In this document: one piece after another, positions 1 through 64,000 of the stretch | How positions within the stretch are numbered: position 1 is the stretch's first letter | How the letters are laid out: every line of letters starts with the position of its first letter | The notes under the pieces: generated by a model | What the model was told of the DNA's origin: nothing | What the model saw: the letters and a program-made list of their open reading frames with translations, nothing else | The model's database searches: none | Source: a virus | Virus record (IMG/VR): IMGVR_UViG_3300015607_002611 | Span: 9,143-73,142 of that record | DNA: 64,000 nt | Reading direction: 5' to 3' (one strand) | Translations under genes and position numbers: made by a program

Positions 1-87
1 CATAAATTAAGTATAAAACAAATGCGAAGAGTTGCTTATGGCAAAATAGAAAACTATAATGGATGGATATGTAAATATGGAAAATAA
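1..87 (+). CDS. 3' end of an upstream gene (partial, reading frame 1 open from window start to TAA at 85-87)
   Basis: Frame-1 open from position 1 to the stop at 85-87. This fits the tight-packing pattern, since the next ATG (77) overlaps the stop. No function is inferable. Confidence 0.2.
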   Translation, partial: HKLSIKQMRRVAYGKIENYNGWICKYGK

Positions 88-281
88 TATATTAGGATTT
101 ATGGCTCGTGATGATTGGAGACGTCATGACTGGGAAGGTTTTAATCAACCTAAATAGAAAGAAATGACGGTCAAAGTAAAGGAACATACAGCGGAATTGA
201 ATTAGCAAAAAAAACATAATAAACCCTTTAAAATAATCGCAGTTTAGTTGAAACAAGTTTGACTAAACTAATATAAGACCT

Positions 282-1334
282 ATGGATTATAGTATTAAAA
301 GCCTTAGTGCAAAAAACGCTGCGGAAGCATATACAAAATTAACAGAATTAGTAAATACTCAAGGCGAATTCATTGAGTCGAGAAATGAAGCAACCCTTGA
401 AGTTTTAAACGTAGCTATTGAAATTGAAAATCCAAGAGATAGGATTATTAACATCAGTAATTTTAAATTACCATTTATATTACAAGAGACTTTCGATATT
501 TTAAATAATAATCAACCTAGAGCTATTCACTCTAAACAAATGCTTGAGAAAACGATGGGTAATTCAAGTGACCCAATGTTCTTTGGGAATGAATTAAGAC
601 AAGCATTATCTAGATGGTCATTAGTTAAAGTACGTGATAGATTTATAAAAGATAAGAATACTCGTAAAGCAGTATTAAGTCTAGGTAATAGAAGAAATGC
701 AAAACATACACCTTGTATGATTTATTCTCATTTTATTATTAGAGATAATAAGTTTTACATGACTGCAGAGACTAGAGGTACTGCAGTTTCAATGGGATTT
801 GTAAATGATGTTTTCGTATTAACATTAGTACAAGAAATAATTTATGGATGGTTACTTGAATATTATCCTGAATTAGAATTAGGAACATTCCTATATAAAA
901 CAGTTTCATTACACGAATATGTTGATGCTGTTAAGTCAATTGATGCTGTATCTACAGTTTCTAATATATTAACTAATGAACTTAAAGGTATTACACACGG
1001 TAATGAAACAGTATATAGTAAATCTTATATTCCAACATGGGACCAAACATTACAACCATATAATATTAATATAATTCCAATTAAATTAAATTATAAAGAA
1101 TATTTACAAGACATGGGTATTTTATATCATTATGTCGATGAATATATGAAGTCTACTGAGTATGAAGATTTAGATAAAGGTGATATCACATTAACTACTG
1201 ATTTACTTAAACCAGATAGAAAATTATTTAATAGTGAATATTTTTATAATTGGGCAAATGTTCTATATTATAAAGCATGTGGGTCAGCAACAGATGAACC
1301 AATTTATTTAAAGATATTTACGGAAGGAGTTTAA
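282..1334 (+). CDS. Thymidylate-synthase-fold pyrimidine C5-transferase, uracil-type (Asn at specificity position): divergent ThyA or dUMP hydroxymethylase
   Basis: TS-family motifs are present. 'RKAVLSLGNRR' aligns with RRxIxSAWNP. 'HTPCMIYSHF' aligns with PCH-QFYV and carries the catalytic Cys. 'TRGTAVSMGFVNDVF' aligns with QRSxDxxLGxPFN and carries Asn. 'TVSLHEY' is the C-terminal HxY. The protein is too divergent for a housekeeping ThyA. Confidence 0.6.
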   Translation: MDYSIKSLSAKNAAEAYTKLTELVNTQGEFIESRNEATLEVLNVAIEIENPRDRIINISNFKLPFILQETFDILNNNQPRAIHSKQMLEKTMGNSSDPMFFGNELRQALSRWSLVKVRDRFIKDKNTRKAVLSLGNRRNAKHTPCMIYSHFIIRDNKFYMTAETRGTAVSMGFVNDVFVLTLVQEIIYGWLLEYYPELELGTFLYKTVSLHEYVDAVKSIDAVSTVSNILTNELKGITHGNETVYSKSYIPTWDQTLQPYNINIIPIKLNYKEYLQDMGILYHYVDEYMKSTEYEDLDKGDITLTTDLLKPDRKLFNSEYFYNWANVLYYKACGSATDEPIYLKIFTEGV

Positions 1335-1335
1335 T

Positions 1336-2181
1336 ATGAGAGCAACAATGAGTAAAACCTATTTTAAAGAAGTAGGTGGTAAAGAAGTATTTTGTAAATT
1401 AAAACCATGTAATGATTTTGATACACGTACTGTAATGTTTCAGGCTAAAATAGCTGAAACTATTGGTGGTATTTTTTCGATTAATAAATTCAAAGGAATT
1501 AATTTAATACAGGCTGATAAGTCTAGTTATTACGAAATTCAATTTGAAAAATTAAGCCAAATGCCATGGGAACCAACTGAAGCTAATATGAAGCTCATTG
1601 GCACGTCTATGGCACATATTCACAATTATGCTCATTTTAATAAAGATTTAATAAATCTGTCTGTTAAATCCGAGACGTATTCTGATATGAATAAGTGGAT
1701 TACATTAAAGAAAGAATTTGAAACAGCCTATACAGTTAGAAACGATATATTTGAACAGATTAAACGTTTCAATTTAAAGCAACCTAGAATACCATTACAC
1801 AGAGATTTTAAACTTCATAATATTGTTTATGATGGCACGAAATATAGTTTAATTGACTTTGATTTTGCTGCAGCAGATTTCGTAAGTATCGAGATTATGG
1901 GGTTTATTGTTGATGTAATTCCTTATGGTATGGAGTTTGTTAAAACATTCTTTGAAGCATATCATAAAACTATTGATATCCCAGTTGACCAATCATCTTA
2001 TGTAACAGATTACTTAAATTATCTTTGTACTAATACATTTCCGTATTATTTAAAAGATAAACTTTCAGTTGAAAACATGACTGAATTAGTAGAGTATAGA
2101 AATAAATGTTTAAATACTATTTATTCTAATAAAGACGAACTTAATAAAATAATAGAAGAAACACAATATGTTAGCAATTAA
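1336..2181 (+). CDS. Protein-kinase-like fold kinase (APH/choline-kinase type), substrate unknown
   Basis: Catalytic loop 'HRDFKLHNIVYD' (HxDxxxxN) and metal-binding 'LIDFDFAA' (DFG-like). It sits between two TS-fold genes with ATGA/TAATG coupling. Confidence 0.55.
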   Translation: MRATMSKTYFKEVGGKEVFCKLKPCNDFDTRTVMFQAKIAETIGGIFSINKFKGINLIQADKSSYYEIQFEKLSQMPWEPTEANMKLIGTSMAHIHNYAHFNKDLINLSVKSETYSDMNKWITLKKEFETAYTVRNDIFEQIKRFNLKQPRIPLHRDFKLHNIVYDGTKYSLIDFDFAAADFVSIEIMGFIVDVIPYGMEFVKTFFEAYHKTIDIPVDQSSYVTDYLNYLCTNTFPYYLKDKLSVENMTELVEYRNKCLNTIYSNKDELNKIIEETQYVSN

Positions 2182-3037
2182 AGGAGAAACATTTTCAGAT
2201 GTTTATATTAGAAGTTTAGGATATTTAACAAAACATCCGCAATATATTAGTTCTCCTAGGGGAATGAAAGTTAAAGAAACATTAAATGTCGGATTAGTAA
2301 TTAAAGACCCTAGATTTTGTTTATATCATAATCCACGTAGAAGTTCACAATATAAATACATTGCTGCTGAATTACTTTGGTACTTTACTGGACGTTCAGA
2401 CTTAGGATTTATTGAAAATTATTCAAGCTTCTGGCGCCAAATAGCAAACGATGATAAAAGTATTAATTCAGCTTATGGTAATTTAATCTTTAAACAACAA
2501 AATGAACATGGTGTATCTCAATGGCAATGGGCTATGAGGTCATTGATTCAAGACAAAGATACTCGTCAAGCAGTAATGATGTTTAATAAGCCACAATATC
2601 AATATGGTAATAATAAAGATTTTATCTGTACATTAAGTGGAATATTTGCTATTAGAAATAATAGATTGAATTTAACTATCACTATGCGTTCTAATGATGT
2701 AGTTCTTGGGACACCAACTGACGTTGCATTCTTTTGCATGTTACTACAGCAAGCTCACAAATTACTTAAAGAATATTATCCTGATTTAAAATTAGGTAAA
2801 TATACCCACATTGCCAATTCATATCATTTATATGAAAGACATTTCGATTTAGTAGATGATATGCTTAAAACATATGCAGTATGTGAACGAATGCCAAGTA
2901 TCGGAATTGATTTAATTGATATCAATGGAAATCCATCAGCTGAGTTAATTCATTTAATGAATGTTGTTGAATTCGGTGGAGAATATGAGAGTACTGACCC
3001 ATTATTATCTTGGGTTTATGAAAAATTAACTAAATAA
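2168..3037 (+). CDS. Deoxycytidylate hydroxymethylase-like (TS fold, Asp at pyrimidine-specificity position)
   Basis: 'ELLWYFTGRSDL' aligns with ELLWFLxG. 'TRQAVMMFNKP' aligns with SRRxIxSAWNP. 'KDFICTLSG' carries the catalytic Cys. 'RSNDVVLGTPTDVAFF' aligns with RSxDxxLGxPFN but has Asp in place of Asn, as in T4 gp42. 'NSYHLYERH' is present. Confidence 0.7.
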   Translation: MLAIKGETFSDVYIRSLGYLTKHPQYISSPRGMKVKETLNVGLVIKDPRFCLYHNPRRSSQYKYIAAELLWYFTGRSDLGFIENYSSFWRQIANDDKSINSAYGNLIFKQQNEHGVSQWQWAMRSLIQDKDTRQAVMMFNKPQYQYGNNKDFICTLSGIFAIRNNRLNLTITMRSNDVVLGTPTDVAFFCMLLQQAHKLLKEYYPDLKLGKYTHIANSYHLYERHFDLVDDMLKTYAVCERMPSIGIDLIDINGNPSAELIHLMNVVEFGGEYESTDPLLSWVYEKLTK

Positions 3038-3038
3038 A

Positions 3039-3575
3039 ATGGAACCTAAAATTTTTATAACATCAGATACATTCTTCGGCAGAAGAAATATAATCGAAAT
3101 AGCAAATCGTCCATTCAAAGATTTAGATGAAATGCATGCTGTAATGGTTAATAACTGGAATAGTGTTGTTACTGATAATGATATAGTTTATCATTTAGGT
3201 AACTTTGCATGGACACCAACTGTTGCTGATGAAATGCTTAAAGTTTTAAATGGTAATATTAAATTCATTTTAGGAGAATATGATAATGCATTAGAAGAAG
3301 TATTTGAGTATTATGATGGAGTTGAGATTATGCCATATGATATCTTTAAAGACTATGATAACAAAATAGTTTTATCGCATTGGCCTTTAGACACATGGCC
3401 TGGAAAGGCAGAAGGTATATATCATTTTCATGGGAATACATTAAAAGAATTAAAAACAGATTTAACTAAAATGAAGCGTGTTAATATTTGTTGTGACAAT
3501 TGGAATTATGCACCTCAAGAAGCTAAAGTTCTTTTCGACATTTTCAAAGATTTTGAAGAAAAAACGCCTGCTTAA
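3039..3575 (+). CDS. Calcineurin-like metallophosphoesterase
   Basis: 'ITSDTFFG' (DxH-like), 'HLGNF' and 'HFHGNT' fit MPP-superfamily motifs. The call is weak. Confidence 0.4.
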   Translation: MEPKIFITSDTFFGRRNIIEIANRPFKDLDEMHAVMVNNWNSVVTDNDIVYHLGNFAWTPTVADEMLKVLNGNIKFILGEYDNALEEVFEYYDGVEIMPYDIFKDYDNKIVLSHWPLDTWPGKAEGIYHFHGNTLKELKTDLTKMKRVNICCDNWNYAPQEAKVLFDIFKDFEEKTPA

Positions 3576-3576
3576 C

Positions 3577-3607
3577 TTTTTTATATCAAAAAAATAAGTT
3601 ATATTTA
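3577..3607 (+). promoter_or_regulatory. Candidate promoter: degenerate -33 (TTTT) and perfect -7 TATATTTA, 4 nt before ATG of sigma-like gene
   Basis: TATATTTAC at 3600-3608 is identical to the -7 element of the recurring promoter motif. The upstream element is TTTT rather than TTTG. Confidence 0.35.
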
Positions 3608-3611
3608 CTAC

Positions 3612-4409
3612 ATGACAGGAAAAAATATGACAGAGAGTTACAATTCAATTGCCCTAGATTTTAAAAACACGAAATCTGACATTGCTTTTACAAAGCTATA
3701 CCAAAAAATGAGACCGAGCCTAAAGAATTACATTCGCAATATGACTAAAGATGCGGATGTTACTGAAGATTTATTAGCTCGTACATTTATTAAAATTTAT
3801 GAAAAAATTGACGGTTACGATACGACTTTTTCAATTACAACTTGGGCATATACAATTGCCAAACGCGAATGCTTACGATGGATTAAAAGAGAAAGAAATC
3901 CAAGAGTGTCATTATCTTACTTGTCAGAATTTGGTTCTGAAGTAACATCTGATGATGATACAAATAAAGTTTCTAAAAACGGTTTAAATTTTGAAGACGA
4001 AGATTATAAACCAGAAGAAAAGTTTTTAGAAGAAGATAATTTATTACAATATCGATATGATACTGCAACTGAATTAATCAAATCTTTAAAGCCAATGTAT
4101 CGTGATATTCTAGTTGATATCATGTTTAATAAAATGAAGTATAAAGACGTGGCTTTTAAATATGACGATGAGTTACAAAAAGCTAAACTTAAATATGATA
4201 GAGAAATTAGCAAGACTGATGACGAAGAAAAGCTTGAAAAAATACAAAAAGAATACAATGCAGTATTTAAAAAGTCATTACAACGTGTTAAAAATAGAGT
4301 AAGACGCGGTAAATCTTTAGTTGCAAGTGAATTAGAAGAACTTTTCCCAAACATTAAAATTGACATGGATATCAGAGAGGATTCTGAAAAAGAATCCGTT
4401 GATATATAA
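3612..4409 (+). CDS. RNA polymerase sigma factor-like protein (sigma-70 region 2 / region 4-like)
   Basis: 'FSITTWAYTIAKRECLRWIKRE' matches the sigma70_r2 signature (FxxWLxxIAxN). A C-terminal helix-rich segment is followed by a Lys/Glu-rich tail. Confidence 0.45.
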   Translation: MTGKNMTESYNSIALDFKNTKSDIAFTKLYQKMRPSLKNYIRNMTKDADVTEDLLARTFIKIYEKIDGYDTTFSITTWAYTIAKRECLRWIKRERNPRVSLSYLSEFGSEVTSDDDTNKVSKNGLNFEDEDYKPEEKFLEEDNLLQYRYDTATELIKSLKPMYRDILVDIMFNKMKYKDVAFKYDDELQKAKLKYDREISKTDDEEKLEKIQKEYNAVFKKSLQRVKNRVRRGKSLVASELEELFPNIKIDMDIREDSEKESVDI

Positions 4410-4412
4410 TAC

Positions 4413-4880
4413 ATGTCAAGAATACAATTAAACAGATATCCTATTTTAACTGACCCTCTGATAAATTCTAAGGGTCAGTTTCAGGGTCAATTAACTTTAG
4501 AAAATACCTTTGTTTTAAATTTTTTTAGAAATGAAAATTTTATTAAATATGATAAAAACGAGAACGCTTGGTTTTTAGAATTAGATGAACTTCTAATAAG
4601 TACTCCAGGTGCTGCTGGTCCACCTGGCCCACAAGGACCTATAGGTCCTGAAGGTCCTGAAGGTCCACAAGGTATTCCAGGCCCTGCAGGCGATGCATCT
4701 GTATTAAATGCTGTTGTGTATGAAACATTAGATGGTAATGAAACACCTGCAACTGCAACTGAACCATATGATTTATTAAGAAGAAATTTAGATAATGATG
4801 GTTATGATTTTGTAAATTTTTCACAAATGGTTGCAGATATACAAATATTCAATGATACTCATTGTTTTAATCAATTTTAA
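4413..4880 (+). CDS. Collagen-like repeat protein (putative fibre/structural)
   Basis: A run of 9-10 Gly-X-Y triplets, '[29 protein letters not shown]'. Confidence 0.6.
4608..4694 (+). repeat. G-X-Y collagen-like triplet repeat (coding)
   Basis: GGTxCT/CCAGGx periodicity, encoding G66-D94 of the ORF. Confidence 0.8.
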
Positions 4881-4883
4881 ATT

Positions 4884-5432
4884 ATGGCAAAAAATAGAAT
4901 AGCATATTATACACAAGAAGGAAAGATACATTCAGTAAATGTTAATTTTGTAAATTACTCAAATACATTTCCAGTAAATACACTTACTAATATATTTGAT
5001 AATGTTATAATAAATGCAGGGACAGAAGGTAGTAAATTATATGATATTAAATTAAATAATTCTATACCATTTACTTCAGGGACTATAAATGTCTCTGCAG
5101 GTTCTAGTTTTTATTTTAGTTTAAAACATACTTATACGAATCCATTAGGCGGTTCACCTATTATAACTTTATTAAATACGGTTGAATTTAATACTACAAA
5201 TGCATTAAGTGCACTTAATAAATTAATATCTACTTGGTCTGATTCAATATTAGCACAAAAAGACCAAAGAGGTAATGATTATATTAATTTACCCCCAGGT
5301 ACAGTATTGTCTTTATCATGTGATGTTGTAGCTACTACAACTCCTGCATCTACTACTAATTATAATCTTGGAAAGTTAAACGATTCAGACCCGAGAGCAA
5401 TTAAAATAATAGCATATACTGAAGAATATTAA
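4884..5432 (+). CDS. Hypothetical Asn/Ser/Thr-rich protein (possible fibre-associated)
   Basis: Composition only. Adjacent to the collagen-like gene. Confidence 0.3.
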   Translation: MAKNRIAYYTQEGKIHSVNVNFVNYSNTFPVNTLTNIFDNVIINAGTEGSKLYDIKLNNSIPFTSGTINVSAGSSFYFSLKHTYTNPLGGSPIITLLNTVEFNTTNALSALNKLISTWSDSILAQKDQRGNDYINLPPGTVLSLSCDVVATTTPASTTNYNLGKLNDSDPRAIKIIAYTEEY

Positions 5433-5434
5433 TT

Positions 5435-5788
5435 ATGGCAAAGAATACAACTAAATATATTACTAAGAGTTCTAATATTACATCTAATTTTTTCAGTAAT
5501 ACTAGTACTAAGATATACAGTGCTGGTAAAAATGGGACTAAAATTTTAAATATAACATCCTTATTTACAAGTACAGGTACATTAAATTTAAAAGTAAGCG
5601 ATGGTATAAGTGATTGGGTAATTATGTCAATGAATAGTCCAAGTAATAATCAAGATATATTAGCACTTACTCATTTTCCAGTAGATGAAAACGGTCAAAA
5701 ATATTTCTTACTGGAATCAGGTTGGAGTATAATGGCTTCAATAACTTCTGGAAGTGGTAGTTTATTAATTTACGGTGAAGATTTTTAA
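5435..5788 (+). CDS. Hypothetical Ser/Thr/Asn-rich protein
   Basis: Composition only. Confidence 0.3.
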   Translation: MAKNTTKYITKSSNITSNFFSNTSTKIYSAGKNGTKILNITSLFTSTGTLNLKVSDGISDWVIMSMNSPSNNQDILALTHFPVDENGQKYFLLESGWSIMASITSGSGSLLIYGEDF

Positions 5789-5841
5789 TTATCTCGTAAA
5801 CAATTATATATAATCTGATATAATATAAAATTCATGAATAT

Positions 5842-6300
5842 ATGTATTGGATTAAACTAATAAAAGACATTAGACTTTGGATGCGATTTGCTAAAGTCGC
5901 TAAACAAAATCGCGAATACTTAGAGAAACATAATCTAAGAGTTGATAAATTGGGTAGAATTTACACAGTTATCAATTTACCTGAAGAAATTCGTAAAACA
6001 AATGAATACATGCATGAAGCATGGGTACTTCAAAATCTTAAACCATTTACTCAAGTTTTATTAGAAATTGGCGTTGCTGACTATGCTTACCCTGAAGTAA
6101 GTAGAATTGAAGAAAATGATGCAGATGCTTATTTAGTGGTTATGTACCCAGAAGCAGAAGCTGTAAGTTTCCGTAAAATTATTTGGAATTTGTTTTTATG
6201 GACAGCCGGATTCTTTGTATTAAAAACTATCTACAAATTAATTGTAGCAAGTCCAGTAATTATGGAATATTTACATAAAGCAATAGATTTTATATTTTAA
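5842..6300 (+). CDS. Hypothetical protein with C-terminal transmembrane segment
   Basis: Hydrophobic 'IIWNLFLWTAGFFVLKTIYKLIVASPVIM'. Confidence 0.35.
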   Translation: MYWIKLIKDIRLWMRFAKVAKQNREYLEKHNLRVDKLGRIYTVINLPEEIRKTNEYMHEAWVLQNLKPFTQVLLEIGVADYAYPEVSRIEENDADAYLVVMYPEAEAVSFRKIIWNLFLWTAGFFVLKTIYKLIVASPVIMEYLHKAIDFIF

Positions 6301-6301
6301 T

Positions 6302-7057
6302 ATGAGCGTAACATTAGAACAAATAGAAAGAGTTCAAATTAACGGTAAACGTTGGTATCAAGTAAAGCAAGGTGAGGAAATAATTGGAACATTTCCTAGT
6401 GTTACTAGTGTACTTGGTTCAACTAAAGATAAAACAGCTTTAAATAATTGGGCACAAAGAATTGGTCAAGAAGCTGCAGATAAGGTTGGTAAAGACTCAA
6501 CGGATAGGGGAACTGTAATGCATAGATTATGTGAGTTATATTTAAACTTACCTATTGACCTTTCAAATAAAGATAGATTTAATGAAACATTAGAATTAGC
6601 AAGAACTGACGAAGAGATTATTAAGTTCGACCCAAGGGCTATAATAATGGGAGCTATCTTATTTAATAATTTCTATTCAACTGGTTGTTTTGATAGAGTA
6701 AAACAAGTAATAGCACAAGAACAATTCTTATGGTGTAAAGCAGGTGGTGGATTTGCTGGAACAGTTGATAATTTCTCTTTATTAGATGATGGTGCACGTA
6801 AAGTAGTCGATTTTAAAACTGCTAAGAAAGCTAAAGCTGAAGCGTGGATTGAAGACTATAAAATGCAAGCTTCAGCATATTGTATTGCTATTTGGGAAAG
6901 AACTGGTATTAAACCAGATGGTGCTGAAATTTGGATAAGTAATGAAGTCGATAGATTCCCACAATGCTTTATGTTAAATTGGAATGATGTAACTAAATAT
7001 TTTAAATTATTTACAGAGAGATTAAATGCATTCCATGCTGCAAATCCTTTAAAATAA
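6302..7057 (+). CDS. PD-(D/E)XK nuclease, RecB/Cas4/lambda-exonuclease-like
   Basis: 'GTVDNFSLLDDG' (motif II D), 'VVDFKTAK' (D-x-K) and 'QASAYCIA' (the QxxxY motif typical of the RecB family). Confidence 0.6.
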   Translation: MSVTLEQIERVQINGKRWYQVKQGEEIIGTFPSVTSVLGSTKDKTALNNWAQRIGQEAADKVGKDSTDRGTVMHRLCELYLNLPIDLSNKDRFNETLELARTDEEIIKFDPRAIIMGAILFNNFYSTGCFDRVKQVIAQEQFLWCKAGGGFAGTVDNFSLLDDGARKVVDFKTAKKAKAEAWIEDYKMQASAYCIAIWERTGIKPDGAEIWISNEVDRFPQCFMLNWNDVTKYFKLFTERLNAFHAANPLK

Positions 7058-7091
7058 TTAATCAATATATACTACAAATAACATTTGTAAT

Positions 7092-7325
7092 ATGAAACTT
7101 AAAGGTTTTAAGCAGTTTATAGCTGAAAAACAAACAGACCCTGATTTAGTCGATAAGATGAAAGAATATTCAGACGGTCAAGGTGATACTTGCCCAAGAT
7201 GTGGTAAATCACAAGGTGAATGTGTATGTCAAGACAGAGACTATGGTAGTACTGTTAATTTACATAGATTAGGAAAAGGAAAAGTAACAAAACAAGAAAG
7301 TAATTTTAAAAACGAAAACGAGTAA
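7092..7325 (+). CDS. Small zinc-ribbon protein
   Basis: 'CPRCGKSQGECVC'. Confidence 0.35.
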   Translation: MKLKGFKQFIAEKQTDPDLVDKMKEYSDGQGDTCPRCGKSQGECVCQDRDYGSTVNLHRLGKGKVTKQESNFKNENE

Positions 7326-7327
7326 AA

Positions 7328-7645
7328 ATGGAAAAGTTTATTACATTAATTAAAAAATGGCAAAATGTTATCTTAGTAGGTTTATTTGTATTTTTATTTT
7401 TAGGACAATGTTCTACGAATAGAACTATGGATAAAATGAGAAAAGATAATGTAAAATTAACTCAAAGTATTGATAGTCTTAAAACTACTATTGAGAATTA
7501 TAAGCCAATCACTAATGAAGATTTAAAAATCGAAGGACTTAAAGCTGAGAAGAGAATGATACAGTCTGTTGATAGAAAAATCTTAGACGTTAACAGACAG
7601 GCTGAAATCGATAAGGAAATAGAAAATTTATCAAAAAAGAAATAA
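7328..7645 (+). CDS. Membrane-anchored coiled-coil protein
   Basis: N-terminal TM 'VILVGLFVFLFLGQC' followed by heptad-like charged repeats. Confidence 0.35.
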   Translation: MEKFITLIKKWQNVILVGLFVFLFLGQCSTNRTMDKMRKDNVKLTQSIDSLKTTIENYKPITNEDLKIEGLKAEKRMIQSVDRKILDVNRQAEIDKEIENLSKKK

Positions 7646-7646
7646 G

Positions 7647-8525
7647 ATGGTATACTTAACAGCCATTTGGAATTTTATAAAAAACCCTAAAAACACGAGG
7701 TTACTTGTGTTTGCGGGGGTAGTGATATTAGCTCTTTTATTTTTTAGACAATGTAATAAAGCTAATGATTTAGAACGCCAATTAGAACAACAAAAAACTG
7801 AAACAGTTCGCTTATTAAATAATGAAGAAGCTAAGAATGCTGAATTAAAGAATTATAAATTAAGTGATTCTACTAATCGTGCAATAATTCAAGGTTATCA
7901 ATTAACACAAGAAGAACTTAAAAATGAATTCAAATCATTAACAGAAGGATTTGATGACCTTAAAAAGAAAACAGCACTTGCATTAGCTAAAGGGACTATT
8001 TATTCTAAAGAAACTGTTTATATTAATACAACAGTTAAAATAGATTCAGTAGGCGTAGAACATATTACAGGAACTGATACAATGAGAGTTGATGAAGATA
8101 ATTTTAGAAAAATAACATTCGACACTCCTATTACTACTAAATATTTTAATAAGAAAGACTCAACTGAATTTGATTTTAAGAAGAGTTCTTTATTTTCAGA
8201 AACATATCCTGGTAAAACTAAAGTTACACTTGAACAAAGTATAGGATTAAAAGTAGGTTTATTCCAAGATAAAAAAGATAAGAAAGTTTATATAGTTGCT
8301 CAGACTAAATATCCAGGTGTGACTTTTACTAAATTACAAGGTGCTGATATTATGGCTGACCCTGATTCTAGAAAAGTAACAAGAGAATTTAGAAAAACAT
8401 GGGGCATCGGATTTAACTTTGGATATGGAGCAGCACTTGATTTAAAAAATAATAATTTTGTTATAGGTCCTTATTTAGGTGTAGGTTTACATTATACTCC
8501 AAAATTCCTTCAATGGGGTAAATAA
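7647..8525 (+). CDS. Membrane-anchored protein with coiled-coil and beta-rich C-terminus
   Basis: N-terminal TM 'LLVFAGVVILALLFF'. The C-terminus has a glycine/aromatic beta pattern. Confidence 0.3.
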   Translation: MVYLTAIWNFIKNPKNTRLLVFAGVVILALLFFRQCNKANDLERQLEQQKTETVRLLNNEEAKNAELKNYKLSDSTNRAIIQGYQLTQEELKNEFKSLTEGFDDLKKKTALALAKGTIYSKETVYINTTVKIDSVGVEHITGTDTMRVDEDNFRKITFDTPITTKYFNKKDSTEFDFKKSSLFSETYPGKTKVTLEQSIGLKVGLFQDKKDKKVYIVAQTKYPGVTFTKLQGADIMADPDSRKVTREFRKTWGIGFNFGYGAALDLKNNNFVIGPYLGVGLHYTPKFLQWGK

Positions 8526-8536
8526 AATAAATAGAA

Positions 8537-9466
8537 ATGAACAAAGATAAAGTTGTAAGAATAAGTATAATTTCAATTTTCGTAGCATTGTATGCAATCG
8601 CTAGTATCGTGTCTACGATTCACGTTATTGACTTTTTTGCATTAACAAACCCAAGATGGTTGGCAATAAGTTTAGCTGTTGCTTTTGAAATAGGTGCAAT
8701 GGCTTCATTGGCAGCTATTATTATTTTAGATAAAACATCAAGAACATTAGTTTGGTTCTTATTTATATTATTAACATTAATGCAAATGATGGGTAATGCC
8801 TATTATGCTTATGATAATGCTAAAGATTATGAATCATGGATGGAACTTTTCGCTTTAAATGAAGAAGAACCAATTTATCAAAAAAGAATATTAGCTATTA
8901 TATCAGGAGCTATATTACCAATTGTAGCTTTAGGTTTTATTAAATCATTAATTGATTATATTAGACCTGCACAAAAAGAATCTAATTTAGTTATAGAAAA
9001 TGAAGGTAAAGTTGGTCTAGATGAATCTCAACCTACTGCTAAATTAGAAGTAGTAGAACCTGAAAGTAAAACTGTGGCGAATGAAATACTTGAAGTACAA
9101 GAGATGGAAAAACCAGACGGTACAGCTATTAAATCTTCATTAGATTATCTTGACGAAGAAGCTATTTATAATGAAGTAATGAATGCCCCTCAGGCAGAAT
9201 CGGATTCAATTGAGTCAGTTAAGAATGATAATATAAGTGATACAATAGAAGAAGTAGCTGAACTGTCTAAAACTGACGAAGATATTAAACTAGACGTACC
9301 ATTTGAAGATGCTAAATTACAAGCTATTAAAGAAGTTAGAAACGAAGAAGAAAGTAAAGTAGCAGAAATTAAAAAGCCAAGAACTCATGTTGTTGAGGAA
9401 CCTGGTACAGGTGGTGTAAGTAGAAACTTTGGACCGCCAGATATAAATAATGGAGTAATACAATAA
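8537..9466 (+). CDS. Polytopic membrane protein with acidic C-terminal tail
   Basis: At least four hydrophobic helices in the first ~150 aa, followed by a D/E-rich tail. Confidence 0.35.
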   Translation: MNKDKVVRISIISIFVALYAIASIVSTIHVIDFFALTNPRWLAISLAVAFEIGAMASLAAIIILDKTSRTLVWFLFILLTLMQMMGNAYYAYDNAKDYESWMELFALNEEEPIYQKRILAIISGAILPIVALGFIKSLIDYIRPAQKESNLVIENEGKVGLDESQPTAKLEVVEPESKTVANEILEVQEMEKPDGTAIKSSLDYLDEEAIYNEVMNAPQAESDSIESVKNDNISDTIEEVAELSKTDEDIKLDVPFEDAKLQAIKEVRNEEESKVAEIKKPRTHVVEEPGTGGVSRNFGPPDINNGVIQ

Positions 9467-9942
9467 TGAGTACTAATTCAAATCAACCAACAAGTTCATG
9501 TTATGGTATATCAGCATGTAATACACTTAGTGTTTTTATTGAGTGTTTAGCACAAATATACCAAGGTACAGATGCATCTATTGAAATGCTATTGTCTGAT
9601 GAAGAAGGTCAGCCAATTGATATTAATCAAATATTAGAAATGTACATAAGTTTATACGGTGACAAGTACAGATATCTTGAATACGTATATCCTGATACGA
9701 CTGGTTATTTACCAATAAATATTATACAGACGGTAGAAGACAATGAAGTAGTCGACCAAGGTATAATATCAATCGATATACCTGCATCAGAAACTGTTAA
9801 GTTTATGACAGGTGGTTTATTTGCAGAAATTAAAATTAAAATGATTGATACAAATTATCCAGGTGGATTTAGAACTAAAGTTATAGCTTGTCTTAACATT
9901 GGTACAATTAAATTATCAAATACAAAAGATATTCAATTATAA
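9466..9942 (+). CDS. Hypothetical protein
   Basis: ATGA-coupled ORF with no recognisable motif. Confidence 0.3.
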   Translation: MSTNSNQPTSSCYGISACNTLSVFIECLAQIYQGTDASIEMLLSDEEGQPIDINQILEMYISLYGDKYRYLEYVYPDTTGYLPINIIQTVEDNEVVDQGIISIDIPASETVKFMTGGLFAEIKIKMIDTNYPGGFRTKVIACLNIGTIKLSNTKDIQL

Positions 9943-9944
9943 AT

Positions 9945-10301
9945 ATGAGCGCAGCAAACGATTTTTTAGGAGAATTAAACAAAGTATTAATAGACCATCA
10001 GAATAAATTATATAAGTTTCATGAAAGATATTTTAATGATTATCATGAACTTTTAAATAATATCAATAAAAGGTCAACAGCTAAGAAGTTAGTTGAAATT
10101 AAAGACGGTGAAGATTATGATAAAACTGTATTCTTTGCTATACATTGTATTAAGACAAATGATGTTGAATGTGAAATAGAAACTGAATTCGGTCCTATGG
10201 TTTATCCACCATTCTCATTTGTACAAGGTGCAATTTATCCTATAAATGTACTTAGAATTAAAAATTCAGGAGGCGGAAGATTTATAGGATTATCTTCTTA
10301 A
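9945..10301 (+). CDS. Hypothetical protein
   Basis: ORF only. Confidence 0.3.
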   Translation: MSAANDFLGELNKVLIDHQNKLYKFHERYFNDYHELLNNINKRSTAKKLVEIKDGEDYDKTVFFAIHCIKTNDVECEIETEFGPMVYPPFSFVQGAIYPINVLRIKNSGGGRFIGLSS

Positions 10302-10364
10302 AAAATGAAACAAATATAAATACAACGTTATATAACATGAACGTTTAATTAAATTAATAATAAC

Positions 10365-10553
10365 ATGAACAACGAGTTAACTCAAGAACAAGCATTGTCA
10401 GTTTTAATACAAGGTGTTAGAATTGCACAAGGAAAAGGAGCATATTCAATTGAAGATGCAGAAATTATCGCAAAAGCAATTAAAGTCTTTGTTAAACAAC
10501 CTGAAGGTGAAGCACAAGCTACTGCAGAAGTAGCACCTACACAAGAAGGTTAA
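10365..10553 (+). CDS. Small hypothetical protein
   Basis: ORF followed by an intrinsic terminator. Confidence 0.3.
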   Translation: MNNELTQEQALSVLIQGVRIAQGKGAYSIEDAEIIAKAIKVFVKQPEGEAQATAEVAPTQEG

Positions 10554-10577
10554 TATTGACAAAAGCTCAATTTAAAA

Positions 10578-10601
10578 GGTGACTATACGTCACCTTTTTT
10601 T
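10578..10601 (+). terminator. Rho-independent terminator
   Basis: GGTGAC-tatac-GTCACC hairpin followed by a T7 run. Confidence 0.7.
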
Positions 10602-10690
10602 AGGTTTATATGTCAAATTTTCTTAACAAAAGTATTGGCATACTTTTGAAGCATAGTATACTATATTAACAAATAAAAATAAATAAAGCT

Positions 10691-11089
10691 ATGTTTAAAA
10701 TTTACACAGACGAAAAATTACAATCAACAATTAATGAACTTTTCAGAGATGTATTTTCTGAAACTTTTAAAAGTCCAATCTTTAACTCAGATGTTCGCTA
10801 TGAAGTTATAGAAAAGACAGATTCATATTTAATAGAAATGCTTTTACCTGGTTACAAAAAGGAAAACATTAAAATTGATTTAAATGATTCAGTGTTAAAA
10901 GTATCTTATGAGTCTAGTGAAGAAGATAAGTATAGTAAATACATCAAAGCTTTTTCTAAGTCCTTTAGAATAAGTGCAGACCTTAGCCAAGAAGACATCA
11001 CAGCTAAGATGGAAGATGGAGTTCTTAAAATTTCAGTTCCTAAATTAAAGGAAGAAGTTAAAGAATCCAGAACAATAGAAATACAATAA
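10691..11089 (+). CDS. Small heat-shock protein (Hsp20/alpha-crystallin family)
   Basis: 132 aa with an alpha-crystallin domain pattern and C-terminal 'GVLKISVPK'. Isolated between two terminators. Confidence 0.7.
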   Translation: MFKIYTDEKLQSTINELFRDVFSETFKSPIFNSDVRYEVIEKTDSYLIEMLLPGYKKENIKIDLNDSVLKVSYESSEEDKYSKYIKAFSKSFRISADLSQEDITAKMEDGVLKISVPKLKEEVKESRTIEIQ

Positions 11090-11109
11090 AAATTATTTCT
11101 TCTTTTAAA

Positions 11110-11132
11110 GGCAGTAAATTACTGCCTTTTTT
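11110..11132 (+). terminator. Rho-independent terminator
   Basis: GGCAGT-aaatt-ACTGCC followed by a T6 run. Confidence 0.7.
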
Positions 11133-11136
11133 ATGT

Positions 11137-11149
11137 GATATATAAAAAT
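11137..11149 (+). promoter_or_regulatory. Candidate 'GATATATAAAAAT' promoter-like motif immediately upstream of ATG 11150
   Basis: The same motif class occurs upstream of the homing-endonuclease genes. It resembles T4 late TATAAATA. Confidence 0.3.
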
Positions 11150-11728
11150 ATGAATTCATTAGAAAAGTTTTGTGAAAATAAAAGAATAGCAATTGTAGGT
11201 AATTCATCTAAAATATTAAGCCATAATTATGGTGATATTATAGATGCACATGATATAGTTGTAAGAATTAATCATGCTCCTAAATATATCTCTAAATACC
11301 CAAAGAATGTAGGGACTAAAACTACTATAATGTCTTATGGTCTAAGTAGATTAGATATTGCTAGAGATATTTCCAAAATTTGTAATCCTCAATATAATTT
11401 ATTTTTAATAAGATGTAATGGTGAAATAAAAGATTATTCCCAATATTCCTTATTTAAAAATCCTTTTCATGGAAGCATTGAAGAATATAAAAAACTTAAA
11501 TCTAAATTTGATGTATTTAAACCTTCGACAGGTTCAGTTACTATAAATTATTTTATTAACAATATTAATTTTAGTAAACTTAATTTATTTGGATTTGATT
11601 TCTTTACTAGTTCTTCACCTAATAGAAAAAATGAATTCCACTCGTATATTTATAGAGACCATAGCGCAGTATTAGAACAAAAGTATGTTCAGAGTGTTTT
11701 AAATGAAAATGTAGTTATATTTTACTGA
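11150..11728 (+). CDS. Sialyltransferase-like glycosyltransferase (GT29 L- and S-motifs)
   Basis: L-motif 'IAIVGNSSKILSHNYGDIIDAHDIVVRINHAP' and S-motif 'KPSTGSVTINYFINNINFSKLNLFGFDFF'. The track start at 11135 is a GTG, so the ATG at 11150 is preferred. Confidence 0.65.
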   Translation: MNSLEKFCENKRIAIVGNSSKILSHNYGDIIDAHDIVVRINHAPKYISKYPKNVGTKTTIMSYGLSRLDIARDISKICNPQYNLFLIRCNGEIKDYSQYSLFKNPFHGSIEEYKKLKSKFDVFKPSTGSVTINYFINNINFSKLNLFGFDFFTSSSPNRKNEFHSYIYRDHSAVLEQKYVQSVLNENVVIFY

Positions 11729-11777
11729 AACAATTTGCCAATGATAGATATAAAAACAATAAAGTGTTTAAATTATA

Positions 11778-13307
11778 ATGTCACAAAAGAAACGAATAAT
11801 AAAATATTTAAAACCTGATATAGTCAAAAGTGTCGCCAACATTAATAAGAATATGTCTAGACCAGCCGTTCCTAAAAAGACAGTATCTATACCTACAAAT
11901 TATACAGAAATTCCGTTACCTAATTTAATCAATAATTTTACGAATAAGCCTAAAAATAATAGAGTTTTTATTATAGGTGGAGGTTCTTCATTAAGTGGAT
12001 TTGATTTTTCAATATTAAAAGACGAAGATATTATTGCAGTTAATAAATCAATTGAATACGTTAATTATGCAAAATATTTTGTTACAATGGATTATACATT
12101 TTTTACAAATCACCACAAATTAACAAATGCTGACTTTAGTATAATTAATAATAAGGCAGAACATACATATTTCATTATAAATACTGAACATAGTTATATT
12201 AAAAATATAAATGGTGTATATACTGATACTAGATTTAATTTAAAATATACAGCGCTTGAAAAATTTGAAGGTGTAATTAGAAGTCCTAAGACATACGACT
12301 CAAGTAGAGGATTTGGAAGTGATATACATACATTTACACACGGTAATAATAGTGGTTATTGTGCTTTACAATTAGCAATTGCTTTAGGTTATGAAGAAAT
12401 ATATTTATTAGGATATGACCTAAATATAAGTTCAAGTAAAACACATTTCCATAATGGCTATAAACAAGATGTTTCTAGATTTTCTAGGAACTTAATTGAA
12501 TATAGAACTATATTTTCTAAATCATTACAATTATATAAAGGCCCTAGTAAAATATACAGTTGCTCAAACAATAGTTATCTTAATACTTTTATAAAATATG
12601 TAGATATTAAAACTGTATTAAATGTACCAGTACAACGGCAAATAATTAGACCTGAAAATATAATTGTACCTGATAGTATTCCACCTATTAAAACAAGTGA
12701 AATGAATGGAGATTTAAGAGACCTTATTGTTATTGGTTATTATACAATTAATACTCCTTATGAAGCTGAAGCTCAGGGATTAATTAAATCTTGTAGTAAA
12801 TTAAATTTAAGACAAGATATTATAGGTGTACCAACGTTTGGTAATTGGCAATCAAATACTAGATTTAAAGCTAAATTTATGCTAGAGATGTTAGAAAAAT
12901 ATCCTGGTTCTAAATTAGTATATGTAGATGTTGATGCTGTAATCCATTCAAGATTAAATTTATTTAAAGATTATGATTATGATATTTCTGTTAGGTATCA
13001 AGATTTTAGATGGCGTAAAAATGAGTGTTTAAGCGGTACTATATTTATAAAATCAAATGAGAAAACCATTAAATTATGTAAACGTTGGATGGAAATAAAT
13101 GATTCTGAGGGTTCTAATGCTAAAACATTAGAACAATGGAATTTAGATAAGGCAATACAAGAGGGTATTAAAGACTATGGTTTAACATTTAAAAATTTAC
13201 CACCTGAATATACATTCATTTTTGATTCAATGAAGGCAATATATCCAAATGTTAAACCTGTAATTGAACATTTCCAAGCTAGTAGAAGATTTAGAAATAA
13301 AGTATAA
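11778..13307 (+). CDS. Two-domain glycosyltransferase: N-terminal CstII/GT42-like (DUF115-like) sialyltransferase-fold domain plus C-terminal DxD GT-A domain
   Basis: N-terminal 'NRVFIIGGGSSLSGFDFSILKDEDIIAVNKSIEY' resembles CstII 'VIIAGNGPSLKEIDYS...DVFRCNQFY'. C-terminal 'LVYVDVDAV' is a DxD motif. Confidence 0.5.
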   Translation: MSQKKRIIKYLKPDIVKSVANINKNMSRPAVPKKTVSIPTNYTEIPLPNLINNFTNKPKNNRVFIIGGGSSLSGFDFSILKDEDIIAVNKSIEYVNYAKYFVTMDYTFFTNHHKLTNADFSIINNKAEHTYFIINTEHSYIKNINGVYTDTRFNLKYTALEKFEGVIRSPKTYDSSRGFGSDIHTFTHGNNSGYCALQLAIALGYEEIYLLGYDLNISSSKTHFHNGYKQDVSRFSRNLIEYRTIFSKSLQLYKGPSKIYSCSNNSYLNTFIKYVDIKTVLNVPVQRQIIRPENIIVPDSIPPIKTSEMNGDLRDLIVIGYYTINTPYEAEAQGLIKSCSKLNLRQDIIGVPTFGNWQSNTRFKAKFMLEMLEKYPGSKLVYVDVDAVIHSRLNLFKDYDYDISVRYQDFRWRKNECLSGTIFIKSNEKTIKLCKRWMEINDSEGSNAKTLEQWNLDKAIQEGIKDYGLTFKNLPPEYTFIFDSMKAIYPNVKPVIEHFQASRRFRNKV

Positions 13308-13308
13308 T

Positions 13309-14064
13309 ATGGATAAGAAAGTTAGTATATTAATACCGGCATATAATCGCCAAGACTTTATTAAGACTGCTCTTAAAAGTTGTACTAGTCAAACATATAA
13401 TAATTTTGAGGTTATTGTATATGATGATGGTTCTACTGATGAAACTTTAAATGAAATTAAAGATTTTATAAAAAATTGTTCTATTAAAAATAAAAATAAG
13501 ATAAGAATAATTGAAGGTGTTACTAATAAAGGAATTGGTGTTGCACGGAATATTTTATTAAATTCCTTCGATAGTGAATATGCATGTTGGCTTGATAGTG
13601 ATGATATGATGACGTCGAATAGATTACAAGATTGTATTAATTACATGGATGTTAATCCTGAAACTGATATCATATACAGTAATATACAATGGTTTACTGG
13701 AAATAATCCATATAAATACGGTACAATTATATCACCTAATATAACAAGATATTCAAAGGATAAATTTGAATCTATTTCAAATAATTCAAGTTGTGCAAGC
13801 GGTTTTTTTAAATCAGATTTTAAAAAATATAAGTTTTTAGAAGGTTTAAATTTAGGCGGTGAAGATTCTCTTTGGTTATGGGATATAATTAAAGATGATA
13901 GGGTAATAAGACATATTGATAGAGTTTTATATTATTATAGAAGCCATGGTAATAGAATAGGTATAATTAAAAGAAAAGAAGAATTTAAAGAATTAAAAGA
14001 TAAAGAAGGTTTAATTGTATATAATTATCTAAATAATATAAAGAAAAATGAATCCGATAAATAA
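13309..14064 (+). CDS. Glycosyltransferase family 2
   Basis: 'VSILIPAYNRQDFIKTALKSCTSQTYNNFEVIVYDDGSTDET' and 'WLDSDDMM' (DxD). The ATG at 13309 right after the upstream stop is preferred over the track start at 13264. Confidence 0.8.
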   Translation: MDKKVSILIPAYNRQDFIKTALKSCTSQTYNNFEVIVYDDGSTDETLNEIKDFIKNCSIKNKNKIRIIEGVTNKGIGVARNILLNSFDSEYACWLDSDDMMTSNRLQDCINYMDVNPETDIIYSNIQWFTGNNPYKYGTIISPNITRYSKDKFESISNNSSCASGFFKSDFKKYKFLEGLNLGGEDSLWLWDIIKDDRVIRHIDRVLYYYRSHGNRIGIIKRKEEFKELKDKEGLIVYNYLNNIKKNESDK

Positions 14065-14692
14065 TTACTTTAATAAAATATACTGTGTTAATTTAGATAG
14101 ACGTCAAGAAAGATGGAAAGAAGCTTCAGATGAATTTAAAAAATTCAGTTTAGATGTAGAAAGATTTTCAGCTGTTGATGGTAGTAAATTAGATTTATCT
14201 AATATTAAAATGCAAGTTCTTAAATCTGATTCTTTACCGGGCGCTGTTGGTTGTAGTATGAGCCATAGAAATATAATCATAGACGCTAAAGAAAAAGGCT
14301 ATGAGAAAATTTTAATATTAGAAGATGATGTAGTATTTACTGACAATTTAATCGAAAGATTTGAAAAAGAAATTAATTCTTTACCTGAAGATTGGGATTT
14401 ATTTTATTTAAGTGCTAACAATCTTAAACCAGAAGCTTTAACTAAAATAAATGAAAATATATGGAGGACAAGATTTTCATATACTACACATTGTTATGCA
14501 GTTCATTCTAGAGTATATGATGTAATAATTAAAGGATTGGAAAATCTTGATGTTCCGGTTGACCAATTTTATAAAAACGTATTACAACAAGAATATAATT
14601 GCTATGTTATTAGACCTCATTTATCATGGCAACGCGAGGGTTATAGTGATATAATGAAAGGTAATAGATTTTACAAAAATATAAAAGAGTAA
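14048..14692 (+). CDS. Glycosyltransferase family 25 (LOS/LPS beta-1,4-galactosyltransferase-like)
   Basis: 'KIYCVNLDRRQERW...FSAVDGSKL...GAVGCSMSHRNII' matches the GT25 N-terminal signature. Confidence 0.65.
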   Translation: MNPINNYFNKIYCVNLDRRQERWKEASDEFKKFSLDVERFSAVDGSKLDLSNIKMQVLKSDSLPGAVGCSMSHRNIIIDAKEKGYEKILILEDDVVFTDNLIERFEKEINSLPEDWDLFYLSANNLKPEALTKINENIWRTRFSYTTHCYAVHSRVYDVIIKGLENLDVPVDQFYKNVLQQEYNCYVIRPHLSWQREGYSDIMKGNRFYKNIKE

Positions 14693-15276
14693 TGCCATAT
14701 TCAGATAAACATAAATTAATATTTATACATATTCCTAAAAATGCAGGTACTGCTATTACTAATGCACTTGAAATGAATGATATTGGACATCATTCATGGA
14801 AATATTATAAAAATAAATATCCTGAAAAATGGAATACATATACAAAAATTGCAGTTATTAGAAACCCATGGGATCGTGTAGTATCTAATTATGCATATGC
14901 TAGAATGGAAGAAAGTCACTGGCATTCAGTTTCAGGAAAAACTAGATATTCAAAACACCCAGACTTAGAATTATTAAAAGATAAATCGTTTGAAGAGTGT
15001 ATATCTATTTTAAAAAATAATCCAAGTTCTTTAAAACATCAGGGCTGGTCTTTACAAAAAGATTATATTACAGATGACAATCATATAGTAATTGATATTG
15101 TAATATTACAAGAAGATATTAATACTGTAATAAATAGATTAACAAACGTTAATGTGAGTAAAATAAATACAAGTAAAAGAGATGATTATAAAACTTACTA
15201 TAATCAAGATTTAATTGAAACAGTAGGTGAAATATACAAGGAAGATATAAAATTATTTAATTTTAAATATGAGTGA
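14692..15276 (+). CDS. PAPS-dependent sulfotransferase (carbohydrate sulfotransferase-like)
   Basis: 5'-PSB motif 'IHIPKNAGTAI' (HIPKTGGT-like) and 3'-PB-like 'RNPWDRVVSNYAY'. Confidence 0.6.
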   Translation: MPYSDKHKLIFIHIPKNAGTAITNALEMNDIGHHSWKYYKNKYPEKWNTYTKIAVIRNPWDRVVSNYAYARMEESHWHSVSGKTRYSKHPDLELLKDKSFEECISILKNNPSSLKHQGWSLQKDYITDDNHIVIDIVILQEDINTVINRLTNVNVSKINTSKRDDYKTYYNQDLIETVGEIYKEDIKLFNFKYE

Positions 15277-15817
15277 TATAAATAAAATGCTAAATACAAA
15301 TAATTGGTTTAGCTTTAAGGGATTTTATGAAAATGTAGCTAATATAAGTGAATATAAAACTTATGTTGAGTTAGGTGTATGGAAAGGACATTCAGTTAGT
15401 TATTTAGCAAAATGCCTTAAAAAAAGAAATGATACTAAAGTATATGCTGTCGATATATTTGAGAAGTGGGATAAAAATGAAAATGTAAAAGATGAAGTTA
15501 AACATATTAATGAAATCTATAATACTAATTTAAAAAATATGGGTGTTAGGGATTCAATTACTGACATTAAATCTATTTCATGGGATGCTGCATCTAAATT
15601 TGAAGATAATAGTATTGATTTTGTTTTTATTGATGCTGACCATACATATGAATCAGTGGTAAAGGACATAAATTCATGGTTGCCTAAAATTAAAAAGGGT
15701 GGAATGATATCAGGTCATGATTATTTCACTTCAGATGGTGTTAAACGAGCTGTAGTTGAATTATTAGGTAATGTTGAATCAATTAAAAAAGAAAACGTTT
15801 GGTATAAAAAAGTATAA
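15269..15817 (+). CDS. Class I SAM-dependent O-methyltransferase (TylF/MycF / CmcI-like sugar O-MTase)
   Basis: 'YVELGVWKGHSVSYL' and 'FVFIDADHTYESVVKDI...KKGGMISGHDY'. Confidence 0.6.
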   Translation: MSDINKMLNTNNWFSFKGFYENVANISEYKTYVELGVWKGHSVSYLAKCLKKRNDTKVYAVDIFEKWDKNENVKDEVKHINEIYNTNLKNMGVRDSITDIKSISWDAASKFEDNSIDFVFIDADHTYESVVKDINSWLPKIKKGGMISGHDYFTSDGVKRAVVELLGNVESIKKENVWYKKV

Positions 15818-16671
15818 TGTCTTATATTACTCCTAGAATAATAAAATTTGGTAAACCTGAAAATCATAGAAGTTCAATTGGACATGCAATGTATAATTAT
15901 ATAACAGCACTTTTGCTAGCTAAAAAATATAATTTAACATTCTTACATTCTCCATTTATAGCTGATTGTGAAAGATTTGAGAATGTATTAGGTTTAAATA
16001 AATTCTTTCCTAATTTTAAGACAATTAGAATGCCTGAATATAAGCTTCTACCTTATTGTAATTTTGGTCATCCTAATTTAGATGAAAATAAATATAATAA
16101 TAGTTTAAGGAGACTTTCAATTGAAATAAATAAGAAGACTACTAAAACTATATTCTTTACAAATAATCCAGCTGAACAGTTTCCGGGATTATTAATAAGA
16201 GAATCTGAATATCTTTCAAATATATTATCTGAAGCTTATTGGTCAGTTAATGGAAAATCAAAATTATATGATTATTCTAAAACAAACGTAGCTATCCATA
16301 TAAGAAGGGGTGATATCACTGAAAAAGAAAACACTGATAGATGGAAGGATAATAATCATTATATTAATATTATTAATAGTATAAAATCTAAAATACCTGA
16401 TGCTAGATTCTATATATTTTCTGAAGGTGAAATTGGAGATTTTAAAGAATTTAGTAAAGATGTTAATTTAATTTTAAATGGTAGTGATATTGAAGCATTT
16501 AATAATTTAGCAAGTTCTGATATATTAGTAACAGGACAGAGTACATTCTCTACAATTATTTCATATATTAATACAGGAACTATTGTTTATACACCATGTT
16601 TGAGTTTTACATTATTTGATGGTTTCAGTAAAAGGTTTATAAGATACGATAAAATAGATGAACAATTATAA
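15817..16671 (+). CDS. Fucosyltransferase-fold glycosyltransferase (GT11/GT23-like)
   Basis: 'VAIHIRRGDI' fits GT11 motif I (HVRRGDY). N-terminal 'SIGHAMYNYITALLLAKKYN' fits the GxLGNQMFxYA pattern. Confidence 0.45.
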   Translation: MSYITPRIIKFGKPENHRSSIGHAMYNYITALLLAKKYNLTFLHSPFIADCERFENVLGLNKFFPNFKTIRMPEYKLLPYCNFGHPNLDENKYNNSLRRLSIEINKKTTKTIFFTNNPAEQFPGLLIRESEYLSNILSEAYWSVNGKSKLYDYSKTNVAIHIRRGDITEKENTDRWKDNNHYINIINSIKSKIPDARFYIFSEGEIGDFKEFSKDVNLILNGSDIEAFNNLASSDILVTGQSTFSTIISYINTGTIVYTPCLSFTLFDGFSKRFIRYDKIDEQL

Positions 16672-17497
16672 AATATATTTTACTACTAATTGGAGTATAA
16701 GACATGATGTTTTCATGGATTACCTAAAAAGACAAACCCCTGACTTTTCAGGTTCTTGGGATAATATCATAATGGTTAATAAACAAAGAGAAGCTGACTA
16801 TATTATAGTACAAGATGGTTCAGATGAAAAGATCGAAGATATGTCTAAGGTTATATTTTTTGGACGTGAACCTAAACATATTAAATATTATTGTTGGGAC
16901 GATAAATTATGTAATAAAGTATATCATCATGAAAATAATAATTGCTGGCTTCCGCAAACTTGGTGGGTTGGTTTAAATTATAATGAGTTAATTAACTTAA
17001 AATATTTAAAGAATAAAAAATTTAGTATAATTGACTCTGGTAAAATATCTAAAGATGGTCATAAGAATAGATTAAACTTCATCAAATTATTTATAAATCA
17101 ATATCCAAATGATGTAGACTTATATGGTAAAATAAATGGAAATATATTACCCGAAAGAGATAAAAGCCTTGCATTATTAAATTATAAATATACTTTATCA
17201 ATTGAAAATGGAGTAACTGATAATTACTTCTCTGAAAAATTTGTAGACCCGTTATTATGTTTAACATTACCAATATATCATGGATGTAGAAGAATAGATA
17301 AATACTTTCCTAAAGGTTCTTATTATAAAATTGATATAAATAAGTCAGGTACTATTCAAGAAATATATAATTTGATTAACAGTAATTATGCTGAAGAGAA
17401 TATAGAAAATATTAAAGAAGCTAGAGATTTAATATTAAAAAAGTACAATATTTGGCCAACAGTAAAATTAGCAATAGAAAATAATATTAAAATATAA
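16658..17497 (+). CDS. GT10-like alpha-1,3-fucosyltransferase-fold glycosyltransferase
   Basis: 'YKYTLSIENGVTDNYFSEKFVDPLLCLTLPIYHG' matches the FucT motif (FxLxFENS...YxTEKxxxxL...PVxxG). Confidence 0.5.
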   Translation: MNNYKIYFTTNWSIRHDVFMDYLKRQTPDFSGSWDNIIMVNKQREADYIIVQDGSDEKIEDMSKVIFFGREPKHIKYYCWDDKLCNKVYHHENNNCWLPQTWWVGLNYNELINLKYLKNKKFSIIDSGKISKDGHKNRLNFIKLFINQYPNDVDLYGKINGNILPERDKSLALLNYKYTLSIENGVTDNYFSEKFVDPLLCLTLPIYHGCRRIDKYFPKGSYYKIDINKSGTIQEIYNLINSNYAEENIENIKEARDLILKKYNIWPTVKLAIENNIKI

Positions 17498-17498
17498 A

Positions 17499-17909
17499 AT
17501 GGAAAAAATTTATTCTAAAGTACAACCTGATAAATTATTACATATAATAGTAAGAAAGTCTGATATGGTTCCAGGAAGAACTGATATTGTAGACCCTGAG
17601 CATTTCATACAATGTTCCATGTTAAATATGGAAAAAGGTAAAACATTTAAACCACATAAACATATTTGGAAAGAGAGAAAAAGAGATGTAATAGCACAAG
17701 AAAGTTGGGTTGTTATACAAGGAAGTGTTAAATGTATATTTTATGATATTGATGATACATTAATAGCCGAGCCTGTATTATATCCCGGTGATTCAAGTTA
17801 TACACTTGAAGGTGGTCATAATTATGAAATACAAGAAGATAATACTCTTGTGTATGAATATAAGACAGGGCCTTATGAAGGTCAAATATTTGATAAAACA
17901 TTTTTATAA
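17499..17909 (+). CDS. Cupin-fold protein, possible NDP-ketosugar isomerase/epimerase
   Basis: Cupin motif 'PHKHIWKERKRDVIAQESWVVIQG'. Context is between the GTs/MTases and Gmd. Confidence 0.35.
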   Translation: MEKIYSKVQPDKLLHIIVRKSDMVPGRTDIVDPEHFIQCSMLNMEKGKTFKPHKHIWKERKRDVIAQESWVVIQGSVKCIFYDIDDTLIAEPVLYPGDSSYTLEGGHNYEIQEDNTLVYEYKTGPYEGQIFDKTFL

Positions 17910-17910
17910 T

Positions 17911-18459
17911 ATGGAAAAAAATAAAATTAACTTAGGTTGCGGTTGGAGAAATTTTGGCAAAGAATGGCTTCATATTGATAATGGTGATTACGATCATTTA
18001 GATATTAAATGTGATGTAAAGAAATTAGATTTACCTGATAATTACGCAGATTTAATTTACGTATCACATGTTATCGCATATTTTGATAGAAATGAAATAT
18101 GTGATGTTTTAAAAGAATGGAATAGGGTTTTAAAACCAGGTGGTACTTTAAGAATAGCTACGCCAGATTTTGAAGCAATGAGTAAACTTTATGTACAAGG
18201 GAGGATAGAACTTAAACAGATGTTGGGTCCAATGTATGGTAAAATGCCAATGGATGATATTACAATTTATCATAAAACTACTTATGATTTTCATTCATTA
18301 GCTACAGTATTATTAGATAATGGATTCAGGTATGTAAAAACATATAACTGGAAACAAACTGAACATGCACAATTTGATGACCATTCACAGGCTTATATTC
18401 CTCATATGGATAAAGAGAATGGTACACTTATTAGCTTGAATGTCGAATGTATTAAATAA
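17911..18459 (+). CDS. Class I SAM-dependent methyltransferase
   Basis: 'INLGCGWRNFGKEWLHIDN' (motif I) and 'WNRVLKPGGTLRIATP'. The ATG at 17911 is preferred to the overlapping track start at 17788. Confidence 0.6.
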   Translation: MEKNKINLGCGWRNFGKEWLHIDNGDYDHLDIKCDVKKLDLPDNYADLIYVSHVIAYFDRNEICDVLKEWNRVLKPGGTLRIATPDFEAMSKLYVQGRIELKQMLGPMYGKMPMDDITIYHKTTYDFHSLATVLLDNGFRYVKTYNWKQTEHAQFDDHSQAYIPHMDKENGTLISLNVECIK

Positions 18460-18460
18460 A

Positions 18461-19078
18461 ATGACAGAAGTAAATATAAATCTACTTAAAGATTCTTTTG
18501 ATAAAAGAAAGATTGATACAATAAGATATATTGTAAACGAATATGTTTCCAAGGGAGATGGGATTATTAATAAGAAATATTTTCAAGAATTAGGTAGTTA
18601 TACAAAAAGAAATGATGATACTGTAGATATAAATCTTTCAAATTATTTTTCTAGATTATTATATGCTCCTAATTTTGCAATATTAGATTATGTTATTAAA
18701 AATATAAATCAATTAAAAGATTTAAAATTCATTGATAATGGCGCTGGATTAGGTATACTTTCTATATTCTTAAAAACATTAAATATTGATTGTTATAATT
18801 ACGATAATTTTTCACAAATTAAAGATGTTACTTTTCATGAGAATGTTTTAAATAAAATGAATATTAAAATTCATCCTGTTTCTAGTCAAATACCAAATGA
18901 CTGTGAGGTATTAGTATGCTCTGGCATTTGGATTGATAATCCAGAATTCTTAAAAAGAAATTTACAATATGTTCTTTTAGATAGAAACCATGAAGATAAG
19001 GGAATTGGTCCTGAATTAACATCAGAATTTACTTTACTTGATAAATATAATACAATTAATGTTTATGGAAGAAAATAA
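18461..19078 (+). CDS. Methyltransferase-like protein (weak)
   Basis: 'FIDNGAGLGILSIFL' resembles the SAM-binding motif I. The ATG at 18461 is preferred. Confidence 0.3.
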   Translation: MTEVNINLLKDSFDKRKIDTIRYIVNEYVSKGDGIINKKYFQELGSYTKRNDDTVDINLSNYFSRLLYAPNFAILDYVIKNINQLKDLKFIDNGAGLGILSIFLKTLNIDCYNYDNFSQIKDVTFHENVLNKMNIKIHPVSSQIPNDCEVLVCSGIWIDNPEFLKRNLQYVLLDRNHEDKGIGPELTSEFTLLDKYNTINVYGRK

Positions 19079-19718
19079 AATTAAACCAATAGATTTTAGT
19101 TCAGTAACTGAATTTGAAAATCAAGTAGCCTCATTCTTTGGTGCTAAATATGCGATTGCTGTTGATTCATGTACACATGGTATAGAATTATGTTTGAGGC
19201 ATGTTAAAGCTGATTATATGTTTTCACCTAAGCAAACATATATCTCAGTTCCATTTCTTGCTAATAAACTAGGAATAGACTTAGTATGGACTGATTATGT
19301 ATGGCAGGATTGGTATACAGTATGGGGGAAAGGTGATTCTGGATTACAAAGAGTGTTAGATAAAAGAATTATAGACGCAGCTGTACTTTGGAAAAAGGAT
19401 AGTTATTTACCAGGCACATTTATGTGTCTTAGTTTTCAATATCAAAAACATTTAAGTTTAGGTAGAGGCGGAATGATTTTATGTGATGATGAAGTTTCTG
19501 CATTAGAATTAAAAAAGATGTCATATGATGGTAGATTACCAAATATACCATGGCGTTCACAAAACATTGATATATTTGGATATCATTATTATATGACACC
19601 TGAAACAGCATCAGTGGGATTACAAAAATTACCAGAGGCTATAGCAACTAAACCAAAACAATGGGTCATGAGTGATTGGCCAGATTTAACAAAAATGAAA
19701 GTATTTAATAATGAGTAA
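19059..19718 (+). CDS. DegT/DnrJ/EryC1-type sugar aminotransferase-like, short form
   Basis: 'FENQVASFFGAKYAIAVDSCTHGIELCL' (N-terminal signature) and 'LSFQYQKHLSLGRGGMIL' (PLP-Lys motif SFhxxKxxxxGxGGxI). Only ~220 aa, against ~370 for typical members. Confidence 0.45.
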   Translation: MFMEENKIKPIDFSSVTEFENQVASFFGAKYAIAVDSCTHGIELCLRHVKADYMFSPKQTYISVPFLANKLGIDLVWTDYVWQDWYTVWGKGDSGLQRVLDKRIIDAAVLWKKDSYLPGTFMCLSFQYQKHLSLGRGGMILCDDEVSALELKKMSYDGRLPNIPWRSQNIDIFGYHYYMTPETASVGLQKLPEAIATKPKQWVMSDWPDLTKMKVFNNE

Positions 19719-20700
19719 GAAAGCATTTATCACAGGAATTAATGGACAGGATGGTAGTTATTTAGCTGAATATCTATTATCATTGGGTTACGATGTACAT
19801 GGAATGATGAGACGTAATTCAGTACCTGAAAATCAAACAATGAGAATTGAATCAATTGAAAAAAATATTCAAACCCATTATGGTGATTTATTAGACCAAA
19901 CTTCAATCGAAAGATTATTAACAGAAATTAAGCCAGACGAAATTTATAATCTTGCAGCTCAGTCTCATGTAAGAATTAGTTTTGATGTACCTCAATTTAC
20001 AGTACAAACTAATTCAGTAGGTGTAATTAATATGCTAGAAGCATATAAAAGAATTGTACCAGATGCTAGATTTTATCAAGCAAGTTCATCTGAAATGTTT
20101 GGATTATCAGTAGAAGAAGATAATTTCCAAAGAGAAAGTACTATAATGAATCCTGTATCTCCTTATGGATGTAGTAAAGTATTTGGGTATAACGTAGTAA
20201 GACATTATAGAAGAGCTTATAATATACATGCTAGTAATGGTATTTTATTTAATCATGAAAGTCCTCGTAGAGGTTCTAACTTTGTAACTAATAAAGTAGT
20301 TAAGGGTGCGTGTATGATTAAGTTGGGTTTAGATAATAAGTTAGAATTAGGTAACATGGATTCTTATAGGGATTGGGGTCACTCTAAAGATTATGTTAAA
20401 GGGATGCATATGATTTTAAATCATGACGTTGCTGATGATTTTATTCTTTCGACAATGGAAACACATTCTGTTAGGGAAATGTGTGAAGTTGTATTTAGTT
20501 ATTTGGGTTTAAATTATCAAGATTATGTAGTTCAAAATCCTAAATATTTAAGACCTGAAGAATTACCTTATCTTAAAGGTGATTCTACTAAAGCAAGGAC
20601 AATTTTAGGTTGGAAACCAGAATATACATTTGAAGCTTTAATGCATGAAATGTGTGACCATTGGTTAGATGTATTACAAGGTAAAAAATCTTATAGATAA
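19711..20700 (+). CDS. gmd: GDP-mannose 4,6-dehydratase
   Basis: Near-full-length similarity to Gmd: 'KKAFITGINGQDGSYLAEYLL', 'YNLAAQSHV', 'FYQASSSEMFG', 'NGILFNHESPRRG', 'LGNMDSYRDWGHSKDYV'. Confidence 0.92.
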   Translation: MSKKAFITGINGQDGSYLAEYLLSLGYDVHGMMRRNSVPENQTMRIESIEKNIQTHYGDLLDQTSIERLLTEIKPDEIYNLAAQSHVRISFDVPQFTVQTNSVGVINMLEAYKRIVPDARFYQASSSEMFGLSVEEDNFQRESTIMNPVSPYGCSKVFGYNVVRHYRRAYNIHASNGILFNHESPRRGSNFVTNKVVKGACMIKLGLDNKLELGNMDSYRDWGHSKDYVKGMHMILNHDVADDFILSTMETHSVREMCEVVFSYLGLNYQDYVVQNPKYLRPEELPYLKGDSTKARTILGWKPEYTFEALMHEMCDHWLDVLQGKKSYR

Positions 20701-20963
20701 TGAAATTTGAAATATGGTCAGTAGGTATAGATGAAGGCGTATATACGCCTATGTTTAAGGAATTAGAGTCAGATGACTTTTCATATATTTATGCAACATT
20801 TTTAAAATTATCAAAGAATGGTATGTATATGATTACTACTAAGACTTTATTGCCAGCAAACGAGCTTAAAAATCAAAAGTGGATTTATGAATCACCTGAC
20901 GGTGGTAAAACAATTTATAAAAGAAAACGTTTAACAAATGATAGAGAACAACATGAGGGATAG
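20700..20963 (+). CDS. Hypothetical protein
   Basis: ATGA-coupled to gmd. Confidence 0.3.
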   Translation: MKFEIWSVGIDEGVYTPMFKELESDDFSYIYATFLKLSKNGMYMITTKTLLPANELKNQKWIYESPDGGKTIYKRKRLTNDREQHEG

Positions 20964-21549
20964 AATAAAAAATCTAATACAACAAGAATTAGATGCTATC
21001 AAAAATATTCCTATAAATGATACATTTGAAGATGCAGTTGAATTAATATACAATCATGTACATTTAGGAAGAGGTAAAATAGTAGCAGCAGGCATTGGAA
21101 AAGCTGGCCATATTGCACATAATATTGCCATGACATTATCTTCGACAGGGACGAGAGCAGTATTCATTCATCCTACCGAGGCACAACATGGTGATTTAGG
21201 TATATTAGGAAGAAATGATATTTTATTACTTGCTTCTAATTCAGGTAAAACAAGAGAAGTTTTAGAATTTATACAATTAGCAAAAAACATTTTTCCAGAC
21301 ATCAAAGTTATTTCAATTACTGGAAATAAAGAAAGTGAATTAGCTAATAAATCAACTGTAAATTTATATACAGGCGGTGCTAAAGAAATAGATAAATTTC
21401 AATTAGTCCCAACTACATCAACAACACTTATGACAATTATTGGAGATATTTTAGTTGTCGAATTAATGGATAAAATTAATTTTACTAAAGAACAATACCA
21501 ATTATTACATCATTCTGGATATATTTCTGAACAGCTAAAAAACAAATAA
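20938..21549 (+). CDS. kdsD: Arabinose-5-phosphate isomerase, SIS-domain only (KdsD/KpsF-like)
   Basis: 'GKIVAAGIGKAGHIAHNIAMTLSSTGTRAVFIHPTEAQHGDLGIL...LLLASNSGKTREV' parallels KdsD 'GMGKSGHIGRKMAATFASTGT...HPGEAAHGDLGM'. Confidence 0.8.
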   Translation: MIENNMRDRIKNLIQQELDAIKNIPINDTFEDAVELIYNHVHLGRGKIVAAGIGKAGHIAHNIAMTLSSTGTRAVFIHPTEAQHGDLGILGRNDILLLASNSGKTREVLEFIQLAKNIFPDIKVISITGNKESELANKSTVNLYTGGAKEIDKFQLVPTTSTTLMTIIGDILVVELMDKINFTKEQYQLLHHSGYISEQLKNK

Positions 21550-21550
21550 T

Positions 21551-22330
21551 ATGGAAAAACATTTTAAATTAATAGCAGGACCCTGTTTAATTGAAGACGA
21601 AGAAGTAGCTTTAAGAATTGCTGCAGAATGTAAATATATTGCTGATAGACTAGGAATAGAATATTACTTTAAAGGTTCTTATAAAAAAGCAAATCGAACT
21701 AAGCTTTCTAGTGTATCTTCTGGAATGACAGAAGAACGAGCTTTACAAGTTTTACATAAAATTAAAACTGTATTAGGTATACCTGTCGTTACAGATGTTC
21801 ATGAAACACATGATTGTGAAAAAGCTGCAAAATACGTAGACGTATTACAGATACCAGCATTTCTTTGTAGACAGACTGAGCTGCTTATAGCAGCAGGTAA
21901 AACTGGTAAGATAGTTAACATTAAGAAAGGTCAATTTATGGCACCAGAGTCAATGATTCATGCTCAAGAGAAAGTATATTCAACAGGTAATAAAAACGTT
22001 TGGCTTACAGAACGTGGAACTACATTTGGATATGAATATCTTGTAGTTGATATGACTTCAATGCCTAAAATGAGAAAGTTTAATGATAATGTTATAATGG
22101 ATTGTACACATTCAGTCCAAAGACCAAATCAGAACGGCCAGACAGGTGGAGACCCTGAAATGATAGAAACTATTGCTTTAAGTTCTATTGCAGCTGGCGC
22201 AACAGGATTATTCTTAGAAGTACATCCTGAACCTTGGAAATCTGGAAGTGATTCAACTAACATATTACAGATTGATAAATTAGAAGGTATTTTAGAGAAA
22301 TGTATTAAGGTTAAACAAGCCTTAAAATAA
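21551..22330 (+). CDS. kdsA: 3-deoxy-8-phosphooctulonate (Kdo-8-P) synthase
   Basis: 'GPCLIE', 'YFKGSYKKANRT', 'VVTDVHE', 'VDVLQIPAFLCRQTEL', 'VNIKKGQF', 'ERGTTFGY', 'DCTHSVQ' and 'LFLEVHPEP' are all KdsA signatures. Confidence 0.9.
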   Translation: MEKHFKLIAGPCLIEDEEVALRIAAECKYIADRLGIEYYFKGSYKKANRTKLSSVSSGMTEERALQVLHKIKTVLGIPVVTDVHETHDCEKAAKYVDVLQIPAFLCRQTELLIAAGKTGKIVNIKKGQFMAPESMIHAQEKVYSTGNKNVWLTERGTTFGYEYLVVDMTSMPKMRKFNDNVIMDCTHSVQRPNQNGQTGGDPEMIETIALSSIAAGATGLFLEVHPEPWKSGSDSTNILQIDKLEGILEKCIKVKQALK

Positions 22331-22331
22331 T

Positions 22332-22868
22332 ATGGCCAAAGTTTTAGAAAACATTAAAGGTACTCATGAATATTCAATACTTGTTGAATACATGAAACAA
22401 TTACAATATGATAAGTTAGTACACTCATCATATGCACCTAAGAGATTAGAAAAATGGTTCGGTTATTCATCTAATCTCCAGTCTATTAAAGATGGTAGAC
22501 ATGAATTAAAATTCATTGAAACAATACCTTACGTTTTCAATAGAATTAAAAACGATTATTATCCAGAATCTGATTCAATTTTAATTTGTAAAGGTGAAAA
22601 ACCAGATTCTGATACTTCAATTTCAAACCATAGAGACCACGGATGCTTTTTAGCAAAAGCTGTTATGTTAAATATTGGAATTTCTACATATACTGAAACT
22701 GATTATAATGGCTTAGTTAAATTATACGAACTGAATGATGGTGATATAATTGAAATTGATACAAAGATAATTCATGCATCAAGTCAAATAAGTGACCTGA
22801 GATTAAATGCAACTTTAAGAAAAGTTAGACCTGAATTTTTACCACGAAAAACAAACAATTTATTTTAA
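22332..22868 (+). CDS. Hypothetical protein, possible Fe(II)/2-oxoglutarate dioxygenase fold
   Basis: 'HRDHG' (HxD) with downstream 'IIEIDTKIIHAS' (second His). There is no HAD DxDG motif, so it is not KdsC. Weak. Confidence 0.25.
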   Translation: MAKVLENIKGTHEYSILVEYMKQLQYDKLVHSSYAPKRLEKWFGYSSNLQSIKDGRHELKFIETIPYVFNRIKNDYYPESDSILICKGEKPDSDTSISNHRDHGCFLAKAVMLNIGISTYTETDYNGLVKLYELNDGDIIEIDTKIIHASSQISDLRLNATLRKVRPEFLPRKTNNLF

Positions 22869-23617
22869 TGAGAACATTAGGAGTTATACCAGCAAGATAC
22901 GCTTCGACTAGATTGCCAGCTAAACCATTAGCTAAAATTAATGGTAAAACAATGATTGAATGGGTTTATGATGCTGCAATACAATCTGATTTAGATGAAG
23001 TTGTAGTTGCAACAGAAGATATTAAAATTTTTGATTACTGTAGTACTGTAGATATTAGAGTAGTTATGACTAGCCCAAATCACGTTTCAGGGACTGAAAG
23101 AATAATTGAAGTAACTAAAATGGAAGGTTACGATGATTTCGATATTATCGTTAATATACAAGGTGATGAACCGATGATTACTCCAAAAGATATTAATGAA
23201 CTTATTAATTCGATGAAAAATTGGCAATCAGTTTATCCAAATACAATTGGAACATTAGTTACTCTAATACAACCTCACGAATATACACAAAGAAGTTGCG
23301 TTAAAGCTTATCAGAAAGAAAATACTTCAGAAATTATAATGTTTACTCGAAGTAGCTTTTACAACTTCGAGTTAAATGAAGTTAATCGTTTCAAAAAACA
23401 TATTGGCATATATGCTTTTCCATCTAAGATTCTTGAAAACATTTCTGAACTTAAGGATAGAACTACAAATGAGATAGCTGAAAGTTTAGAACAACTTAGA
23501 TGGCTTGATAACGGAATGAGCATAGCAGGAGTTTTCACGTCAAATCAAACTATTTCAATTGATACACCAGAGGATTTAGAAAGAGTCCGTTTAAAATTAA
23601 AACATGAGCATATTTAA
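22868..23617 (+). CDS. kdsB: 3-deoxy-manno-octulosonate cytidylyltransferase (CMP-Kdo synthetase)
   Basis: 'LGVIPARYASTRLPAKPL', 'VVATED', 'SGTERI', 'IVNIQGDEPMI', 'IGIYAF' and 'IDTPEDLERVR' parallel E. coli KdsB throughout. Confidence 0.9.
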   Translation: MRTLGVIPARYASTRLPAKPLAKINGKTMIEWVYDAAIQSDLDEVVVATEDIKIFDYCSTVDIRVVMTSPNHVSGTERIIEVTKMEGYDDFDIIVNIQGDEPMITPKDINELINSMKNWQSVYPNTIGTLVTLIQPHEYTQRSCVKAYQKENTSEIIMFTRSSFYNFELNEVNRFKKHIGIYAFPSKILENISELKDRTTNEIAESLEQLRWLDNGMSIAGVFTSNQTISIDTPEDLERVRLKLKHEHI

Positions 23618-24110
23618 AAAAGTAAGAGAGTTAATTCCAACAATCGATAAATTACGACATGTGATTAAATCAATTAGTTATCGATTTTATTCAACGTGTA
23701 TTACAATTACAATAGCTAGCTTTGTAACAGGTAGTACCAAAACAGCATTTGCTATAGGCAGCGCAGATTTTTTTATAAAGATTTTCACTTATTATATTCA
23801 TGAAAGAATTTGGTTTTATATTCCATTTGGTTTACAAAAGCCAAGAAAAATTCATGCTGAAATTAGTTGGGAACCAAGTATAGAAGTTGGTGCACATGAA
23901 CAAATTGAATTTTTAGAATTTGAAGATAAAGATGTTCGTAAAAGAGTTAAAGTTACTAAATCTATGGAAGGTGTACACCCTATAGTATATAGAGCTTTAT
24001 TATCAACGAAAGATAAAAATACAAATAAGAGATATTCAGATGTTGTTCATGGTAGCAAAGAAGATATCGAAAAATTATTAAATGTTAAAATAAAAGAAGA
24101 TGGAAAATAA
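23604..24110 (+). CDS. Hypothetical membrane protein
   Basis: Two or three hydrophobic helices in the N-terminal half. Confidence 0.3.
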   Translation: MSIFKKVRELIPTIDKLRHVIKSISYRFYSTCITITIASFVTGSTKTAFAIGSADFFIKIFTYYIHERIWFYIPFGLQKPRKIHAEISWEPSIEVGAHEQIEFLEFEDKDVRKRVKVTKSMEGVHPIVYRALLSTKDKNTNKRYSDVVHGSKEDIEKLLNVKIKEDGK

Positions 24111-24315
24111 CATTCCTATAAAATTTAAAGATACTATAATTGGCTATGCTGATTCAGAAGGTAAAATTATCGAAATAATTAATAAAAAATTATGGGATAA
24201 ATTATTTACCAATAATCAAAATGTTTATATTTCAAGTAGGGGTTTAGGTGAAGTTAATAATGAAGGTACAATAATAAATGATAAGAGAATATCATTTGAT
24301 ATTTATGAAAAATAA
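24100..24315 (+). CDS. Small hypothetical protein
   Basis: ORF only. Confidence 0.25.
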   Translation: MENNIPIKFKDTIIGYADSEGKIIEIINKKLWDKLFTNNQNVYISSRGLGEVNNEGTIINDKRISFDIYEK

Positions 24316-24350
24316 TATTCTGGTTTATAGGTATTTCCGGCAATGAATCA

Positions 24351-24359
24351 ATATATAAT
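24351..24359 (+). promoter_or_regulatory. 'ATATATAAT' motif 18 nt upstream of homing-endonuclease-like gene
   Basis: Same motif class as upstream of the other HE genes. Confidence 0.25.
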
Positions 24360-24376
24360 TAAAATAATTTGATTAT

Positions 24377-25231
24377 ATGTACATAAGAAAGTGCCCAACT
24401 TGTCCACGTGAAACTAAATTTAAAAGTAAGAAAGCTTATAATAGAGCAATTGAATCAAACAGAAGCTGTAAACAATGTAGTATAAGAAATAATCTTTCTG
24501 GGTATAGAAATGATGTTTCAAATGGTTTAAAGCCTAATGGATTTTTAAATAAAACACATACAGAAGAATTTAAAAACAGGCTAAGAATAGAAAGAATAGG
24601 TAAAAAAGTTCATAATAGTAAATCTAAATCTAAAATTAGTAAAGCTTTATCCGGTGAAAACAATCCAATGTTTGGTAAATCTTTCTATGATATTTGGGTT
24701 GAAAAATATGGAAAAGAAGTTGCAGATAAAAAGTTAAAAAAATTTAAGTTTAAAATTAGTAAAGCAACTGAAGGTAAAAACAACCCAATGTTCGGTAAAC
24801 CTTCGCCCCAAGGAAGTGGTAACGGTTGGAAAGGTTGGTACAAAGGAACGTTCTTTAGAAGTTTACACGAGCTATCTTTCTTGATTAATTATATAGAAAG
24901 ATTTAAAATGCCATTTGAATCAGGTGAACAAGCTAAATGGGCAATTGAATATAGAAAACCTACAGGTGAAATTGGTACATATTTTTCAGACTATGTTATC
25001 AATGGGAAATATATGGTCGAAATAAAACCTGAAAAACTTAAAAGTAGCCCAACTAATAAAGCTAAACGCAAAGCAGCTGAAAAGTTTTGTAAAGCTAAAG
25101 GTTTAAAATATAAAATGATATCGCCGATATTATTAACTGAAACAAATATCCTATTTTTACATAAAAAGAATATAATTAAATTTACAGACATATATGAAAA
25201 ACGATTCAGAAAGCAATATACATTTTCATAA
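24377..25231 (+). CDS. Homing-endonuclease-like protein: N-terminal zinc finger, NUMOD3-type repeats, C-terminal PD-(D/E)XK-like motif
   Basis: 'CPTCPRE...CKQC', repeated 'ENNPMFGKS' and 'KNNPMFGKP' (NUMOD3-like), and 'FSDYVINGKYMVEIKPEK' (D...ExK). Confidence 0.45.
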   Translation: MYIRKCPTCPRETKFKSKKAYNRAIESNRSCKQCSIRNNLSGYRNDVSNGLKPNGFLNKTHTEEFKNRLRIERIGKKVHNSKSKSKISKALSGENNPMFGKSFYDIWVEKYGKEVADKKLKKFKFKISKATEGKNNPMFGKPSPQGSGNGWKGWYKGTFFRSLHELSFLINYIERFKMPFESGEQAKWAIEYRKPTGEIGTYFSDYVINGKYMVEIKPEKLKSSPTNKAKRKAAEKFCKAKGLKYKMISPILLTETNILFLHKKNIIKFTDIYEKRFRKQYTFS

Positions 25232-25853
25232 TTTAAGTGTTACCCGCGAGATGCGAGAAAAATTAAATGGTCATAAACCGTGTATAATTTGGTTCACTGG
25301 GTACAGCGGAAGTGGAAAATCCACAATAGCTAATATTTTAGATACTTATCTACATAAAGGTGGCTATCACACTTATATCTTAGACGGCGATAATATTCGC
25401 TCAGGTTTAAACAAGAATTTAGGTTTCAGTGACGATGACCGTAAAGAAAACATTCGCCGTATTAGTGAAGTAGCTAAATTATTTGCTGATTCTGGTACAA
25501 TTGTATTAACAGCATTCATTTCACCTTTTATTGAAGATAGACAAATTGCACGTGATATTCTTTCAAAAGATTTCAATTTTATTGAAGTTTATGTTGAAGC
25601 AGATTTAGAAACATGTGAGGCGCGTGACCCTAAAGGTCTTTACAAAAAAGCAAGAGCTGGTCAAATCAAAAACTTTACTGGAATTGATAGTCCTTATGAA
25701 GCTCCTATAAATCCAGAAATAACATTAAAAACTTCCCAGTATAGTCCAGACTTAAGCGCATATACAGTTCTTCATTATTTATACGATAATAATATTTTAC
25801 CTTTAGGACTAAAGCAAGATGCTGTTAATAATTCTAAAACATTAAGTCACTAA
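25194..25853 (+). CDS. cysC: Adenylyl-sulfate (APS) kinase
   Basis: 'IIWFTGYSGSGKSTIA', 'LDGDNIRSGLNKNLGFSDDDRKENIRR', 'VLTAFISP' and 'CEARDPKGLYKKARAGQIKNFTGIDSPYEAP' are near-identical in pattern to E. coli CysC. Confidence 0.93.
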   Translation: MKNDSESNIHFHNLSVTREMREKLNGHKPCIIWFTGYSGSGKSTIANILDTYLHKGGYHTYILDGDNIRSGLNKNLGFSDDDRKENIRRISEVAKLFADSGTIVLTAFISPFIEDRQIARDILSKDFNFIEVYVEADLETCEARDPKGLYKKARAGQIKNFTGIDSPYEAPINPEITLKTSQYSPDLSAYTVLHYLYDNNILPLGLKQDAVNNSKTLSH

Positions 25854-25855
25854 TT

Positions 25856-26077
25856 ATGGCAAAAACACCAAGCACATCAGAACATTTAAACGAAGTTTTA
25901 AGTGATACTCAACAATTAAATGATATTAATTCTAGTATTTTACATGCTGAAAAAACATTAGAGTATTTGAATAATATGTATAAAGAAAAGCCTCAGAATC
26001 CTGTAGGTTCAGCTATTAATGTAGTTGAATTATTAATAATGAATTTAAAAAAATTAAAACCAGTAGCAAAAGATTAA
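25856..26077 (+). CDS. Small hypothetical protein
   Basis: ORF only. Confidence 0.25.
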   Translation: MAKTPSTSEHLNEVLSDTQQLNDINSSILHAEKTLEYLNNMYKEKPQNPVGSAINVVELLIMNLKKLKPVAKD

Positions 26078-26078
26078 T

Positions 26079-26561
26079 ATGAATAATTGGAGTAAAACAA
26101 ATCACGGTGGCCAAAAATTAGCCAAAGTAGAAGATAAGAAGCAATATGCTATCTTTGTAGGAAGATTTCAACCATATCATTATGGTCATATCTCTTTAAT
26201 TGAACAAAAGATTAATGATGGAATCCCTGCTTTAATTATGGTAAGAGATTTACCTGCAGATGAAAAAAATCCATTCACAACTGAACAAACTGTACAGATG
26301 ATTGAAAAATATCATAGTGCAAAAGGTCATGATGTAAAGGTAATGATTATACCTGATATCGAAAGTGTAAATTATGGTAGAGGTGTTGGATATGAAGTAA
26401 ATGAATTTACACCACCTGAGAATATTAGATTTATCTCTGCAACAAAAATCAGAGAGTCTATTAAAACTGGAAATACTGAATGGCATCAAATGGTCCATGA
26501 AAGTATACAAGACGATGTAATAAATTACTTAAAAGAAAACGATCTATTACTTTCTAAATAA
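26079..26561 (+). CDS. nadM: HxGH nucleotidyltransferase, archaeal/NadM-type NMN adenylyltransferase-like
   Basis: 'AIFVGRFQPYHYGHISLIE' matches the archaeal NMNAT signature GRFQPFHKGH. 160 aa. Confidence 0.5.
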   Translation: MNNWSKTNHGGQKLAKVEDKKQYAIFVGRFQPYHYGHISLIEQKINDGIPALIMVRDLPADEKNPFTTEQTVQMIEKYHSAKGHDVKVMIIPDIESVNYGRGVGYEVNEFTPPENIRFISATKIRESIKTGNTEWHQMVHESIQDDVINYLKENDLLLSK

Positions 26562-26565
26562 TTTA

Positions 26566-26588
26566 AAGCCGGTTTATCCGGCTTTTTT
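26566..26588 (+). terminator. Rho-independent terminator
   Basis: AAGCCGG-tttat-CCGGCTT followed by a T-run. Confidence 0.7.
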
Positions 26589-26647
26589 ATTCATAAACAA
26601 AACTAAATTAGTGCATATATAATCTATAACACGTTTATTAAAATATT

Positions 26648-27016
26648 ATGATTATTAGCATGTTAAAAATGGAATGGGAATATGTTGAAGATTTTATGGA
26701 CTATCAGTCTTTAAAAGTATATGACCTTTACTCAAAGGACGATATTCAAACATTCTATAAGAATTACAAAGAAGAAATAACTAACGAAATTTACGATGCT
26801 ATTGTAGTAATGATGAAAGAAAATCTGCTACAAATTCCTGTGTTTAAATTTAATATAGGTGGCAGAATAGCTAGGATTAGTGTTACTCGCGATAATATAG
26901 ATATTATTCTTAAAGAATGTATCGCAACATATGAAGAAACTGAGAATTACGAAAGATGTTCTCAAGCTTTAAAGCTTATTAATAATCAAATCGAAGATAC
27001 TGGATTAATCCATTAA
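26648..27016 (+). CDS. Hypothetical protein
   Basis: ORF only. Confidence 0.3.
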   Translation: MIISMLKMEWEYVEDFMDYQSLKVYDLYSKDDIQTFYKNYKEEITNEIYDAIVVMMKENLLQIPVFKFNIGGRIARISVTRDNIDIILKECIATYEETENYERCSQALKLINNQIEDTGLIH

Positions 27017-27057
27017 ACAATATCTTATTTTCACATATAAGTTCTAAACTAAATACT

Positions 27058-27270
27058 ATGGAAAATAATGTATATAATCATTTAGCAACGTGGGCTAAAC
27101 TTATTAAAGAACAGAATGAAAATCCTAAAAAATCTAATTCAGTTGAATTTGACTTTTTACCAGGTAAAATTTTTCATGGTGTACAAATACTTAATGCTAG
27201 TGATGATTTTAATAAAAACGAACTTAATTTTAAATTAATATACGATCATTGGGAAAATAAATTAGATTGA
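27058..27270 (+). CDS. Small hypothetical protein
   Basis: ORF only. It converges on the antisense HE gene. Confidence 0.25.
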   Translation: MENNVYNHLATWAKLIKEQNENPKKSNSVEFDFLPGKIFHGVQILNASDDFNKNELNFKLIYDHWENKLD

Positions 27271-27861
27271 TTTATTCAATTCAGATTTAATAAATCTATT
27301 AACTGGACCTCTAGGTAAATTTAATGATTTATATATTTTAGCAACATGATATCCTTTTTTATGAAGTTTCCTAATTTCATTTTTATTTTCATTAGATAAT
27401 ACTTCTATTGAACCAGATATTTTCACATGGGGAATATTATTCTTATTGCAATATCTTCTTATATTATGTTTTTTGATTTTTAAAATTCTCCCTATTTCAT
27501 TTATATGAATTCCTTCATTAGCTAATTTTAAAATTTCTATTTCTTTATCTTCAGCAATTGAAGGTTTAGGACCACACTCTCCACCTATTGTACTATTATA
27601 TCCATTATGAAATGAATTATATTTGATTATTTCTATAGTTTCTATTCTTTTAGATTCATCCCACGTCAAATTATCTAATATAATATCCCATTTAAAATTA
27701 TCCTGACCATACTTTCTAATGGCATTATAAAATTTATTTTTAATCTTTTTGACTAAAGCTTTACGTAAATGTCTAGATTTTCTATAATCTAATGAGTGTT
27801 TAGTTCTACCAATATAAACATCTGATGTAATAATATTTGTTACTTTATATACTAATCCCAT
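27262..27861 (-). CDS. GIY-YIG homing endonuclease (free-standing, only antisense gene in window)
   Basis: 'LVYKVTNIITSDVYIGRTKHSLDYRKSRH...YNAIRKYG' is a GIY-YIG signature. The C-terminal DNA-binding region is 'NIRRYCNKNNIPHVK'. An ATATATAAT-like motif sits upstream on the minus strand (27862-27885). Confidence 0.85.
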   Translation of the reverse strand: MGLVYKVTNIITSDVYIGRTKHSLDYRKSRHLRKALVKKIKNKFYNAIRKYGQDNFKWDIILDNLTWDESKRIETIEIIKYNSFHNGYNSTIGGECGPKPSIAEDKEIEILKLANEGIHINEIGRILKIKKHNIRRYCNKNNIPHVKISGSIEVLSNENKNEIRKLHKKGYHVAKIYKSLNLPRGPVNRFIKSELNKSI

Positions 27862-27949
27862 AATATATTATATATTGCGTATGGCTTCACATTAAACCCT
27901 ATAATGAAACTTTTACATATTTAACAATATAATAATTTAAACTACTAAT

Positions 27950-29233
27950 ATGGAATTTAAAAGTAATTATAAAAGAATTGCGACATACGAAGGTGTACCT
28001 TCTGAAAATGAAAATGTTTTACTATTATACAGTGGAGGTTTAGATACTTCTGTAATGTTAAAATGGATTCAAGATGTATATAAAGTTAACGTTTATGCAC
28101 TATGTGTTAATATTGGTCAACGTGAAAATTTTGAACCAATTATTGATAAGGCTATAAAAATAGGTGCTAAAGTTTGTGAAGTAGTAGATGCTACTGAAAG
28201 ATACGCTAAAGATGTTTGTCAAGAGGCTATTACATTTAATGCTGATTATGAAGATGGATATCATTTATTTTGTCCATTAGGTCGTATTATGATTTCTCAA
28301 ATTGCAGTTGAATATGCTAATAAATGGAATTGTAAATATATTTGCCACGGTGCAACCGGGAAAGGTAATGACCAGATTCGTTTTGATAATTATATTACAA
28401 CATTAAATCCAAAACTTAAAATTTTAGCTCCTGTTCGTGAATGGGCAATGGGAAGAGAAGAAGAAATTGCATACGCTAAAGAACATAACATTCCAGTTAC
28501 AGCTTCATTAGAAAAGATTTATAGTTATGACGAAAATCTTTGGGGCTGTAGTGCAGAAGGTGGAGAAATTGAAGACTTTAAAAAGATACCACCATTAGAT
28601 AGAATTTTAAAATTTACAGAATTACCTGAAGATAATACTCCTGATGTACCAGATTACGTTACATTAGTTTATCGTATGGGTGAATTAATTAGTATTAATT
28701 ATGGCGGTAAAACGCAAGACTCAAATGAATCTATCAAAGATATGATTACTAGTGCCAATGAAATTGGTAAAAAACATGGAATTGGTATTACACATTTAGT
28801 TGAAGATAGAGTTCTTGGTTTAAAAGTAAGAGGTATTTATGAAGAACCAGGTGCTGAGATATTAATTAAAGCACATAAAGGTTTAGAGAAAGCTGTTTCG
28901 ACAAGAGAAGAAATTCAATTCAAAGAATTAGTTGATAGACAATGGTCACAATTAGTTTATGAAGGTCGCTATTTCCACCCACTTGTTAATTCACTAAGAG
29001 CTTTTGCTAGACAAATGAATTCAAAAGTATCTGGTAAAGTTACCGTTAAATTATTTAAAGGTAGAGCTGAAGTAGTTGCAATTGATTCAAGATATTGTTT
29101 AAACAGTGAAGCATCATCATTCATGAAAGAAAATAGCTTTAATCAGAATGCTTCACCTGGTTTTATTGAACATTTTGGATATTCAGCAAGAACTGCATAC
29201 AATTTAAAGAAACCTGTTAACGAAATTATATAA
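27950..29233 (+). CDS. argG: Argininosuccinate synthase (type I)
   Basis: PP-loop 'LLLYSGGLDTSV', 'HGATGKGNDQIRF', 'DENLWGCSAEGG', 'RGIYEEPGAEIL' and 'GKVTVKLFKG' are collinear with human/bacterial ASS. Confidence 0.9.
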   Translation: MEFKSNYKRIATYEGVPSENENVLLLYSGGLDTSVMLKWIQDVYKVNVYALCVNIGQRENFEPIIDKAIKIGAKVCEVVDATERYAKDVCQEAITFNADYEDGYHLFCPLGRIMISQIAVEYANKWNCKYICHGATGKGNDQIRFDNYITTLNPKLKILAPVREWAMGREEEIAYAKEHNIPVTASLEKIYSYDENLWGCSAEGGEIEDFKKIPPLDRILKFTELPEDNTPDVPDYVTLVYRMGELISINYGGKTQDSNESIKDMITSANEIGKKHGIGITHLVEDRVLGLKVRGIYEEPGAEILIKAHKGLEKAVSTREEIQFKELVDRQWSQLVYEGRYFHPLVNSLRAFARQMNSKVSGKVTVKLFKGRAEVVAIDSRYCLNSEASSFMKENSFNQNASPGFIEHFGYSARTAYNLKKPVNEII

Positions 29234-30489
29234 TGAGTAAAATTTGGGCTAAAGATAATAAAGAAATGAGCAATACTGCAAAGTTCTTTAATTCATTTAC
29301 AACTGGTAATGATTATATTATAGATAGGGATAACTTTCTTTATTTTGATTTAGTTGCTAGTAAAGCCCATGCCTTAACTTTACAAGAAGCTGGTATTTAT
29401 AGTAAAGAAGATTTATTTAAAATAAACAATTTACTAGATATGGCAATGATTACACCAGGTTTAATTGAAGTAACCAAAGAAGATGAAGATTGTCATACTG
29501 CTATAGAAAAGTATTTAACTAAACTTGCTGGAGATTTAGGTAAAAAAATTCATACAGGTCGTAGCAGAAACGACCAATCTTTAACAATGATTAGATTATA
29601 CATGACTACGAAGTTAGGTCAAGTCATGGATTTAGATTGTAATTTAATCGAAACATTAGATAATCTTTCAAAAAGATATAAGGACCAATTGTTTATAGGT
29701 TATTCTCATACTCAACAGGCTATGATTACAACACTAGGACATTATTACAATGCCTTCTGTGAACAAGTTTCAGATGATTGGGATTTATTAGAAAATATTA
29801 AATTCTTAATCGATAAAAGTCCACTAGGCTCAGGCGCTGGATTTGGCTCTCCTGTTAAACTTAATAGAAAATTAAGTGCAAAGAAAATGGGATTTAGAGG
29901 TGTTCAGAATAATAGCCTCTACTGCCAAAATAGTAGAGGTAAGTTTGAACTTCTTTATGTTCAGGGTCTAGGACATGTAATGGAAACATTACAAAAACTT
30001 GCAACTGATATGATACTTTATACAACTAGAGAATTTTCATTCTTTGATGTAAGTGATGATTTATCACAAGGTAGTAGTATGATGCCACAGAAAAAGAATT
30101 TAGATGTATTTGAATTAATAAGAGCTAAAGCTGCAGAGGTAATAAGTTTAGAAGCAAGATTACATTTAATAAATAAGGGTTTACCTTCAGGTTATAATAG
30201 AGATTTACAATTAGTAAAAAATGCTATTGTTGAAGCTACTGAAACAACTTCTGATTGTTTAAGAGCAATGGATTTAGCTTTAAGGAATATTACACCTAAT
30301 GATGCGAATATTAGAAAAGAAATTCGCGAAGATATTTATTCTGCTGATTTAGCGACAATCAAATGTATGGATAATCCTGCTCTTAATTTTCGAGATGTAT
30401 ATAAAGAAATATTAAATGATAAGACTATTTATACACCAGAAGAGATATTAAAACGTCGTGTAAGTGCTGGTTCACCTGGAAATTATTAA
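29233..30489 (+). CDS. argH: Argininosuccinate lyase
   Basis: 'LGKKIHTGRSRNDQ', 'GYSHTQQA', 'SPLGSGAGFG' and fumarate-lyase signature 'GSSMMPQKKNLD'. This is the ArgH-type GSSxMPQKKN, not the PurB-type motif. Confidence 0.9.
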   Translation: MSKIWAKDNKEMSNTAKFFNSFTTGNDYIIDRDNFLYFDLVASKAHALTLQEAGIYSKEDLFKINNLLDMAMITPGLIEVTKEDEDCHTAIEKYLTKLAGDLGKKIHTGRSRNDQSLTMIRLYMTTKLGQVMDLDCNLIETLDNLSKRYKDQLFIGYSHTQQAMITTLGHYYNAFCEQVSDDWDLLENIKFLIDKSPLGSGAGFGSPVKLNRKLSAKKMGFRGVQNNSLYCQNSRGKFELLYVQGLGHVMETLQKLATDMILYTTREFSFFDVSDDLSQGSSMMPQKKNLDVFELIRAKAAEVISLEARLHLINKGLPSGYNRDLQLVKNAIVEATETTSDCLRAMDLALRNITPNDANIRKEIREDIYSADLATIKCMDNPALNFRDVYKEILNDKTIYTPEEILKRRVSAGSPGNY

Positions 30490-30492
30490 TTC

Positions 30493-30523
30493 TTTGGGTG
30501 TACATAACTATTTGTTAGTTTTA
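30493..30523 (+). promoter_or_regulatory. Bacteroidetes-type promoter (TTTG-N19-TAGTTTTA) upstream of NfeD-flotillin operon
   Basis: TTTG at 30493-30496 and TAgtTTTA at 30516-30523 with exact 19-nt spacing. Confidence 0.5.
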
Positions 30524-30552
30524 TCATATAAATTAAAAATAAGATAAAGACA

Positions 30553-31131
30553 ATGGATATTACACAATTCTTTGAGGCAATGCCTACACCACAGCGAATC
30601 TTATGGTACATCGCAATACCATCTACAATCGTTTTCGCTTTCATGATGTTTATGACGTTTTTAGGCCTAGATGGTACTGATGGCGTTGATACAGATTTAG
30701 ATACTGATGTTGTTGATGCATCAGACGCATTTCAAATTTGGACTTTTCGAAATTTAATTATATTCCTATCAATCTTTTCATGGAGTGCAATATCATTTTT
30801 AAATAACAACGTATCATTTACATGGACAGCAATTTATTCTTTAGTATTAGCCACTGCTGTAGTAATATTACTCACATCGTTGTTTTTCTTTATGCACAAA
30901 TTACAACAAGACAATACTCCTCAAATTAGTGAAATTTTAAATAAACCAGCATTAGTTTATCTTACTGTACCTGAAAGAGGAAAAGGAATGGGTAAGATTA
31001 ATGTAACATATGGTGGAGCATTACGAGAAGTAAATGCTGTATCAATGAATAGAAATTTTAAAACAGGTGAACAAGTAAAAATAGTAGATTTACAAGGTGA
31101 CCTTGCATTTATAGACGAATTAAATAAATAA
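30553..31131 (+). CDS. nfeD: NfeD-like membrane protein (short YuaF-type, partner of SPFH/flotillin)
   Basis: N-terminal TM helices plus C-terminal OB/beta-barrel 'PERGKGMGKINVTYGGALREVNAVSMN...GEQVKIVDLQGDLAFIDE'. Confidence 0.7.
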   Translation: MDITQFFEAMPTPQRILWYIAIPSTIVFAFMMFMTFLGLDGTDGVDTDLDTDVVDASDAFQIWTFRNLIIFLSIFSWSAISFLNNNVSFTWTAIYSLVLATAVVILLTSLFFFMHKLQQDNTPQISEILNKPALVYLTVPERGKGMGKINVTYGGALREVNAVSMNRNFKTGEQVKIVDLQGDLAFIDELNK

Positions 31132-31163
31132 GAATCAATAACAATTAAAAACAAAAAAGAAAA

Positions 31164-32855
31164 ATGGTATCAACAATAGTTACAATTTCAATTATCGCAG
31201 TAGCGGTATTCGCAACAATTGCAGCCTTAGTTTCTAGGTACAAGCGTTGCCCATCTGACAAGGTGTTAGTCGTGTATGGTAAAGTAGGTAAAAATGCAAA
31301 TGGTCAATCGACAGCAAAATGTATTCACGGTGGTGCATCATTTATTTGGCCAGTAATTCAAGATTTCGCTTTCATGGATTTAAAACCAATGGCGTTAGAT
31401 GTGAACTTACAGAATGCATTATCGAAACAAAACATTCGTTTAAATGTTCCATCGACTTATACAGTAGCTATTAATACTGAAGCAAGTTATGTAAACAATG
31501 CAGCAGAACGTTTATTAGGTTTAGATAGAACAGAGATTGGCCAATTAGCAAAAGATATTATCTTAGGTCAAATGCGTTTAGTAATTGCCACAATGGGTAT
31601 CGAGGAAATCAATACTGACCGTGACCAATTCTTATCTAAAATTCAAGAATGTGTTGAAGGTGAATTACAAAAGATTGGTTTAAAATTAATTAACGCGAAC
31701 ATCGTCGATATTCAAGATGAATCTGGTTATATCGAAGCTTTAGGTAAAGAAGCTGCAGCGAAAGCTATTAACGATGCGAAAGTATCAGTATCTGAAAAGA
31801 ATCGTGATGGTGCTATTGGTGAAGCAAACGCTAATCAAGATAAACGTACAAGAGTAGCTGAACTTACTACTAAAGCCGAAATTGGTGAAGCAAACGCAAT
31901 ACAAGAAAAACGTATTAAGTTAGCTGAAAACGACGCAGCAGCATTAGCCGGTGAAGCTGAAGCAAACGCAAAAGCATATGTTGCACAAGCCGAAGCAAAT
32001 GCTAAAGCTGAAGCAGCTAAAGCCGAAGCAAATGCTAAATTAGAAGGTGCGAAAGCATTAGCAACAGCAAATGCTGAAATCTCTAAAGCAGAAGCAGAAT
32101 CTAATTCACGTCAAAGAAAAGCAGAACTTAATGCAACCGCAATTAAAGGTGAAAATAGTTCACAAATTCAAATTGCTGAATCAGCTGCAGAACGTCAAGT
32201 AAAAGAAGCAGAAGCTAATCGTAAAGCAGTAACAGCTCAGAAAGTAAAAGAAGCTGAAGCTTTAAAAGAATCATATAAAGCACAAGAAGAAGCCGAAAAA
32301 GCACGTGCTGATAAAGATAAAGCATCACAATTCGCTGACGTAATCGTTAAAGCTGAAATTGAAAAAAATCGTATTGAGTTATCTGCAGAAGCTGAAGCTG
32401 AAAAAGAAAGAAGAATTGCAAAAGGTAAAGCTGATGCTAAATTTGCCGAAATGGAAGCAGAAGCTAAAGGTAACTATGAGCGTCTTGCAAAACAAGCCGA
32501 AGGTATTCAGAAGTTAGTACAAGCTGCAGGAGGTGATCCTGATAAAGCTATCCAATTAATGCTTGCTGATAAAATCGAAACATTATACTCAATTCAAGTT
32601 GATGCTATTAAAAATGTTAAGATTGATAAAATCACTGTTTGGGACCAAGGTTCTGGAAACGGAGCTGGAACAGGAAGTTCAACTTCTGACTTCTTAAGAA
32701 GCATGTTAAACATCGTACCTGGTTTCGATGAAGTATACAAAATGGCTGGTAAAGAATTGCCATCAATGTTACAAGGTGCAGGTGAAAAAACCAAAGCAGC
32801 TGCATTAGGTGAAAATGAAGCCAAAGCTGAAATCTCTGATAAAAAGCAAAAGTAA
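31164..32855 (+). CDS. floT: Flotillin-like SPFH/band-7 protein (FloT/YuaG-like)
   Basis: N-terminal membrane anchor, SPFH domain, then a long Ala/Glu-rich flotillin-type coiled coil ('AEANAKAEAAKAEANAKLEGAKA'). Immediately downstream of the nfeD-like gene, as in yuaF-floT operons. Confidence 0.85.
   Translation: MVSTIVTISIIAVAVFATIAALVSRYKRCPSDKVLVVYGKVGKNANGQSTAKCIHGGASFIWPVIQDFAFMDLKPMALDVNLQNALSKQNIRLNVPSTYTVAINTEASYVNNAAERLLGLDRTEIGQLAKDIILGQMRLVIATMGIEEINTDRDQFLSKIQECVEGELQKIGLKLINANIVDIQDESGYIEALGKEAAAKAINDAKVSVSEKNRDGAIGEANANQDKRTRVAELTTKAEIGEANAIQEKRIKLAENDAAALAGEAEANAKAYVAQAEANAKAEAAKAEANAKLEGAKALATANAEISKAEAESNSRQRKAELNATAIKGENSSQIQIAESAAERQVKEAEANRKAVTAQKVKEAEALKESYKAQEEAEKARADKDKASQFADVIVKAEIEKNRIELSAEAEAEKERRIAKGKADAKFAEMEAEAKGNYERLAKQAEGIQKLVQAAGGDPDKAIQLMLADKIETLYSIQVDAIKNVKIDKITVWDQGSGNGAGTGSSTSDFLRSMLNIVPGFDEVYKMAGKELPSMLQGAGEKTKAAALGENEAKAEISDKKQK
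31790..32430 (+). repeat. Coding low-complexity EA/EANA repeat region of flotillin
   Basis: Repeated GAAGCAAA(C/T)GC(T/A)AA units encoding 'GEANANQDKRT'/'GEANAIQEKRI'/'AEANAKA'. Boundaries are approximate. Confidence 0.6.
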
Positions 32856-32880
32856 GCTAATCTCTAATATATAAATGCCA

Positions 32881-32910
32881 AAAGCCTGAGTTATTGACTC
32901 AGGCTTTTTT
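32881..32910 (+). terminator. Rho-independent terminator
   Basis: AAAGCCTGAGT-tattg-ACTCAGGCTTT followed by a T-run. Confidence 0.8.
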
Positions 32911-32967
32911 ATGTTTAAACTTTTCCATAATTTCGTAAATAAATACTATAAATAAGCATATTGTTTT

Positions 32968-33297
32968 ATGGGCTCTATAATTAAAAGAATAGAATATTTT
33001 AAATTAATATTCGATGGTATTGACTTAAATGTACGAAGTAAAATATCAGATGAAATTGAAGAAATGTTTATGCCTAAAGATGAATATGAAAATATTTATA
33101 GGGAACCTTCAACTAATGATTTATTAATAGAATTAAAAATACTTGAGGAAGCACTTAAAGATGCTAAGAAAGAATTGAAGGATGCTAAGAGAGATGTGAA
33201 GAAGGGGGTAATGAGTGAAGATGATTTATATAATTATAAATGTGCAGTGGATGAATTATTACAACAAATAAAAGACATTAAGTCTAATTTGAAATAG
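32968..33297 (+). CDS. Hypothetical coiled-coil protein
   Basis: Charged heptad-like sequence. Confidence 0.3.
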   Translation: MGSIIKRIEYFKLIFDGIDLNVRSKISDEIEEMFMPKDEYENIYREPSTNDLLIELKILEEALKDAKKELKDAKRDVKKGVMSEDDLYNYKCAVDELLQQIKDIKSNLK

Positions 33298-33316
33298 TGG
33301 TTTAACGTAAGTTCAT

Positions 33317-33327
33317 GATATATAAAT
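33317..33327 (+). promoter_or_regulatory. 'GATATATAAAT' motif immediately upstream of HE gene
   Basis: Recurrent motif (see 11137, 36891, 52396). Confidence 0.3.
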
Positions 33328-33328
33328 C

Positions 33329-34075
33329 ATGAAAAGAATTAAAAATCCAGCAATCTATAAAATAGAAAATGCTATAGATGGTAAAATCTATATTGGTTCG
33401 GCTATTGATTATAAAGATAGGTGGGCTAATCATAAATCTACTTTAAATAAAGGAACTCATCATAATAATCATTTACAAAATGCATATCATAAAGATGGTA
33501 TCAATTCATTTAATTATTCTATATTAGAATTCATAAAAATAAAAGATAATTATGATATTAATATAATTAAAAAGATTCTAATTGAAAGAGAGCAATATTA
33601 TTTAGATAATATATTATATGCAAACCAAGACAATAATTTATTTTATGAATTAGGTTATAATAAACGTCGAATTGCAGAAAATAATTTAGGTATAAAAGTA
33701 TCTGAAGAAGGTAGAATTAATATAAGTAAAGCTCATATTGGAATTAAACATAGTATTGAAACAAGAATTAAAATGAGTAAATCACAAAAAATAGCTAAAT
33801 CTAAAAGCACATATAAAATTAGTAAAGAAACTAGAGATAAAATAAGTAAATCACATACGGGTAAAAAACTTACTGAATCTCATAAAAATTTAATTAGTAA
33901 AAATAATGCAAATAATAGAGAATGTAATCAGTATAATAAAGATGGTAAATTTATTAAAAGATGGAACTCTTTAGCATTAGCTGCAAATGAATTAAATATA
34001 ATACAGCAGCATATTTCAGCTGTCTGTAGAGGTAAAAGATCATATGCTGGAAATTATAAATGGGAATATGTATAA
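33329..34075 (+). CDS. GIY-YIG homing endonuclease with NUMOD-like repeats
   Basis: 'PAIYKIENAIDGKIYIGSAIDYKDRWANH'. Repeated 'ISKAHIGIKHSIETRIKMSKSQK' modules. C-terminal HTH-like 'LAANELNI'. Confidence 0.85.
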   Translation: MKRIKNPAIYKIENAIDGKIYIGSAIDYKDRWANHKSTLNKGTHHNNHLQNAYHKDGINSFNYSILEFIKIKDNYDINIIKKILIEREQYYLDNILYANQDNNLFYELGYNKRRIAENNLGIKVSEEGRINISKAHIGIKHSIETRIKMSKSQKIAKSKSTYKISKETRDKISKSHTGKKLTESHKNLISKNNANNRECNQYNKDGKFIKRWNSLALAANELNIIQQHISAVCRGKRSYAGNYKWEYV

Positions 34076-34769
34076 GCAATTAAATCCTGATTGGTTTTTT
34101 TCACCGGGTCCAATTGATTTTGAATACAAATCATATATTCTTTTAGATTATCTACAAGATGTTGATAAAATGTTTGAGATGAATATGTTATATCCTGTAT
34201 TTAGTGATATTGAATTTCATCTTAAAAATTTAGAATCATTTAGAACTACAAGAGAACTTATAGTTAATAGGACTAAATCAATAAGAAAAGTAGACTTTGA
34301 TAAAATGACTATCTTATATGATATGCCCGATGATACAGTTGATTTCATGAACGTAAATAAGACTGTCTTTTTTGCTGAAGCTAAATTCCAAGAATATTAT
34401 AATAAAGGTAAGAAAATTTATCAAGAGATTGATAATAATATTCACATGAAGTTTATAGGAATTGTTCCTAACTACAGAGATCATGGATTTTTAATAATTA
34501 ATATGCTAGATGATGCTCGAATTTATAAATATGAAATAGGTAAAGTATATCTCGAAAACCAAAATTATATAATTCTAGATGAAATAGATATACAAAGAAT
34601 AAGTCTAATGAACACATACGAGAACATTAAACAGGGCTTATTAAAGAAATATACTAATTATTCAAATCCAGCTGTTTTAGCAGCAGAGATTTACAAAACA
34701 TATCCTATTAAAGAAGGTATAATACCTGTAACTAGGCGTAAACTAGCAGCTTATATAAATAAAATTTAA
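34068..34769 (+). CDS. Hypothetical protein
   Basis: The ATG at 34068 overlapping the upstream stop (ATGTATAA) is preferred over the track start at 34044. Confidence 0.3.
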   Translation: MYKQLNPDWFFSPGPIDFEYKSYILLDYLQDVDKMFEMNMLYPVFSDIEFHLKNLESFRTTRELIVNRTKSIRKVDFDKMTILYDMPDDTVDFMNVNKTVFFAEAKFQEYYNKGKKIYQEIDNNIHMKFIGIVPNYRDHGFLIINMLDDARIYKYEIGKVYLENQNYIILDEIDIQRISLMNTYENIKQGLLKKYTNYSNPAVLAAEIYKTYPIKEGIIPVTRRKLAAYINKI

Positions 34770-34772
34770 TAA

Positions 34773-35750
34773 ATGAAGCCAATTAACTTAAAATATAATA
34801 AATCGTACGGTGCTTTTCTTTTAGAAAAGAAAATGAATGAAAATGAAGATACTGATTTATTTAAAATTTATTTAGCAGTAAGACGTTCTAGTGGCCATAG
34901 ATGGTGGACTTATAAAGGATTCGCAGCAGATAATTATTTTATTCAAATTACTGAAGAAAATATCGATAAAATTAAAGTTGATGATAGTCTTCCAATTTTA
35001 ACATATTCAACTGATATTATTAATAGATTACTTGATGCAGGTAAAATTAAAAAGAGTAATATTATTAACAATCCAAAATATGTTAAATTATCAGGTTCTA
35101 AAAAAGACTTTCATGAATTTATAGGTGAAGATGAAAATTTACCTAAAACAGTATTCACTCAAAAAGAAGCAATGAATTTAAACTTCCCTGTCATTGCAAA
35201 ACCTACAGCAGGTCATTCAGGATTAGGTATTCAAGTTTTTCAAAATGCTGATGAATTAAAAGAATCAGATGAAAATAAATTTGATTTATATTCTGAATTC
35301 GTAGATAAGAAAGAAGAACATAGATTTATTAATTATAAAGGTAAACCTATCTTTTGGATGGAAAGAGTTCCAATGAATGATAAGGCTAAAAATGGGAAAG
35401 GTAAAGCTGAAGAAAAAACAATGTTCCAATATATTAAAAGAAATGTAGACGATATCCCTGAAGATATGTTAAACGTTCTTAAAAAATATTGTGATAAATT
35501 AAAAGATCTTCCTTATATTTGTTTTGATATTATGAGAGACCAAGATGATAATATTTTTATTATAGAATCAAACTCTCAGCCGGGTGTTCCTTTTGATTCT
35601 ACTATTGAAATCTATAAAGTATTATTTGAGGATTTTTATGGTAGACCTGTAGATGAAAAGACTTCAAAAGTTTTAGATGAATACGCTAAGAAACTTATAA
35701 AGAAAACTGTATCTAAGGATGATGGTAGATTTAAAGATGAATCGAAATAA
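34773..35750 (+). CDS. ATP-grasp ligase (RimK/glutathione-synthetase-like)
   Basis: 'FPVIAKPTAGHSGLGIQVF' and C-terminal 'ICFDIMRDQDDNIFIIESNSQPGV'. Confidence 0.5.
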   Translation: MKPINLKYNKSYGAFLLEKKMNENEDTDLFKIYLAVRRSSGHRWWTYKGFAADNYFIQITEENIDKIKVDDSLPILTYSTDIINRLLDAGKIKKSNIINNPKYVKLSGSKKDFHEFIGEDENLPKTVFTQKEAMNLNFPVIAKPTAGHSGLGIQVFQNADELKESDENKFDLYSEFVDKKEEHRFINYKGKPIFWMERVPMNDKAKNGKGKAEEKTMFQYIKRNVDDIPEDMLNVLKKYCDKLKDLPYICFDIMRDQDDNIFIIESNSQPGVPFDSTIEIYKVLFEDFYGRPVDEKTSKVLDEYAKKLIKKTVSKDDGRFKDESK

Positions 35751-35752
35751 TT

Positions 35753-36280
35753 ATGAAACTAAAAAGCTTTAAAGAATTTATATCAGAAAGTAAAGTTAAT
35801 ATTGCACCTGAACTTGATACAGAGATTACAAGTTTAGTAGATAAACTTTGTCAAAATCCTAAATGTAAACAAGTTGATTTAGGATATATTGAGATGGAAA
35901 TAGATTGGGAAGTTAATCCTAATTCACAGAATCCGGATTGGAAGAATAAAATAGGTATGGTTTTCTATCCTGACTTATTATCATATGGTGATCCTGATAG
36001 AAGTAATAAAATACAAAGAGTTCCATGGATTGCATGTAGATTTAGTTTAGATAAAGAATCATCTGCATATGTAAATGGTCAAGAAGATCAAGACGTAACA
36101 TGTGAAATTCTTAAAAGAGTTTTAGATATTATTAAAACAACTGGTCTTAAACCATTTATGGACGAAGATTCTTTTTGGAATCATTGGAAAAGAGAACAAA
36201 AGAAAGATTATACTGAATATACTTGTTATGTTAATCCAAGTTATCCAGATGGGTTTTGGGAAAATCATGTAATACAATAA
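35753..36280 (+). CDS. Hypothetical protein
   Basis: ORF only. Confidence 0.3.
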   Translation: MKLKSFKEFISESKVNIAPELDTEITSLVDKLCQNPKCKQVDLGYIEMEIDWEVNPNSQNPDWKNKIGMVFYPDLLSYGDPDRSNKIQRVPWIACRFSLDKESSAYVNGQEDQDVTCEILKRVLDIIKTTGLKPFMDEDSFWNHWKREQKKDYTEYTCYVNPSYPDGFWENHVIQ

Positions 36281-36283
36281 TTA

Positions 36284-36886
36284 ATGGGTGCTTTTAAAGT
36301 AAAAGGATATAAGGAATTTTTAAATGAAAAATGGTCAGGCGATCATATATCTATATTTGATATAGATGATACATTAGTTGTGACTGCAGCAAAGATTAAA
36401 GTATATGATATGCAAGATGATACTGAATATTCTTTAACACCTGCTGAGTTTAATAAATATGAAAGGCAATCACATCACCATGTTGATTATAGTGAATTTG
36501 ATGACCCTAATTTATTATTACAAGGTAAACCAATTAAATGGGTATTAAATATACTTAAGAAAACAATGAATAAAGAAAAAGCTGTAGGTATAATTACAGC
36601 TAGACAAGATAAACAACTTATTATTGATTTTCTTAAAAAGCATGATGTTAAAATAAATCCAGATTTTGTATTTGCAGTTAATGACCCTAAAACTAAATAT
36701 AAGGGTAGTAATGCTGAAAGAAAGAAACAGGCATTTAAAGATTTAATTGATATGGGCTTTAGAGATTTCAGATTCTTTGATGATAATCTTGATAACTTAG
36801 AATATGCAAAACAATTAGAACATGAATATGATGATGTTACAGTTGAGACTAAACACATTATAGATAAATGGATCCCGCGCATCTAA
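36284..36886 (+). CDS. HAD-superfamily phosphatase (DxDxT type)
   Basis: Motif I 'ISIFDIDDTLVV', motif II 'VGIITARQD' and motif IV 'RFFDDN'. Confidence 0.6.
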   Translation: MGAFKVKGYKEFLNEKWSGDHISIFDIDDTLVVTAAKIKVYDMQDDTEYSLTPAEFNKYERQSHHHVDYSEFDDPNLLLQGKPIKWVLNILKKTMNKEKAVGIITARQDKQLIIDFLKKHDVKINPDFVFAVNDPKTKYKGSNAERKKQAFKDLIDMGFRDFRFFDDNLDNLEYAKQLEHEYDDVTVETKHIIDKWIPRI

Positions 36887-36890
36887 CTGT

Positions 36891-36901
36891 GATATATAAA
36901 T
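36891..36901 (+). promoter_or_regulatory. 'GATATATAAAT' motif upstream of HE gene
   Basis: Recurrent motif. Confidence 0.3.
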
Positions 36902-36913
36902 AAAACATTTTAT

Positions 36914-37633
36914 ATGATTATTTATAAAATAACTAATACTATTAATAATAAAATTTATATAGGACAAAGTAGCTTAACATTAAAACAGAGAATTAATAGA
37001 CATTTACATCAATCAAGTAAGGATAATCCTAAAATGAAAATTTGTAGAGCTATTAAAAAATATGGATTTTCTAACTTTAAATTTGAAACAATAGAAGATA
37101 ATATAACAAATTTAGATTTATTAAATGAAAGGGAAATGTATTGGATTTCTTTATTAAAAAGTAATAATAAAGAAATAGGTTATAATACTTTACCAGGCGG
37201 CAGATTTAATCATATAATTAAATATAATCCGGGTATGAGTAATAAAAATCATAGTGAAGAATCTAAAGATAAAATTAGAAAAGCATTTAAAGGTAAGAAG
37301 CGACCGCAATCACATATTGATGCAATGAAAAAATATTATTTAGATAATCCTAATAGACCTAAAAGAATTGTTAGTAAAGAAAGTAGAATAAAAATGAGTT
37401 TAAGTAAATCAGGTTCTAATAATCCGTGGTTTGGTAAACAAGGTCATAGATATGGTAAAGGTACTAATATTTATCAATATAATTTAGAAGGTATTTTAAT
37501 TAAAAAATGGGATAATTCAAATATAGCATCTAAGGAACTTAATATTGATAGATTAGCTATTGATAGAAGATGCAAAAAAAAATCAAATAAACCATATATG
37601 GGTTATTTGTGGTCTTATAATAAAAATATATGA
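36914..37633 (+). CDS. GIY-YIG homing endonuclease
   Basis: 'MIIYKITNTINNKIYIGQSS...RINRH', NUMOD-like 'SEESKDKIRKAFKGKKRP' and a C-terminal HTH-like region. Confidence 0.85.
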   Translation: MIIYKITNTINNKIYIGQSSLTLKQRINRHLHQSSKDNPKMKICRAIKKYGFSNFKFETIEDNITNLDLLNEREMYWISLLKSNNKEIGYNTLPGGRFNHIIKYNPGMSNKNHSEESKDKIRKAFKGKKRPQSHIDAMKKYYLDNPNRPKRIVSKESRIKMSLSKSGSNNPWFGKQGHRYGKGTNIYQYNLEGILIKKWDNSNIASKELNIDRLAIDRRCKKKSNKPYMGYLWSYNKNI

Positions 37634-38121
37634 AAGAAAAAAAAGAATCTTCGGCTGGTATAGTTTTTATTTATAATAATAAACTTTTACTTGTACATCA
37701 TACTAACAGTAAGTGGTTGGGGTCTTTTGGGTTTCCTAAGGGTAGAATTGACAAAGGTGAAACACCTTTACAAACTGCTATAAGAGAAGCATACGAGGAA
37801 GTAGGTATTAAAGTAACACCTGGTATGCTAGATAAGACACAATATGAATTAAACTACAATTTTAAAAAGAAAGAAACAAAGATATATAAAACGGCATACT
37901 ATTTCATATGTAATGTTCAGAATTTATCTGACATTGGATTAGAAAAAGAAGTCGTTCCTAAATCTCAATTACAGTTAGAAGAAGTTGATTGGGCTGGATT
38001 TGTTGATTATAACGAAGCTAAAAAGAGATTAGGAAAAGTATTTAAACCTTTATTAAAACATTATAAAGTTAATGAAAGTTTAATGCTTAAAACATTTGAA
38101 GAATTTATAAATAACAAATGA
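37630..38121 (+). CDS. Nudix hydrolase
   Basis: Nudix box 'GFPKGRIDKGETPLQTAIREAYEEVGI'. Confidence 0.85.
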   Translation: MKEKKESSAGIVFIYNNKLLLVHHTNSKWLGSFGFPKGRIDKGETPLQTAIREAYEEVGIKVTPGMLDKTQYELNYNFKKKETKIYKTAYYFICNVQNLSDIGLEKEVVPKSQLQLEEVDWAGFVDYNEAKKRLGKVFKPLLKHYKVNESLMLKTFEEFINNK

Positions 38122-38125
38122 TAAA

Positions 38126-39520
38126 ATGAAAAAGTTTCCAAGCTTTACAGAAGTTAGTAAATTACATACTAATAATTTAGAAGTTATTAACTTCATGAAT
38201 AGAGATGCTCATAAGGAAATATTAGAGGCTATACTTTCTAGTGGTTACTATAAAGAAGATGGTTATACTAATTTCTTAATTGAAACAGTATTATATAATA
38301 ATTACCAAGACCAAATTTTCGAAGGTACATTAGAAAATGATATTTTATATGCTGCAGTATTAGAGCAATTAACTATTAGTGATGTAAATGAGGGTAAATT
38401 AAAAGACTGGTTTGATAATAAAGTAGAAACAGTTAAGAAATGGGCTGAAGAAGGAAAAGAAAAAGCTAAAGAAAAAGGATATCAGTTTATTGAAAAGCTT
38501 AAAGGCTTTGGTGATATTGTTAACTTAATTGTTAAGTCAATTCAAGGATTTCTTAAAGCAGCATGGGACTATTTTAAGAAAGCAGCGACCTCTTCGATGG
38601 GTCAATTTAAAGATGAATTAGTTAGTAAGTGGAAACACTGGACTGAAGGTCATGAAAATGACGTAGTCGATGAAGTAAAATCATTTGGGACTATGAGTAA
38701 ACATGCAGTTAATTGGGCAACAACTGGTTTCCCAAAAGATTCTGCAGGTGCTTTACAAAAAGCAGGTAATGAAGAAGTTGAAGGTGGTGATGGTAGTGAA
38801 AAGAAAGCTGCACAACATGAGAGTTATAAATTTTATGATGTAATGGAAAAAAGCTTCTTAATATCATTAGCTGAATTAATTAAAGAAGATGCTAGTATCA
38901 TAGATGAGATTGAACAATTCAATGAATGGTCTAAAAATCCAGATGAAACTGTAGTAAATGAATTAAATGAAAAGTTAGTAAATATTATTAATGAAGATGG
39001 TCATGGTCATGGTGGAGATAGTAAAACACTTGAAATTCCATTCTTAGGTAAAATTGCTCATAAAGTTGGTCACTTATCTCCATTCAAATATTTACATAAC
39101 ATTGAAAGTATTGTAAAAGAAAAAACAAATAACTTCTTCCATAAAATTTCAATATGGTTAAATAAAGTAGCTGGCGGTCCAGCACCATTTGAGTATTTTT
39201 ATATGGGTGCAAGTTTAGGATTAACAGCAGGTGCTTTAATTAAAAGTGGGGTTACCGAATTAGTTAAAGCAATTGGTAGTGCAGCAATCGGAGTAGCAAT
39301 TGCTACTGCAGTACCTGGTATAGGATTTATATTAACAATTTTAAAATACATGGCTAAAGGTATTTGGATTGTTGAAATAGCTCAAGTAGGTATAACTGCA
39401 GCAAGTGAAGTTGCAGCTAAAAAGATTAAAAAAGCTAAAGAAGAACCTGATGGTGCATCTGAAGCTCCTAGTGATAAAGAAGGTGAACAGGAACAAAAGA
39501 AACCTGAACAACAACAATAA
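38126..39520 (+). CDS. Hypothetical protein with C-terminal membrane hairpins and acidic tail
   Basis: Gly/Ala-rich hydrophobic segments near the C-terminus. Confidence 0.35.
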   Translation: MKKFPSFTEVSKLHTNNLEVINFMNRDAHKEILEAILSSGYYKEDGYTNFLIETVLYNNYQDQIFEGTLENDILYAAVLEQLTISDVNEGKLKDWFDNKVETVKKWAEEGKEKAKEKGYQFIEKLKGFGDIVNLIVKSIQGFLKAAWDYFKKAATSSMGQFKDELVSKWKHWTEGHENDVVDEVKSFGTMSKHAVNWATTGFPKDSAGALQKAGNEEVEGGDGSEKKAAQHESYKFYDVMEKSFLISLAELIKEDASIIDEIEQFNEWSKNPDETVVNELNEKLVNIINEDGHGHGGDSKTLEIPFLGKIAHKVGHLSPFKYLHNIESIVKEKTNNFFHKISIWLNKVAGGPAPFEYFYMGASLGLTAGALIKSGVTELVKAIGSAAIGVAIATAVPGIGFILTILKYMAKGIWIVEIAQVGITAASEVAAKKIKKAKEEPDGASEAPSDKEGEQEQKKPEQQQ

Positions 39521-39550
39521 AGGTCTTTAAATAAAAAATAACAGACTACA

Positions 39551-39721
39551 ATGAAAAATAAAAATTGGGCATGTCCCTTAATTGCAACAGCAATGGCTAG
39601 TATATTAATAATGTACGGCCATTGGATTCCAGCCAATATAATGATAGCTATTGGTTTAAGAAGGTTTATAAACCTTATGGAAGAAAATGTCATAGTCGAC
39701 AAACTGTTGCGAGAAAAGTAG
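39551..39721 (+). CDS. Small membrane protein (56 aa; below ORF-track cutoff)
   Basis: ATG 30 nt after the upstream stop. Hydrophobic 'ACPLIATAMASILIMYGHWIPANIMIAIGL'. It explains an otherwise empty 290-bp gap. Confidence 0.4.
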   Translation: MKNKNWACPLIATAMASILIMYGHWIPANIMIAIGLRRFINLMEENVIVDKLLREK

Positions 39722-39742
39722 ACTTACATTGCGTGGAACTAA

Positions 39743-39764
39743 AGCCTTAGAGAAATCTAAGGCT
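39743..39764 (+). promoter_or_regulatory. Stem-loop (AGCCTTAGA-gaaa-TCTAAGGCT) abutting promoter -33 element; no U-run
   Basis: 9-bp perfect stem. The 3' arm runs into CTTTGGGG. Confidence 0.4.
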
Positions 39765-39794
39765 TTGGGGTGTCGATAAGTTAAGTTATATTTA
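39764..39794 (+). promoter_or_regulatory. Bacteroidetes-type promoter CTTTGGGG-N-TTATATTTA
   Basis: TTTG at 39764-67, 19 nt, then TATATTTA at 39787-94. The ATG is at 39813. Confidence 0.55.
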
Positions 39795-39812
39795 TACTAT
39801 AACAATCACAAC

Positions 39813-41024
39813 ATGGAAAAGACAATAGAATTTAAAGGTGACTTTTACGCAAAATCACCAGAAGAATTTAAACAAATTAAAATCGCAGCTTTAAAGGCTG
39901 GATATAAAGGAATAGAAATGTCGAATGGCCCTCGTGAGAAATCATCTGGTCGTGGTCAATTCTTAACACTTGAAGCACCTCGATATGAGCGTAAAGGTAA
40001 ATGCGGATATTGTGGTTCTTTAATCGATATTTGTGGTATTTATGCGCATGGTAGAAAATGCGAATGCTGTGGTAAAACTATTTATCAAAAATACGAAAAG
40101 GGAGGTTTAATCACATTCTTCTTTCGTGATTTTGAAGATGGTAATAAAGTCGATATATTCGGTGATATCACGTTGCGCATTCATAGTTTTGAAACTGATA
40201 AAAATATTTTAAGATTTGAAATGAATATCCCACGTGATGGCAAATATGGGAAACAAAAACGTTCAAGAGTTTTAGAAATTCTTAAAAACAACCGTTCAGC
40301 ATATAACATTATTGAAATTGGTAAAAAGAAAGTTTACACATTCTATTACCCATTTAATGGTATGATGAATGATTTAACTCGAATTAATACAAGTGAAGTT
40401 AGAAATCGCAAAGGCGGTCATCCAAGTGGACCTCGTAATTGTTCAGTAGTTCAAATTTTGGATGGTAAAGAATATTCTGAACATGCATCATTCAGTGGTA
40501 TATTTGCTGAATTACCAATGCCTACTTCATTCCATATTTACCGCGATTGGAAAATTGAAAAAACAATGTCGACAATGTGTAGTCGTTCAGGTATTAATTT
40601 ACGTCCTGAATATTATTCTGGTCGTTCAGCTGGTGATATCACTTCTGACCATTTATTTAAACTTTATAATCAAATAAAAGATAATAAGGGTGAAAATGCA
40701 AGTAAAGCCTTCTTAAAATTAATTGAAGGTACTTATGATTTGTCTGCTACTAATTTAACAAGAAAGTTCATAAAACTTGAAAGAAATAATTATGAATGGT
40801 CTGATTCAGAAAATACTGAAAAAGAAACTAATGTTGAATTAGATGGTAGTTCAGTAAATGCATTTGCAACTATCGTAAGTGTAATGAGTGGCCCATATGG
40901 ACGCGCATTTACTAATCGTGTTTTCGGTGATGAACTTGGCGATATGATTGATGGAATGAAGAGAAAACATAAAGATTATCAATCTGCAATGATTAAAAGT
41001 GAATTCTTATCAAAATTAAAATAA
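39813..41024 (+). CDS. Hypothetical protein with zinc-ribbon
   Basis: 'CGYCGSLIDICG...CECCGK'. Confidence 0.35.
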   Translation: MEKTIEFKGDFYAKSPEEFKQIKIAALKAGYKGIEMSNGPREKSSGRGQFLTLEAPRYERKGKCGYCGSLIDICGIYAHGRKCECCGKTIYQKYEKGGLITFFFRDFEDGNKVDIFGDITLRIHSFETDKNILRFEMNIPRDGKYGKQKRSRVLEILKNNRSAYNIIEIGKKKVYTFYYPFNGMMNDLTRINTSEVRNRKGGHPSGPRNCSVVQILDGKEYSEHASFSGIFAELPMPTSFHIYRDWKIEKTMSTMCSRSGINLRPEYYSGRSAGDITSDHLFKLYNQIKDNKGENASKAFLKLIEGTYDLSATNLTRKFIKLERNNYEWSDSENTEKETNVELDGSSVNAFATIVSVMSGPYGRAFTNRVFGDELGDMIDGMKRKHKDYQSAMIKSEFLSKLK

Positions 41025-41025
41025 A

Positions 41026-41340
41026 ATGAAAAAGATTGCAATATTATTTTTATCAACTATTTTGTTTTCATGTAATGTTACTGAGACACGTAGAGTTGAT
41101 ACGCAAATAACTATAGAAGTTACATATACAAATGGTGAAATTGATACGTTAACTCCAATATGGAATTCAGACGTTGGTGATTTGCCTCAATGTTATTTAG
41201 AAAGTAATAGAGGTGATGCTTGTGTATGTATTACAAGTCATGGTGAATTAGGCTTACAAAGACTAGCTTGTGGTGTAAGAAAAATAAAAGAGCTTTCAAG
41301 AAAAGAAGTTAATTCAAATGAATCAACAAGTAATAAATAA
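41026..41340 (+). CDS. Putative lipoprotein
   Basis: Signal peptide with lipobox 'ILFLSTILFSC'. Confidence 0.5.
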   Translation: MKKIAILFLSTILFSCNVTETRRVDTQITIEVTYTNGEIDTLTPIWNSDVGDLPQCYLESNRGDACVCITSHGELGLQRLACGVRKIKELSRKEVNSNESTSNK

Positions 41341-42178
41341 AGAAAAATTAGAGTATTTAAAGACTTATATAACTACTTTCGCTAGGGCTTATATGTTGGC
41401 GACTGGTAAAAAACTTACCACTGTTGACCAAATATTAGAACTTATCGAAAGTGGTGAGTTTACATTTGAAGATATGTTTGATGTTTACTTAGGTGAGGCT
41501 TTTAAATATGGTGATTTATCTGAAGAAGCTGAAAAGTTTTGGGATTATAATATGGAAGCATTTAATGTTGAAAATTATTTTCCAGATGATAGTAAACAAG
41601 TTGGAAGTGGTTCTTGGATAAAAATAAGAACTGAGAATGGTTACGAAGTTCATTTTGCTAAAGTATCAAATCGTAAAAGAAGATTTGCTGAAGAGTATAC
41701 TTCATATCAAAAACAAATAACTTCTTTATATAAAGGCTTAATTAAAGATTACGAAGATTATACTAAAAAAATCGATGAAATACTTACTCCTGCAAAAGAA
41801 GCTAAGAAAAAATATTTAGATGCAAAATTAAGAGAAAGTGAGATACGTTTAGCTATAAACTTAAAGCCTTATGAGGTTAGAATAAATAGAACTAAAAGTA
41901 AAGTTGAGTATCTTTTACCATATCAATATGAAATTGTGAATGATATTCAAGAACATGTTGATGCTTATATTGCAAATACACCAGGTGTTAACACTAAAAC
42001 TTTATTTACATCACTTAATAAAGATGCAATATTCTATTTACAAAGTAGAGGTATAAGTAAAAAAGTAGCTGAAATGATGTCAGCATTGCAACAAGTTTAT
42101 TTTACTGTAGATATGGTAGTTGCCACGAATGCATATAATGAACATATAAAAAGAAAAGTTAAAATAGTAAGCGCATAA
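41318..42178 (+). CDS. Hypothetical protein
   Basis: ORF only. Confidence 0.3.
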   Translation: MNQQVINKEKLEYLKTYITTFARAYMLATGKKLTTVDQILELIESGEFTFEDMFDVYLGEAFKYGDLSEEAEKFWDYNMEAFNVENYFPDDSKQVGSGSWIKIRTENGYEVHFAKVSNRKRRFAEEYTSYQKQITSLYKGLIKDYEDYTKKIDEILTPAKEAKKKYLDAKLRESEIRLAINLKPYEVRINRTKSKVEYLLPYQYEIVNDIQEHVDAYIANTPGVNTKTLFTSLNKDAIFYLQSRGISKKVAEMMSALQQVYFTVDMVVATNAYNEHIKRKVKIVSA

Positions 42179-42180
42179 TT

Positions 42181-43035
42181 ATGAAAATGCATACACTTAA
42201 ACAATCGTATAGTAACTGTAAAATATATCACCCTTCTGGAAAACTAATGTGCGTTAATTCTGAAAAGAAAGGGCGTTGGTATGTAGAGAAAACTGGTGCA
42301 ACAATATTAAGTAAAAATCCAGATGGAAGTTTAGCTGAAATACAATTAACATTTGAGCCGAAGGGCCATGGTTACGATGAAGATGATTTATTTGGTTTAA
42401 GTGTACAAGAAGCAAGATGTGTAGTTTCCGGTGAAAGTGATATTTCAAAATTAACAAAACACCATATTGTGCCAATATCATATAGAAGGCATTTACCTCT
42501 TGAATATAAAAGTCGTAACCACCATGATGTCGTTTATATTACTGAAGATTTACATGAACATTATGAGAGAATTGCTGATGAATTCCGTAATGAATTAGCT
42601 AAGAAATATAATGCAATGTCATATAGTGATACTAGAGTACATTTAGCAAATGCCATGTCTAGTGAACGTGTCAGACTTATAAAAAGAGTAAAAGGTTATG
42701 CTAACTCATTAATAATTTCTAGTCAGATTCCTTCAGATAAGGAACAGTTAATGAAAGATACAGTGTTATCATTTATCAAAGATAATTATACAGCTATAAG
42801 TCTAGAAAACTGTTTAAGTGAAGAGTTTTTAACATTACTTATTTATGATATCCAGAAAGAGATTGATGAAGTTTTAGAAGCTAATCGAATTGATGCTTAT
42901 AAAGATTTAATTGACAAGGTTGGCGATTATGATGAATTCGTTAAAATCTGGCGTCAGCATTTCGTAGATACCATGAAACCTCAGTTTTTACCAATAGGCT
43001 GGAGTGTTGATTATAAAACTAAAACCAGAATATAA
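42181..43035 (+). CDS. Hypothetical protein (weak HNH-like His cluster)
   Basis: 'HHIVPISYRR...NHHDVV...DLHEHY'. Not convincing. Confidence 0.25.
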   Translation: MKMHTLKQSYSNCKIYHPSGKLMCVNSEKKGRWYVEKTGATILSKNPDGSLAEIQLTFEPKGHGYDEDDLFGLSVQEARCVVSGESDISKLTKHHIVPISYRRHLPLEYKSRNHHDVVYITEDLHEHYERIADEFRNELAKKYNAMSYSDTRVHLANAMSSERVRLIKRVKGYANSLIISSQIPSDKEQLMKDTVLSFIKDNYTAISLENCLSEEFLTLLIYDIQKEIDEVLEANRIDAYKDLIDKVGDYDEFVKIWRQHFVDTMKPQFLPIGWSVDYKTKTRI

Positions 43036-43052
43036 CCTCGCAAATATAATAC

Positions 43053-43083
43053 TTTGGGGGCTCGACAATAATTATTATATTTA
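43053..43083 (+). promoter_or_regulatory. Bacteroidetes-type promoter CTTTGGGGG-N14-TTATATTTACT
   Basis: TTTG at 43053-56, 19 nt, then TATATTTA at 43076-83. The ATG is at 43098. Confidence 0.55.
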
Positions 43084-43097
43084 CTTAAATAAACAAA

Positions 43098-43562
43098 ATG
43101 AAAAAAGTATTAGTAATAAGTAAACGCGAGTTTGATAAAGTAATGCGCGATAATAAAATCACTGCAGAAAATATCGAAAATAGAAGTAAAGTCGCATTTA
43201 TTTCTATTAATGATACTTTCGGCACAACTGAAACACCTTTCTTTAAAGAAGACAAGGAAAATTTGCGCATCTTGTTTTTTGATGATGTTACTGAAGATAC
43301 CAAGTTAAATTGGGGCACAGCAAAAGCATTTAACAAAGAACAAGGTAAAATTGTTTTAGAATTCTTAAACAAAATCAAGGATCGCGATACATTAATAGTA
43401 CACTGTCACGCTGGAATTTCTAGGAGTGGTGCAGTAGGTCAATTCGCTGCTGATTACTTTGGTTTAGATTACAAAGAATTCAGAAACTTAAACCCACACA
43501 TTCACCCTAATTCTACCGTTACAAGAATATTAAGAGAATTAGCTCGTGAACAAGAAGACTAA
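43098..43562 (+). CDS. Cys-based (CX5R) phosphatase, dual-specificity/polynucleotide-phosphatase-like
   Basis: P-loop 'VHCHAGISRSG'. Confidence 0.75.
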   Translation: MKKVLVISKREFDKVMRDNKITAENIENRSKVAFISINDTFGTTETPFFKEDKENLRILFFDDVTEDTKLNWGTAKAFNKEQGKIVLEFLNKIKDRDTLIVHCHAGISRSGAVGQFAADYFGLDYKEFRNLNPHIHPNSTVTRILRELAREQED

Positions 43563-44577
43563 CATATTATTATCAAGGGACGAATTCAGAGAAGGTGTTT
43601 TTGAGAGAGATGGGCATAAATGCGTTGTTTGTAAAGAGCAAGGCAAAGATGCCCATCACATTCTCGAAAGAAGATTATTCAATGACGGTGGTTATTATTT
43701 AGATAACGGAGCAACGTTATGTGAAAAACATCATATTGAAGCTGAACAGACAACATTAAGTTGTGATACTATCAGAGAGCTTTGTGGTATTGAAAACTTA
43801 ATCATACCTGAACATTTTTACTCTGACTATGATTATGATAAATGGGGTAATATTATTCAGCCTAATGGATTGAGATTAAAGGGTGAATTGTTTTATGATG
43901 AATCAGTTCAGAAGATATTAAATCAAGGTAATGTTTTGAATTTATTTCAAAAATATGTAAAATATCCAAGAACTTATCATTTACCATGGAGCAATTTACT
44001 TAAAGACGATAGAAAATTAAGTGACGATTCATTCTTTCATGGAAAGAGAGTTATAATGACACTTAAAATGGATGGTGAAAATACAACAATGTATAATGAT
44101 TATATTCATGCACGTTCTTTAGAATCTAAGTCACATGAAACTAGAAATTGGGTCAAAGGCCTTTGGTCTAGAATCTCATATCTTTTAGATGAGAATATGA
44201 GATTATGTGGAGAGAATTTATATGCTGTTCATTCAATTGAATATAATGATTTACCTTCATATTTCATGCCATTCTCATTATGGATGGACAATAAGTGTTT
44301 AAGTTGGGATGAAAGTGTAGAGTACTTTAAAATTTTAGGTTTAGAACATGTTCCAGTTATCTATGATGGAATTTATGATAAAGATAAAATCATTGAAACA
44401 TTTTCTAAATATGAAAAAGAACACGAAGGCTTCGTAATTAGAATTGCAGATGAATTCAATTATGGTGAATTTAGAAGATGTGTCGCTAAATTCGTTAGAC
44501 CTGAGTTTAGACAAATAGTTAATAATTCACATGGTCACTGGATATCAAAGAAAGTGACTGTAAATAAATTAAAATAA
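43546..44577 (+). CDS. HNH/zinc-finger domain fused to ATP-dependent nucleotidyltransferase ligase (RNA-ligase-like)
   Basis: N-terminal 'CVVCKEQGKDAHHILERRLF...NGATLCEKHH' is HNH-like. Ligase motifs are I 'LKMDGEN', III 'LCGENLYAVHS', IV 'HEGFVIRIA' and V 'AKFVRPEF'. Confidence 0.6.
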   Translation: MNKKTNILLSRDEFREGVFERDGHKCVVCKEQGKDAHHILERRLFNDGGYYLDNGATLCEKHHIEAEQTTLSCDTIRELCGIENLIIPEHFYSDYDYDKWGNIIQPNGLRLKGELFYDESVQKILNQGNVLNLFQKYVKYPRTYHLPWSNLLKDDRKLSDDSFFHGKRVIMTLKMDGENTTMYNDYIHARSLESKSHETRNWVKGLWSRISYLLDENMRLCGENLYAVHSIEYNDLPSYFMPFSLWMDNKCLSWDESVEYFKILGLEHVPVIYDGIYDKDKIIETFSKYEKEHEGFVIRIADEFNYGEFRRCVAKFVRPEFRQIVNNSHGHWISKKVTVNKLK

Positions 44578-44578
44578 A

Positions 44579-44974
44579 ATGAAAACTTCATTTGATATGG
44601 ATAATACACTTGGCGAATCATGGGTGCAATTAATTGCTAAAGCCATGATTGCAGGTGGTCATGAAGTTTGGATTATAACTGCGAGATGTGATGATAGATT
44701 ACATAATCCGAATATTGCAAAAATTAATTCATGTAATAGAGACCTTTTCGCAATTGCTGAAAGGTTAGGAATTCCTGATGAAAGAATTGTAATGACTGAA
44801 GGTTCATTTAAACATAAAACTATTAAAAGGCTTGGAATTGAATTACATTTCGATGATGTACCAGAAGAAGTTGAGTTAATTAATCGAAATACAGACTGTA
44901 AAGCTCTTTTAATTTGGGACGAATTTTGTTCAGCGTCAATAAAACATGAACAATTTGCAAAAGGAATATTTTAA
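44579..44974 (+). CDS. Small HAD-like phosphatase
   Basis: Motif I 'SFDMDNTLG', 'WIITAR' and 'HFDD'. Confidence 0.45.
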   Translation: MKTSFDMDNTLGESWVQLIAKAMIAGGHEVWIITARCDDRLHNPNIAKINSCNRDLFAIAERLGIPDERIVMTEGSFKHKTIKRLGIELHFDDVPEEVELINRNTDCKALLIWDEFCSASIKHEQFAKGIF

Positions 44975-45003
44975 GAGAGTATATAATAAAATAATTTATT
45001 AAA

Positions 45004-45252
45004 ATGTGGCCTTTTAGTAAACCCACTATAGAAGTTGAATGTCGTCTTCCTGATATGTTAAGAGAAGACCAGGACTATTTATGTCAGGGTATACTTGAAG
45101 ACCTAGATGACGAATTTGGATTTTGTTATAATATACGACTTAAGTCGAGTGATATAAACAAAGTCACAATTGTAGATGGCAGAAAAAGCAAACAATTAGA
45201 AGAACGAGCGATTCGGATAGAAATTTATCGAAGGATAAACAACCTTAAGTAA
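45004..45252 (+). CDS. Small hypothetical protein
   Basis: ORF only. Confidence 0.25.
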   Translation: MWPFSKPTIEVECRLPDMLREDQDYLCQGILEDLDDEFGFCYNIRLKSSDINKVTIVDGRKSKQLEERAIRIEIYRRINNLK

Positions 45253-45256
45253 TCCG

Positions 45257-45279
45257 AAGCCTCGATATAATCGAGGCTT
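45257..45279 (+). promoter_or_regulatory. Stem-loop (AAGCCTCGAT-ata-ATCGAGGCTT) abutting promoter -33; no U-run
   Basis: 10-bp perfect stem whose 3' arm supplies the CTTTGGGGG element. Confidence 0.4.
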
Positions 45280-45308
45280 TGGGGGCTTAAGAAAAATAAT
45301 TATATTTA
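45278..45308 (+). promoter_or_regulatory. Bacteroidetes-type promoter
   Basis: TTTG at 45278-81, 19 nt, then TATATTTA at 45301-08. This string is identical to the 43053 promoter over 'TTATATTTACTTAAA'. Confidence 0.55.
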
Positions 45309-45325
45309 CTTAAAATCATAAAACC

Positions 45326-45445
45326 ATGGCAACACTAAGAAAAATAGGGAAGTTCTTAGCGAACTTATTTAAAATTAAAGGAACACCAAGAAATATGGAC
45401 GGTAGCACTGACCTGTATTTCCCTGAAGACCACTTAGGAATTTAA
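45326..45445 (+). CDS. Small ORF (39 aa) directly downstream of promoter
   Basis: ATG 17 nt after the -7 element, the same spacing as other promoter-gene pairs. Sequence 'MATLRKIGKFLANLFKIKGTPRNMDGSTDLYFPEDHLGI'. Confidence 0.35.
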   Translation: MATLRKIGKFLANLFKIKGTPRNMDGSTDLYFPEDHLGI

Positions 45446-45456
45446 AAAATTAAAAA

Positions 45457-46623
45457 ATGGAACTAGCATTAATAAATGAAATAAAAAGATTTGGACTAGA
45501 AAAGACTGCAGAAACTTACAAACTTTCTGTGAAGGATTATGGTCATAAAGTACTTATTAAGTACGACCAAATTGAATCTGACATGTCTGAACTTCCTGTA
45601 CAAGACGCAAGAGGTATAATCCTTGAGAAAGGTACTTGGAAAGTTATGTCTTTAGCTTTTAGAAAATTTTTCAACTCAGCCGAAACACAAGCCGCTAAGA
45701 TAGATTGGGATTCAGCTTTGATTTTAGAAAAGTTAGATGGAACATTAATTCAATTATACTGGGACTGGGTTTTAAAAGAATGGTGCGTAGGTACTACAGG
45801 TACTGCCGATGGTTCAGGTGAAGTGAATAACAAATTTGGGACTACATTTGCAGACTTGTTCTGGTCTACTATTGGAAAATATCCTGGTAAATTCCACGGT
45901 GTTGATAAAATGTCAAAAAATGAACGTAACGAACGTTTAAATGAATTTTTAAACGATAACTTTTGTCATGTTTTTGAATTAACTACACCTTATAATATTG
46001 TGGTTGCACCCCATGCTACATCTAACGCTACTTTGTTGGCTGCAAGAAATGTTATTACTCTTGAAGAACTTTCATTTGATAATCTAGCAGGGACTGCAAT
46101 TGAGTTAGATGTTCCTTTAGTAAAAGTGTTTGATATAAATGCTTCGAACACAGGTCATGTAATAGCTACATTGGAAGGTATGCCTTTCTCTGAAGAGGGA
46201 TATGTAGTAGTTGATAATAAATTTAATCGTATCAAGATTAAGAACCCTACATATGTTCAAGTACATCACTTGAAGTCAAAGACTTCTGAGCATGCTATAA
46301 TGGAAATTGTTAAGACTAATGAAGTTGAAGAATTTGCGGCGACATTTCCTGAAAGACGTGAAGAAATCTTTAAGCTTAAAGATGGGTTTGATAAATTAAA
46401 AGAATCATTAAAGGAAACTTGGAATGAATTAGAACCATTTAAGCCTCGTATTATCACTAAAGAAGAGAATAAGAGATTTGCAATGGCAGTTTTTGATATT
46501 ACAGGAAAGAAAGGTTGTAAAAATCATACAGGTTTATTTTTCTCTTTAAAAGATGGTAAAGTAGGAAGTGTAGAAGAATACCTTAAAGATTACGACAATA
46601 AAAAATTATATACAGAACTATAA
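45457..46623 (+). CDS. ATP-dependent RNA ligase (Rnl1-like nucleotidyltransferase)
   Basis: Motif I 'LILEKLDGTLIQ' (KxDG), motif IV 'EEGYVVVDN' and motif V 'RIKIKNP'. 388 aa. Confidence 0.65.
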   Translation: MELALINEIKRFGLEKTAETYKLSVKDYGHKVLIKYDQIESDMSELPVQDARGIILEKGTWKVMSLAFRKFFNSAETQAAKIDWDSALILEKLDGTLIQLYWDWVLKEWCVGTTGTADGSGEVNNKFGTTFADLFWSTIGKYPGKFHGVDKMSKNERNERLNEFLNDNFCHVFELTTPYNIVVAPHATSNATLLAARNVITLEELSFDNLAGTAIELDVPLVKVFDINASNTGHVIATLEGMPFSEEGYVVVDNKFNRIKIKNPTYVQVHHLKSKTSEHAIMEIVKTNEVEEFAATFPERREEIFKLKDGFDKLKESLKETWNELEPFKPRIITKEENKRFAMAVFDITGKKGCKNHTGLFFSLKDGKVGSVEEYLKDYDNKKLYTEL

Positions 46624-46952
46624 TGGATAAGATTAAACAGACATTTTTAAATAAAGGTTTAGTGACTGGTAGAGTATTAACTACCAGTCTTAAATCTTTT
46701 TATTGGGAGAAATTCCCCAATCATGAAGTACACTTCAATGCCAATCTCTTAACAGAGAGTAAAGGCAAAATCTGGTGGGGAGATATAGACTTAAATCTAG
46801 ATGGACCCAAGATTTTTGAAATAGCACGAGAAATAAATGAGGATATCTACTTAGTAAAACAAACTGATGGTCACTTTGAAAATGAAAAACCATCAATTGA
46901 GGAATTAAAAAGATGTCTATTTGGTCAACTAAAATATTTAACTAATGTTTAG
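46623..46952 (+). CDS. Hypothetical protein
   Basis: ORF only. Confidence 0.3.
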   Translation: MDKIKQTFLNKGLVTGRVLTTSLKSFYWEKFPNHEVHFNANLLTESKGKIWWGDIDLNLDGPKIFEIAREINEDIYLVKQTDGHFENEKPSIEELKRCLFGQLKYLTNV

Positions 46953-47190
46953 ATTTTTAAAAAAGAAAAGAAGATACTTTATGGTATTTTATACAGGTAA
47001 TGCACCTGTTGGTACAACTGGTCAATCAATAGGATATGCTTCTTTATATAAAGAAGGTTTTTTAAACCAGGAAAGTTTAATAAAAGATATAGAAAAAATT
47101 TCAGGAATTAATAGTCCTGTATTGACTAATTTTATTGAAATTACCGAAAGTGATTATAATGAATGGTTAAGAAAAGAAAAAACTAAATAA
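46945..47190 (+). CDS. Small hypothetical protein
   Basis: ORF only. Confidence 0.25.
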   Translation: MFRFLKKKRRYFMVFYTGNAPVGTTGQSIGYASLYKEGFLNQESLIKDIEKISGINSPVLTNFIEITESDYNEWLRKEKTK

Positions 47191-47191
47191 A

Positions 47192-48223
47192 ATGGAATTT
47201 AAAAAATATAATGAAATAGAAAACTCTTACAGGGATGCTTTCATGAATAGGATTAATACTATGATTGCAGAAGGTCATGTTGAGAATGACTTTGTCGTTC
47301 TTGAAAAAGTACATGGTTCTAACTTCTCTTTCTGGTATGACGGTGAAACATTAAAGACAGGTAAGAAATCTGGATTCGTAGGAGGTGAAGGTGAGGACTT
47401 CTTTAATTCTCATATTATTAAAGCTAAATACGCTAATAATATTAAAAATTTATATGAACACTTTAATTTGAAATTTGGTAAAATTACCAATATGACAGTT
47501 TACGGTGAATTATGTGGTGGTTATTACCCAGGTGTAAAAAGTGATGACCCTTCTATTAAGAAAGTACAAAGTGGAGTTTGGTACTCTCCTAATTTAGAAT
47601 TTTATGCTTTTGATATTACAGTAGATGGGAAATACTTAAATGCAGATGATGTATCTATGTTATGTAGAGCATTTGACATTTTCCATGCTAAGATATTATT
47701 CAGAGGTAAATTAGAAGATTGTATGAAATATCCAAATGAATACAACTCTTTAATTTCTGGATGGTTAGGTTTACCTGAAGTTGAAGGTGGTAATATCTGT
47801 GAAGGTAATATCATTAAACCTAACAAAGCTGTATTCTTCCATAATGGCTCTAGAGTTATTATCAAGAACAAAAATGATAAGTGGTCTGAAAAAGAAAAGC
47901 CTGCAGGAAATAAAGAAAAGAAAGAAAGACCAAATTTATCTGAAGCCGGTAATAAAGTATTAGAAGAAGCTTTAACTTATGTAACTGATAATAGATTAAA
48001 GAACGTTCTTTCTAAATGGGAAGGTCCAGTTACAAGTAAAGACTTTGGTCGTTTAATGCAATTAATGAATGTTGATGCATTAGAAGATTTACATAAAGAC
48101 TTTGGCCCTGAATTATTAGCTTTAGAAAAGGAAGAAATTAAGTTAATTAACAAATCTATTGGTAATAAGGCTTCTATTTTAATAAGGAAAAACTTTTTAA
48201 ATATAATCGATAATAATTTCTGA
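47192..48223 (+). CDS. RNA ligase 2 family (Rnl2-like)
   Basis: Motif I 'VLEKVHGSNFSF' (compare T4 Rnl2 EKIHGTNFS), motif III 'VYGELCGG', motif IV 'EGNIIKP' and motif V 'VIIKNK'. 343 aa. Confidence 0.75.
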   Translation: MEFKKYNEIENSYRDAFMNRINTMIAEGHVENDFVVLEKVHGSNFSFWYDGETLKTGKKSGFVGGEGEDFFNSHIIKAKYANNIKNLYEHFNLKFGKITNMTVYGELCGGYYPGVKSDDPSIKKVQSGVWYSPNLEFYAFDITVDGKYLNADDVSMLCRAFDIFHAKILFRGKLEDCMKYPNEYNSLISGWLGLPEVEGGNICEGNIIKPNKAVFFHNGSRVIIKNKNDKWSEKEKPAGNKEKKERPNLSEAGNKVLEEALTYVTDNRLKNVLSKWEGPVTSKDFGRLMQLMNVDALEDLHKDFGPELLALEKEEIKLINKSIGNKASILIRKNFLNIIDNNF

Positions 48224-48248
48224 ATATTAACTATGTAATGCAAACATA

Positions 48249-48527
48249 ATGATTATAATTGTATCAAAATCAAATCTTAAAATTCCAGTAAAGGATAAAG
48301 AAATTAAAGATTGTGATTGGGTTGATTTTAATATTGAGCCTAAAACATATTCTTTAGCAACATCTGTATTTGCACTAGATATAAAAAATAATATTGTAAA
48401 AGTTCTCAAAGACAGATACGATTTATTTGGCAAATATGAAAGATATTCAGATTTTAATAGATTAATCGAAAGTGTATATCATATGGAGAATACACATTTA
48501 GGTAAAGGAACACGTAAACTTAGATAA
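48249..48527 (+). CDS. Hypothetical protein
   Basis: ORF only. Confidence 0.25.
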   Translation: MIIIVSKSNLKIPVKDKEIKDCDWVDFNIEPKTYSLATSVFALDIKNNIVKVLKDRYDLFGKYERYSDFNRLIESVYHMENTHLGKGTRKLR

Positions 48528-48528
48528 C

Positions 48529-48735
48529 ATGGCAATAAATTTTTGGGTTCATAAACATGATTTGGACCATTTAAACAAGCTTTTGAAAAAGCCATTACCA
48601 GATATAAATGACGATGATTATATTCTTGAAGTTTATATGCAAAGTAAGAACGGATGGCTCCAAAACAATTACTTCCAGGTGGGTATAAGCTATGAAGACT
48701 TCATGAGAATTGAAGGATATTTAGATTTCGTATAA
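48529..48735 (+). CDS. Small hypothetical protein
   Basis: ORF only. Confidence 0.25.
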   Translation: MAINFWVHKHDLDHLNKLLKKPLPDINDDDYILEVYMQSKNGWLQNNYFQVGISYEDFMRIEGYLDFV

Positions 48736-49127
48736 TGGCTGAAACCGATTTTCTATATATGAATAAGAAAACCCTAGGTTATATCTTAGATTGGTGCGTA
48801 AATGAATACGGTCATTCTAAACATGTTACACATGGTTTACTTAAATATAAAATAAATTATCGGTGCATACCTAAAGGTTGGTTTAAATCAGCTGAAGTTA
48901 TGATTGAAGTTAATCCGAAAAATCATACGAGTTTAATTGATTTTGTACATACTGCAATACATGAGTATACACATTATATGCAAGACCAAGACTTATATGA
49001 TAAGTACTCTGAAGAACATGATGATGATACTAATCCATTGGAAATTGAAGCTGATATGGTAGCAATGAGAGATAAGAAAAGATGTTTAAGAAAAATTAAA
49101 AAGTTAATAGAAGAAGATGAAAGATAA
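48735..49127 (+). CDS. Putative HExxH zinc metallopeptidase-like protein
   Basis: 'VHTAIHEYTHYMQD'. Confidence 0.35.
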   Translation: MAETDFLYMNKKTLGYILDWCVNEYGHSKHVTHGLLKYKINYRCIPKGWFKSAEVMIEVNPKNHTSLIDFVHTAIHEYTHYMQDQDLYDKYSEEHDDDTNPLEIEADMVAMRDKKRCLRKIKKLIEEDER

Positions 49128-49896
49128 TTTGGGCGACCGTATAAAAAACAACTACGAAGATAGAACGAGATTTTCTTTACCTCGTAGAACATATACAATT
49201 ATTAGATTAGATGGTAAAGCATTCCACACTTATACAAGAGGATTGGAAAAACCATTTGATATGGATTTAATCAATGATATGGCGGAAGCTACTAAATATC
49301 TTTGTGAAAATATCCAAGGTTGTATTTTAGGTTATACACAGAGTGATGAGATTTCACTTTTATTAACTGACTTTGAGAAGCCAGGGACAAGTGCATGGTT
49401 TGATGGTAATATTCAAAAGATGGCAAGTATTTCAGCTTCAATGGTTACAGCTAAGTTTAATGATATTAGAAGAGGGCGTGAGGCTCACAAGAATATTGCA
49501 TTATTTGATAGTAGAGTATTTACAATATCTGATAGAATTGAAGTAATGAACTATTTTATTTGGAGACAGAAAGATGCTACACGTAACTCAATAAGTATGG
49601 CAGCACATGCATTATGTGGCCACAAGGCTTGTATGGGTAAATCAAGCTCTGATAAGCAAGAAATGATTTTCCAAAAAGGTGTTAATTGGAATGATTATCC
49701 AACATCTTGTAAAAATGGAACAATGATTACAAAAAAGACTGGTGTTATGAAGAATCTTAATCCTAAACCAGGGCAACCTGAGATGTATGAAAGAAGCTTC
49801 TGGCAAATTGAAGGTGCTAAAAACTTTAGAACATTTTTGCCTAAATTTTTACCTACAATGAAAGTTGAATTAGAAGACAATGATGTTTTATCTTAA
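49117..49896 (+). CDS. Thg1-like protein (tRNA-His guanylyltransferase family, 3'-5' nucleotidyltransferase)
   Basis: 'IIRLDGKAFHTYT' (Thg1 VRLDGRNFH), 'GYTQSDEISLLL' (AYGQSDEYSFVF) and 'MNYFIWRQKDATRNSISMAAHAL' ([23 protein letters not shown]). Confidence 0.8.
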   Translation: MKDNLGDRIKNNYEDRTRFSLPRRTYTIIRLDGKAFHTYTRGLEKPFDMDLINDMAEATKYLCENIQGCILGYTQSDEISLLLTDFEKPGTSAWFDGNIQKMASISASMVTAKFNDIRRGREAHKNIALFDSRVFTISDRIEVMNYFIWRQKDATRNSISMAAHALCGHKACMGKSSSDKQEMIFQKGVNWNDYPTSCKNGTMITKKTGVMKNLNPKPGQPEMYERSFWQIEGAKNFRTFLPKFLPTMKVELEDNDVLS

Positions 49897-49905
49897 ATAA
49901 ATAAT

Positions 49906-50661
49906 ATGTATACTAAAAATGAACTAGCAAATTTTATAGCATTTGACTTAGAAACAGCAAGTGGTTATAAAGACCTTGATACTCTTAATGAAGAAAACCC
50001 TCGTTTAGGTGAATTATGGAATAAACGTTGTGAATATCTTCGTACAAAACATGATGATAATAAGCCTTTAACAAATGCTGAGATATATGAACAGAAAACA
50101 GGTTTACAAGCGGAATATGGCAAGATTGTATGTATTAGCATCGCATATGTTAGATATAATAAGGATAATCAGCCCGTAATTAAATCTAAAAGCTTTAAAA
50201 GCCATGATGAAAAAGAATTATTAGAAGCTTTCTTTAATTTTTTAACATCAGCTAAAGACAAATTACCAAATGCAGTATTCTGTGGCCATAATATTAAAAG
50301 ATTTGATATTCCATTTTTATGTAAGCGTGCATTAATTAATGGTTTAAAAGTACCAGCTCAATTTAATACTATTGGAAAGAAACCATGGGAATTAAGTATT
50401 GTTGATACTGCTGAACTTTGGTCGTTTGGTGCATGGCAAGAATCTTTCACTTCTTTAGACACTTTAACAGCAGTATTAAATATTCCATCACCTAAAAGTG
50501 ATATTGATGGAAGTAAAGTATCAGAAGTGTTCTGGCAAGAAGGTGATTTAGATAGAATCGCTAAGTATTGTGAACAAGATGTTGCAGCTACTATTAATGT
50601 ACTTATAGCATTATCTGGATTTGAAATAGCAGAGCCTAGCAACATTACATCTGTTGAATAA
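49906..50661 (+). CDS. DnaQ-like 3'-5' exonuclease (DEDDy)
   Basis: Exo I 'IAFDLETAS', Exo II 'CGHNIKRFDIPFL' and Exo III 'YCEQDVAAT'. Confidence 0.75.
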   Translation: MYTKNELANFIAFDLETASGYKDLDTLNEENPRLGELWNKRCEYLRTKHDDNKPLTNAEIYEQKTGLQAEYGKIVCISIAYVRYNKDNQPVIKSKSFKSHDEKELLEAFFNFLTSAKDKLPNAVFCGHNIKRFDIPFLCKRALINGLKVPAQFNTIGKKPWELSIVDTAELWSFGAWQESFTSLDTLTAVLNIPSPKSDIDGSKVSEVFWQEGDLDRIAKYCEQDVAATINVLIALSGFEIAEPSNITSVE

Positions 50662-51011
50662 TGGAAATACATTACGCTGAAACATTTACAGCTACGATTT
50701 ACTGTGGCTTTAAACCAGGATATGATGGAATGGAAGACTATGAATCAATGAGTCTTGCTGAAGTTGTATGCCAGGAGTATTGTAATAAATATGGCGCTGG
50801 TTTTACAATTGAACCAACTAAATTCATTTATACTAATGGTAGAGAAAATGGAGTTAAAATAGGTTTAATTAATTATCCTCGATTTCCTAAAAGACCTATT
50901 GAAATTAAGAATATCGCAATTCAGATTGCAGCTGAACTAAAGGAAGTATTTAAACAACATCGAGTTTCAATTGTATGTAGCGATGAAACTATAATGATTG
51001 GTGAAAAATAA
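50661..51011 (+). CDS. Hypothetical protein
   Basis: ORF only. Confidence 0.3.
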   Translation: MEIHYAETFTATIYCGFKPGYDGMEDYESMSLAEVVCQEYCNKYGAGFTIEPTKFIYTNGRENGVKIGLINYPRFPKRPIEIKNIAIQIAAELKEVFKQHRVSIVCSDETIMIGEK

Positions 51012-51012
51012 C

Positions 51013-51043
51013 TTTGGGAAATCGATATAAATTAGTACTTTAA
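51013..51043 (+). promoter_or_regulatory. Degenerate promoter-like motif (CTTTGGG...TACTTTAA)
   Basis: TTTG at 51013-16, 19 nt, then TAcTTTAA. The ATG is 2 nt downstream. Weaker match. Confidence 0.3.
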
Positions 51044-51045
51044 TA

Positions 51046-51228
51046 ATGAATAAAGAAAAATACCTCAAGAAGTTAAGGGATGACATTGATAAAATGCCAA
51101 TAGAACAATTGAGAGAATATTGCTGGCGATTAGATAGGAATGCCCAAACCTATTTTGAAAACTGGCAATTGGCGGAAGAAAAAATAATAGAATTAGAAAT
51201 TAAATTATCCTTGAAAAATGACGATTGA
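51046..51228 (+). CDS. Small hypothetical protein
   Basis: ORF only. Confidence 0.25.
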   Translation: MNKEKYLKKLRDDIDKMPIEQLREYCWRLDRNAQTYFENWQLAEEKIIELEIKLSLKNDD

Positions 51229-52390
51229 AGATTTAAAAAGCAAGAATTTAATTATATTTGAATGTATTACCGGTTCAACCGCCTACGGTACGAATTTACC
51301 TACTTCAGATATAGACATTAAGGGTGTATTCATCCAACCTCTAGAAGATATTCTAGGAATGGGATATGTTGAACAAGTAAATGACGCGAAAAACGATATT
51401 ACTTATTACGAAATTCGTAGGTTCATTGAACTCATTTCAAGTAACAATCCAAACTTACTTGAAATGTTAAATGTGCCTGAAGATTGCATTAAATATAAAC
51501 ATCCAGTATTTGATGAAATTATAAACAATTCTGATAAGTTTATTACAAAAATTTGTCGCGATTCATTTGCAGGTTATGCAGTATCACAAATTAAAAAGGC
51601 AAGAGGTTTAAACAAGAAAATTGTGAACCCTGTTGCTAAGGAAAGAAAATCTCCACTTGACTTCTGTAAAGTTATTAATGGTTATAACAGTAAGGCAATG
51701 GATAAATTTTTAGCAGAAGGTGGATACGAACAGAGATTTTGTGGAGTATCTGCTGTGCCAAATGCACGTGATACTTATGCTTTATTTTACGACTTAGATG
51801 CACATATGTGCTTTTCAGAAAATGTACCTTTAGAAGATAGAGAAGCTAGGAAAGCTCATCGAAAAGAAAATGGTTTACCTATGGGATTTGGATTCAAAGG
51901 TATTTTATTAGAAATTGAAGGTGGCGATGGTTTCGCATCAAATGAAATTAGAATGTCTTCTATACCTAAGGGAATTGAACCAATTGCAACATTTAGTTAT
52001 AACAAAGATGGTTATACTAAATATTGTAAAGATTATAGAGAATACTGGCATTGGGTTGAAAATAGAAACGATGCACGTTATAATGATAATGCTAACCATG
52101 GTAAAGGATATGATGGGAAAAATCTTTCACATTGTCATAGGTTATTAGATATGGCTATAGAAATAGCTGAAGGTAAAGGTATTTTAGTTAAAAGACCTAA
52201 TAGAGATGAACTTTTATCAATTAGAAGAGGTGAAATGGATTACGATGAATTAGTTATAAGTGCAGAATCTAAAATTAAATTAATAGATGAACTTTACGAA
52301 AAATCTAATTTACCTAATAAAGTCGATATTTCTATTTCTAATGATATTTTAATTAATATACGTAAACAATTCTATGGGTTACAAGGGTAA
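51218..52390 (+). CDS. Pol-beta superfamily nucleotidyltransferase (RNA-repair-associated type)
   Basis: 'IIFECITGSTAYGTNLPTSDIDIKGVF' fits the GSx(9-13)DxD minimal-NTase motif. Confidence 0.55.
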   Translation: MTIEDLKSKNLIIFECITGSTAYGTNLPTSDIDIKGVFIQPLEDILGMGYVEQVNDAKNDITYYEIRRFIELISSNNPNLLEMLNVPEDCIKYKHPVFDEIINNSDKFITKICRDSFAGYAVSQIKKARGLNKKIVNPVAKERKSPLDFCKVINGYNSKAMDKFLAEGGYEQRFCGVSAVPNARDTYALFYDLDAHMCFSENVPLEDREARKAHRKENGLPMGFGFKGILLEIEGGDGFASNEIRMSSIPKGIEPIATFSYNKDGYTKYCKDYREYWHWVENRNDARYNDNANHGKGYDGKNLSHCHRLLDMAIEIAEGKGILVKRPNRDELLSIRRGEMDYDELVISAESKIKLIDELYEKSNLPNKVDISISNDILINIRKQFYGLQG

Positions 52391-52395
52391 GAACA

Positions 52396-52407
52396 GATAT
52401 ATATAAT
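52396..52407 (+). promoter_or_regulatory. 'GATATATATAAT' motif upstream of HE gene
   Basis: Recurrent motif. Confidence 0.3.
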
Positions 52408-52420
52408 TTAAAAATAAATT

Positions 52421-53125
52421 ATGTACATTTATAAAATTACGTGTTTGATTAATAATAAAATTTATATTGGAAAAACTGAAAAGAATATAGATGAAAGATT
52501 AATTAATCATTTTAATAAGGCAAAAAGTGGAAAATCTAAAATGTTAATTTCTAAAGCTATATTAAAGTATGGTTTTGAAAATTTTAAAATAGAAGTAATT
52601 GAAAAATGTTTAGATATTTCATCATTAAATCAAAGAGAAATTTATTGGATTAAAGAATTTAATTCTATTAATAAATTAATAGGATATAATTGTACATTAG
52701 GTGGTACTGGTGGAGATACTTATACAAATAATCCTAATTATGATTTAATATGTGAAAAACATAAAATTATCATGTTAAATGAAAGTTCTGAAATGAAAGA
52801 AAAAAGAACTAAAAAATTAAAAGGATTAATTAGAAAAAAATCAACATGTAAAGCAATTTCTAAAGCTAGAAAAGGAATGATGTTTACAGAAACACATAAA
52901 AATAATATAAGTATTAAAACTAAAGAAGCTATGCGAAGTTTAAATATTTATAATATAAAACCTGTAGATTGTTATGATTTAGATAATAATTATGTTAAAA
53001 CATTTAAAAGTTTAGCTGAAGCTTCAAGGGAATTAAATATTGGTAAAATGTCAATTTTTAAAAATTGCAATGGTAAAAGAAATAAAGCCGGTAATTTTAT
53101 TTTTAAATATTCAAATGACATTTAA
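52421..53125 (+). CDS. GIY-YIG homing endonuclease
   Basis: 'MYIYKITCLINNKIYIGKTEKNIDERLINH', NUMOD-like 'AISKARKGMMFTETHKNNIS' and a C-terminal HTH-like region. Confidence 0.85.
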   Translation: MYIYKITCLINNKIYIGKTEKNIDERLINHFNKAKSGKSKMLISKAILKYGFENFKIEVIEKCLDISSLNQREIYWIKEFNSINKLIGYNCTLGGTGGDTYTNNPNYDLICEKHKIIMLNESSEMKEKRTKKLKGLIRKKSTCKAISKARKGMMFTETHKNNISIKTKEAMRSLNIYNIKPVDCYDLDNNYVKTFKSLAEASRELNIGKMSIFKNCNGKRNKAGNFIFKYSNDI

Positions 53126-53312
53126 ACATGGCATAACAGGTAATTATTATGTAACCAGTTTGGAGAAATCTGAACTGGTTATTGTTTGTAGAGCTATTGG
53201 TAAATCTGAAGCTTCAATTAAATGGCACGAAAAGTATAATTGTTGGGTTTTTAGAGTTAAAGAAAAAGCAATGAAGAAAAAACTTAAAGAATACTTTGGG
53301 AGTATATCATAA
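53115..53312 (+). CDS. Small hypothetical protein (66 aa from internal ATG of track ORF 53040..53312)
   Basis: The ATG at 53115 overlaps the HE stop by 11 nt. The upstream part of the track ORF lies inside the HE gene in another frame. Confidence 0.3.
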   Translation: MTFKHGITGNYYVTSLEKSELVIVCRAIGKSEASIKWHEKYNCWVFRVKEKAMKKKLKEYFGSIS

Positions 53313-53339
53313 TTTGTTAGATTTATCAAAAGAATAAAT

Positions 53340-53651
53340 ATGAAAAAATTAATAGCATTATTAATGCTTATATTCGTATTAAATACGACATACGCGCAAA
53401 AACGACAAGGGTACAGTGAACGAGATAAATCGACAAGTGTTGGATTAGTAGTAGGTGGTGTTGCATTTACAACGGCAGCATTCTTAGAAGGTCCACAAAA
53501 CTATGGAACTTGGAAACATAATCCTAATAGTACGAGCCAATATAATATGACTTATGTTACACCTTCATTTTGGCAACAAACGCCTAGAAATATAATGTTT
53601 GTAGTAGGTATAACAGTTACAATAACAGGATTAATAACATTAAAAAAATGA
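53340..53651 (+). CDS. Secreted/membrane protein
   Basis: Signal peptide 'MKKLIALLMLIFVLNTTYA' and C-terminal TM 'IMFVVGITVTITGLITL'. Confidence 0.45.
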   Translation: MKKLIALLMLIFVLNTTYAQKRQGYSERDKSTSVGLVVGGVAFTTAAFLEGPQNYGTWKHNPNSTSQYNMTYVTPSFWQQTPRNIMFVVGITVTITGLITLKK

Positions 53652-54397
53652 AAAATAATAAAATGAACTTTGCTGTCATAGGGGACGTGCACGGAAATTG
53701 GAATTCCATGTATAGACTTATTGAACATAAAAATATTAAAAATGCCTTATTAATACAATTAGGTGACTTTGGTGTGGGTTTTATAAGTAAACATCAAGAT
53801 AGAAAAAATCTCGAATTTTTAAACGAAAAGCTTGCTAAAAGAAATATTATCATGTATGCAATACGTGGTAATCATGATGACCCTTCTATGTTTAAGGGTG
53901 ATTATGTATTTAGTAATTTAAAACTTGTCGATGACTATACAGTTATTGAAGCTCCTAATGGGGATAAAATAGCAATGTTTGGTGGAGCTTTGTCAATTGA
54001 TAGAAAACCACGTATTGCTGAAATGACTGAGTATTCTAAATATAATCTTGATAGAGAGACTTATTGGTATGATGAGAATTTTGTATTGAATGAAGAGTTG
54101 GCTAAAAAGATAACAGGATGTAAATATGTAATTACACATACATCTCCAGATTTTTGCTGGCCTGATAATAAAAATGGATTTGGACCTTTAGTCGAGCATT
54201 TTATTATGTTAGGTGATAAAAAATTAAAAGAAGAATTACCACATGAACGTGCACAATTAACTAAACTTTATAATATACTTAAAGAAAATAATCCTATTGA
54301 AAAATGGTTTTATGGTCATTTTCACAGAACTGAATTAACAGTGCATAATGGAATTGAGTTTCATTTATTAGATATTAACGAAATAAAAGAAGTATAA
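53648..54397 (+). CDS. Calcineurin-like metallophosphatase (Ser/Thr- or polynucleotide-phosphatase-like)
   Basis: 'FAVIGDVHGNW' (GDxHG), 'LGDFGVGF' and 'RGNHDDP' (GNHD/E). Confidence 0.75.
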   Translation: MKNNKMNFAVIGDVHGNWNSMYRLIEHKNIKNALLIQLGDFGVGFISKHQDRKNLEFLNEKLAKRNIIMYAIRGNHDDPSMFKGDYVFSNLKLVDDYTVIEAPNGDKIAMFGGALSIDRKPRIAEMTEYSKYNLDRETYWYDENFVLNEELAKKITGCKYVITHTSPDFCWPDNKNGFGPLVEHFIMLGDKKLKEELPHERAQLTKLYNILKENNPIEKWFYGHFHRTELTVHNGIEFHLLDINEIKEV

Positions 54398-54398
54398 A

Positions 54399-54524
54399 AT
54401 GATAAGAAATTTTTTAGAAAGCCTTTGGGATAATTTATTTAGACCTGTTTTAACATCAACATTTTTCTGGGCAGCTACTGTTGCTGCAGGATTAACTTAT
54501 TTAATAACTCATTCTAATGGATAA
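54399..54524 (+). CDS. Small hydrophobic ORF (41 aa; below track cutoff)
   Basis: The ATG follows the upstream stop by 1 nt. The ORF ends overlapping the next ATG (ATGGATAA). Hydrophobic 'FFWAATVAAGLTYLI'. Confidence 0.35.
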   Translation: MIRNFLESLWDNLFRPVLTSTFFWAATVAAGLTYLITHSNG

Positions 54525-54846
54525 AAATATAGAAAGAATTATCTGTGCTGCAAATCATTATGATGATGGTGAAGAACATGTACATATGCCTCGTAATATT
54601 AAAACAGGATTTGTAATATGTGGCCGAAGACACCATAATTGTATTTCAATATTTGCATTAATGGTTGGATTCCCTTATGATGAAAAAGGGATAGCTTTAA
54701 TGAATACTGAAGAGCAGGGTTTTTTAACAAGTAAAGATAGATTTGTAAATAGAACTGAAGCTTTAGAAATAGCAAGAAAGGCTAATCAAATCTTAGACGA
54801 AAAAGAAGTTAGAGGCGATAAATTATACAGTGAAGATTTATATTAA
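54517..54846 (+). CDS. Hypothetical protein
   Basis: ORF only. Confidence 0.3.
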   Translation: MDKNIERIICAANHYDDGEEHVHMPRNIKTGFVICGRRHHNCISIFALMVGFPYDEKGIALMNTEEQGFLTSKDRFVNRTEALEIARKANQILDEKEVRGDKLYSEDLY

Positions 54847-55025
54847 TGAAACGAATAAATCGTAAAAAATTAATAATTGAATTGGAATTCCTAAGACAAG
54901 GATTTGCGGATGCAATAATGGAAGCTAAACGTAATAAAGATGAAGTTGCTGAAATAACTTTTAAAGCACATCATTGGAATGCTAATCGATTAATTGTAGA
55001 ATTAGGTGGTGAAAGTGTATTATGA
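54846..55025 (+). CDS. Small ORF (59 aa; below track cutoff)
   Basis: TAATG overlap upstream and ATGA overlap downstream. It fills a 175-bp apparent gap. Confidence 0.4.
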   Translation: MKRINRKKLIIELEFLRQGFADAIMEAKRNKDEVAEITFKAHHWNANRLIVELGGESVL

Positions 55026-55495
55026 TAACAAAAGTAATATTTTTAGATATTGATGGGGTATTAAATGTATATCCACAAGGCCATGATGAGTATGGTGCAA
55101 TTTGGCATGACCACTTTGTAAACAATCTAAAAAGAATTATTGATGCAACTGATGCTAAAATTGTTATTAGTACATGGAGAATGTCAGGTCTTTTAGTTAT
55201 GAAAGAAATGTGGGCTAAACGTGGTTTACCTGGTCGTGTAGTTGATATTACACCTAACCACATGGTAAGAACTGGAAGTACTTTACAAAGAGGTAAAGAA
55301 ATTGACGAATATTTATCATATAATCCTGAAATTACACATTACGTAATTTTAGATGATGATGAAGATATGGAACCCCATCAAATGGATAATTTTGTCAAAA
55401 CATCAGGTAACGTAGACCACCCTGATTGTGTTGATGTGGGTTATGGATTAACAGATATATGTACTGATAGGGTTATAGCTATTTTAAATAAATGA
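55022..55495 (+). CDS. NT5C-like HAD 5'-(deoxy)nucleotidase
   Basis: Motif I 'VIFLDIDGVLNV' (DxDGV as in NT5C 'VDMDGVL'), 'VISTWR' and 'ILDDDED'. Confidence 0.55.
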   Translation: MITKVIFLDIDGVLNVYPQGHDEYGAIWHDHFVNNLKRIIDATDAKIVISTWRMSGLLVMKEMWAKRGLPGRVVDITPNHMVRTGSTLQRGKEIDEYLSYNPEITHYVILDDDEDMEPHQMDNFVKTSGNVDHPDCVDVGYGLTDICTDRVIAILNK

Positions 55496-55758
55496 AAATT
55501 CCTAGAAAAAAGAAAAAGCAAATACCAGAAGGTAGTTATTGTTATACAATGGTTTCTGGCATGATTTACCCATCTGATGGTAGTTTGCCTTATTATAAAA
55601 TAAAAAAGTGCCCATATTTTGAATGGGTGAAAGGTGAACCCCAAGACCTTTCACCTAATTCAAATATGTTTGGTAGATGTCGCCTTTTAAAAATCGAGGA
55701 TGACATGTGCTTAAATGACCAATGTAAGGTTTGCGACATTAAATTAGGTCGCCCATAA
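55492..55758 (+). CDS. Small Cys-rich protein
   Basis: 'CPYFEW...C...CKVC'. Confidence 0.3.
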   Translation: MKIPRKKKKQIPEGSYCYTMVSGMIYPSDGSLPYYKIKKCPYFEWVKGEPQDLSPNSNMFGRCRLLKIEDDMCLNDQCKVCDIKLGRP

Positions 55759-55761
55759 TAC

Positions 55762-55792
55762 TTTGACGATTCAAATCTTTTGGTTATATTTA
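55762..55792 (+). promoter_or_regulatory. Bacteroidetes-type promoter
   Basis: TTTG at 55762-65, 19 nt, then TATATTTA at 55785-92. The ATG is at 55797. Confidence 0.5.
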
Positions 55793-55796
55793 ACCA

Positions 55797-56318
55797 ATGA
55801 TAAACGTTAAAGGTATTATACACTTCGATCCCCTCCCATTAACTACGAAGCATAAAAAGCAAGCGAAATGGAAGAATCATGCTAATGTCCAATTAAATTG
55901 CGAATTAGATAAGTATTATGCTTGGTTTGTTAAAACTCGATATAACGTAAAATTAAATCCTCCTCAGCGCGGACCTCATGTCAGCTTTATTGCAGATATA
56001 GTTTCAAATCCAGAACTTTATAAAAAAGTAATGGAGAAGTGGAATAAAAAAGAAATTGAATTTACGTATGATACTAATGTTCGCACTAATGGTGAAGATT
56101 GGTGGTTAAGAGTTTATTCTAAAGATTTATTAGATATTCGAGAAGAAGCTGGTTTACCACGTAATCCATTTTTTAATTTACATTTAACAATTGGATACGC
56201 TGCACCTCGATTAGATAAAGATGGTAATGAAATGGGTGGTTCTAATCTTGAACATTCAAGATATATCCATGAAATAATTAAGCGTTATGAATTTGATACC
56301 CCAAGGAAATTAACATAG
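55797..56318 (+). CDS. 2H-phosphoesterase family protein (LigT / 2',3'-cyclic phosphodiesterase-like)
   Basis: Two HxS/Tx motifs: 'GPHVSFIA' and 'NLHLTIGY'. Confidence 0.55.
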   Translation: MINVKGIIHFDPLPLTTKHKKQAKWKNHANVQLNCELDKYYAWFVKTRYNVKLNPPQRGPHVSFIADIVSNPELYKKVMEKWNKKEIEFTYDTNVRTNGEDWWLRVYSKDLLDIREEAGLPRNPFFNLHLTIGYAAPRLDKDGNEMGGSNLEHSRYIHEIIKRYEFDTPRKLT

Positions 56319-56319
56319 T

Positions 56320-56350
56320 CTTTGGGGTTCAAATCAAATTTTATAAATTT
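56320..56350 (+). promoter_or_regulatory. Bacteroidetes-type promoter
   Basis: TTTG at 56320-23, 19 nt, then TAAATTTA at 56343-50. The ATG is at 56369. Confidence 0.5.
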
Positions 56351-56368
56351 ACATAATAAACTAATAAC

Positions 56369-56749
56369 ATGATAAACTTTGAACAATTTAAAAATTACGT
56401 CGATGCTTTGTCAATAGATGAGCAATCCAAAAAGGATTTGATTGTTCTGGTGACTCCTTGTTTTGACTTTAGAGACTTTCTAAAAAAGAAGTATGGTTTA
56501 GAAGATGACCAAATCGAAAACTTAATTCAGTTGAAGATTGCAGCAGGTCGTGATTATATTTATAAAGACTTAGAACTTTTAGATGTTGCCGACTATACTC
56601 ATGCTCTTATTGCTAGAATGTCGAAAGTTGTTACTGAATTCGCTAAAGAAGAAAAATATGAACACGCAGAATCTCTTGAAATTGCGCTAAAGAAGGTTAT
56701 GTTAATCGGTGTACAAAATCACACACAAATTCGAGAAGCCCTGAATTAA
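56369..56749 (+). CDS. Hypothetical protein
   Basis: ORF only. Confidence 0.3.
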   Translation: MINFEQFKNYVDALSIDEQSKKDLIVLVTPCFDFRDFLKKKYGLEDDQIENLIQLKIAAGRDYIYKDLELLDVADYTHALIARMSKVVTEFAKEEKYEHAESLEIALKKVMLIGVQNHTQIREALN

Positions 56750-56750
56750 C

Positions 56751-56781
56751 TTTGGGGGATATCGAAATCTTGTTATATTTA
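56751..56781 (+). promoter_or_regulatory. Bacteroidetes-type promoter
   Basis: TTTG at 56751-54, 19 nt, then TATATTTA at 56774-81. The ATG is at 56801. Confidence 0.55.
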
Positions 56782-56800
56782 ACTAATCAATAAAATCAAC

Positions 56801-57256
56801 ATGAAAGTAAATTTAGATACCGAATTATTCGCAGTAGTAAATACTAAAACCAATGAATTAGTTCCAAGATATACAGGTGGCTTTTTCTGGACAAGAAGAG
56901 GTGATGCGGAAAGAAAATTTGATGAAATGCTCAGGAAAGCATCGCATTATAGTTTAATGGTTTGTAAATTAAATGTGACTGAAATGCTATCAGGCCCACA
57001 AATCATGGAAGAAAGACGAATCGCTGCAGAAAAGGCCGCAGAGATTGCAAGACAAAAAAGAGAAGCTGAACAGCTTAGAAATCAAAGAATCGAAGAACTT
57101 AAAAATGAACTTAAAGAATTGACAGGTCAAAGAGAACTGGATATTCCAACTATTAAAACATTCTTAGTCAGTAACTTAATTGTACCTGACTATAAAGTTA
57201 AAATTGAAAACGTTCTTAACGAACTAAGCACTTTAAATTATTCAAAAGTACGATAA
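56801..57256 (+). CDS. Hypothetical coiled-coil protein
   Basis: Charged helical middle region. Confidence 0.3.
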   Translation: MKVNLDTELFAVVNTKTNELVPRYTGGFFWTRRGDAERKFDEMLRKASHYSLMVCKLNVTEMLSGPQIMEERRIAAEKAAEIARQKREAEQLRNQRIEELKNELKELTGQRELDIPTIKTFLVSNLIVPDYKVKIENVLNELSTLNYSKVR

Positions 57257-57681
57257 TGAAAAAAGCACTATTTTTATTAAGAGGTTTGCCTGGAAATGGT
57301 AAGACAACCGCTGCAGAAATTCTTTCTGAAGCCCCTGGCATCATGCCTTACCCTGTATATTCTGCTGATGACTATTTTTACGAAAATGGTCCAAATCCTG
57401 GTCAATATGACTTTAACAGGGAAAAACTAGGTGCTGCACATAAACAATGTCAAGACAGGACTGAATTAGCAATGAAGTCTGGTGTAGAAAAAGTATTTGT
57501 GGCCAACACATTTACTACTGATAAAGAAATTAAGCCTTATAAAGAGCTTGCAGAAAGATACGGTTATATGTTGATGTCAATAATTGTTGAAAACCGTCAT
57601 GGCAACAAATCAATACATGGTGTTCCTGAGGAAACGATGGAAGCTATGGAAAAACGTTTTACTGTTAAGTTAAGAGGTTAA
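57256..57681 (+). CDS. P-loop kinase, polynucleotide-kinase-like
   Basis: Walker A 'LLRGLPGNGKTTAA' (compare T4 Pnk GCPGSGKST). 141 aa, kinase domain only. Confidence 0.55.
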   Translation: MKKALFLLRGLPGNGKTTAAEILSEAPGIMPYPVYSADDYFYENGPNPGQYDFNREKLGAAHKQCQDRTELAMKSGVEKVFVANTFTTDKEIKPYKELAERYGYMLMSIIVENRHGNKSIHGVPEETMEAMEKRFTVKLRG

Positions 57682-57693
57682 AATAAAAAAATT

Positions 57694-58035
57694 ATGATTA
57701 AAGCTACTTACGAAGAATATCAAGATACTGTAACAGGTTTATTTTTTGATTTACCTGTTTATAGCCTAGAAGGTTATAGAACATTAGATGATTTTTATTA
57801 TGAAAATCGAATAGAAATTTATAATATAATATTCAGTGCAATTGAGTTTGGTATTTTATCTAAAGTTAAACAAGTCCCATGTATAATTCTTGGTGAAAAT
57901 GTAATGACTATCACTGAAGATTTATACATGGAAAAACTTGATGATTGCTTAAGATGTTATGAATGCGATGAGATGTACGAACAATGCGCACAGGTCGTTA
58001 AATTAAAACAAGCATATGAAAATTCACGCAACTGA
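57694..58035 (+). CDS. Hypothetical protein with CxxC pair
   Basis: 'CLRCYECDEMYEQC'. Confidence 0.3.
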   Translation: MIKATYEEYQDTVTGLFFDLPVYSLEGYRTLDDFYYENRIEIYNIIFSAIEFGILSKVKQVPCIILGENVMTITEDLYMEKLDDCLRCYECDEMYEQCAQVVKLKQAYENSRN

Positions 58036-58252
58036 GTATTTATTCATGGCCGCAATATTGCTAATTATCGCAATGTGGTTATATGTAAGTATATTAAACA
58101 TCGCAAATTATCATAAGTATAAAGATAAAAATGCGAGCTCTCAAAAAAATGAGACTAAAGCTTCGGGTTTCAAAAGAATTTGGTTATATTTACTATGTAA
58201 ACTTAATCAAATAAAGAATGGAAAATCTAGAAGAAATCAAGGTAAAACTTAA
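58016..58252 (+). CDS. Small membrane protein
   Basis: TM 'FMAAILLIIAMWLYVSIL'. Confidence 0.3.
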   Translation: MKIHATEYLFMAAILLIIAMWLYVSILNIANYHKYKDKNASSQKNETKASGFKRIWLYLLCKLNQIKNGKSRRNQGKT

Positions 58253-59081
58253 AAAACTAATAGACCACGCAGAATCAGCTAAACAAATTGGTAATTTGGC
58301 CGAAGCTGAGTTATTCGCAAGTAAAGTTCAAGACTTACTTCTAAAATATAACCTTTCTAAAAAAGAAATTATCGAGCACCAAGAAGAGCTCGAGGTATCA
58401 GGCATAGATACTGATACTGAAGTTAAAAAAGCACATGGTAATTGGATGGCAATCCTTTTAAATACTTTATGTGAATATAACTTCTGTAAAGCCATTTTCA
58501 CTTCTAGCAAAATGGATAAACAATATCAAATTACAATTATTGGAAGTTATGAAAACGTTGAAGTCGTTTCATATCTTTACGATGTTCTTAAAAATCAATT
58601 ACAACGTTTATCAACAAAAGCTTTCAGTGAGAGAGTTAAAGAATTTCAAAAGAACAGTGTTTATCAATTGTCTGAGTTACTAAACATGGGAATTCCAATG
58701 GGTGATATTAAGAAATTGAAAAATGGAATGTGTACAGTTAAACGCCCATGGAAATATTCTAAAAGTTTTCCTAATCGTAGTAAATTCTTAAAGTCTTTTT
58801 ACATGGGTGCAAACTCAGGAATTTTAAAGAAACTAGAAGCAGATAAAGTTAAATCTAAACAATCAGAATTTGCAAATCAAATTAATGCCCTTGTATTAGT
58901 ACATAAAAATGCAGTTGATAAATATATGGCTGAAAATCATGATGGTATAGGAACAACTAAAGTTAGGACTAGAAAAGTTGACGGTAAAGCATATTATGAA
59001 GGTCAGAAAGCTGGAGAAAATTCTTCAATGGCAAAAGGTTTATCAAATGGTGATTCAGTAGCAACTCAAATGTTAAATTAA
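58218..59081 (+). CDS. Hypothetical protein
   Basis: ORF only. Confidence 0.3.
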   Translation: MENLEEIKVKLKKLIDHAESAKQIGNLAEAELFASKVQDLLLKYNLSKKEIIEHQEELEVSGIDTDTEVKKAHGNWMAILLNTLCEYNFCKAIFTSSKMDKQYQITIIGSYENVEVVSYLYDVLKNQLQRLSTKAFSERVKEFQKNSVYQLSELLNMGIPMGDIKKLKNGMCTVKRPWKYSKSFPNRSKFLKSFYMGANSGILKKLEADKVKSKQSEFANQINALVLVHKNAVDKYMAENHDGIGTTKVRTRKVDGKAYYEGQKAGENSSMAKGLSNGDSVATQMLN

Positions 59082-59082
59082 T

Positions 59083-59334
59083 ATGGAAGGTGAAAGTAGA
59101 AAAAAGATTGACGAATGTAAGAATGTTTACAGGGCAATCAATAAAGCAATAAGGGAAAATGATGATAATTATTTAGTTAATCTAATCAAAGAATATACAG
59201 CATCTGACGACTTTCATATTTTAAGAATGACACTAGTTGCGATTAAACCTATCAGAGATGAAGAATTGATTGCACCATTACATCAAGAGATTTTAGATAA
59301 AATACAAAACAAATTAGGTAAAATATTATACTAA
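59083..59334 (+). CDS. Hypothetical protein
   Basis: ORF only. Confidence 0.25.
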   Translation: MEGESRKKIDECKNVYRAINKAIRENDDNYLVNLIKEYTASDDFHILRMTLVAIKPIRDEELIAPLHQEILDKIQNKLGKILY

Positions 59335-59335
59335 A

Positions 59336-59677
59336 ATGGCAACAACTAAAACATATCAAATTCCATTTAATAAGAATGATGAATTATTAAGCTACGATTA
59401 TTCTTATGGTCACATGGAAATTAATTGGAAAGATAATTTTATTTTCGAAGGTAGAATGAAATATGATGGGTTTGGTAGAGGACGTTCTGCTGCAACTATT
59501 TATATGAAAGATTTGGAAACAGGTAAAAGATATCCAATGTTTTTAAAAACATTTGATGATTTAATGAAAAGCACTGGACGCTTTGCCTTTGATGGTGGAA
59601 CTGGTTCTTTAATATTCACAGGTACTTGGACTTTTTGTAAGAAAGGTACAAATTACGCAATGATGCCATCTAAATAA
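59336..59677 (+). CDS. Hypothetical protein
   Basis: ORF only. Confidence 0.25.
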   Translation: MATTKTYQIPFNKNDELLSYDYSYGHMEINWKDNFIFEGRMKYDGFGRGRSAATIYMKDLETGKRYPMFLKTFDDLMKSTGRFAFDGGTGSLIFTGTWTFCKKGTNYAMMPSK

Positions 59678-59678
59678 A

Positions 59679-60017
59679 ATGAAAACGTATACAATCGAAC
59701 AAATTAGAAAATACTTATTGAGTCAAGACTCAATGGGTGATATACTTCATAATCTTTCTGAAGCTAACATTGATAAAGCTAATGAAGTTGTTGAACTTGA
59801 AGAAGGTGAAATGTATATCTTAAATGATAGACTTTCAGTATTTAAGCTAGGTTCACATTGTAGTAAAATGGTAACACTTAGACCAGGTGATGATGTCGTT
59901 TACAAAGGTGAAGATTATGATAATTTTGATGGAGCTATGGTGTTGTTTACTATTGATGATAGTGAAGATTTGTGGTTCTGTGATGAATTAGATTTTTTAA
60001 ATGCAATAAAAGATTAA
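59679..60017 (+). CDS. Hypothetical protein
   Basis: ORF only. Confidence 0.25.
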   Translation: MKTYTIEQIRKYLLSQDSMGDILHNLSEANIDKANEVVELEEGEMYILNDRLSVFKLGSHCSKMVTLRPGDDVVYKGEDYDNFDGAMVLFTIDDSEDLWFCDELDFLNAIKD

Positions 60018-60018
60018 A

Positions 60019-60375
60019 ATGGCAATAATTAATTGGGATAAACCAAAGAAAATTCTATCAACCGAAGAGCATAATAATTACTATTCTTCTGATAGTGGCG
60101 TAGCAGGAACTTACGTTAGTAATATGTCTGATGAAGATAAAATGAAATGGAAAGGTAAGAAGTTTATTAAAACTGATATGCCTAGAATAGAGTTACGTAA
60201 AACTTTTATGACTACTGGATATGCTCAAGTTTTAGTAATTGTTTCCATGAATGAGCCGAGATTTACTATTTCAACTAATGGCAAAATTCAAATGAGTTAT
60301 GGCGAGATGGAAGAGTTTAAAGCTGTAATAGATGAGGCTTATCAAATACTTGTAAATGAAACTAATAAAAAATAA
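60019..60375 (+). CDS. Hypothetical protein
   Basis: ORF only. Confidence 0.25.
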   Translation: MAIINWDKPKKILSTEEHNNYYSSDSGVAGTYVSNMSDEDKMKWKGKKFIKTDMPRIELRKTFMTTGYAQVLVIVSMNEPRFTISTNGKIQMSYGEMEEFKAVIDEAYQILVNETNKK

Positions 60376-60377
60376 AA

Positions 60378-60656
60378 ATGAAAGAAGAAATAACAAGATA
60401 CGGAATTGAAATGGAATTTGATTACGCTGTAATCGACGAGTTAGATAAACTTTGTAAAAAATATCATACTAAAGAATTTAAGCAAGAACCTGAAGAAATG
60501 GATTTAGGTGAAACGATGTGCTTTTATGGTGTACAAGAAGATGGGTTTGAAAATGTTATAAAAGCAATGAGTGAAATGTACTCAATTGATTTAAGTGATA
60601 TTACTTATAGCACACATCAACATGGAACGATGTTGAAATTGAAGAATTCGAATTAA
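60378..60656 (+). CDS. Hypothetical protein
   Basis: ORF only. Confidence 0.25.
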   Translation: MKEEITRYGIEMEFDYAVIDELDKLCKKYHTKEFKQEPEEMDLGETMCFYGVQEDGFENVIKAMSEMYSIDLSDITYSTHQHGTMLKLKNSN

Positions 60657-60718
60657 CAAACGATATAATTGAAGGATTAGGAATTAAATTAGCACCAAAA
60701 GTAGCAAGAAAATAAATT

Positions 60719-61318
60719 ATGGAAAAAGAAAAAATCTACGAGAAAATCGAAAGCCTTTACACTAAAGATGAAAAGTCAAAGAACTTTGTATTACATTTAG
60801 TACGTTCTTATTTACCAGTAAATAAGGCAGAGAAAGTTTGGGAAAAACCAACAGACTTGAAAAAGTTTAAATGCGCTATAACTGGCGATAAATTAATTTC
60901 AGTTGCTGAAGTTTATGAAGGAATTCATTCTGAAGAATTCAAAGCAAACTTTTCAACTAAGTTAAAGGAGTCTTTTGAGACTGGAGTACCTGTAGTAAAT
61001 GAAATTACTAAAGGTAGAATTATGGGATGGCAAGGTAAAGATACTAACACTTATATGTGCTCTGAGGCTATAAGTCAGTTATACAATTGGGTTTCAACTA
61101 AAATTTTACAAGGTGATGGTAAAATTAATTGGACTGTTCGTAACATGCAAGCTAAAGAATTTTTAGGTAAATTCGATAAGTTTGGCGACGATGAGACTAA
61201 GAAGCAAGTTAATCGTATAAAACAAGTAGTTAATAAACCTGCGACTGCTAAGTTAGGAGATAATGATGTTCTACAAGCACTTAAGGATAAATTATCTGCA
61301 TCAGAAAATAATAAATAA
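60719..61318 (+). CDS. Hypothetical protein
   Basis: ORF only. Confidence 0.3.
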   Translation: MEKEKIYEKIESLYTKDEKSKNFVLHLVRSYLPVNKAEKVWEKPTDLKKFKCAITGDKLISVAEVYEGIHSEEFKANFSTKLKESFETGVPVVNEITKGRIMGWQGKDTNTYMCSEAISQLYNWVSTKILQGDGKINWTVRNMQAKEFLGKFDKFGDDETKKQVNRIKQVVNKPATAKLGDNDVLQALKDKLSASENNK

Positions 61319-61530
61319 TGGGATTTTGGTATAGACTATCATCGGTTGTGAATTTATTTGGATTACAAATCATAAGGTTTGTTTTCGAAATATTCCGTTT
61401 AATATTTCTTTTAATATTATTCATACCGATGCTATGTTCATCTAAAGCATATGAAGAGTTAAATCAATTATTCTGGAAAGATTATTCAGAATATGAAAAA
61501 GATAATGAAAATGGAAAAACCGAAATTTGA
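61318..61530 (+). CDS. Small membrane protein
   Basis: TM 'LIFLLILFIPMLCSS'. Confidence 0.3.
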   Translation: MGFWYRLSSVVNLFGLQIIRFVFEIFRLIFLLILFIPMLCSSKAYEELNQLFWKDYSEYEKDNENGKTEI

Positions 61531-61711
61531 CATATTTGAAGTTGGTAATGGTTTCAGAACTAATCCACTTAGTAAAACTCCAGGTGGTTCTACTGTAATT
61601 GTAGAAATGAAAAATGGCCAAAAATTATCATATAATAACATTAAGAATACTGAAGCTTATATAAAACGTGTAACTAAAAGTGATGACGTTCTTAGAGCCT
61701 ATGTGAAGTAA
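61493..61711 (+). CDS. Small hypothetical protein
   Basis: ORF followed by a terminator. Confidence 0.25.
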   Translation: MKKIMKMEKPKFDIFEVGNGFRTNPLSKTPGGSTVIVEMKNGQKLSYNNIKNTEAYIKRVTKSDDVLRAYVK

Positions 61712-61722
61712 ACAATAACAGG

Positions 61723-61755
61723 AATCAGGGTATAAAAATAAACCCTGATTTTTTT
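61723..61755 (+). terminator. Rho-independent terminator
   Basis: AATCAGGGT with a 10-nt loop, then ACCCTGATT and a T-run. The next ATG follows immediately. Confidence 0.7.
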
Positions 61756-61950
61756 ATGTTAGATATAATCAAGCAGATAAACGCTAAAGCTACCGCAATT
61801 CGATATATCGAAAGCTGTGAGGGCATCGACCATTTTAACGTAATGGACAACTACATTGAAATTTATAGAAATAAATTTGAAGATTTTTTAGGTTATACTG
61901 AATTGAGAAGTCTAATCGAAGAAAAGAAAAGGGAATTATATAAAATTTAA
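61756..61950 (+). CDS. Small hypothetical protein
   Basis: ORF only. Confidence 0.25.
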   Translation: MLDIIKQINAKATAIRYIESCEGIDHFNVMDNYIEIYRNKFEDFLGYTELRSLIEEKKRELYKI

Positions 61951-61958
61951 TTAAAAAA

Positions 61959-62372
61959 ATGAGTAAAGGAAAAACAGCAGCAATTGATTTTGATGGCGTA
62001 ATCCATTTCTATGGGAATGGTTGGCAAGGCGGACAGATTTATGATAAAGTTGTCCCAGGTGCAAAAGAAGGAATTCAATCCTTAAAAGATGCAGGGTTTC
62101 GTATTATGATTTATACGACTCGTACAAATCCTATGTATAGAAAAAAAGGAGAACCTGAACAATATCCACAATTAATCGAATATTTAGATAAGAATGGAAT
62201 TGTTTATGACCAAGTTTATGTTGGTTCTGGTAAGCCAATGGCAGATTTATATCTCGATGACAGAGGTATTAATTTTAATGGTGATTGGAATAAAGCTGTA
62301 GATGATATATTAAAATTCAAAGTTTGGAACCGTCCAGATGCTAAGTCAAGCGCTGAATTGAATTCTAAATAA
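61959..62372 (+). CDS. NT5C-like HAD 5'-(deoxy)nucleotidase
   Basis: Motif I 'AAIDFDGVIHF', 'IMIYTTRT' and 'LYLDDR'. Confidence 0.55.
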   Translation: MSKGKTAAIDFDGVIHFYGNGWQGGQIYDKVVPGAKEGIQSLKDAGFRIMIYTTRTNPMYRKKGEPEQYPQLIEYLDKNGIVYDQVYVGSGKPMADLYLDDRGINFNGDWNKAVDDILKFKVWNRPDAKSSAELNSK

Positions 62373-62395
62373 AGATAAATATCTCAAATAATGGT

Positions 62396-63118
62396 TTGTC
62401 AATGGCCCTTTCGACTCATGAACAAGAAATCCTTATTGCCTTTGCGGAGGAACACTTTAAGGATTTACCGAAAAACTGTATACAATTATACAAGGAAGAG
62501 CCTAGACTACCAGGTTACGGCAGAGTAAATGAGGGCGACGATATGCTTACTATGAAAGTAAGTTTATCGTTATCTCTTCTTACTACATACGAGAAACACA
62601 CGGAAAATAAAGATGAAGATTTCTCTATTCAATTAGCTGATTTATTCGCCCAAGAATATACAATGCATCTGGCTGATGTATTATTTGATACAATAGCAAC
62701 TGAAGAAGAATTAATAAACACTTCTGTACCGAAACTTGTACGTTATTGTAAAATGGAACGTAATCCAATTGTGATATGTAGTCCAATCGTAGCTGAAGAA
62801 TTTGCAAAAGAAAGAGGATTTCAACCATCTGATATTACAATGGTTGACATGGAATCTGGGTATTTATACGAAGCTGGTAAAATAAGAAATCTTACAATCG
62901 TAGTTGACCCTTTGCAAAATAATGTGAAGTATGCTTATTTAATAACTGGAAATATTCTACAATACAATTTAATAAATGTTGATGATGAAAGTTTTGTCAC
63001 ATACCAATTGACTGAAGATGGTAATGATTTACTTGCTATATTTAAACCAGTTGTTATGTTATATCAAGTAGATTCTTCTGGAATGTATCACAAGTTTTTC
63101 AACATAGTTGACGAATGA
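62396..63118 (+). CDS. Hypothetical protein
   Basis: ORF only. Confidence 0.3.
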   Translation: MSMALSTHEQEILIAFAEEHFKDLPKNCIQLYKEEPRLPGYGRVNEGDDMLTMKVSLSLSLLTTYEKHTENKDEDFSIQLADLFAQEYTMHLADVLFDTIATEEELINTSVPKLVRYCKMERNPIVICSPIVAEEFAKERGFQPSDITMVDMESGYLYEAGKIRNLTIVVDPLQNNVKYAYLITGNILQYNLINVDDESFVTYQLTEDGNDLLAIFKPVVMLYQVDSSGMYHKFFNIVDE

Positions 63119-63136
63119 CACAATTAATCAAATCAT

Positions 63137-63436
63137 ATGAGTAAAACTAAATTAATTAATATTAAATCTGGAGAACCATATGACGTCTATATTGGACGAG
63201 GTTCAATTTGGGGCAACCCATACACTCATATTAAAGATAGAGAAACTAAAGCTCTTTATATAGTTGGCACTAGAAAAGAAGCTATATCGAAATATAAGGA
63301 ATACCTTTTAAATAACCCTATGCTCATGGAGAAAATTGAAGAATTAAGAGGTAAAACACTTGCATGTTATTGTCACCCTAAATCATGCCACGGTGATATT
63401 ATTATTGAAGTCCTAAATAGGAATCCACTTTTTTAA
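63137..63436 (+). CDS. Small Cys/His protein, DUF4326-like
   Basis: 'VYIGRGSIWGNPY...GKTLACYCHPKSCHGDII'. Confidence 0.35.
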   Translation: MSKTKLINIKSGEPYDVYIGRGSIWGNPYTHIKDRETKALYIVGTRKEAISKYKEYLLNNPMLMEKIEELRGKTLACYCHPKSCHGDIIIEVLNRNPLF

Positions 63437-63508
63437 TAATCTCCAGTAAACCAAACGTTTTAAGAGCATATAATACTAAACAGTAAGTATTTATTTAAAA
63501 CGAACAAT

Positions 63509-64000
63509 ATGAATCCAATCATATTTCTATCAATTGATGGTGTTATCTCAACTAACGATGGTATTGATGACGCAATTAAAACTAAAGGTGAAACACATGA
63601 CAAACAAGGATTTGTTTATTTTTGCCCAAAAGCATGTGAACATGTTTCCAAATTAGTTGAGCATTATAAAGCAGATGTAGTAATTTACTCACCATGGTCA
63701 GATGATTTTAAAACAGTTGCTGACTTCAATAAATTTCTAAAACAAAGAAATATAAATTGGCCAGTAGTTGATAAAACATCTGGCTTAATTACAAAGTGGT
63801 TTACTAAAAATGGTACACCTGAAAAGTTCGTTATAATAACATCTGATGATACTTTACTTGATTTATTTCCAAACAACATTGCACTAACAGAAGACATTCA
63901 TGGATTTGCAGACCGTAAAATCTATCGTAAAGCTATGAATACACTTAAGAAGCCTGCAGAAGTTATTAAAGTTAAAACAAACGAAAAAGAACAAAAATTA
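63509..64000 (+). CDS. NT5C-like HAD-fold protein, 5' part (runs off window end); nucleophile Asp replaced by Ser
   Basis: 'IIFLSIDGVIS' aligns with DxDGV of the paralogs at 55022 and 61959 but reads S-I-D-G-V. No stop codon before position 64000. Confidence 0.4.
   Translation, partial: MNPIIFLSIDGVISTNDGIDDAIKTKGETHDKQGFVYFCPKACEHVSKLVEHYKADVVIYSPWSDDFKTVADFNKFLKQRNINWPVVDKTSGLITKWFTKNGTPEKFVIITSDDTLLDLFPNNIALTEDIHGFADRKIYRKAMNTLKKPAEVIKVKTNEKEQKL

Follow-up and report, generated by a model that had tools for sequence, protein, structure and literature searches.

Two adjacent genes at the start of a glycan operon of a large uncultured phage encode glycosyltransferases with predicted folds of the sialyltransferase type, in a locus that also carries the genes for making CMP-Kdo. 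Which activated sugar do these enzymes use? A sequence-only reading had proposed them as candidate non-WaaA Kdo transferases, and this proposal is considered here for the window, i.e., the whole 64,000-nucleotide stretch of IMG/VR virus record IMGVR_UViG_3300015607_002611 that was analyzed. The explanation that we favor, with moderate confidence, is that the two genes, hereafter ORF A and ORF B, open a phage glycan operon endowed with its own CMP-Kdo supply and are candidate Kdo transferases. Non-WaaA Kdo transferases are already known, as is, on genetic evidence, a plant GT29 Kdo transferase, and the pair would be a further member of this group.

Two glycosyltransferase genes at the head of the operon

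11107..11129, plus strand: terminator-like hairpin after HSP20 (10-bp stem, 4 GC pairs, T tail)
11150..11728, plus strand: ORF A, minimal GT29-fold glycosyltransferase of 192 aa, soluble, with L, S and VS motifs
11778..13307, plus strand: ORF B, 509-aa predicted bifunctional glycosyltransferase with a disordered linker (residues 288-310) between its two confident domains
11910..12638, plus strand: ORF B N-domain (~residues 45-287), CstII (GT42)/WaaZ/Maf/MptE-like fold, candidate inverting CMP-ulosonate (CMP-Kdo) transferase
12708..13277, plus strand: ORF B C-domain (~residues 311-500), PF03407/GT77-like retaining-type GT-A with an invariant DxD

The ORF lister called ORF A from a GTG codon (11135..11728). 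Its start is best placed at ATG 11150, where the sequence-only reading had put it, because the close homologues are all 191-195 aa long (mostly 192), gene callers return 192 aa on identical contigs, and GTG 11135 falls within the T-rich stretch 3' of the terminator-like hairpin. This hairpin signals that a new transcription unit begins here and speaks against the GTG.

The GT29 L- and S-motifs that had been read in ORF A are genuine. The Pfam model PF00777 (GT29) recognizes the protein with 48.7 bits against a cut-off of 23 (E = 9e-13), a match that covers only the L-motif (profile positions 55-103 of 272), and regular expressions locate the L-motif at residues 17-41 (GNSS...IDAHDIVVRIN), the S-motif at residues 125-149 (PSTG...LFGF) and a VS-type H-x4-E at residues 171-176 (H171, E176). 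Invariant throughout the family are G17, N18, D35, R39, N41, P125, G128, G148, F149, D150, H171, and E176. The L-motif aligns with that of ST3Gal-I, the S-motif with PSTGI...DLYGF of the same enzyme, and the H-x4-E with HDLSLE of ST6GalNAc2, a stretch that is weak when taken alone (7.7 bits). The family alignment holds no conserved equivalent of motif III ((H/Y)-Y-(Y/F/W)-(E/D)), and what the phage family has in place of the HYFE of ST6GalNAc2 is a variable segment.

The AF2 model of ORF A is confident (pLDDT 92.8, pTM 0.91), and its top 30 Foldseek matches in the PDB are all GT29 sialyltransferases (TMq 0.57-0.68, except for one ST8SiaIII chain at 0.48; E down to 7e-9). With the eukaryotic enzymes ST3Gal-I (2wnb), ST6GalNAc2 (6apl), ST8SiaIII (5bo8), and ST6Gal-I (6qvs), ORF A has in common a GT-A-variant fold and conserved, alignable L, S and VS (H-x4-E) motifs. 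It differs from them in its size, 192 aa versus a catalytic domain of ~270-300 aa, and in its architecture: there is no TM anchor or stem, the L-motif being reached already at residue 17; the L-S disulfide cysteine pair is absent, with cysteines at positions 8, 78, and 89 only, none of them invariant; and motif III is unrecognizable. Also unlike them, it is phage-encoded, predicted to be cytoplasmic, and located in a window where no sialic acid pathway was found. The lack of a DxD implies a metal-independent inverting mechanism. The nearest characterized relatives of ORF A are all users of CMP-sialic acids. The hhalign comparison of the ORF A and ORF B families gave no relationship, hence the two genes are not paralogs; that of the ORF A family with WaaZ gave none either.

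The N-terminus of ORF B aligns with CstII, as had been noted by eye: hhalign returns a probability of 96.4% (E = 1.2e-9) for the N-domain, and the family profile aligns with CstII over residues 2-227 by hmmsearch (E = 3e-4). The N-domain likewise matches Escherichia coli WaaZ (probability 94.3%, E = 1e-7, 222 columns), with homology over nearly the whole length of that protein (residues 16-266 of 283). Since the two hhalign scores are equivalent, homology does not fix the donor of the N-domain, which on these profiles appears no closer to WaaZ (Kdo) than to CstII (sialic acid). Two models represent WaaZ, TIGR04437 and PF27901. The former (WaaZ_KDO_III) matches ORF B over profile positions 8-242 of 252 with 29.8 bits, far below its equivalog cut-off of 200; ORF B is a WaaZ homologue, not an equivalog. 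WaaZ, of CAZy family GT73, is a single-domain protein with 24% identity to the N-domain, whereas ORF B has two domains. Other matches of the N-domain include the nonulosonate transferases CstI and Maf, PHROG 4603 'alpha-2,3-sialyltransferase', and PF01973, which is matched by 29/29 family members, the window protein itself scoring 23.3 bits, under the GA of 34.6. CstII and CstI (GT42) and Maf (PF01973 superfamily) use nonulosonates; ORF B differs in being fused to a second glycosyltransferase domain. The 'IGHS' segment of CstII, with the catalytic His188, falls in a gap of the ORF B profile alignment; ORF B instead has the invariant H223/H225 nearby.

The C-domain matches PF03407 (Nucleotid_trans) above the Pfam threshold, with a GT-A fold and a DxD (D384 and D386, both invariant). 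Its identity to chlorovirus PBCV-1 A64R and to retaining GT-A enzymes of families GT77, GT8, and GT6 is 10-17%; unlike in A64R, the GT-A domain is fused behind a CMP-ulosonate-type domain. Judging from profiles and predicted structures, both ORF A and ORF B share folds used by CMP-ulosonic-acid transferases. This C-domain and the PF01973/WaaZ-type similarity of ORF B had escaped the sequence-only reading, as had the KdsD-type gene at 20938.

The CMP-Kdo pathway and its operon

13309..20700, plus strand: tightly packed remainder of the glycan operon, between ORF B and the KdsD-type gene
20938..21549, plus strand: KdsD/KpsF-type arabinose-5-phosphate isomerase, 203 aa, SIS domain only, no CBS domains
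21551..22330, plus strand: KdsA, Kdo-8-phosphate synthase (NF003543, 341 bits against a cut-off of 242; TIGR01362, 334 against 314)
22332..22868, plus strand: conserved 178-aa ORF wedged between KdsA and KdsB
22868..23617, plus strand: KdsB, CMP-Kdo synthetase (TIGR00466, 163.6 bits against 155.2; NF003952, 236.7 against 193)
25194..25853, plus strand: APS kinase (PF01583, 238 bits), predicted PAPS supply for the sulfotransferase of the operon

An operon of ~13 kb (11150 to ~24110) opens with ORF A and ORF B; start and stop codons overlap or abut along it, and its sole terminator lies upstream of ORF A. The KdsA and KdsB assignments made earlier are sound, both proteins scoring above the model cut-offs. 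KdsB is the sole CTP_transf_3 enzyme and a clear one, the PseF model giving it only 37 bits. The 20938 protein best matches KpsF, KdsD, and GutQ, all under the respective cut-offs (144.6 bits for the kpsF subfamily model). No KdsC-like gene for a Kdo-8-P phosphatase was found in the operon. The conserved ORF 22332, also present in two related loci (L001 and L012), has no match in Pfam, NCBIfam, PHROGs, or the PDB. Considered as a possible KdsC substitute or Kdo-modifying enzyme, it found no backing in these databases, and an HxD...H oxygenase motif seen by eye is unsupported.

The sequence-only reading had also stated that the locus lacks a sialic acid synthase and can make no other CMP-ulosonic acid than CMP-Kdo. 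Searches with a NeuB probe, validated by its 789 bits to 1xuu, uphold both statements: no NeuB/PseI/LegI-type synthase was found in any of the six frames of the window, tblastn giving no match at E<=10 and the best phmmer match being noise (E = 0.17). The search of the surroundings that it had called for was equally negative over 10 kb past each end of the window (~84 kb in total, of a probably larger genome), throughout LR756500, LR756508, and DLP_6, three deposited phage genomes with GT29-like genes, and in the ORF B-family loci (0/80). CMP-Kdo is the only CMP-ulosonate encoded by the locus.

Between ORF B and the KdsD-type gene lie genes for a GT2, a GT25, a sulfotransferase, SAM methyltransferases, a GT11-like and a GT10-like protein, followed by a WbuC cupin, an unassigned ORF, a short DegT-like protein, and a GDP-mannose 4,6-dehydratase. 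The operon contains no flippase, polymerase, initiating phosphoglycosyltransferase, or exporter. Within the window there are no virion genes near the operon and no tRNAs, and sigma-70-type promoter sites are no more numerous than in shuffled sequence. A megablast search of 50,697 phage records gave no match to the locus. An identical ORF B is present on contigs as long as 104 kb, and a Bacteroidetes MAG contig (L149) gives no more than a hint as to the host.

Relatives and gene co-occurrence

The pair recurs with downstream Kds genes in independent lineages (L009, which is LR756500, L014, L015, L017, and L025), across which its proteins are 35-45% identical; these lineages include a 462-kb phage genome in which NeuB occurs nowhere. 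In a distant marine lineage (L006) the locus ends in a KdsD fragment. KdsD and/or KdsB lie within 10 kb in 18 of the 24 close ORF B loci; a GT29-like gene is found in only 12 of the 24, and nine of the 12 loci devoid of it still have Kds genes. The Kdo pathway tracks ORF B, and ORF A is an optional accessory. As Kds genes are kept in GT29-less loci, their linkage is only indirect evidence for the donor of ORF A. The module (KdsDAB, the WaaZ/CstII-like-GT-A fusion and, optionally, the mini-GT29) has a wide distribution among large aquatic phages that are uncultured. In LR756508 (~4 paralogs) and DLP_6, GT29-like genes are found without phage Kds genes (no KdsA), and one viral locus (L044) carries three mini-GT29 genes beside NeuB and KdsA.

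The statement that GT29 enzymes are eukaryotic or viral does not hold. The GT29-like proteins amount to 7,593 cluster representatives and include products of chromosomal Rhodobacterales genes. Proteins annotated as 'glycosyltransferase family 29 protein' in Thioclava, Paracoccus, and Celeribacter are, like ORF A, compact (~204-207 aa), with 25-32% identity and full-length profile matches. Unlike the phage gene, theirs are chromosomal and usually paired with a GT4; the Rhodobacterales GT4-GT29 pair sits amid housekeeping genes, so that its context is mostly uninformative. Some Rhodobacterales GT29 genes have an adjacent KdsD; among the bacterial mini-GT29 loci, a KdsD-type gene is adjacent in 5/80 and NeuB in 1/80. 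Mini-GT29 domains are fused to GT8, GT92/GT2, GT4, pyruvyl- and methyl-transferases, and MptE-like domains, the last in a single protein (P0356). In a Rosetta-stone search of these fusions, KdsB, NeuA, NeuB, and KpsC were never the partner. The partners being only other glycan-building domains, they do not reveal the mini-GT29 donor.

Donor, acceptor, and competing explanations

The candidacy of the pair as non-WaaA Kdo transferases is upheld in part: it draws support from the folds, the CMP-Kdo supply, the recurrence with Kds genes, and the WaaZ homology of ORF B; it is weakened by the co-variation of Kds genes with ORF B and not with GT29, by the equal proximity of CstII, by L044 with its NeuB, and by the GT29-like genes of LR756508 and DLP_6 that lack phage Kds genes. 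Of the possible donors CMP-Kdo is the most parsimonious, and this assignment is safer for ORF B than it is for ORF A. Precedents exist on both sides of the pair. WaaZ, a non-WaaA enzyme, is linked to the addition of Kdo III by genetic and overexpression evidence (Frirdich et al. 2003). The plant GT29 protein RCKT1/MGP2 is required for the Kdo of RG-II and is a putative CMP-beta-Kdo transferase, thought of as an inverting alpha-Kdo enzyme and supported by its knockout chemotype; attempts to produce it in E. coli were unsuccessful, and its activity has yet to be assayed in vitro (PMC11288761). Like ORF A, RCKT1 is a GT29 enzyme in a context where CMP-Kdo is made and sialic acid is not. RCKT1 resides in the Golgi as a type-II membrane protein, whereas ORF A is a minimal soluble protein whose candidacy stems from its context. 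A GT29-GT107 ORF has been proposed for poly-Kdo in E. coli K6 (PMC13171606). KdoT (GT-B, ELM1-like), KpsC/KpsS (GT107), and WbbB (GT99) also use CMP-Kdo outside the WaaA/GT30 paradigm, but their GT-B or derived folds are unrelated, they have no homology to either ORF, and those of GT99 and GT107 are retaining enzymes.

The donor could instead come from the host. ORF A, and possibly the ORF B N-domain, would then be a true sialyl- or nonulosonate transferase using host CMP-Neu5Ac, CMP-legionaminic acid, or CMP-pseudaminic acid, with the phage Kdo genes serving another step or ORF B alone. The structural neighbors of ORF A characterized to date, all sialyltransferases, agree with this, as do the matches of the N-domain to CstII, CstI, Maf, and PHROG 4603, the mini-GT29 genes adjoining NeuB in L044, and the uncoupling of GT29-like genes from Kds genes. 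We nevertheless consider it unlikely: no NeuB-type gene turned up in the window, its flanks, the three deposited genomes, or the 80 ORF B-family loci, the single CTP_transf_3 enzyme is plainly a KdsB, and a phage encoding three steps of one CMP-ulosonate pathway beside two transferases of the CMP-ulosonate type would need a second, non-universal host donor. Slightly less probable still is that only ORF B uses CMP-Kdo, ORF A having diverged in its role or in its donor, which might be a non-CMP nucleotide sugar or a modified octulosonate. Use of a non-CMP nucleotide sugar is reportedly claimed for one plant GT29, GALT29A. Such divergence would fit the optional status of ORF A in the module, its unrecognizable sialylmotif III, the very large family fused to many different glycan-building domains, and the conserved ORF 22332 inside the Kdo gene set, which could modify the sugar; the invariance of the CMP-binding L and S motifs and of the catalytic VS His/Glu, together with a fold match specific to GT29, argues against it. 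That the motifs are chance matches, or the genes decaying functionless remnants, is highly improbable. The short length of ORF A is all that speaks for it, and the Pfam E-value of 9e-13, the invariant catalytic residues, the high-confidence fold, and a synteny conserved between lineages down to 35% identity rule it out for practical purposes.

A different question is that of the acceptor. The module could glycosylate virion or host surface proteins, in the manner of Maf or chlorovirus A64R, which is compatible with the Kdo transferase explanation and to which we assign a minor, though not negligible, probability. The absence from the operon of a flippase, polymerase, initiating phosphoglycosyltransferase, and exporter is consistent with a protein acceptor, as is a phage D3 homologue located within a head-gene module. 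However, acceptors cannot be read from fold similarity, the window has no virion genes close to the operon, and LPS/LOS-type glycans are the typical substrates of WaaZ-type, GT25, GT10, and GT11 enzymes.

Based on the observed folds, motifs, pathway identity, synteny, and co-occurrence, we infer the following donor, linkage, order of action, acceptor, and biological role for the two candidate Kdo transferases. Phage KdsD, KdsA, and KdsB would raise the CMP-beta-Kdo pool during infection, the Kdo-8-P phosphatase presumably being provided by the host. The CstII/WaaZ-like N-domain of ORF B would transfer Kdo with inversion, creating an alpha-Kdo linkage on a cytoplasmic acceptor, and its DxD-containing GT-A C-domain would add a hexose or pentose from an NDP-sugar. 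ORF A, as a metal-independent GT29-fold enzyme with the invariant His171 of the VS motif as putative general base, may add a further ulosonic acid, for which a second or differently linked Kdo is the most parsimonious choice, a step that would parallel the succession of WaaA and WaaZ in E. coli core synthesis or the action of RCKT1 in RG-II. The other enzymes (GT2, GT25, GT10/GT11-like, GMD, DegT-like, methyltransferases, and a sulfotransferase for which the APS kinase provides PAPS) would assemble a methylated and sulfated glycan that contains fucose or a 6-deoxyhexose. Candidate acceptors are a host envelope glycolipid or polysaccharide, or a phage or host protein.

More tentatively, and at less than even probability, the prokaryotic and phage mini-GT29 clade, with its thousands of members, could consist largely of alpha-Kdo (octulosonate) transferases and not of sialyltransferases. 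If so, it would offer the first tractable biochemical and structural model of GT29 Kdo transfer, the unassayed reaction of RCKT1, the sialyltransferase fold may originate in bacterial Kdo chemistry, and ORF A and its WaaZ/CstII-like partner would put Kdo-containing methylated, sulfated glycans on host or virion surfaces. An ORF A that uses CMP-Kdo would be a GT29 enzyme of very small size, soluble and free of cysteine bridges, expressible in E. coli and assayable with CMP-Kdo made in situ, this sugar nucleotide being labile; its assay would address the gap left by the plant enzyme (PMC11288761). Transferases would also be assigned to phage and virus Kdo pathways, of which those of cyanophage S-SCSM2R and CroV/Fadolivirus were reported with no Kdo transferase identified. 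If host nonulosonates are the donors, this would be an ordinary case of phage-borne sialyltransferase-like genes. The module itself points to complex acidic glycan synthesis directed by the phage.

A compact GT29-fold enzyme beside a two-domain transferase

The ORF lister placed the start of ORF A at a GTG (11135..11728). Its true start is the ATG at 11150, since close homologs are 191-195 aa long (mostly 192), gene callers give 192 aa on identical contigs, and the GTG sits in a T-rich stretch after a hairpin.

Features at the head of the operon
11107-11129, +: terminator-like hairpin, 3' of HSP20
11150-11728, +: ORF A, GT29-like, 192 aa
11778-13307, +: ORF B, two-domain glycosyltransferase, 509 aa

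ORF A is an authentic, minimal and soluble GT29-fold enzyme, as established by its Pfam score, motifs, invariant residues, confident model and structural matches. Pfam PF00777 (GT29) matches it over the L-motif at 48.7 bits (cut-off 23), and the closest PDB sequence is pig ST3Gal-I (E 1e-6, or 1e-11 using the family profile). The key residues of the L-motif (residues 17-41), S-motif (125-149) and H-x4-E (171-176) do not vary across 18 aligned family members, whose identity reaches down to 26%. Profile alignment sets the S-motif opposite PSTGI...DLYGF of ST3Gal-I, and H171...E176 opposite HDLSLE of ST6GalNAc2, the VS motif. Motif III is not recognisable in the family alignments, and ORF A has neither the L-S disulfide cysteines nor a membrane anchor and stem. 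The AlphaFold2 model is confident (pLDDT 92.8, pTM 0.91), and all of its best 30 PDB matches by Foldseek are eukaryotic sialyltransferases of family GT29 (TMq 0.57-0.68, save one ST8SiaIII chain at 0.48), GT42 CstII following at rank 31. The L- and S-motifs attributed to ORF A by the sequence-only reading are thus confirmed by profile, alignment and fold model.

ORF B carries a sub-threshold Pfam MptE-like/DUF115 match (PF01973) at its N-terminus and, as a feature absent from the first description, a C-terminal PF03407 Nucleotid_trans domain (35 bits vs 22). The alignment of its N-terminus with Campylobacter CstII, also claimed from sequence, was borne out by the ORF B family profile (CstII residues 2-227, E 3e-4) and by hhalign (96.4%, E 1.2e-9). 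The NCBIfam model WaaZ_KDO_III aligns over positions 8-242 of 252, with a score of only 29.8 bits where the cut-off is 200, and hhalign with authentic E. coli K-12 WaaZ gives 94.3% (E 1e-7, 222 columns). The two hhalign scores are equivalent, so the N-domain is roughly as far from a sialyltransferase as it is from a Kdo transferase. This domain is also resembled by the D3-family 'alpha-2,3-sialyltransferase' (phrog_4603; Pseudomonas phage D3 orf7, about 6041-6397). In D3, orf7 adjoins a head-tail adaptor gene within the structural module, a placement that may point to glycosylation of the virion, in a host making no sialic acid.

CMP-Kdo supply and the glycan operon

From 11150 to about 24110 the genes of the operon follow one another closely, with stops and starts that overlap or abut. 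A KdsD/KpsF-type SIS isomerase (20938, NCBIfam) is accompanied by KdsA (21551; NCBIfam 341 bits vs 242) and KdsB (22868; 163.6 vs 155.2, the PseF model reaching just 37 bits), with no KdsC alongside these three. Both KdsA and KdsB are genuine by NCBIfam. The one further gene that resembles a cytidylyltransferase (26079) falls in PF01467 rather than in PF02348, the family of the CMP-ulosonate enzymes. The probe for sialic acid synthase was validated on N. meningitidis NeuB (789 bits) and picked up pseudaminic acid synthase at 1e-45. In the window it gave no tblastn match at E<=10 and a best six-frame phmmer E of 0.17, in agreement with the initial claim that no such synthase is present. The proposed genome search for nonulosonate genes reached about 84 kb, and the 10 kb past either window end likewise held no NeuB-type gene. 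Across these ~84 kb the phage encodes no CMP-ulosonate besides CMP-Kdo, as first suggested for the locus.

The remaining operon genes encode GT2, GT25, GT10/GT11-like, GMD, a WbuC cupin, methyltransferases and a sulfotransferase.

Further features of the operon and its downstream side
14692-15276, +: sulfotransferase PF03567, in the glycan operon
19059-19718, +: short DegT/DnrJ-like protein, ~219 aa, two separate matching pieces on a profile of 360 positions
22332-22868, +: conserved 178-aa ORF between KdsA and KdsB, common to the comparison loci L001 and L012
25194-25853, +: APS kinase (238 bits), ~10 kb downstream of the sulfotransferase

The 178-aa ORF has no match in Pfam, NCBIfam, PHROGs or PDB, and might either stand in for KdsC or modify Kdo. 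The DegT/DnrJ-like gene, kept in comparison locus L002 (71% identity), may encode a truncated or rearranged aminotransferase. PAPS for glycan sulfation appears to be supplied by the phage. A faint Sulfotransfer_3 gene also lies upstream of the window (L065:6828-8090, in the flanking locus).

Comparative genomics of the pair and of the GT29-like family

Often with HSP20 ahead, ORF A and ORF B are conserved together in four settings.

Settings of the conserved pair (identity)
Close relatives: 66-73%
Marine TARA lineage: 37% and 45%
462-kb phage LR756500: 35% and 38%
IMG/VR contigs

In LR756500, genes for KdsA, KdsB and KdsD all lie no more than 10 kb from the pair, and the genome has no NeuB-type gene at all. 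In IMG/VR, each GT29-like gene of at least 34% identity is followed by ORF B, with KdsD and KdsB downstream wherever the flank allows. The ORF B family exceeds 280 clusters; NeuB was found in none of the 80 loci sampled. Among 24 close ORF B relatives, KdsD and/or KdsB lie within 10 kb in 18, only 12 have a GT29-like gene, and nine combine ORF B and Kds genes without one. It is thus with ORF B that the Kdo pathway co-varies, the GT29-like gene being an optional add-on.

Three viral loci are counter-examples for the family of ORF A. The 484-kb phage LR756508 lacks KdsA and NeuB in its whole genome, and has no homolog of ORF B across a ~30-kb locus (LR756508.1 310494-341078); its GT29-like genes neighbour two GT25, three sulfotransferase, a GT11-like and a GMD gene. 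About four such paralogs stand there in tandem, at about 11585-16265 of that locus. In Stenotrophomonas phage DLP_6, which is without Kds genes, the GT29-like gene adjoins a stand-alone PF03407-type transferase that may by position correspond to the ORF B C-domain, with no similarity to ORF B at E<=1e-5. In this cultured, T4-like phage (L010:11328-12762, AAY80_201/202), the genes are annotated 'nucleotide-diphospho-sugar transferase', then 'hypothetical protein' for the GT29-like one. DLP_6 offers a culturable system where a compact GT29-fold protein (mini-GT29) could be knocked out. Finally, the viral locus L044 (IMGVR_UViG_3300048033_000958) has three mini-GT29 genes with KdsA, two cytidylyltransferases and NeuB, so that octulosonate and nonulosonate routes are both encoded, providing a natural system for donor specificity among paralogs. 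Its gene order (4423-11774) is DHDPS/NanA-like, KdsA-like, methyltransferase, two CTP_transf_3 cytidylyltransferases, two mini-GT29, NeuB, the third mini-GT29 (219 aa; PF00777 110 bits over profile positions 57-271) and GT2.

More widely, a profile search of a word-indexed database returned 1,362 relatives, among them genes on the chromosomes of Thioclava, Paracoccus and Celeribacter that are annotated 'glycosyltransferase family 29 protein', and an exhaustive search gave 7,593 cluster representatives at E<=1e-3 (2,119 at E<=1e-10). These chromosomal genes and thousands of representatives make the initial description of GT29 as eukaryotic or viral incorrect. In Rhodobacterales, mini-GT29 forms a conserved chromosomal GT4-GT29 pair amid housekeeping genes (L062-L064 being such loci). 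Across 80 bacterial mini-GT29 loci, a KdsD-type gene is adjacent in five and NeuB nearby in one. At L157, L203, L223 and L225 (about 10.5 kb, or next to the match), a KdsD/KpsF-type isomerase immediately follows the pair, an arrangement suggestive of a part in making the LPS core or in Kdo-related synthesis. Fusion partners of mini-GT29 include GT8, GT92/GT2, GT4, pyruvyl- and methyl-transferase domains. The 659-aa protein P0356 joins an MptE-like domain (about residues 143-212) to a mini-GT29 domain (477-653), a fusion that supports coupling of these domain types, which the window encodes in two separate genes.

Proposed route, precedents and phage context

The CMP-beta-Kdo pool would be enlarged by phage KdsD, KdsA and KdsB acting with a phosphatase of the host. 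The ORF B N-domain would move Kdo with inversion, its DxD GT-A C-domain would attach an NDP-sugar-derived residue, and ORF A, with His171 as general base, would attach another ulosonate, most parsimoniously Kdo. The GT2, GT25, GT10/GT11-like, GMD, short DegT-like, WbuC cupin, methyltransferase and sulfotransferase (APS kinase-supplied) proteins would elaborate a methylated, sulfated, deoxyhexose-containing glycan. As the operon encodes no flippase, polymerase, initiating transferase or exporter, the acceptor is probably a host lipid-linked intermediate or protein. CMP-Kdo is the probable donor of the ORF B N-domain and a possible one, at somewhat under even chances, for ORF A; the whole scheme is slightly favoured. 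The original proposal that the pair are non-WaaA Kdo transferases is partly supported: it is plausible and strengthened for the pair as a unit by comparative genomics, but both remain candidates, ORF B a stronger one than ORF A.

Several Kdo transferases other than WaaA have been established or proposed before, so the phage pair adds to existing kinds, its value being that of a compact, testable candidate rather than a new category. WaaZ is so assigned from genetic and overexpression evidence; KdoT (GT-B) was reconstituted in vitro in 2025; KpsC/S (GT107) and WbbB (GT99) are retaining enzymes. Knockout of plant GT29 RCKT1 removes RG-II Kdo, its expression in E. coli having failed and no in vitro assay being given (PMC11288761), and an E. 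coli K6 GT29-GT107 ORF was proposed for poly-Kdo (PMC13171606). Phage kdsA/kdsB genes were first noted in December 2025, in a cultured cyanophage (S-SCSM2R) and without a transferase, and the giant-virus Kdo pathways (CroV/Fadolivirus) likewise have none assigned. Limited literature coverage yielded no paper on this phage module.

The window (~29% G+C, ORFs almost all on the + strand) shows no close relationship at the DNA level to any of 50,697 deposited phage records; identical ORF B occurs on contigs up to 104 kb. It encodes thymidylate synthase, a sigma factor, homing endonucleases, RNA ligases, Thg1, ArgG, an ArgH-like lyase, an SPFH protein and APS kinase, content typical of a large uncultured phage. 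The set of auxiliary genes for arginine metabolism is unusual: argininosuccinate synthase and an argininosuccinate-lyase-like Lyase_1 gene (27950-30489, +), with an arginine deiminase/DDAH-family gene just upstream of the window (L065:8093-9034). An RNA-repair-type cluster spans 43546-48223 and 49117-49896 (+), and no tRNA genes were found in the window.

RNA-repair-type genes
43546 and 45457, +: ligase-like ORFs, recognised by eye only
47192, +: T4 Rnl2-type RNA ligase (Pfam)
49117, +: Thg1-like tRNA-His guanylyltransferase (Pfam)

By eye, GIY-YIG-type homing endonuclease-like ORFs break up the gene array (24377-25231, 33329-34075, 36914-37633 and 52421-53125, +), Pfam GIY-YIG matches occurring only in flanking locus L065. 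A complete ORF A-ORF B pair also lies on a short contig (CAJIYZ010000007.1; 4,965 bp; L149) binned with a marine Bacteroidetes MED-G20 MAG; this contig is either phage DNA that was binned in error or a clue to which group the host belongs to.

Follow-up and report, generated by a model that had tools for sequence, protein, structure and literature searches.

The window, the whole 64-kb stretch of viral DNA analysed here, comes from an uncultured phage of large size and covers part of its genome. It carries a glycan island followed by genes for a DUF2061 membrane protein, the APS kinase CysC, and a small nucleotidyltransferase, NT (Table 1). The gene order from the GT29-like to the GT25 gene is syntenic with the genome of a relative, LR756500, and homologues of the CMP-Kdo genes are syntenic there as well. 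Judging by their family matches, the genes from the O-methyltransferase to the GDP-mannose 4,6-dehydratase are glycan tailoring and sugar-nucleotide genes.

Table 1. Features of the glycan island and the adjoining CysC region in the window.
Feature	Position	Strand	Basis or remark
GT29-like	11135-11728	+	Pfam Glyco_transf_29, 45.3 bits; upstream part of glycan island
Nucleotid_trans-type transferase	11778-13307	+	509 aa; Pfam Nucleotid_trans, 34.9
GT2	13264-14064	+	Pfam Glycos_transf_2, 114.9
GT25	14048-14692	+	Pfam Glyco_transf_25, 54.6
Sulfotransferase (Sulfotransfer_2 family)	14692-15276	+	194 aa; predicted PAPS consumer
O-methyltransferase	15269-15817	+	Pfam
GT11-like	15817-16671	+	Pfam
GT10 fucosyltransferase-like	16658-17497	+	Pfam
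WbuC-like cupin	17499-17909	+	NCBIfam WbuC cupin, below cut-off
Methyltransferase	17788-18459	+	Pfam
ORF without assigned function	18440-19078	+	
Short DegT aminotransferase	19038-19718	+	Pfam
GDP-mannose 4,6-dehydratase	19711-20700	+	Pfam
KdsD-like SIS	20938-21549	+	Pfam SIS, 68.5 bits; CMP-Kdo pathway
KdsA	21551-22330	+	Pfam DAHP_synth_1, 207.4; CMP-Kdo pathway
ORF without assigned function	22332-22868	+	178 aa; among CMP-Kdo genes
KdsB	22868-23617	+	Pfam CTP_transf_3, 138.5; CMP-Kdo pathway
DUF2061 membrane protein	23604-24110	+	Pfam DUF2061, 50.9 bits; third cassette member
Homing endonuclease (NUMOD3 + TnsA-like N domain)	24377-25231	+	Pfam; between DUF2061 and CysC
APS kinase CysC (APS + ATP -> PAPS + ADP)	25194-25853	+	219 aa; Pfam, NCBIfam, E. 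coli identity, motifs
73-aa ORF	25856-26077	+	Between CysC and NT; position variable in relatives
NT, HIGH-motif adenylyltransferase, candidate non-canonical ATP sulfurylase	26079-26561	+	160 aa

The sulfotransferase that the original prediction had placed upstream of CysC proved to be real. Its product matched Pfam Sulfotransfer_2 above the cut-off (53.3 bits, E 5.6e-14; cut-off 22) and also matched phrog_3347, 'Galactose-3-O-sulfotransferase', in PHROGs. K16-x-AGT and R57-N-P-x-D-x-x-V-S65, the predicted binding motifs for the 5'-phosphosulfate and the 3'-phosphate of PAPS, were both invariant across five viral homologues. The protein was 50% identical to the product of the syntenic LR756500 gene and 47% identical to the sulfotransferase that adjoins the CysC cassette in the relatives L029/L030. 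Its neighbours include glycosyltransferase, methyltransferase, GDP-mannose dehydratase/aminotransferase, and CMP-Kdo genes.

CysC was likewise genuine, as first called. It scored 238 bits with Pfam APS_kinase and 284.6 bits with the NCBIfam adenylyl-sulfate kinase model NF003013 (cut-off 163), and was 54% identical to E. coli CysC, with the P-loop, DGD, and FISP columns invariant in the alignment. By sequence, it is a bona fide, orthodox APS kinase. The reported lack of CysD/CysN and Sat in the window also held. Among all plus-strand ORFs of at least 90 aa in the window, Pfam searches detected neither ATP-sulfurylase nor PAPS_reduct nor a CysN-type GTPase at E <= 1e-4. In six-frame tblastn of the window, E. 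coli CysD, CysN, and CysH, together with a validated probe for Sat (~380 aa), gave only noise at E <= 10. As a positive control, the same probes recovered CysD/CysNC and Sat::CysC from contigs of other viruses. Homologues of Sat, CysD, CysN, and CysH were also absent from the complete 462-kb genome of LR756500.

NT carries, in order, the motifs GRFQPYHYGH, NPFTT, SVNYGRGVGYE, and ISATKIR. The HxGH and SxTxxR adenylyltransferase motifs are retained, and the catalytic motifs are invariant. NT matched Pfam CTP_transf_like at 34.3 bits, and among characterised proteins archaeal NMNAT and PPAT come closest to it in both sequence and fold. The top sequence and structure matches were NadM-type NMN adenylyltransferases (TIGR01527, PRK01153; PDB 1f9a, 1ej2), which NT resembles in fold, size, and the GRxQPxHxGH and SxTxxR motifs. 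However, NT scored far under the cut-offs of the NMNAT models (50.6 vs 127 bits and 43.9 vs 181), its similarity to NMNATs was confined to the ATP-binding parts, and an invariant 'VNxGRxVGY' (the GRxVGY loop) takes the place of their NMN-binding 'FNSIW' segment. The structure model was mediocre (pLDDT 72.7), with the diagnostic loop 96-112 below 50. Unlike canonical ATP sulfurylase, NT is only ~150 aa long and falls outside PF01747; the Pfam ATP-sulfurylase model did not match the window NT even at E <= 1, although a few other family members do match PF01747 below threshold. For the 73-aa ORF preceding NT, neither Pfam nor NCBIfam nor PHROGs gave a family match.

CysC of the window is no lone gene; together with NT and the DUF2061 protein, which has two predicted transmembrane helices and a hydrophilic tail, it forms a widely conserved cassette. 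The cassettes of the relatives examined lack the homing endonuclease, which is an insertion outside the pathway. Searching through NT gave 80 viral loci: 62 had CysC next to NT, 15 had the two fused, and 3 had no CysC. DUF2061 adjoined NT at 67 of these 80 loci, and 33 had a sulfotransferase within 3 kb. At the three loci lacking CysC, NT was no more than ~250 bases from where the retrieved locus ended. When IMG/VR loci were found through CysC, NT was beside or fused to it in 12 of 13, with DUF2061 also adjacent in 10 of these 12. Identity to cassettes of other viruses was 69-73% for NT versus 58-61% for CysC. In a 411-kb contig, CysC-NT-DUF2061 stands back to back with a Sulfotransfer_1/3 gene, in L029/L030 the order GT25-sulfotransferase-GT10 lies 1.5 kb upstream of CysC, and many further viral contigs have a sulfotransferase immediately beside the cassette. 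This synteny backs the earlier proposal that CysC supplies PAPS for glycan sulfation. Neither Sat nor CysD was found within 8-10 kb of any NT, and four viral CysC loci with canonical enzymes lacked NT (p = 0.037).

Fusions of NT to APS kinase, confirmed by Pfam, occur with either domain first and span viruses, CPR bacteria, and archaea: viruses and Nomurabacteria have APS_kinase::NT, whereas Woesearchaeota and Methanosarcinales have NT::APS_kinase. Of the 150 representatives of 50% clusters nearest to NT, 46 contain an APS_kinase domain. DUF2061 was fused to APS kinase at two loci (L076 and L170) and to NT at another (NT::DUF2061, P0300). In a Nitrospiraceae operon, NT followed Rrf2, sulfite reductase, and CysH, in that order, and no kinase was present; this CysH bears the Fe-S motif of APS reductases as read from its sequence. 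A Bacteroidota cluster comprised CysC, NT, CysQ, a flippase, and a sulfotransferase, and a Methanosarcinales cluster comprised a sulfotransferase, an epimerase, CysQ, NT::CysC, and CysC. Genomic NT loci with the GRG[VI]GY motif adjoined CysC or CysH in 27 of 56 cases, whereas motif-less NMNAT-like homologues did so in 0 of 24 (Fisher p = 5e-6). In Dadabacteria and Thermodesulfobacteriota chromosomes, by contrast, NT lay among unrelated housekeeping genes. APS is the common denominator of the fusion and operon partners of NT. Since these ties are to APS-consuming enzymes, NT is likely the APS-forming enzyme, probably a type of ATP sulfurylase not recognised before.

On balance, we lean towards a self-contained phage system for sulfation, in which NT forms APS, CysC turns it into PAPS, and the sulfotransferase adds the sulfate to a glycan specified by the phage. 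NT would adenylylate sulfate (ATP + sulfate -> APS + PPi) in place of Sat or CysDN, and CysC, as is known for its family, would convert APS to PAPS, also pulling the unfavourable first step. The fusions suggest that the DUF2061 protein may tether the NT-CysC pair at the membrane or aid sulfate supply. The Sulfotransfer_2 enzyme would then O-sulfate the glycan using PAPS, and host CysQ would deal with the by-product PAP. This glycan would most likely be either a host envelope polysaccharide in modified form or a glycoconjugate of the virion. The phage thus likely makes its own activated sulfate rather than borrowing host APS. The original prediction, supported as to the sulfotransferase, CysC, the missing canonical genes, and the glycan link, overlooked the CysC-NT-DUF2061 cassette, the whole of which lies in the window, and the dependence on host APS that it proposed was not supported.

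Host supply is possible for this phage, although we consider it rather unlikely: host Sat or CysDN would make APS, phage CysC would turn it into PAPS for the sulfotransferase, and NT would be an NMN adenylyltransferase of NAD salvage or another sulfate-unrelated adenylyltransferase. NMNATs are the best matches of NT, a NUDIX gene lies 11 kb downstream, and NMNAT-Nudix salvage genes do occur in phages. LR756500 has CysC and the sulfotransferase with NT and DUF2061 missing, so that host APS is the natural reading there, and 33 of 80 viral CysC loci lacked both NT and canonical enzymes within 10 kb; evidently CysC can work with host APS. However, this explanation does not account for the near-obligate CysC adjacency, the two-order fusions, the operon with CysH and sulfite reductase, or the clusters with CysQ and sulfotransferases. 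The low NMNAT scores and the unconserved NMN-binding segment of NT also speak against it, as does the fact that CysC never adjoins the motif-less, true NMNAT-like homologues. Pfam scans found no NAMPT or other NAD-salvage gene in the window, and the genomic partners of NT, unlike those of NadM, are CysC, CysH, CysQ, and sulfotransferases rather than NAD salvage genes.

There is a small chance that NT acts in APS/PAPS metabolism without forming APS, either as a regulator or scaffold of CysC or by adenylylating another acceptor that CysC-like kinases then 3'-phosphorylate. The fold of NT is that of PPAT/NMNAT, PPAT with dephospho-CoA kinase offers an analogy for another acceptor, and the genomic context speaks for a coupling of NT to enzymes that use APS but not for a particular reaction. 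The invariant catalytic motifs argue against a mere scaffold, however, the kinase encoded in the window is an orthodox CysC, and the Nitrospiraceae operon holds only APS reductase and sulfite reductase beside NT. We give least credence to phage cysC as an auxiliary metabolic gene boosting assimilatory sulfate reduction for cysteine supply, with the sulfotransferase 10 kb away unrelated: passages of two studies (bioRxiv 10.1101/2021.01.05.425418; COBRA study PMC10914622) read viral cysC in this way, but within 10 kb of 80 viral CysC loci CysH occurred in 0, against 44 for NT, 47 for DUF2061, and 17 for sulfotransferase (two families probed), many viruses have a sulfotransferase immediately next to the cassette, CysQ and sulfotransferase travel with the module in cellular genomes, and in hosts with direct reduction of APS, PAPS leads nowhere.

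A literature search found no published description of the proposed NT-CysC sulfation system. In rhizobial Nod-factor sulfation, NodP/NodQ, paralogues of CysD/CysN-CysC with a GTPase-coupled CysD/CysN ATP sulfurylase, act with the sulfotransferase NodH. The window similarly places a predicted, dedicated PAPS-supply module beside a carbohydrate sulfotransferase within glycan-modification genes, apart from housekeeping sulfur assimilation; unlike the Nod system, it is phage-borne, lacks CysD/CysN, and pairs CysC with an NMNAT-like NT and a DUF2061 protein. Bifunctional PAPS synthases and Sat::CysC fusions (PF01747 + PF01583; PDB 1x6v, 2gks, for example) also combine an adenylyltransferase with APS kinase, as fused or neighbouring units and in either order. 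They belong to the superfamily of NT and share with it a motif of the HxxH type and, towards the C-terminus, an SGTxxR-like one.

The window CysC belongs to the same gene class as the viral cysC auxiliary metabolic genes, which the cysC passages of the above two studies describe as transcribed in situ and as coming mainly from marine and freshwater samples and large-genome phages. The cysC, sulfation, and PAPS passages of these studies mention neither an NT/DUF2061 cassette nor a link to phage sulfotransferases. Megavirinae giant viruses have glycan machinery with putative sulfotransferases (cited in PMC11625862), and the phage likewise codes for its own sugar-nucleotide pathways, glycosyltransferases, and putative sulfotransferase; Megavirinae differ in being eukaryotic viruses, and the passage in PMC11625862 mentions no dedicated PAPS-synthesis cassette. 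Among cultured phages, the phrog_10255 'kinase' members Xylella phage Sano gp35 and Stenotrophomonas phage DLP_6 AAY80_227 join in one protein an N-terminal half resembling the window CysC and a C-terminal half resembling NT, including GRDVGY and ISATxIR. Unlike in the window, the kinase part is diverged and cut to ~120 aa, identity to NT is only 31-39%, and these shortened fusions may have diverged in substrate, as a non-APS-forming NT would allow. DLP_6 also has an annotated sulfotransferase.

The APS kinase and the sulfotransferase from which the original prediction started were both confirmed. The window CysC scored 238.1 bits over the full Pfam domain PF01583 (cut-off 21.1), and 284.6 and 260.1 bits against the NCBIfam models NF003013 and TIGR00455 (cut-offs 163 and 138.7). 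It shared 54% identity with E. coli CysC, and its motifs GYSGSGKST (P-loop, GxxGxGKS/T), LDGDNIR (DGD) and AFISPF (FISP) occupied columns that were invariant in an alignment including the E. coli protein. Judged by its sequence, the window CysC is an orthodox APS kinase. The sulfotransferase matched Sulfotransfer_2 (PF03567) at profile positions 6-252 with 53.3 bits (gathering cut-off 22) and also matched phrog_3347. Its PAPS-binding motifs were intact: HIPKNAGT fits the 5'-phosphosulfate-binding pattern PKxxGT, RNPWDRVVS fits the 3'-phosphate-binding pattern RxPxxRxxS, and K16, A18, G19, T20, R57, N58, P59, D61, V64 and S65 were invariant among five viral homologues. A search by sequence found no homologue of solved structure.

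The sulfotransferase gene lies midway in a set of genes for building and tailoring sugars. This glycan island encodes GT29-like, Nucleotid_trans-type, GT2 and GT25 transferases, GT11-like and GT10-like (fucosyltransferase) proteins, a TylF/CmcI-type O-methyltransferase and a second methyltransferase, a WbuC-like cupin, a short DegT aminotransferase, GDP-mannose 4,6-dehydratase, KdsD, KdsA and KdsB. A carbohydrate acceptor is therefore a reasonable expectation, and the enzyme would transfer sulfate from PAPS to a sugar, the glycan context being taken from the neighboring genes. The CMP-Kdo genes were not accompanied by a recognizable KdsC phosphatase, and an ORF of no assigned role lies between KdsA and KdsB. 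Upstream of the window, about 3 kb from its position 1, a 420-aa ORF in locus L005 (in which position 10001 corresponds to window 282) matched Sulfotransfer_3 over its C-terminal part only (30.4 bits, cut-off 27). It carries the 5'-PSB-like motif GSRNGSS and the 3'-PB-like motif YVHLSRGFAQS, and may be another enzyme of this phage that uses PAPS. In LR756508.1, an uncultured 484-kb phage, two places matched the window sulfotransferase (39% identity) and no CysC match was obtained at E <= 1e-5; PAPS for its sulfotransferase presumably comes from the host.

All sulfate assimilation, dissimilation and sulfation begins with sulfate activation, a step carried out, to our knowledge, by just two enzyme types, Sat and CysDN. 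Pfam scans of the window + strand ORFs of at least 90 aa (E <= 1e-4) gave no match to ATP-sulfurylase (PF01747), PAPS_reduct (PF01507) or a CysN-type GTPase (GTP_EFTU). Six-frame tblastn with E. coli CysD, CysN and CysH and with a Sat probe returned only noise in the window, in the 10 kb upstream and in LR756500, the complete genome of a syntenic relative. The E. coli CysD and CysN probes came from locus L008, and the Sat probe was validated on PDB ATP sulfurylases (E 1e-111). The negatives are meaningful because the same probes recovered CysD/CysNC (L227, L249) and Sat::CysC in other viral contigs. The absence of Sat, CysD and CysN noted in the original prediction thus held for the window and for the 10 kb upstream of it.

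From this absence it had been suggested that the phage relies on the host for APS, and this remains the main rival explanation. LR756500, in which NT and DUF2061 are absent, is most naturally read in this way. For the window we consider it less likely, since CysC is not isolated: a 160-aa nucleotidyltransferase (NT), the likely APS-forming enzyme, stands with it in a conserved cassette. We defined the cassette as CysC, NT and the membrane protein DUF2061 within 3 kb on one strand, with NT carrying GRxQPxHxGH, GRxVGY and SATxIR, and the three window genes show this arrangement. A homing endonuclease gene, inserted between DUF2061 and CysC and sharing 38 nt with the start of CysC, and two small ORFs lie among them, and the gene order is unlike the usual CysC-NT-DUF2061.

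The association was then counted in both directions. An IMG/VR search with CysC gave 13 loci at about 60% identity; NT was next to or fused to CysC in 12 of them, and DUF2061 was also adjacent in 10 of these 12. NT was better conserved across these viruses (69-73%) than CysC (58-61%). Among 80 viral loci found through NT, CysC was adjacent in 62 and fused in 15, CysH was adjacent in none, and the three loci with neither had NT near the end of the retrieved sequence. DUF2061 was adjacent in 67/80, and 33/80 had a sulfotransferase, from one of the two families probed, within 3 kb. In species-representative genomes, 56 NT loci with GRG[VI]GY had CysC adjacent (18), CysC fused (6), CysH adjacent (3) or neither (29, mostly Dadabacteria/Thermodesulfobacteriota), whereas 24 more distant NMNAT-like loci lacking the motif all had neither. 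The association with CysC or CysH was thus 27/56 versus 0/24 (Fisher p = 5e-6). Neither Sat nor CysD was found within 8-10 kb of any NT examined. An EcCysN match beside NT in one locus (L149; E 1.6e-12, ORF of about 600 aa) was weak and was read as another GTPase, not CysN. When the best 80 of 170 viral CysC relatives were taken as the starting point, NT was present at 44 loci, DUF2061 at 47, a sulfotransferase at 17, CysD/CysNC at three and Sat::CysC at one (a giant-virus MAG). NT and canonical ATP sulfurylases never occurred together at these best 80 of 170 loci (p = 0.037).

Individual loci place the cassette beside sulfotransferases. In L029 and L030, GT25, a sulfotransferase 47% identical to that of the window and GT10 lie directly upstream of CysC-NT-DUF2061, and in a 411-kb contig a Sulfotransfer_1/3 gene and the cassette stand back to back. 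A 296-aa protein without a Pfam family, with homologues in about 30 viral loci, was a constant companion of the Sulfotransfer_1/3-type enzyme beside the cassette. Very large Laminin_G_3 proteins surround the cassette in those loci, a hint that components of the virion or of adhesins are sulfated.

NT was also found fused to its partners. Pfam domains identified APS_kinase::NT in viruses (L026, L085) and Nomurabacteria (L161), NT::APS_kinase in Woesearchaeota (L172) and Methanosarcinales (L166), DUF2061::APS_kinase in a virus (L076) and NT::DUF2061 in the protein P0300; a DUF2061::APS_kinase in Ferruginibacter (L170) was seen by phmmer domain matches only. An APS_kinase domain was present in 46 of the 150 nearest cluster representatives of NT. 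Fusions in both domain orders indicate independent events, and they parallel the known fusions of Sat with APS kinase. A search with DUF2061 gave close relatives only and no further architectures.

NT was also found in operons of cellular genomes. In Nitrospiraceae (L125, also L118 and L140), an Rrf2 regulator, a NIR_SIR/TusA sulfite reductase and a PAPS_reduct CysH are followed by NT. This CysH carries, as read from its sequence, an ECC...CxxC motif, which we take to be the Fe-S motif typical of APS reductases. In this sulfate-assimilation operon, NT takes the slot expected for ATP sulfurylase. A Bacteroidota locus (L123) holds CysC, NT, an unassigned gene, CysQ, a Wzx-type flippase and Sulfotransfer_1/3, and the Methanosarcinales locus holds a sulfotransferase, an epimerase, CysQ, NT::CysC and CysC. 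The Dadabacteria context (L126) is uninformative, as NT is flanked there by housekeeping genes without a link to sulfate. APS is the sole metabolite common to all informative NT partners. In a marine group III euryarchaeote (L164), CysC and a short NT apparently have S-adenosylhomocysteine hydrolase/SAM synthetase genes on one side and a serine hydroxymethyltransferase gene on the other; phmmer verified CysC and NT only, the neighbors being read from translations, and the locus appears to be a further sulfur/one-carbon context for the pair.

The NT family, made up of NMNAT-like proteins of about 150 aa, is large, with at least 7,995 relatives in a word-indexed search (the best 120 all 68-91% identical) and 411 at E <= 1e-10 in an exhaustive search of 50%-identity cluster representatives. 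It extends over aquatic phages, Flavobacteriales/Bacteroidota, Nitrospiraceae, Dadabacteria, CPR bacteria, and DPANN and other archaea. The signature GRxQPxHxGH ... VRD ... NP ... IPDIxSVNxGRxVGY ... ISATxIR holds in viral, bacterial, CPR and archaeal members. The window NT matched Pfam CTP_transf_like, and gave no match to PF01747 at E <= 1. Sub-threshold PF01747 matches in five family members covered superfamily motifs only and were not counted. GRFQPYHYGH (HxGH) and ISATKIR (SxTxxR) of NT are invariant in the family and do not discriminate, being common to the whole superfamily. The best-matching models were archaeal-type NMNATs, far below their cut-offs (NF002243, 50.6 vs 127 bits; TIGR01527, 43.9 vs 181.2 bits). 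Aligned with solved NMNATs, the family profile covers only the ATP-binding N-terminal half and the SxTxxR helix and stops before the 'FNSIW' segment, which is presumably NMN-binding and includes the nicotinamide-stacking tryptophan; in the pairwise alignment with 1f9a, 'iefnsiwvsy' stands opposite 'SVNYGR-GVGY' of NT. We therefore consider an archaeal/NadM-type NMN adenylyltransferase the less likely reading of NT: the scores are below cut-off, the presumed NMN-binding segment is replaced, Pfam scans of window ORFs gave no NAMPT, and the neighbors in 77/80 viral loci are CysC, DUF2061 and sulfotransferases, not NAD-salvage genes. The AlphaFold model of NT was of moderate quality (pLDDT 72.7, diagnostic loop below 50). 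Foldseek assigned it an NMNAT/PPAT fold (TM about 0.55), with yeast ATP sulfurylase matched weakly at rank 39 (probability 0.33). The model does not tell these functions apart. NT reads as a complete, minimal adenylyltransferase whose acceptor site has changed, and the predicted chemistry (NTP + X-phosphate-like anion -> NMP-X + PPi) would be compatible with sulfate adenylylation.

We propose that the phage probably encodes the full route from sulfate to sulfated product, with the 'missing' ATP sulfurylase present in non-canonical form 230 bp downstream of CysC. On the strength of gene context, we give slightly better than even chances to NT making APS (ATP + sulfate -> APS + PPi). CysC would turn APS into PAPS, as known for its family; DUF2061 may anchor the CysC-NT pair at the membrane or assist it, as the fusions suggest; and the Sulfotransfer_2 enzyme would sulfate the glycan built by the surrounding island. 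The better supported half of this explanation is that CysC serves sulfation and not assimilation, which we regard as likely: no CysH occurred at the best 80 of 170 viral CysC loci, sulfotransferases were frequent neighbors, and CysQ and sulfotransferases were the cellular partners. Of the original interpretation, the use of PAPS for sulfation was supported and the supply of APS by the host was not.

According to two reports, cysC is established as an auxiliary metabolic gene of viruses from marine and freshwater samples; it is enriched among phages with large genomes, its transcription was seen in situ, and it is read there as assimilatory sulfate reduction (bioRxiv 10.1101/2021.01.05.425418; PMC10914622). 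In searches covering part of the journals, we found no link of viral cysC to phage sulfotransferases, no phage sulfotransferase combined with APS kinase, no NMNAT-like, novel or cytidylyltransferase-like ATP sulfurylase, and nothing relevant on DUF2061 function; these searches also gave nothing relevant on LR756500 or Dadabacteria sulfate assimilation. The closest functional analogue is rhizobial NodPQ/NodH, and the closest architectural analogue is PAPS synthase. The window system is probably PAPS synthesis plus a sulfotransferase with a non-canonical activating enzyme, the cassette being frequent among large aquatic phages and occurring in several cellular phyla as well. PHROGs has no family for window NT, CysC or DUF2061 except phrog_10255 ('kinase'), a shortened kinase::NT fusion of cultured phages whose N half matches window CysC and C half window NT. 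Its kinase half is of the CysC-like P-loop type, and its NT-like domain has GRYQPWHAGH, GRDVGY and ISATAIR. Its presence in cultured Xanthomonadaceae phages offers a tractable system for the sulfate-activation hypothesis.

The broader proposition has, in our view, an even chance: that the NT family is a third, unrecognized ATP sulfurylase class, and that the widespread viral 'cysC AMG' is part of a portable membrane-associated PAPS synthase feeding phage sulfotransferases, not an aid to host assimilation. If true, a small third enzyme type would fill apparent gaps in genome-based metabolic reconstructions, such as the Nitrospiraceae sulfite reductase/CysH operon without nearby sat and CysC in reduced CPR and DPANN genomes. 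The counting of viral cysC genes in sulfur-cycle surveys would change, biotechnology would gain a compact PAPS-regeneration module, and large aquatic phages would repeatedly show sulfation independent of host sulfur metabolism. For phage biology, the results point to virus-directed glycan sulfation and possibly protein sulfation in other cassettes.

Coordinates of the features in the window and in related sequences
Feature	Sequence	Position	Strand
155-aa ORF with collagen-like Gly-X-Y run	window	4413-4880	
HSP20 small heat-shock protein	window	10691-11089	
Glycan island	window	11.1-23.6 kb	
Sulfotransferase (Sulfotransfer_2)	window	14692-15276	
KdsD/KdsA/KdsB	window	20938-23617	
178-aa ORF	window	22332-22868	
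DUF2061	window	23604-24110	
Homing endonuclease	window	24377-25231	
CysC	window	25194-25853	
NT	window	26079-26561	
Homing endonuclease	window	27262-27861	-
ArgG and ArgH	window	27950-30489	
NfeD-like ORF and SPFH/Band-7 pair with long Ala/Glu/Lys-rich coiled region	window	30553-32855	
Homing endonuclease	window	33329-34075	
Homing endonuclease	window	36914-37633	
RNA-repair block	window	43546-55495 and 63509-64000	
Homing endonuclease	window	52421-53125	
Sulfotransfer_3-matching ORF	L005	6828-8090	
ADI/amidinotransferase-like gene	L005	8093-9034	
296-aa protein	L033	9729-10619	
CysC-NT region	L164	4954-9615	
phrog_10255, Xylella phage Sano gp35	L198	5647-6384	
phrog_10255, Stenotrophomonas phage DLP_6 AAY80_227	L199	4593-5324	
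Sulfotransferase matches	LR756508.1	around 312825-313442	

The window has about 29% G+C, nearly all genes on the + strand, and phage-type genes (a sigma-70 region-2 protein, GIY-YIG/NUMOD homing endonucleases, T4-type RNA ligases, Thg1-like and RlaP). Megablast found no close DNA match to the region among cultured or deposited phages, and an exact 38-mer of window cysC had no match in IMG/VR. At the protein level, about 15 genes were in the same order in LR756500.1 (uncultured phage, 462 kb, 24% G+C), including the sulfotransferase (50% identity), KdsD/A/B and CysC (53%). The exact window CysC protein was found in many metagenomes on contigs up to 50-200 kb, which indicates a recurrent large phage. 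The DUF2061 protein was found on a contig of up to 104 kb. ArgG and ArgH just downstream of the cassette and an ADI/amidinotransferase-like gene just upstream of the window belong to arginine/citrulline metabolism. At least five homing endonuclease genes of TnsA-like/NUMOD3 and GIY-YIG/NUMOD types were present. The RNA-repair block contains three RNA ligases (Rnl1-like, Rnl2-like and RNA_ligase families), a Thg1-like guanylyltransferase, a PolB-exonuclease-like protein, an RlaP nucleotidyltransferase, a metallophosphatase and two HAD_SAK_2 proteins.

Follow-up and report, generated by a model that had tools for sequence, protein, structure and literature searches.

A phage-encoded argG–argH pair predicted to perform the last two steps of arginine biosynthesis

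A large uncultivated phage, which its sequence suggests probably infects Bacteroidota, carries adjacent genes predicted to encode argininosuccinate synthase (ArgG) and argininosuccinate lyase (ArgH). The pair lies in the 64,000-nucleotide stretch of viral DNA analyzed here (the window), and the explanation that we favor is that it probably constitutes an auxiliary metabolic module of functional, canonical enzymes that keeps arginine available. The relevant features are as follows.

27262-27861, minus strand: GIY-YIG homing endonuclease gene, divergent from argG and bounding the leader
27862-27949, plus strand: AT-rich leader of 88 nt located 5' of argG, without a Shine–Dalgarno motif (sequence read)
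27950-29233, plus strand: argG, predicted argininosuccinate synthase, 427 amino acids (ORF list, Pfam, NCBIfam, PDB matches)
29229-29235, plus strand: TAATG stop/start overlap coupling argG and argH (sequence read)
29233-30489, plus strand: argH, predicted short-form argininosuccinate lyase, 418 amino acids (ORF list, Pfam, TIGR00838, AF2 model)

Both open reading frames are present just as stated in the original prediction, which had also described the genes as intact; neither contains a frameshift or premature stop, and the ligand and catalytic residues are kept. The argG stop codon (TAA, 29231-29233) and the argH start codon (ATG, 29233-29235) have one A in common, in line with the earlier suggestion of translational coupling through TAATG. 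During infection, argG and argH would be co-translated from this single overlapping gene pair. The junction is likewise tight in four related phage contigs (L007-L010), where the genes are at most 1 nt apart or overlap by up to 11 nt; the exception is L003, where a 136-residue ORF separates the two genes. A scan for promoters and terminators returned no more sites than in shuffled sequence and was thus uninformative.

Profile, structure, and residue comparisons confirmed the assignment of 27950-29233 as a predicted argininosuccinate synthase. The protein matched Pfam families Arginosuc_synth (PF00764, E 6e-54) and Arginosuc_syn_C (PF20979, E 8e-58), as well as argininosuccinate synthase structures in the PDB (E 1e-78 to 1e-64). 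It had been described as full length with the PP-loop YSGGLDTS. It exceeded two NCBIfam equivalog cut-offs (NF001770, 426.1 bits against 334; TIGR00032, 396.4 bits against 268.2), covered model positions 3-396 of 401, and scored only 167 bits against the "argG-related" exception model (cut-off 425). The PP-loop YSGGLDTS occupies residues 27-34 (nt 28028-28051), and the segment HGATGKGNDQIRF spans residues 133-145. In human ASS1, citrulline is bound by Y87, N123, R127, S189, E191, E270, and Y282, aspartate by T119, N123, and D124, and ATP by the P-loop, R95, G117, S180, and D182 (PMC13289927). Every listed residue has a conserved counterpart in the phage enzyme: Y104, N140, R144, S201, E203, E285, and Y297 for citrulline; T136, N140, and D141 for aspartate; and S28 G29 G30 L31 D32 T33 S34 (human S12-T17), R112, G134, S192, and D194 for ATP. 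All ligand positions are conserved in an alignment of 117 relatives. Within the viral clade (27 sequences), the citrulline and aspartate ligands are invariant, as are the ATP ligands except for T33 (Thr/Ser) and the nearly invariant S34 and G134.

Compared with bacterial ArgG from Thermus thermophilus (PDB: 1j1z, 1kor) and human ASS1 (PDB: 2nz2), the phage protein has the same SGGLDTS PP-loop, the GATGKGNDQxRF motif, and all published ligands, and its gene is paired with argH as in many bacteria; it differs in being phage-encoded and is at most ~55% identical to any cellular sequence among the matches listed. A further difference lies in the segment YHLFCPLGR, which carries FCP in place of GTS. 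The phage subfamily reads Y-H-L-F/G-C-P-L-G-R where T. thermophilus has Y-L-L-G-T-S-I-A-R, and the former pattern also occurs in enzymes from Balneolaceae and CPR bacteria. We rejected this segment as a lesion because it is a subfamily trait common to 115-117 of the 117 relatives, free-living bacteria included; Rhodohalobacter, for example, encodes the same ArgG subfamily inside an argF-argG-argH block.

The downstream gene, 29233-30489, was likewise confirmed, on sequence and model comparisons, as a predicted short-form argininosuccinate lyase. It matched Pfam Lyase_1 (E 4e-40) and argininosuccinate lyase/delta-crystallin structures (E 1e-56). Its score against TIGR00838 (269.0 bits) falls ~10 bits under the equivalog cut-off of 279.5; within the viral clade, two orthologs lie above this threshold (L007, 311.6; L010, 303.2) and two ~1 bit below it (L003, 278.9; L009, 278.1). 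The next-best model outside ArgH, purB, reached 57 bits, and other lyases scored 57 or less. The signature GSSMMPQKKN, on which the assignment had originally been based, is found at residues 280-289 (nt 30070-30099), and the other two regions characteristic of the fumarase/aspartase superfamily are TGRSRNDQ (108-115, including SRND at 111-114) and GYSHTQQA (156-163, including S158-H159). An AlphaFold 2 model (pLDDT 88.4, pTM 0.89) confidently predicts a complete three-domain argininosuccinate lyase fold; in a Foldseek search, the top 50 PDB matches were all argininosuccinate lyases or delta-crystallins (TM 0.80-0.89).

Catalytic positions were compared with duck delta-2 crystallin. The phage protein keeps H88, R112/N113, S158-H159, S281, K287, N289, E294, Y321, Q326, and K329, corresponding in order to duck H91, R115/N116, T161-H162, S283, K289, N291, E296, Y323, Q328, and K331. 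Following established literature, we take duck H91, R115, N116, T161, H162, S283, K289, E296, Q328, and K331 to be the catalytic residues. The only change, S158 for T161, is a conservative Thr-to-Ser replacement, and the ArgH catalytic residues are invariant among 40 sequences. Titles of PDB entries for delta-crystallin mutants describe H162N as inactive and indicate that S283A and T161S/D were studied. Inspection for inactivating substitutions thus found none in either enzyme, with all published ligand and catalytic residues conserved.

The C-terminus of the phage ArgH is ~45 residues shorter than those of the Escherichia coli and human enzymes, and the Pfam ASL_C2 domain was not found in it. 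Truncation was considered and rejected, since short cellular ArgH proteins of 395-434 residues score 289-325 bits against TIGR00838, above the equivalog cut-off. Like the phage protein, these align only to approximately position 386 of 455. A full-size ASL_C2 is therefore not needed for membership in the family. The cellular short forms (from Flavobacteriaceae, SAR86, Novilysobacter/Stenotrophomonas, and CPR bacteria) resemble the phage protein in length, the three conserved regions, the catalytic Ser/His/Lys/Glu, and the predicted fold, whereas the phage ArgH scores lower (269 bits) than either these or the two highest-scoring viral orthologs (303-312) and shares no more than 44-48% identity with the cellular proteins recovered.

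The two genes sit on genuine phage DNA, where they have been retained long-term as a tight pair. An independently assembled contig matches 9 kb that include the argG-argH region at 99.9% identity, and eight further phage contigs of 21-223 kb, from other samples, encode ArgG followed by ArgH, among them the 198-223 kb contigs ERZ27258454 k141_272756 and ERZ27280282 k141_2954081; nine phage contexts were compared in all, the relatives being partial genomes only. The window contains strong PHROG matches, homing endonucleases, and T4-type RNA ligases, with no capsid or terminase gene inside it, and in L095 the pair is surrounded by genes for gp32, RecA, DnaB, ribonucleotide reductase, DNA polymerase B, and dUTPase. 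In neighbor-joining trees (without support values), the viral ArgG and the viral ArgH sequences each form a single clade with 56-98% internal identity, with many CPR/Patescibacteria in the cellular sister groups. Few shared proteins are as conserved as ArgG, at 70% identity between phages (exonuclease, 44%; ATP-grasp, 43-45%); ArgH diverges faster within the viral clade (53%). An alignment-based scan of 2.9 million IMG/VR contigs recovered this ArgG clade in only three. Megablast of the region against 50,697 phage records gave no match, and tblastn with ArgG and ArgH gave only matches of 42% identity or less. The latter, mostly short unannotated contigs or records with bacterial-genome titles, were judged to be host DNA and rejected as phage homologs, so no convincing isolated phage with the pair was found in that set. 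Neither ArgG nor ArgH is represented by a family in PHROGs, where the only cross-matches were weak (QueC-like and lyase-like), and a conserved 464-residue neighbor had no homolog in isolated phages. The nearest isolated phages infect Maribacter and are distantly related (27% identity). An NfeD/flotillin pair downstream of ArgH is present in the window lineage only, and a link to ArgG and ArgH was dismissed as coincidental on that ground.

The codon composition of both genes is fully phage-like and ameliorated. The original prediction had called the pair AT-rich like the phage, and its GC content is indeed low (argG, 0.31; argH, 0.30), with a GC3 of 0.13 and 0.16 where the remaining genes of the window have 0.15-0.23; together with the independent contig and the syntenic viral contigs in IMG/VR, this bears out the proposed phage setting. 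A Shine–Dalgarno-like 4-mer precedes just 4 of 80 window ORFs (random background, 5.6%), and the phage encodes CHU_C/SprB domains; the lack of Shine–Dalgarno motifs and the presence of these domains suggest that the host belongs to the Bacteroidota. With 3.9% Arg and 9.1% Lys, the proteome of the phage is poor in arginine, and an unusually high demand for arginine is thus not evident.

With all ligand and catalytic residues conserved, the reaction most likely catalyzed by the pair is the one first proposed, namely conversion of citrulline and aspartate to arginine and fumarate. ArgG would adenylate the ureido group of L-citrulline and condense it with L-aspartate (ATP to AMP and PPi), and ArgH would then eliminate fumarate to release L-arginine. 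The phage would thereby add the last two steps of the pathway, including a step reported to be rate-limiting, drawing citrulline and aspartate from host pools and keeping arginine available for phage protein synthesis when limits set by host expression or regulation would make it scarce. ArgG has been reported as rate-limiting and arginine-inhibited, and overexpression of ArgG or ArgH sped the growth of Synechocystis (PMC10937788). Relief of arginine limitation during infection is a plausible role; enzymatic activity and expression timing are inferred, as are the origin of the citrulline and the advantage to the phage. Comparison of 60 window ORFs with Pfam, together with the annotated flanks of the relatives, revealed no further arginine or polyamine gene and none supplying citrulline, and any benefit would consequently depend on the host citrulline pool.

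The same enzymology could be selected for a different reason. A self-contained citrulline-to-arginine module would matter in a host where these steps are missing or lost, whether that host is an arginine auxotroph or one whose arginine deiminase breaks arginine down to citrulline, perhaps in response to starvation or as a defense. The phage has the last two steps only, with no upstream enzyme found among the scanned window ORFs. The cellular sister groups in the trees are, as noted, rich in CPR/Patescibacteria, and one 1.2 Mb genome (L091) contains a stand-alone argG-argH pair with no neighboring arg genes. However, argH is present in cellular Flavobacteriaceae genomes (L032, L078), and Rhodohalobacter keeps the same subfamily in its ordinary argF-argG-argH block. 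Arginine depletion as a phage defense was not reported in the literature searched, though the searches were not aimed directly at it. We regard host complementation or citrulline salvage as possible but unlikely.

A proposed role in DNA modification fared less well. Under this proposal, arginine or an agmatine/putrescine-type product would serve to make hypermodified DNA bases, an altered glycan, or a tag on protein, together with hydroxymethylase-like and ATP-grasp genes. The hydroxymethyl-pyrimidine module noted at the start of the window is real, in that ORF 2168-3037 resembles CMP/dCMP hydroxymethylases, but its suggested link to the pair was not supported: it lies 25 kb from argG, and of the nine contexts only one, L095, has a hydroxymethylase gene next to argG. 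There the homolog and argG share 4 nt, and a dUTPase/dCTPase-like gene follows argH. An R2K-type ATP-grasp gene occurs within a few genes of the pair, on either side, in six of the nine contexts, and the same ATP-grasp adjoins a hydroxymethylase homolog in 14 other viral contigs, so that the three families are pairwise adjacent, in different genomes. All 14 of those contigs nevertheless lack ArgG and ArgH within 10 kb, and none was matched in the IMG/VR-wide ArgG scan; conversely, L010, L009, and L095 have the pair without an R2K ATP-grasp within the flanks covered. We therefore rejected the ATP-grasp as a partner and consider it and the pair independent residents of a variable region, as each occurs without the other. 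The polyamine precursor envisaged in the original prediction was not supported either, as no arginine decarboxylase, agmatinase, ornithine/citrulline enzyme, or amino-acid:DNA transferase was detected by Pfam in 60 window ORFs or in the annotated ±10 kb flanks of L003 and L007-L010. Moreover, arginine plays no part in the consulted papers on phage pyrimidine modification (PMC13326640), and the ArgG residues that bind the free amino acid are all retained. A modification role of any of these kinds is thus improbable. A more specific version is a shade more so: arginine made by the pair, or a compound derived from it, would enter a phage-specific pathway formed by the dCMP-hydroxymethylase-like enzyme and the R2K-type ATP-grasp ligase, and the phage would be protected by the resulting hypermodified pyrimidine, glycan, or protein tag that bears arginine.

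It is more doubtful still that the pair has been neofunctionalized, applying the same ureido-to-guanidino chemistry (adenylation, aspartate addition, and fumarate elimination) to a substrate other than free L-citrulline. The window ArgH is just below its equivalog cut-off and diverges fast, ArgG-fold enzymes with other chemistry exist (e.g., nitrile synthetase, PDB: 9lei, E 1e-19), and the L095 pair resides among nucleotide-metabolism genes. Yet ArgG scores far above its equivalog cut-offs and far below that of the "argG-related" model, its citrulline and aspartate ligands are invariant in the viral clade, ArgH prefers its own model over purB and other lyases by 269 bits to 57 or less, and two viral ArgH orthologs clear the cut-off. 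Finally, a non-phage origin, whether host DNA joined by misassembly or recently captured, decaying passengers, would fit the probable host DNA among the tblastn matches and perhaps a published viral contig with a whole arg operon and argR (PMC11549919), but is largely refuted by the independent 99.9% identical assembly, the synteny common to nine contexts, a GC3 equal to or below that of neighboring genes, the monophyly of the viral clades, and the intact frames with invariant catalytic residues.

Supply of arginine by canonical enzymes is therefore the reading that we carry forward. As cellular-type metabolic genes within a bona fide virus genome, argG and argH qualify by location as auxiliary metabolic genes (AMGs). 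Like AMGs that duplicate a bottleneck host step, they form a host-type enzyme pair on a lytic-type phage genome, with early, metabolic-looking neighbors, and are retained under purifying selection across the phage clade; they differ from other AMGs in that those for amino-acid biosynthesis are uncommon. The pair is a rare addition to phage metabolism, but its two enzymes are ordinary and well known and so imply no new biochemistry. Its long-term vertical inheritance in phages, at 56-98% identity, argues that it must confer a real benefit, which would make arginine availability a testable limiting factor for the presumed Bacteroidota infection. Should both enzymes prove active, the bottleneck steps that end arginine synthesis would be taken over by an entire clade of large environmental phages, and the catalog of phage metabolic reprogramming (nucleotides, photosynthesis, sulfur) would extend to amino-acid biosynthesis. 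The same chemical logic operates in Z-genome phages, where PurZ, an adenylosuccinate-synthetase homolog, acts with PurB: a carbonyl is activated, aspartate serves as nitrogen donor, and fumarate is eliminated by a fumarase-superfamily lyase. PurZ comes from another protein family, and its substrate is a nucleotide, so that DNA chemistry is altered, whereas nothing indicates a nucleotide substrate for ArgG and ArgH.

In the literature searched, argH appeared only in bulk AMG lists (PMC12370912), and no study of phage argG or argH went beyond list entries. The human skin vOTU S27C7391 encodes argC, argD, otc, argG, argH, and argR (PMC11549919) and, like the contigs described here, is a viral-classified sequence with both argG and argH. 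That vOTU spans the greater part of a bacterial arg operon, repressor and promoter included, and so looks like a host-derived block or the flank of a prophage. In contrast, the phages described here have the two terminal genes only, fully ameliorated and carried by large lytic-type genomes, and they give virome surveys a clean example for distinguishing true amino-acid AMGs from contaminating host sequence.

The genes that the original prediction reported as coupled occupy two consecutive ORFs:

27950-29233, plus strand, ArgG, putative argininosuccinate synthase, 427 aa, both Pfam argininosuccinate-synthase domains
29233-30489, plus strand, ArgH, putative argininosuccinate lyase, 418 aa, Pfam Lyase_1

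The ORF listing and the sequence (ATATAATGAGT) confirm their coordinates and overlap, the argG TAA stop sharing one A with the argH ATG. Their phage-like base composition also stands: GC3 is 0.13 for argG and 0.16 for argH, versus 0.15-0.23 for other genes in the window. In NCBIfam, ArgG clears the cut-offs of two models (426 versus 334 bits, and 396 versus 268 bits). ArgH reaches 269 bits where the cut-off is 279.5, with an alignment ending at model position 381 of 455.

The ArgG and ArgH active sites were examined by alignment, ArgG against solved structures as well as 117 relatives and the Thermus thermophilus enzyme. All human ASS1 residues listed as binding citrulline, aspartate, and ATP (PMC13289927) have conserved counterparts in ArgG, comprising Y104, T136, N140, D141, R144, S201, E203, E285, and Y297 for citrulline and aspartate and P-loop S28-S34, R112, G134, S192, and D194 for ATP. 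The segment YHLFCPLGR (YLLGTSIARP in T. thermophilus) was considered as a lesion and rejected; it is common to essentially all 117 relatives, including Rhodohalobacter and Balneolaceae, and is thus a subfamily trait. An alignment to human ASL and duck delta-crystallins shows that ArgH retains H88, R112/N113, S158-H159, S281, K287, N289, E294, Y321, Q326, and K329, all invariant across a separate 40-sequence alignment. Its AlphaFold model is confident (pLDDT 88, pTM 0.89), and each of its 50 best PDB matches is an argininosuccinate lyase or a delta-crystallin (TM 0.80-0.89). A check for inactivating catalytic substitutions found none, in keeping with the prediction that both genes are intact.

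The ArgH C-terminus is ~45 aa shorter than that of human or E. coli ASL. Among the matches listed in a genome scan, many cellular ArgH proteins measure only 395-434 aa; they come from Flavobacteriaceae, SAR86, Novilysobacter, Stenotrophomonas, Calditrichales, and Saccharibacteria, and their genes often adjoin argG. On the NCBIfam lyase model, these short forms reach 289-325 bits, and their alignments likewise extend only to ~position 386; viral orthologs score 312, 303, 279, and 278 bits. We therefore rejected a broken gene; the window ArgH appears instead to be the most divergent member of a viral clade that straddles the cut-off.

Several features place the pair in a phage lineage. The window encodes T4-type RNA ligases, a polymerase-type exonuclease, a sigma-70 factor, four GIY-YIG/NUMOD homing endonucleases, a dCMP-hydroxymethylase-like gene, and a Thg1-like enzyme (PHROG E 5e-86); no capsid or terminase gene was found within it. 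Over 24417-33427, an independent ENA contig matches the window at 99.9% identity. ArgG directly followed by a short lyase recurs in eight further contexts (L001, L002, L003, L007-L010, and L095; contigs of 21-223 kb, drawn from samples in ENA, Logan, JGI, and IMG/VR), examined over flanks of ±10 kb or less. In L095, the surrounding genes encode a gp32-like SSB, RecA, 5'-3' exonuclease, DnaB, class II RNR, a hydroxymethylase-like protein, dUTPase, DNA polymerase B, and GroEL. In neighbor-joining trees without bootstrap, ArgG proteins of verified viral context form a single clade, as do the ArgH proteins; the sister groups contain CPR/Patescibacteria and, for ArgG, also Balneolaceae and Bacteroidetes. 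ArgG proteins of the clade share 56-98% identity and are more conserved than most shared neighbors. Together, these observations indicate that the pair was probably acquired once, long ago, followed by long vertical phage inheritance under purifying selection. Two other "viral" contigs, L096 (IMGVR_UViG_3300029641_000070; GC 0.60) and L097 (IMGVR_UViG_3300025132_006286), carry an unrelated ArgG (35-37% identity) with no ArgH within the stretch examined, and may reflect independent acquisitions or host contamination.

This ArgG clade occurs in only 3 of 2.9 million IMG/VR contigs. PHROGs holds no ArgG or ArgH family, and no isolated phage convincingly carrying the pair was found. In the searchable literature, phage argG/argH appear only in a vOTU from skin that carries argR and nearly the whole arg operon (PMC11549919) and in a bulk AMG list naming argH (PMC12370912). 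Judged from sequence, the pair forms an auxiliary metabolic module that has seldom been seen and is undescribed, built of ordinary enzymes.

On the most economical reading, ArgG and ArgH would turn host citrulline and aspartate into arginine and fumarate. Phages commonly carry bottleneck enzymes. This pattern fits the description of ArgG as the rate-limiting, arginine-inhibited step and the faster growth of Synechocystis overexpressing ArgG or ArgH (PMC10937788). Citrulline salvage, as might benefit an auxotrophic host, is a live variant, given that cellular members of the same subfamily occur both in an ordinary argF-argG-argH block in Rhodohalobacter and as a stand-alone pair in one 1.2 Mb genome. 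An unusually high arginine demand is disfavored, as the window-encoded proteome is arginine-poor (3.9%) and no citrulline-supplying phage gene was seen.

The original prediction also connected the pair to DNA hypermodification through a hydroxymethyl-pyrimidine module at the window start. The module itself exists and spans 282-3575:

within 282-3575, TS-like ORF, 350 aa, PHROG "thymidylate synthase," no Pfam or PDB match
1336-2181, APH-like kinase
2168-3037, dCMP/CMP-hydroxymethylase-like ORF, nearer to hydroxymethylases (CMP 5-hydroxymethylase MilA, 94 bits; T4 dCMP hydroxymethylase gp42, 82) than to thymidylate synthases (ThyA, ≤45)
3039-3575, conserved 178-aa ORF

It resembles published systems combining a TS homolog, sugar kinase, and glycosyltransferase, in which phage TS homologs initiate cytosine glyco-modifications (PMC13326640), and the phage DNA may be hypermodified. 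That ArgGH feeds such a phage-specific pathway is suggested by a hydroxymethylase homolog overlapping ArgG by 4 nt in L095 and by an R2K-type ATP-grasp, which six of the nine contexts place near ArgGH. In 14 other viral contigs (L098-L111), from a related phage group, this ATP-grasp adjoins a hydroxymethylase homolog. It shares 51-57% identity with window 34773-35750 and, at around 8800-12500 in these contigs, forms an exact insertion that separates the hydroxymethylase-like gene from homologs of ORFs 3039-3575 plus the sigma factor; in the window, it lies near ArgGH, 31 kb from the hydroxymethylase-like module. The 14 contigs, however, carry no ArgG/H within 10 kb and gave no hit in a collection-wide ArgG scan, three ArgGH contexts lack the ATP-grasp in the examined flanks, and the ATP-grasp and its partner ORF switch sides of ArgGH between conserved anchors (PAPS genes and exonuclease). 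Such is the behavior of what appear to be independent accessory modules of a variable region. Since Pfam searches of 60 window ORFs also found no decarboxylase, agmatinase, or amino-acid:DNA transferase, the proposed link is not borne out, and we regard it as very improbable.

The host is inferred indirectly. A Shine-Dalgarno-like 4-mer at -20 to -5 precedes 4 of 80 window ORFs (random background, 5.6%), indicating no usage above background, and type IX secretion sorting domains occur in a CHU_C or SprB/CHU_C protein of two relatives. Both features point to Bacteroidota. The nearest isolated phages, distantly related, infect Maribacter. In L003 (198-kb contig), the closest of the long relatives, it is a 1350-aa SprB/PKD/CHU_C protein that carries the sorting domain and is encoded near ArgG (3731-7783); in L009, it is a small CHU_C protein (6387-6743). 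Nearly all window genes lie on the plus strand, and no tRNA genes were found in the window.

Other window features include:

3612-4409, sigma-70 factor
10691-11089, HSP20
11135-23617, large glycan-synthesis island: GT29 sialyltransferase-like, GT2, GT25, and GT11/GT10-like transferases, three methyltransferases, DegT aminotransferase fragment, GDP-mannose 4,6-dehydratase, and Kdo pathway (SIS/KdsD, KdsA, an ORF without assigned role, KdsB)
23604-26561 and 14692-15276, DUF2061 membrane protein, APS kinase (238 bits), 160-aa HxGH nucleotidyltransferase, Sulfotransfer_2 enzyme
24377-25231, further endonuclease-like ORF
27262-27861 (minus strand, immediately upstream of argG), 33329-34075, 36914-37633, and 52421-53125, four GIY-YIG/NUMOD homing endonucleases
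30553-32855, NfeD-like membrane protein (192 aa) and SPFH/flotillin (563 aa), directly downstream of ArgH
43098-57681, RNA-repair island: dual-specificity phosphatase-like gene, three RNA ligases (two Rnl2/RNA_ligase type, one T4 Rnl1 type), Thg1-like tRNA-His guanylyltransferase, nucleotidyltransferase (phrog_388), metallophosphoesterase, P-loop kinase, and "Swiss Army Knife" domains (HAD_SAK_2, 2H-SAK)

The DUF2061-to-Sulfotransfer_2 set is a putative sulfate-activation and sulfation module, in which the nucleotidyltransferase (NMNAT-like by HMM) is a possible minimal ATP sulfurylase analogue. The order of its first three genes is kept in L001-L003, L007, L008, and L010, with APS kinase fused to a HAD domain in some relatives. 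Related contigs lack endonuclease genes at the same sites. The NfeD-like/flotillin pair is restricted to the window lineage (also L006); an NfeD-Band_7 pair beside the Rhodohalobacter argF-argG-argH block (L092, 4292-6454) is probably a coincidence. Related phages encode IF3, ferritin, and a GroEL-type chaperonin (L007, 15610-16131 and 18886-19464; L008, 20157-20699; L095, 13809-15419), and in L003 a 136-aa ORF of unassigned function (9588-9998) sits between ArgG and ArgH.
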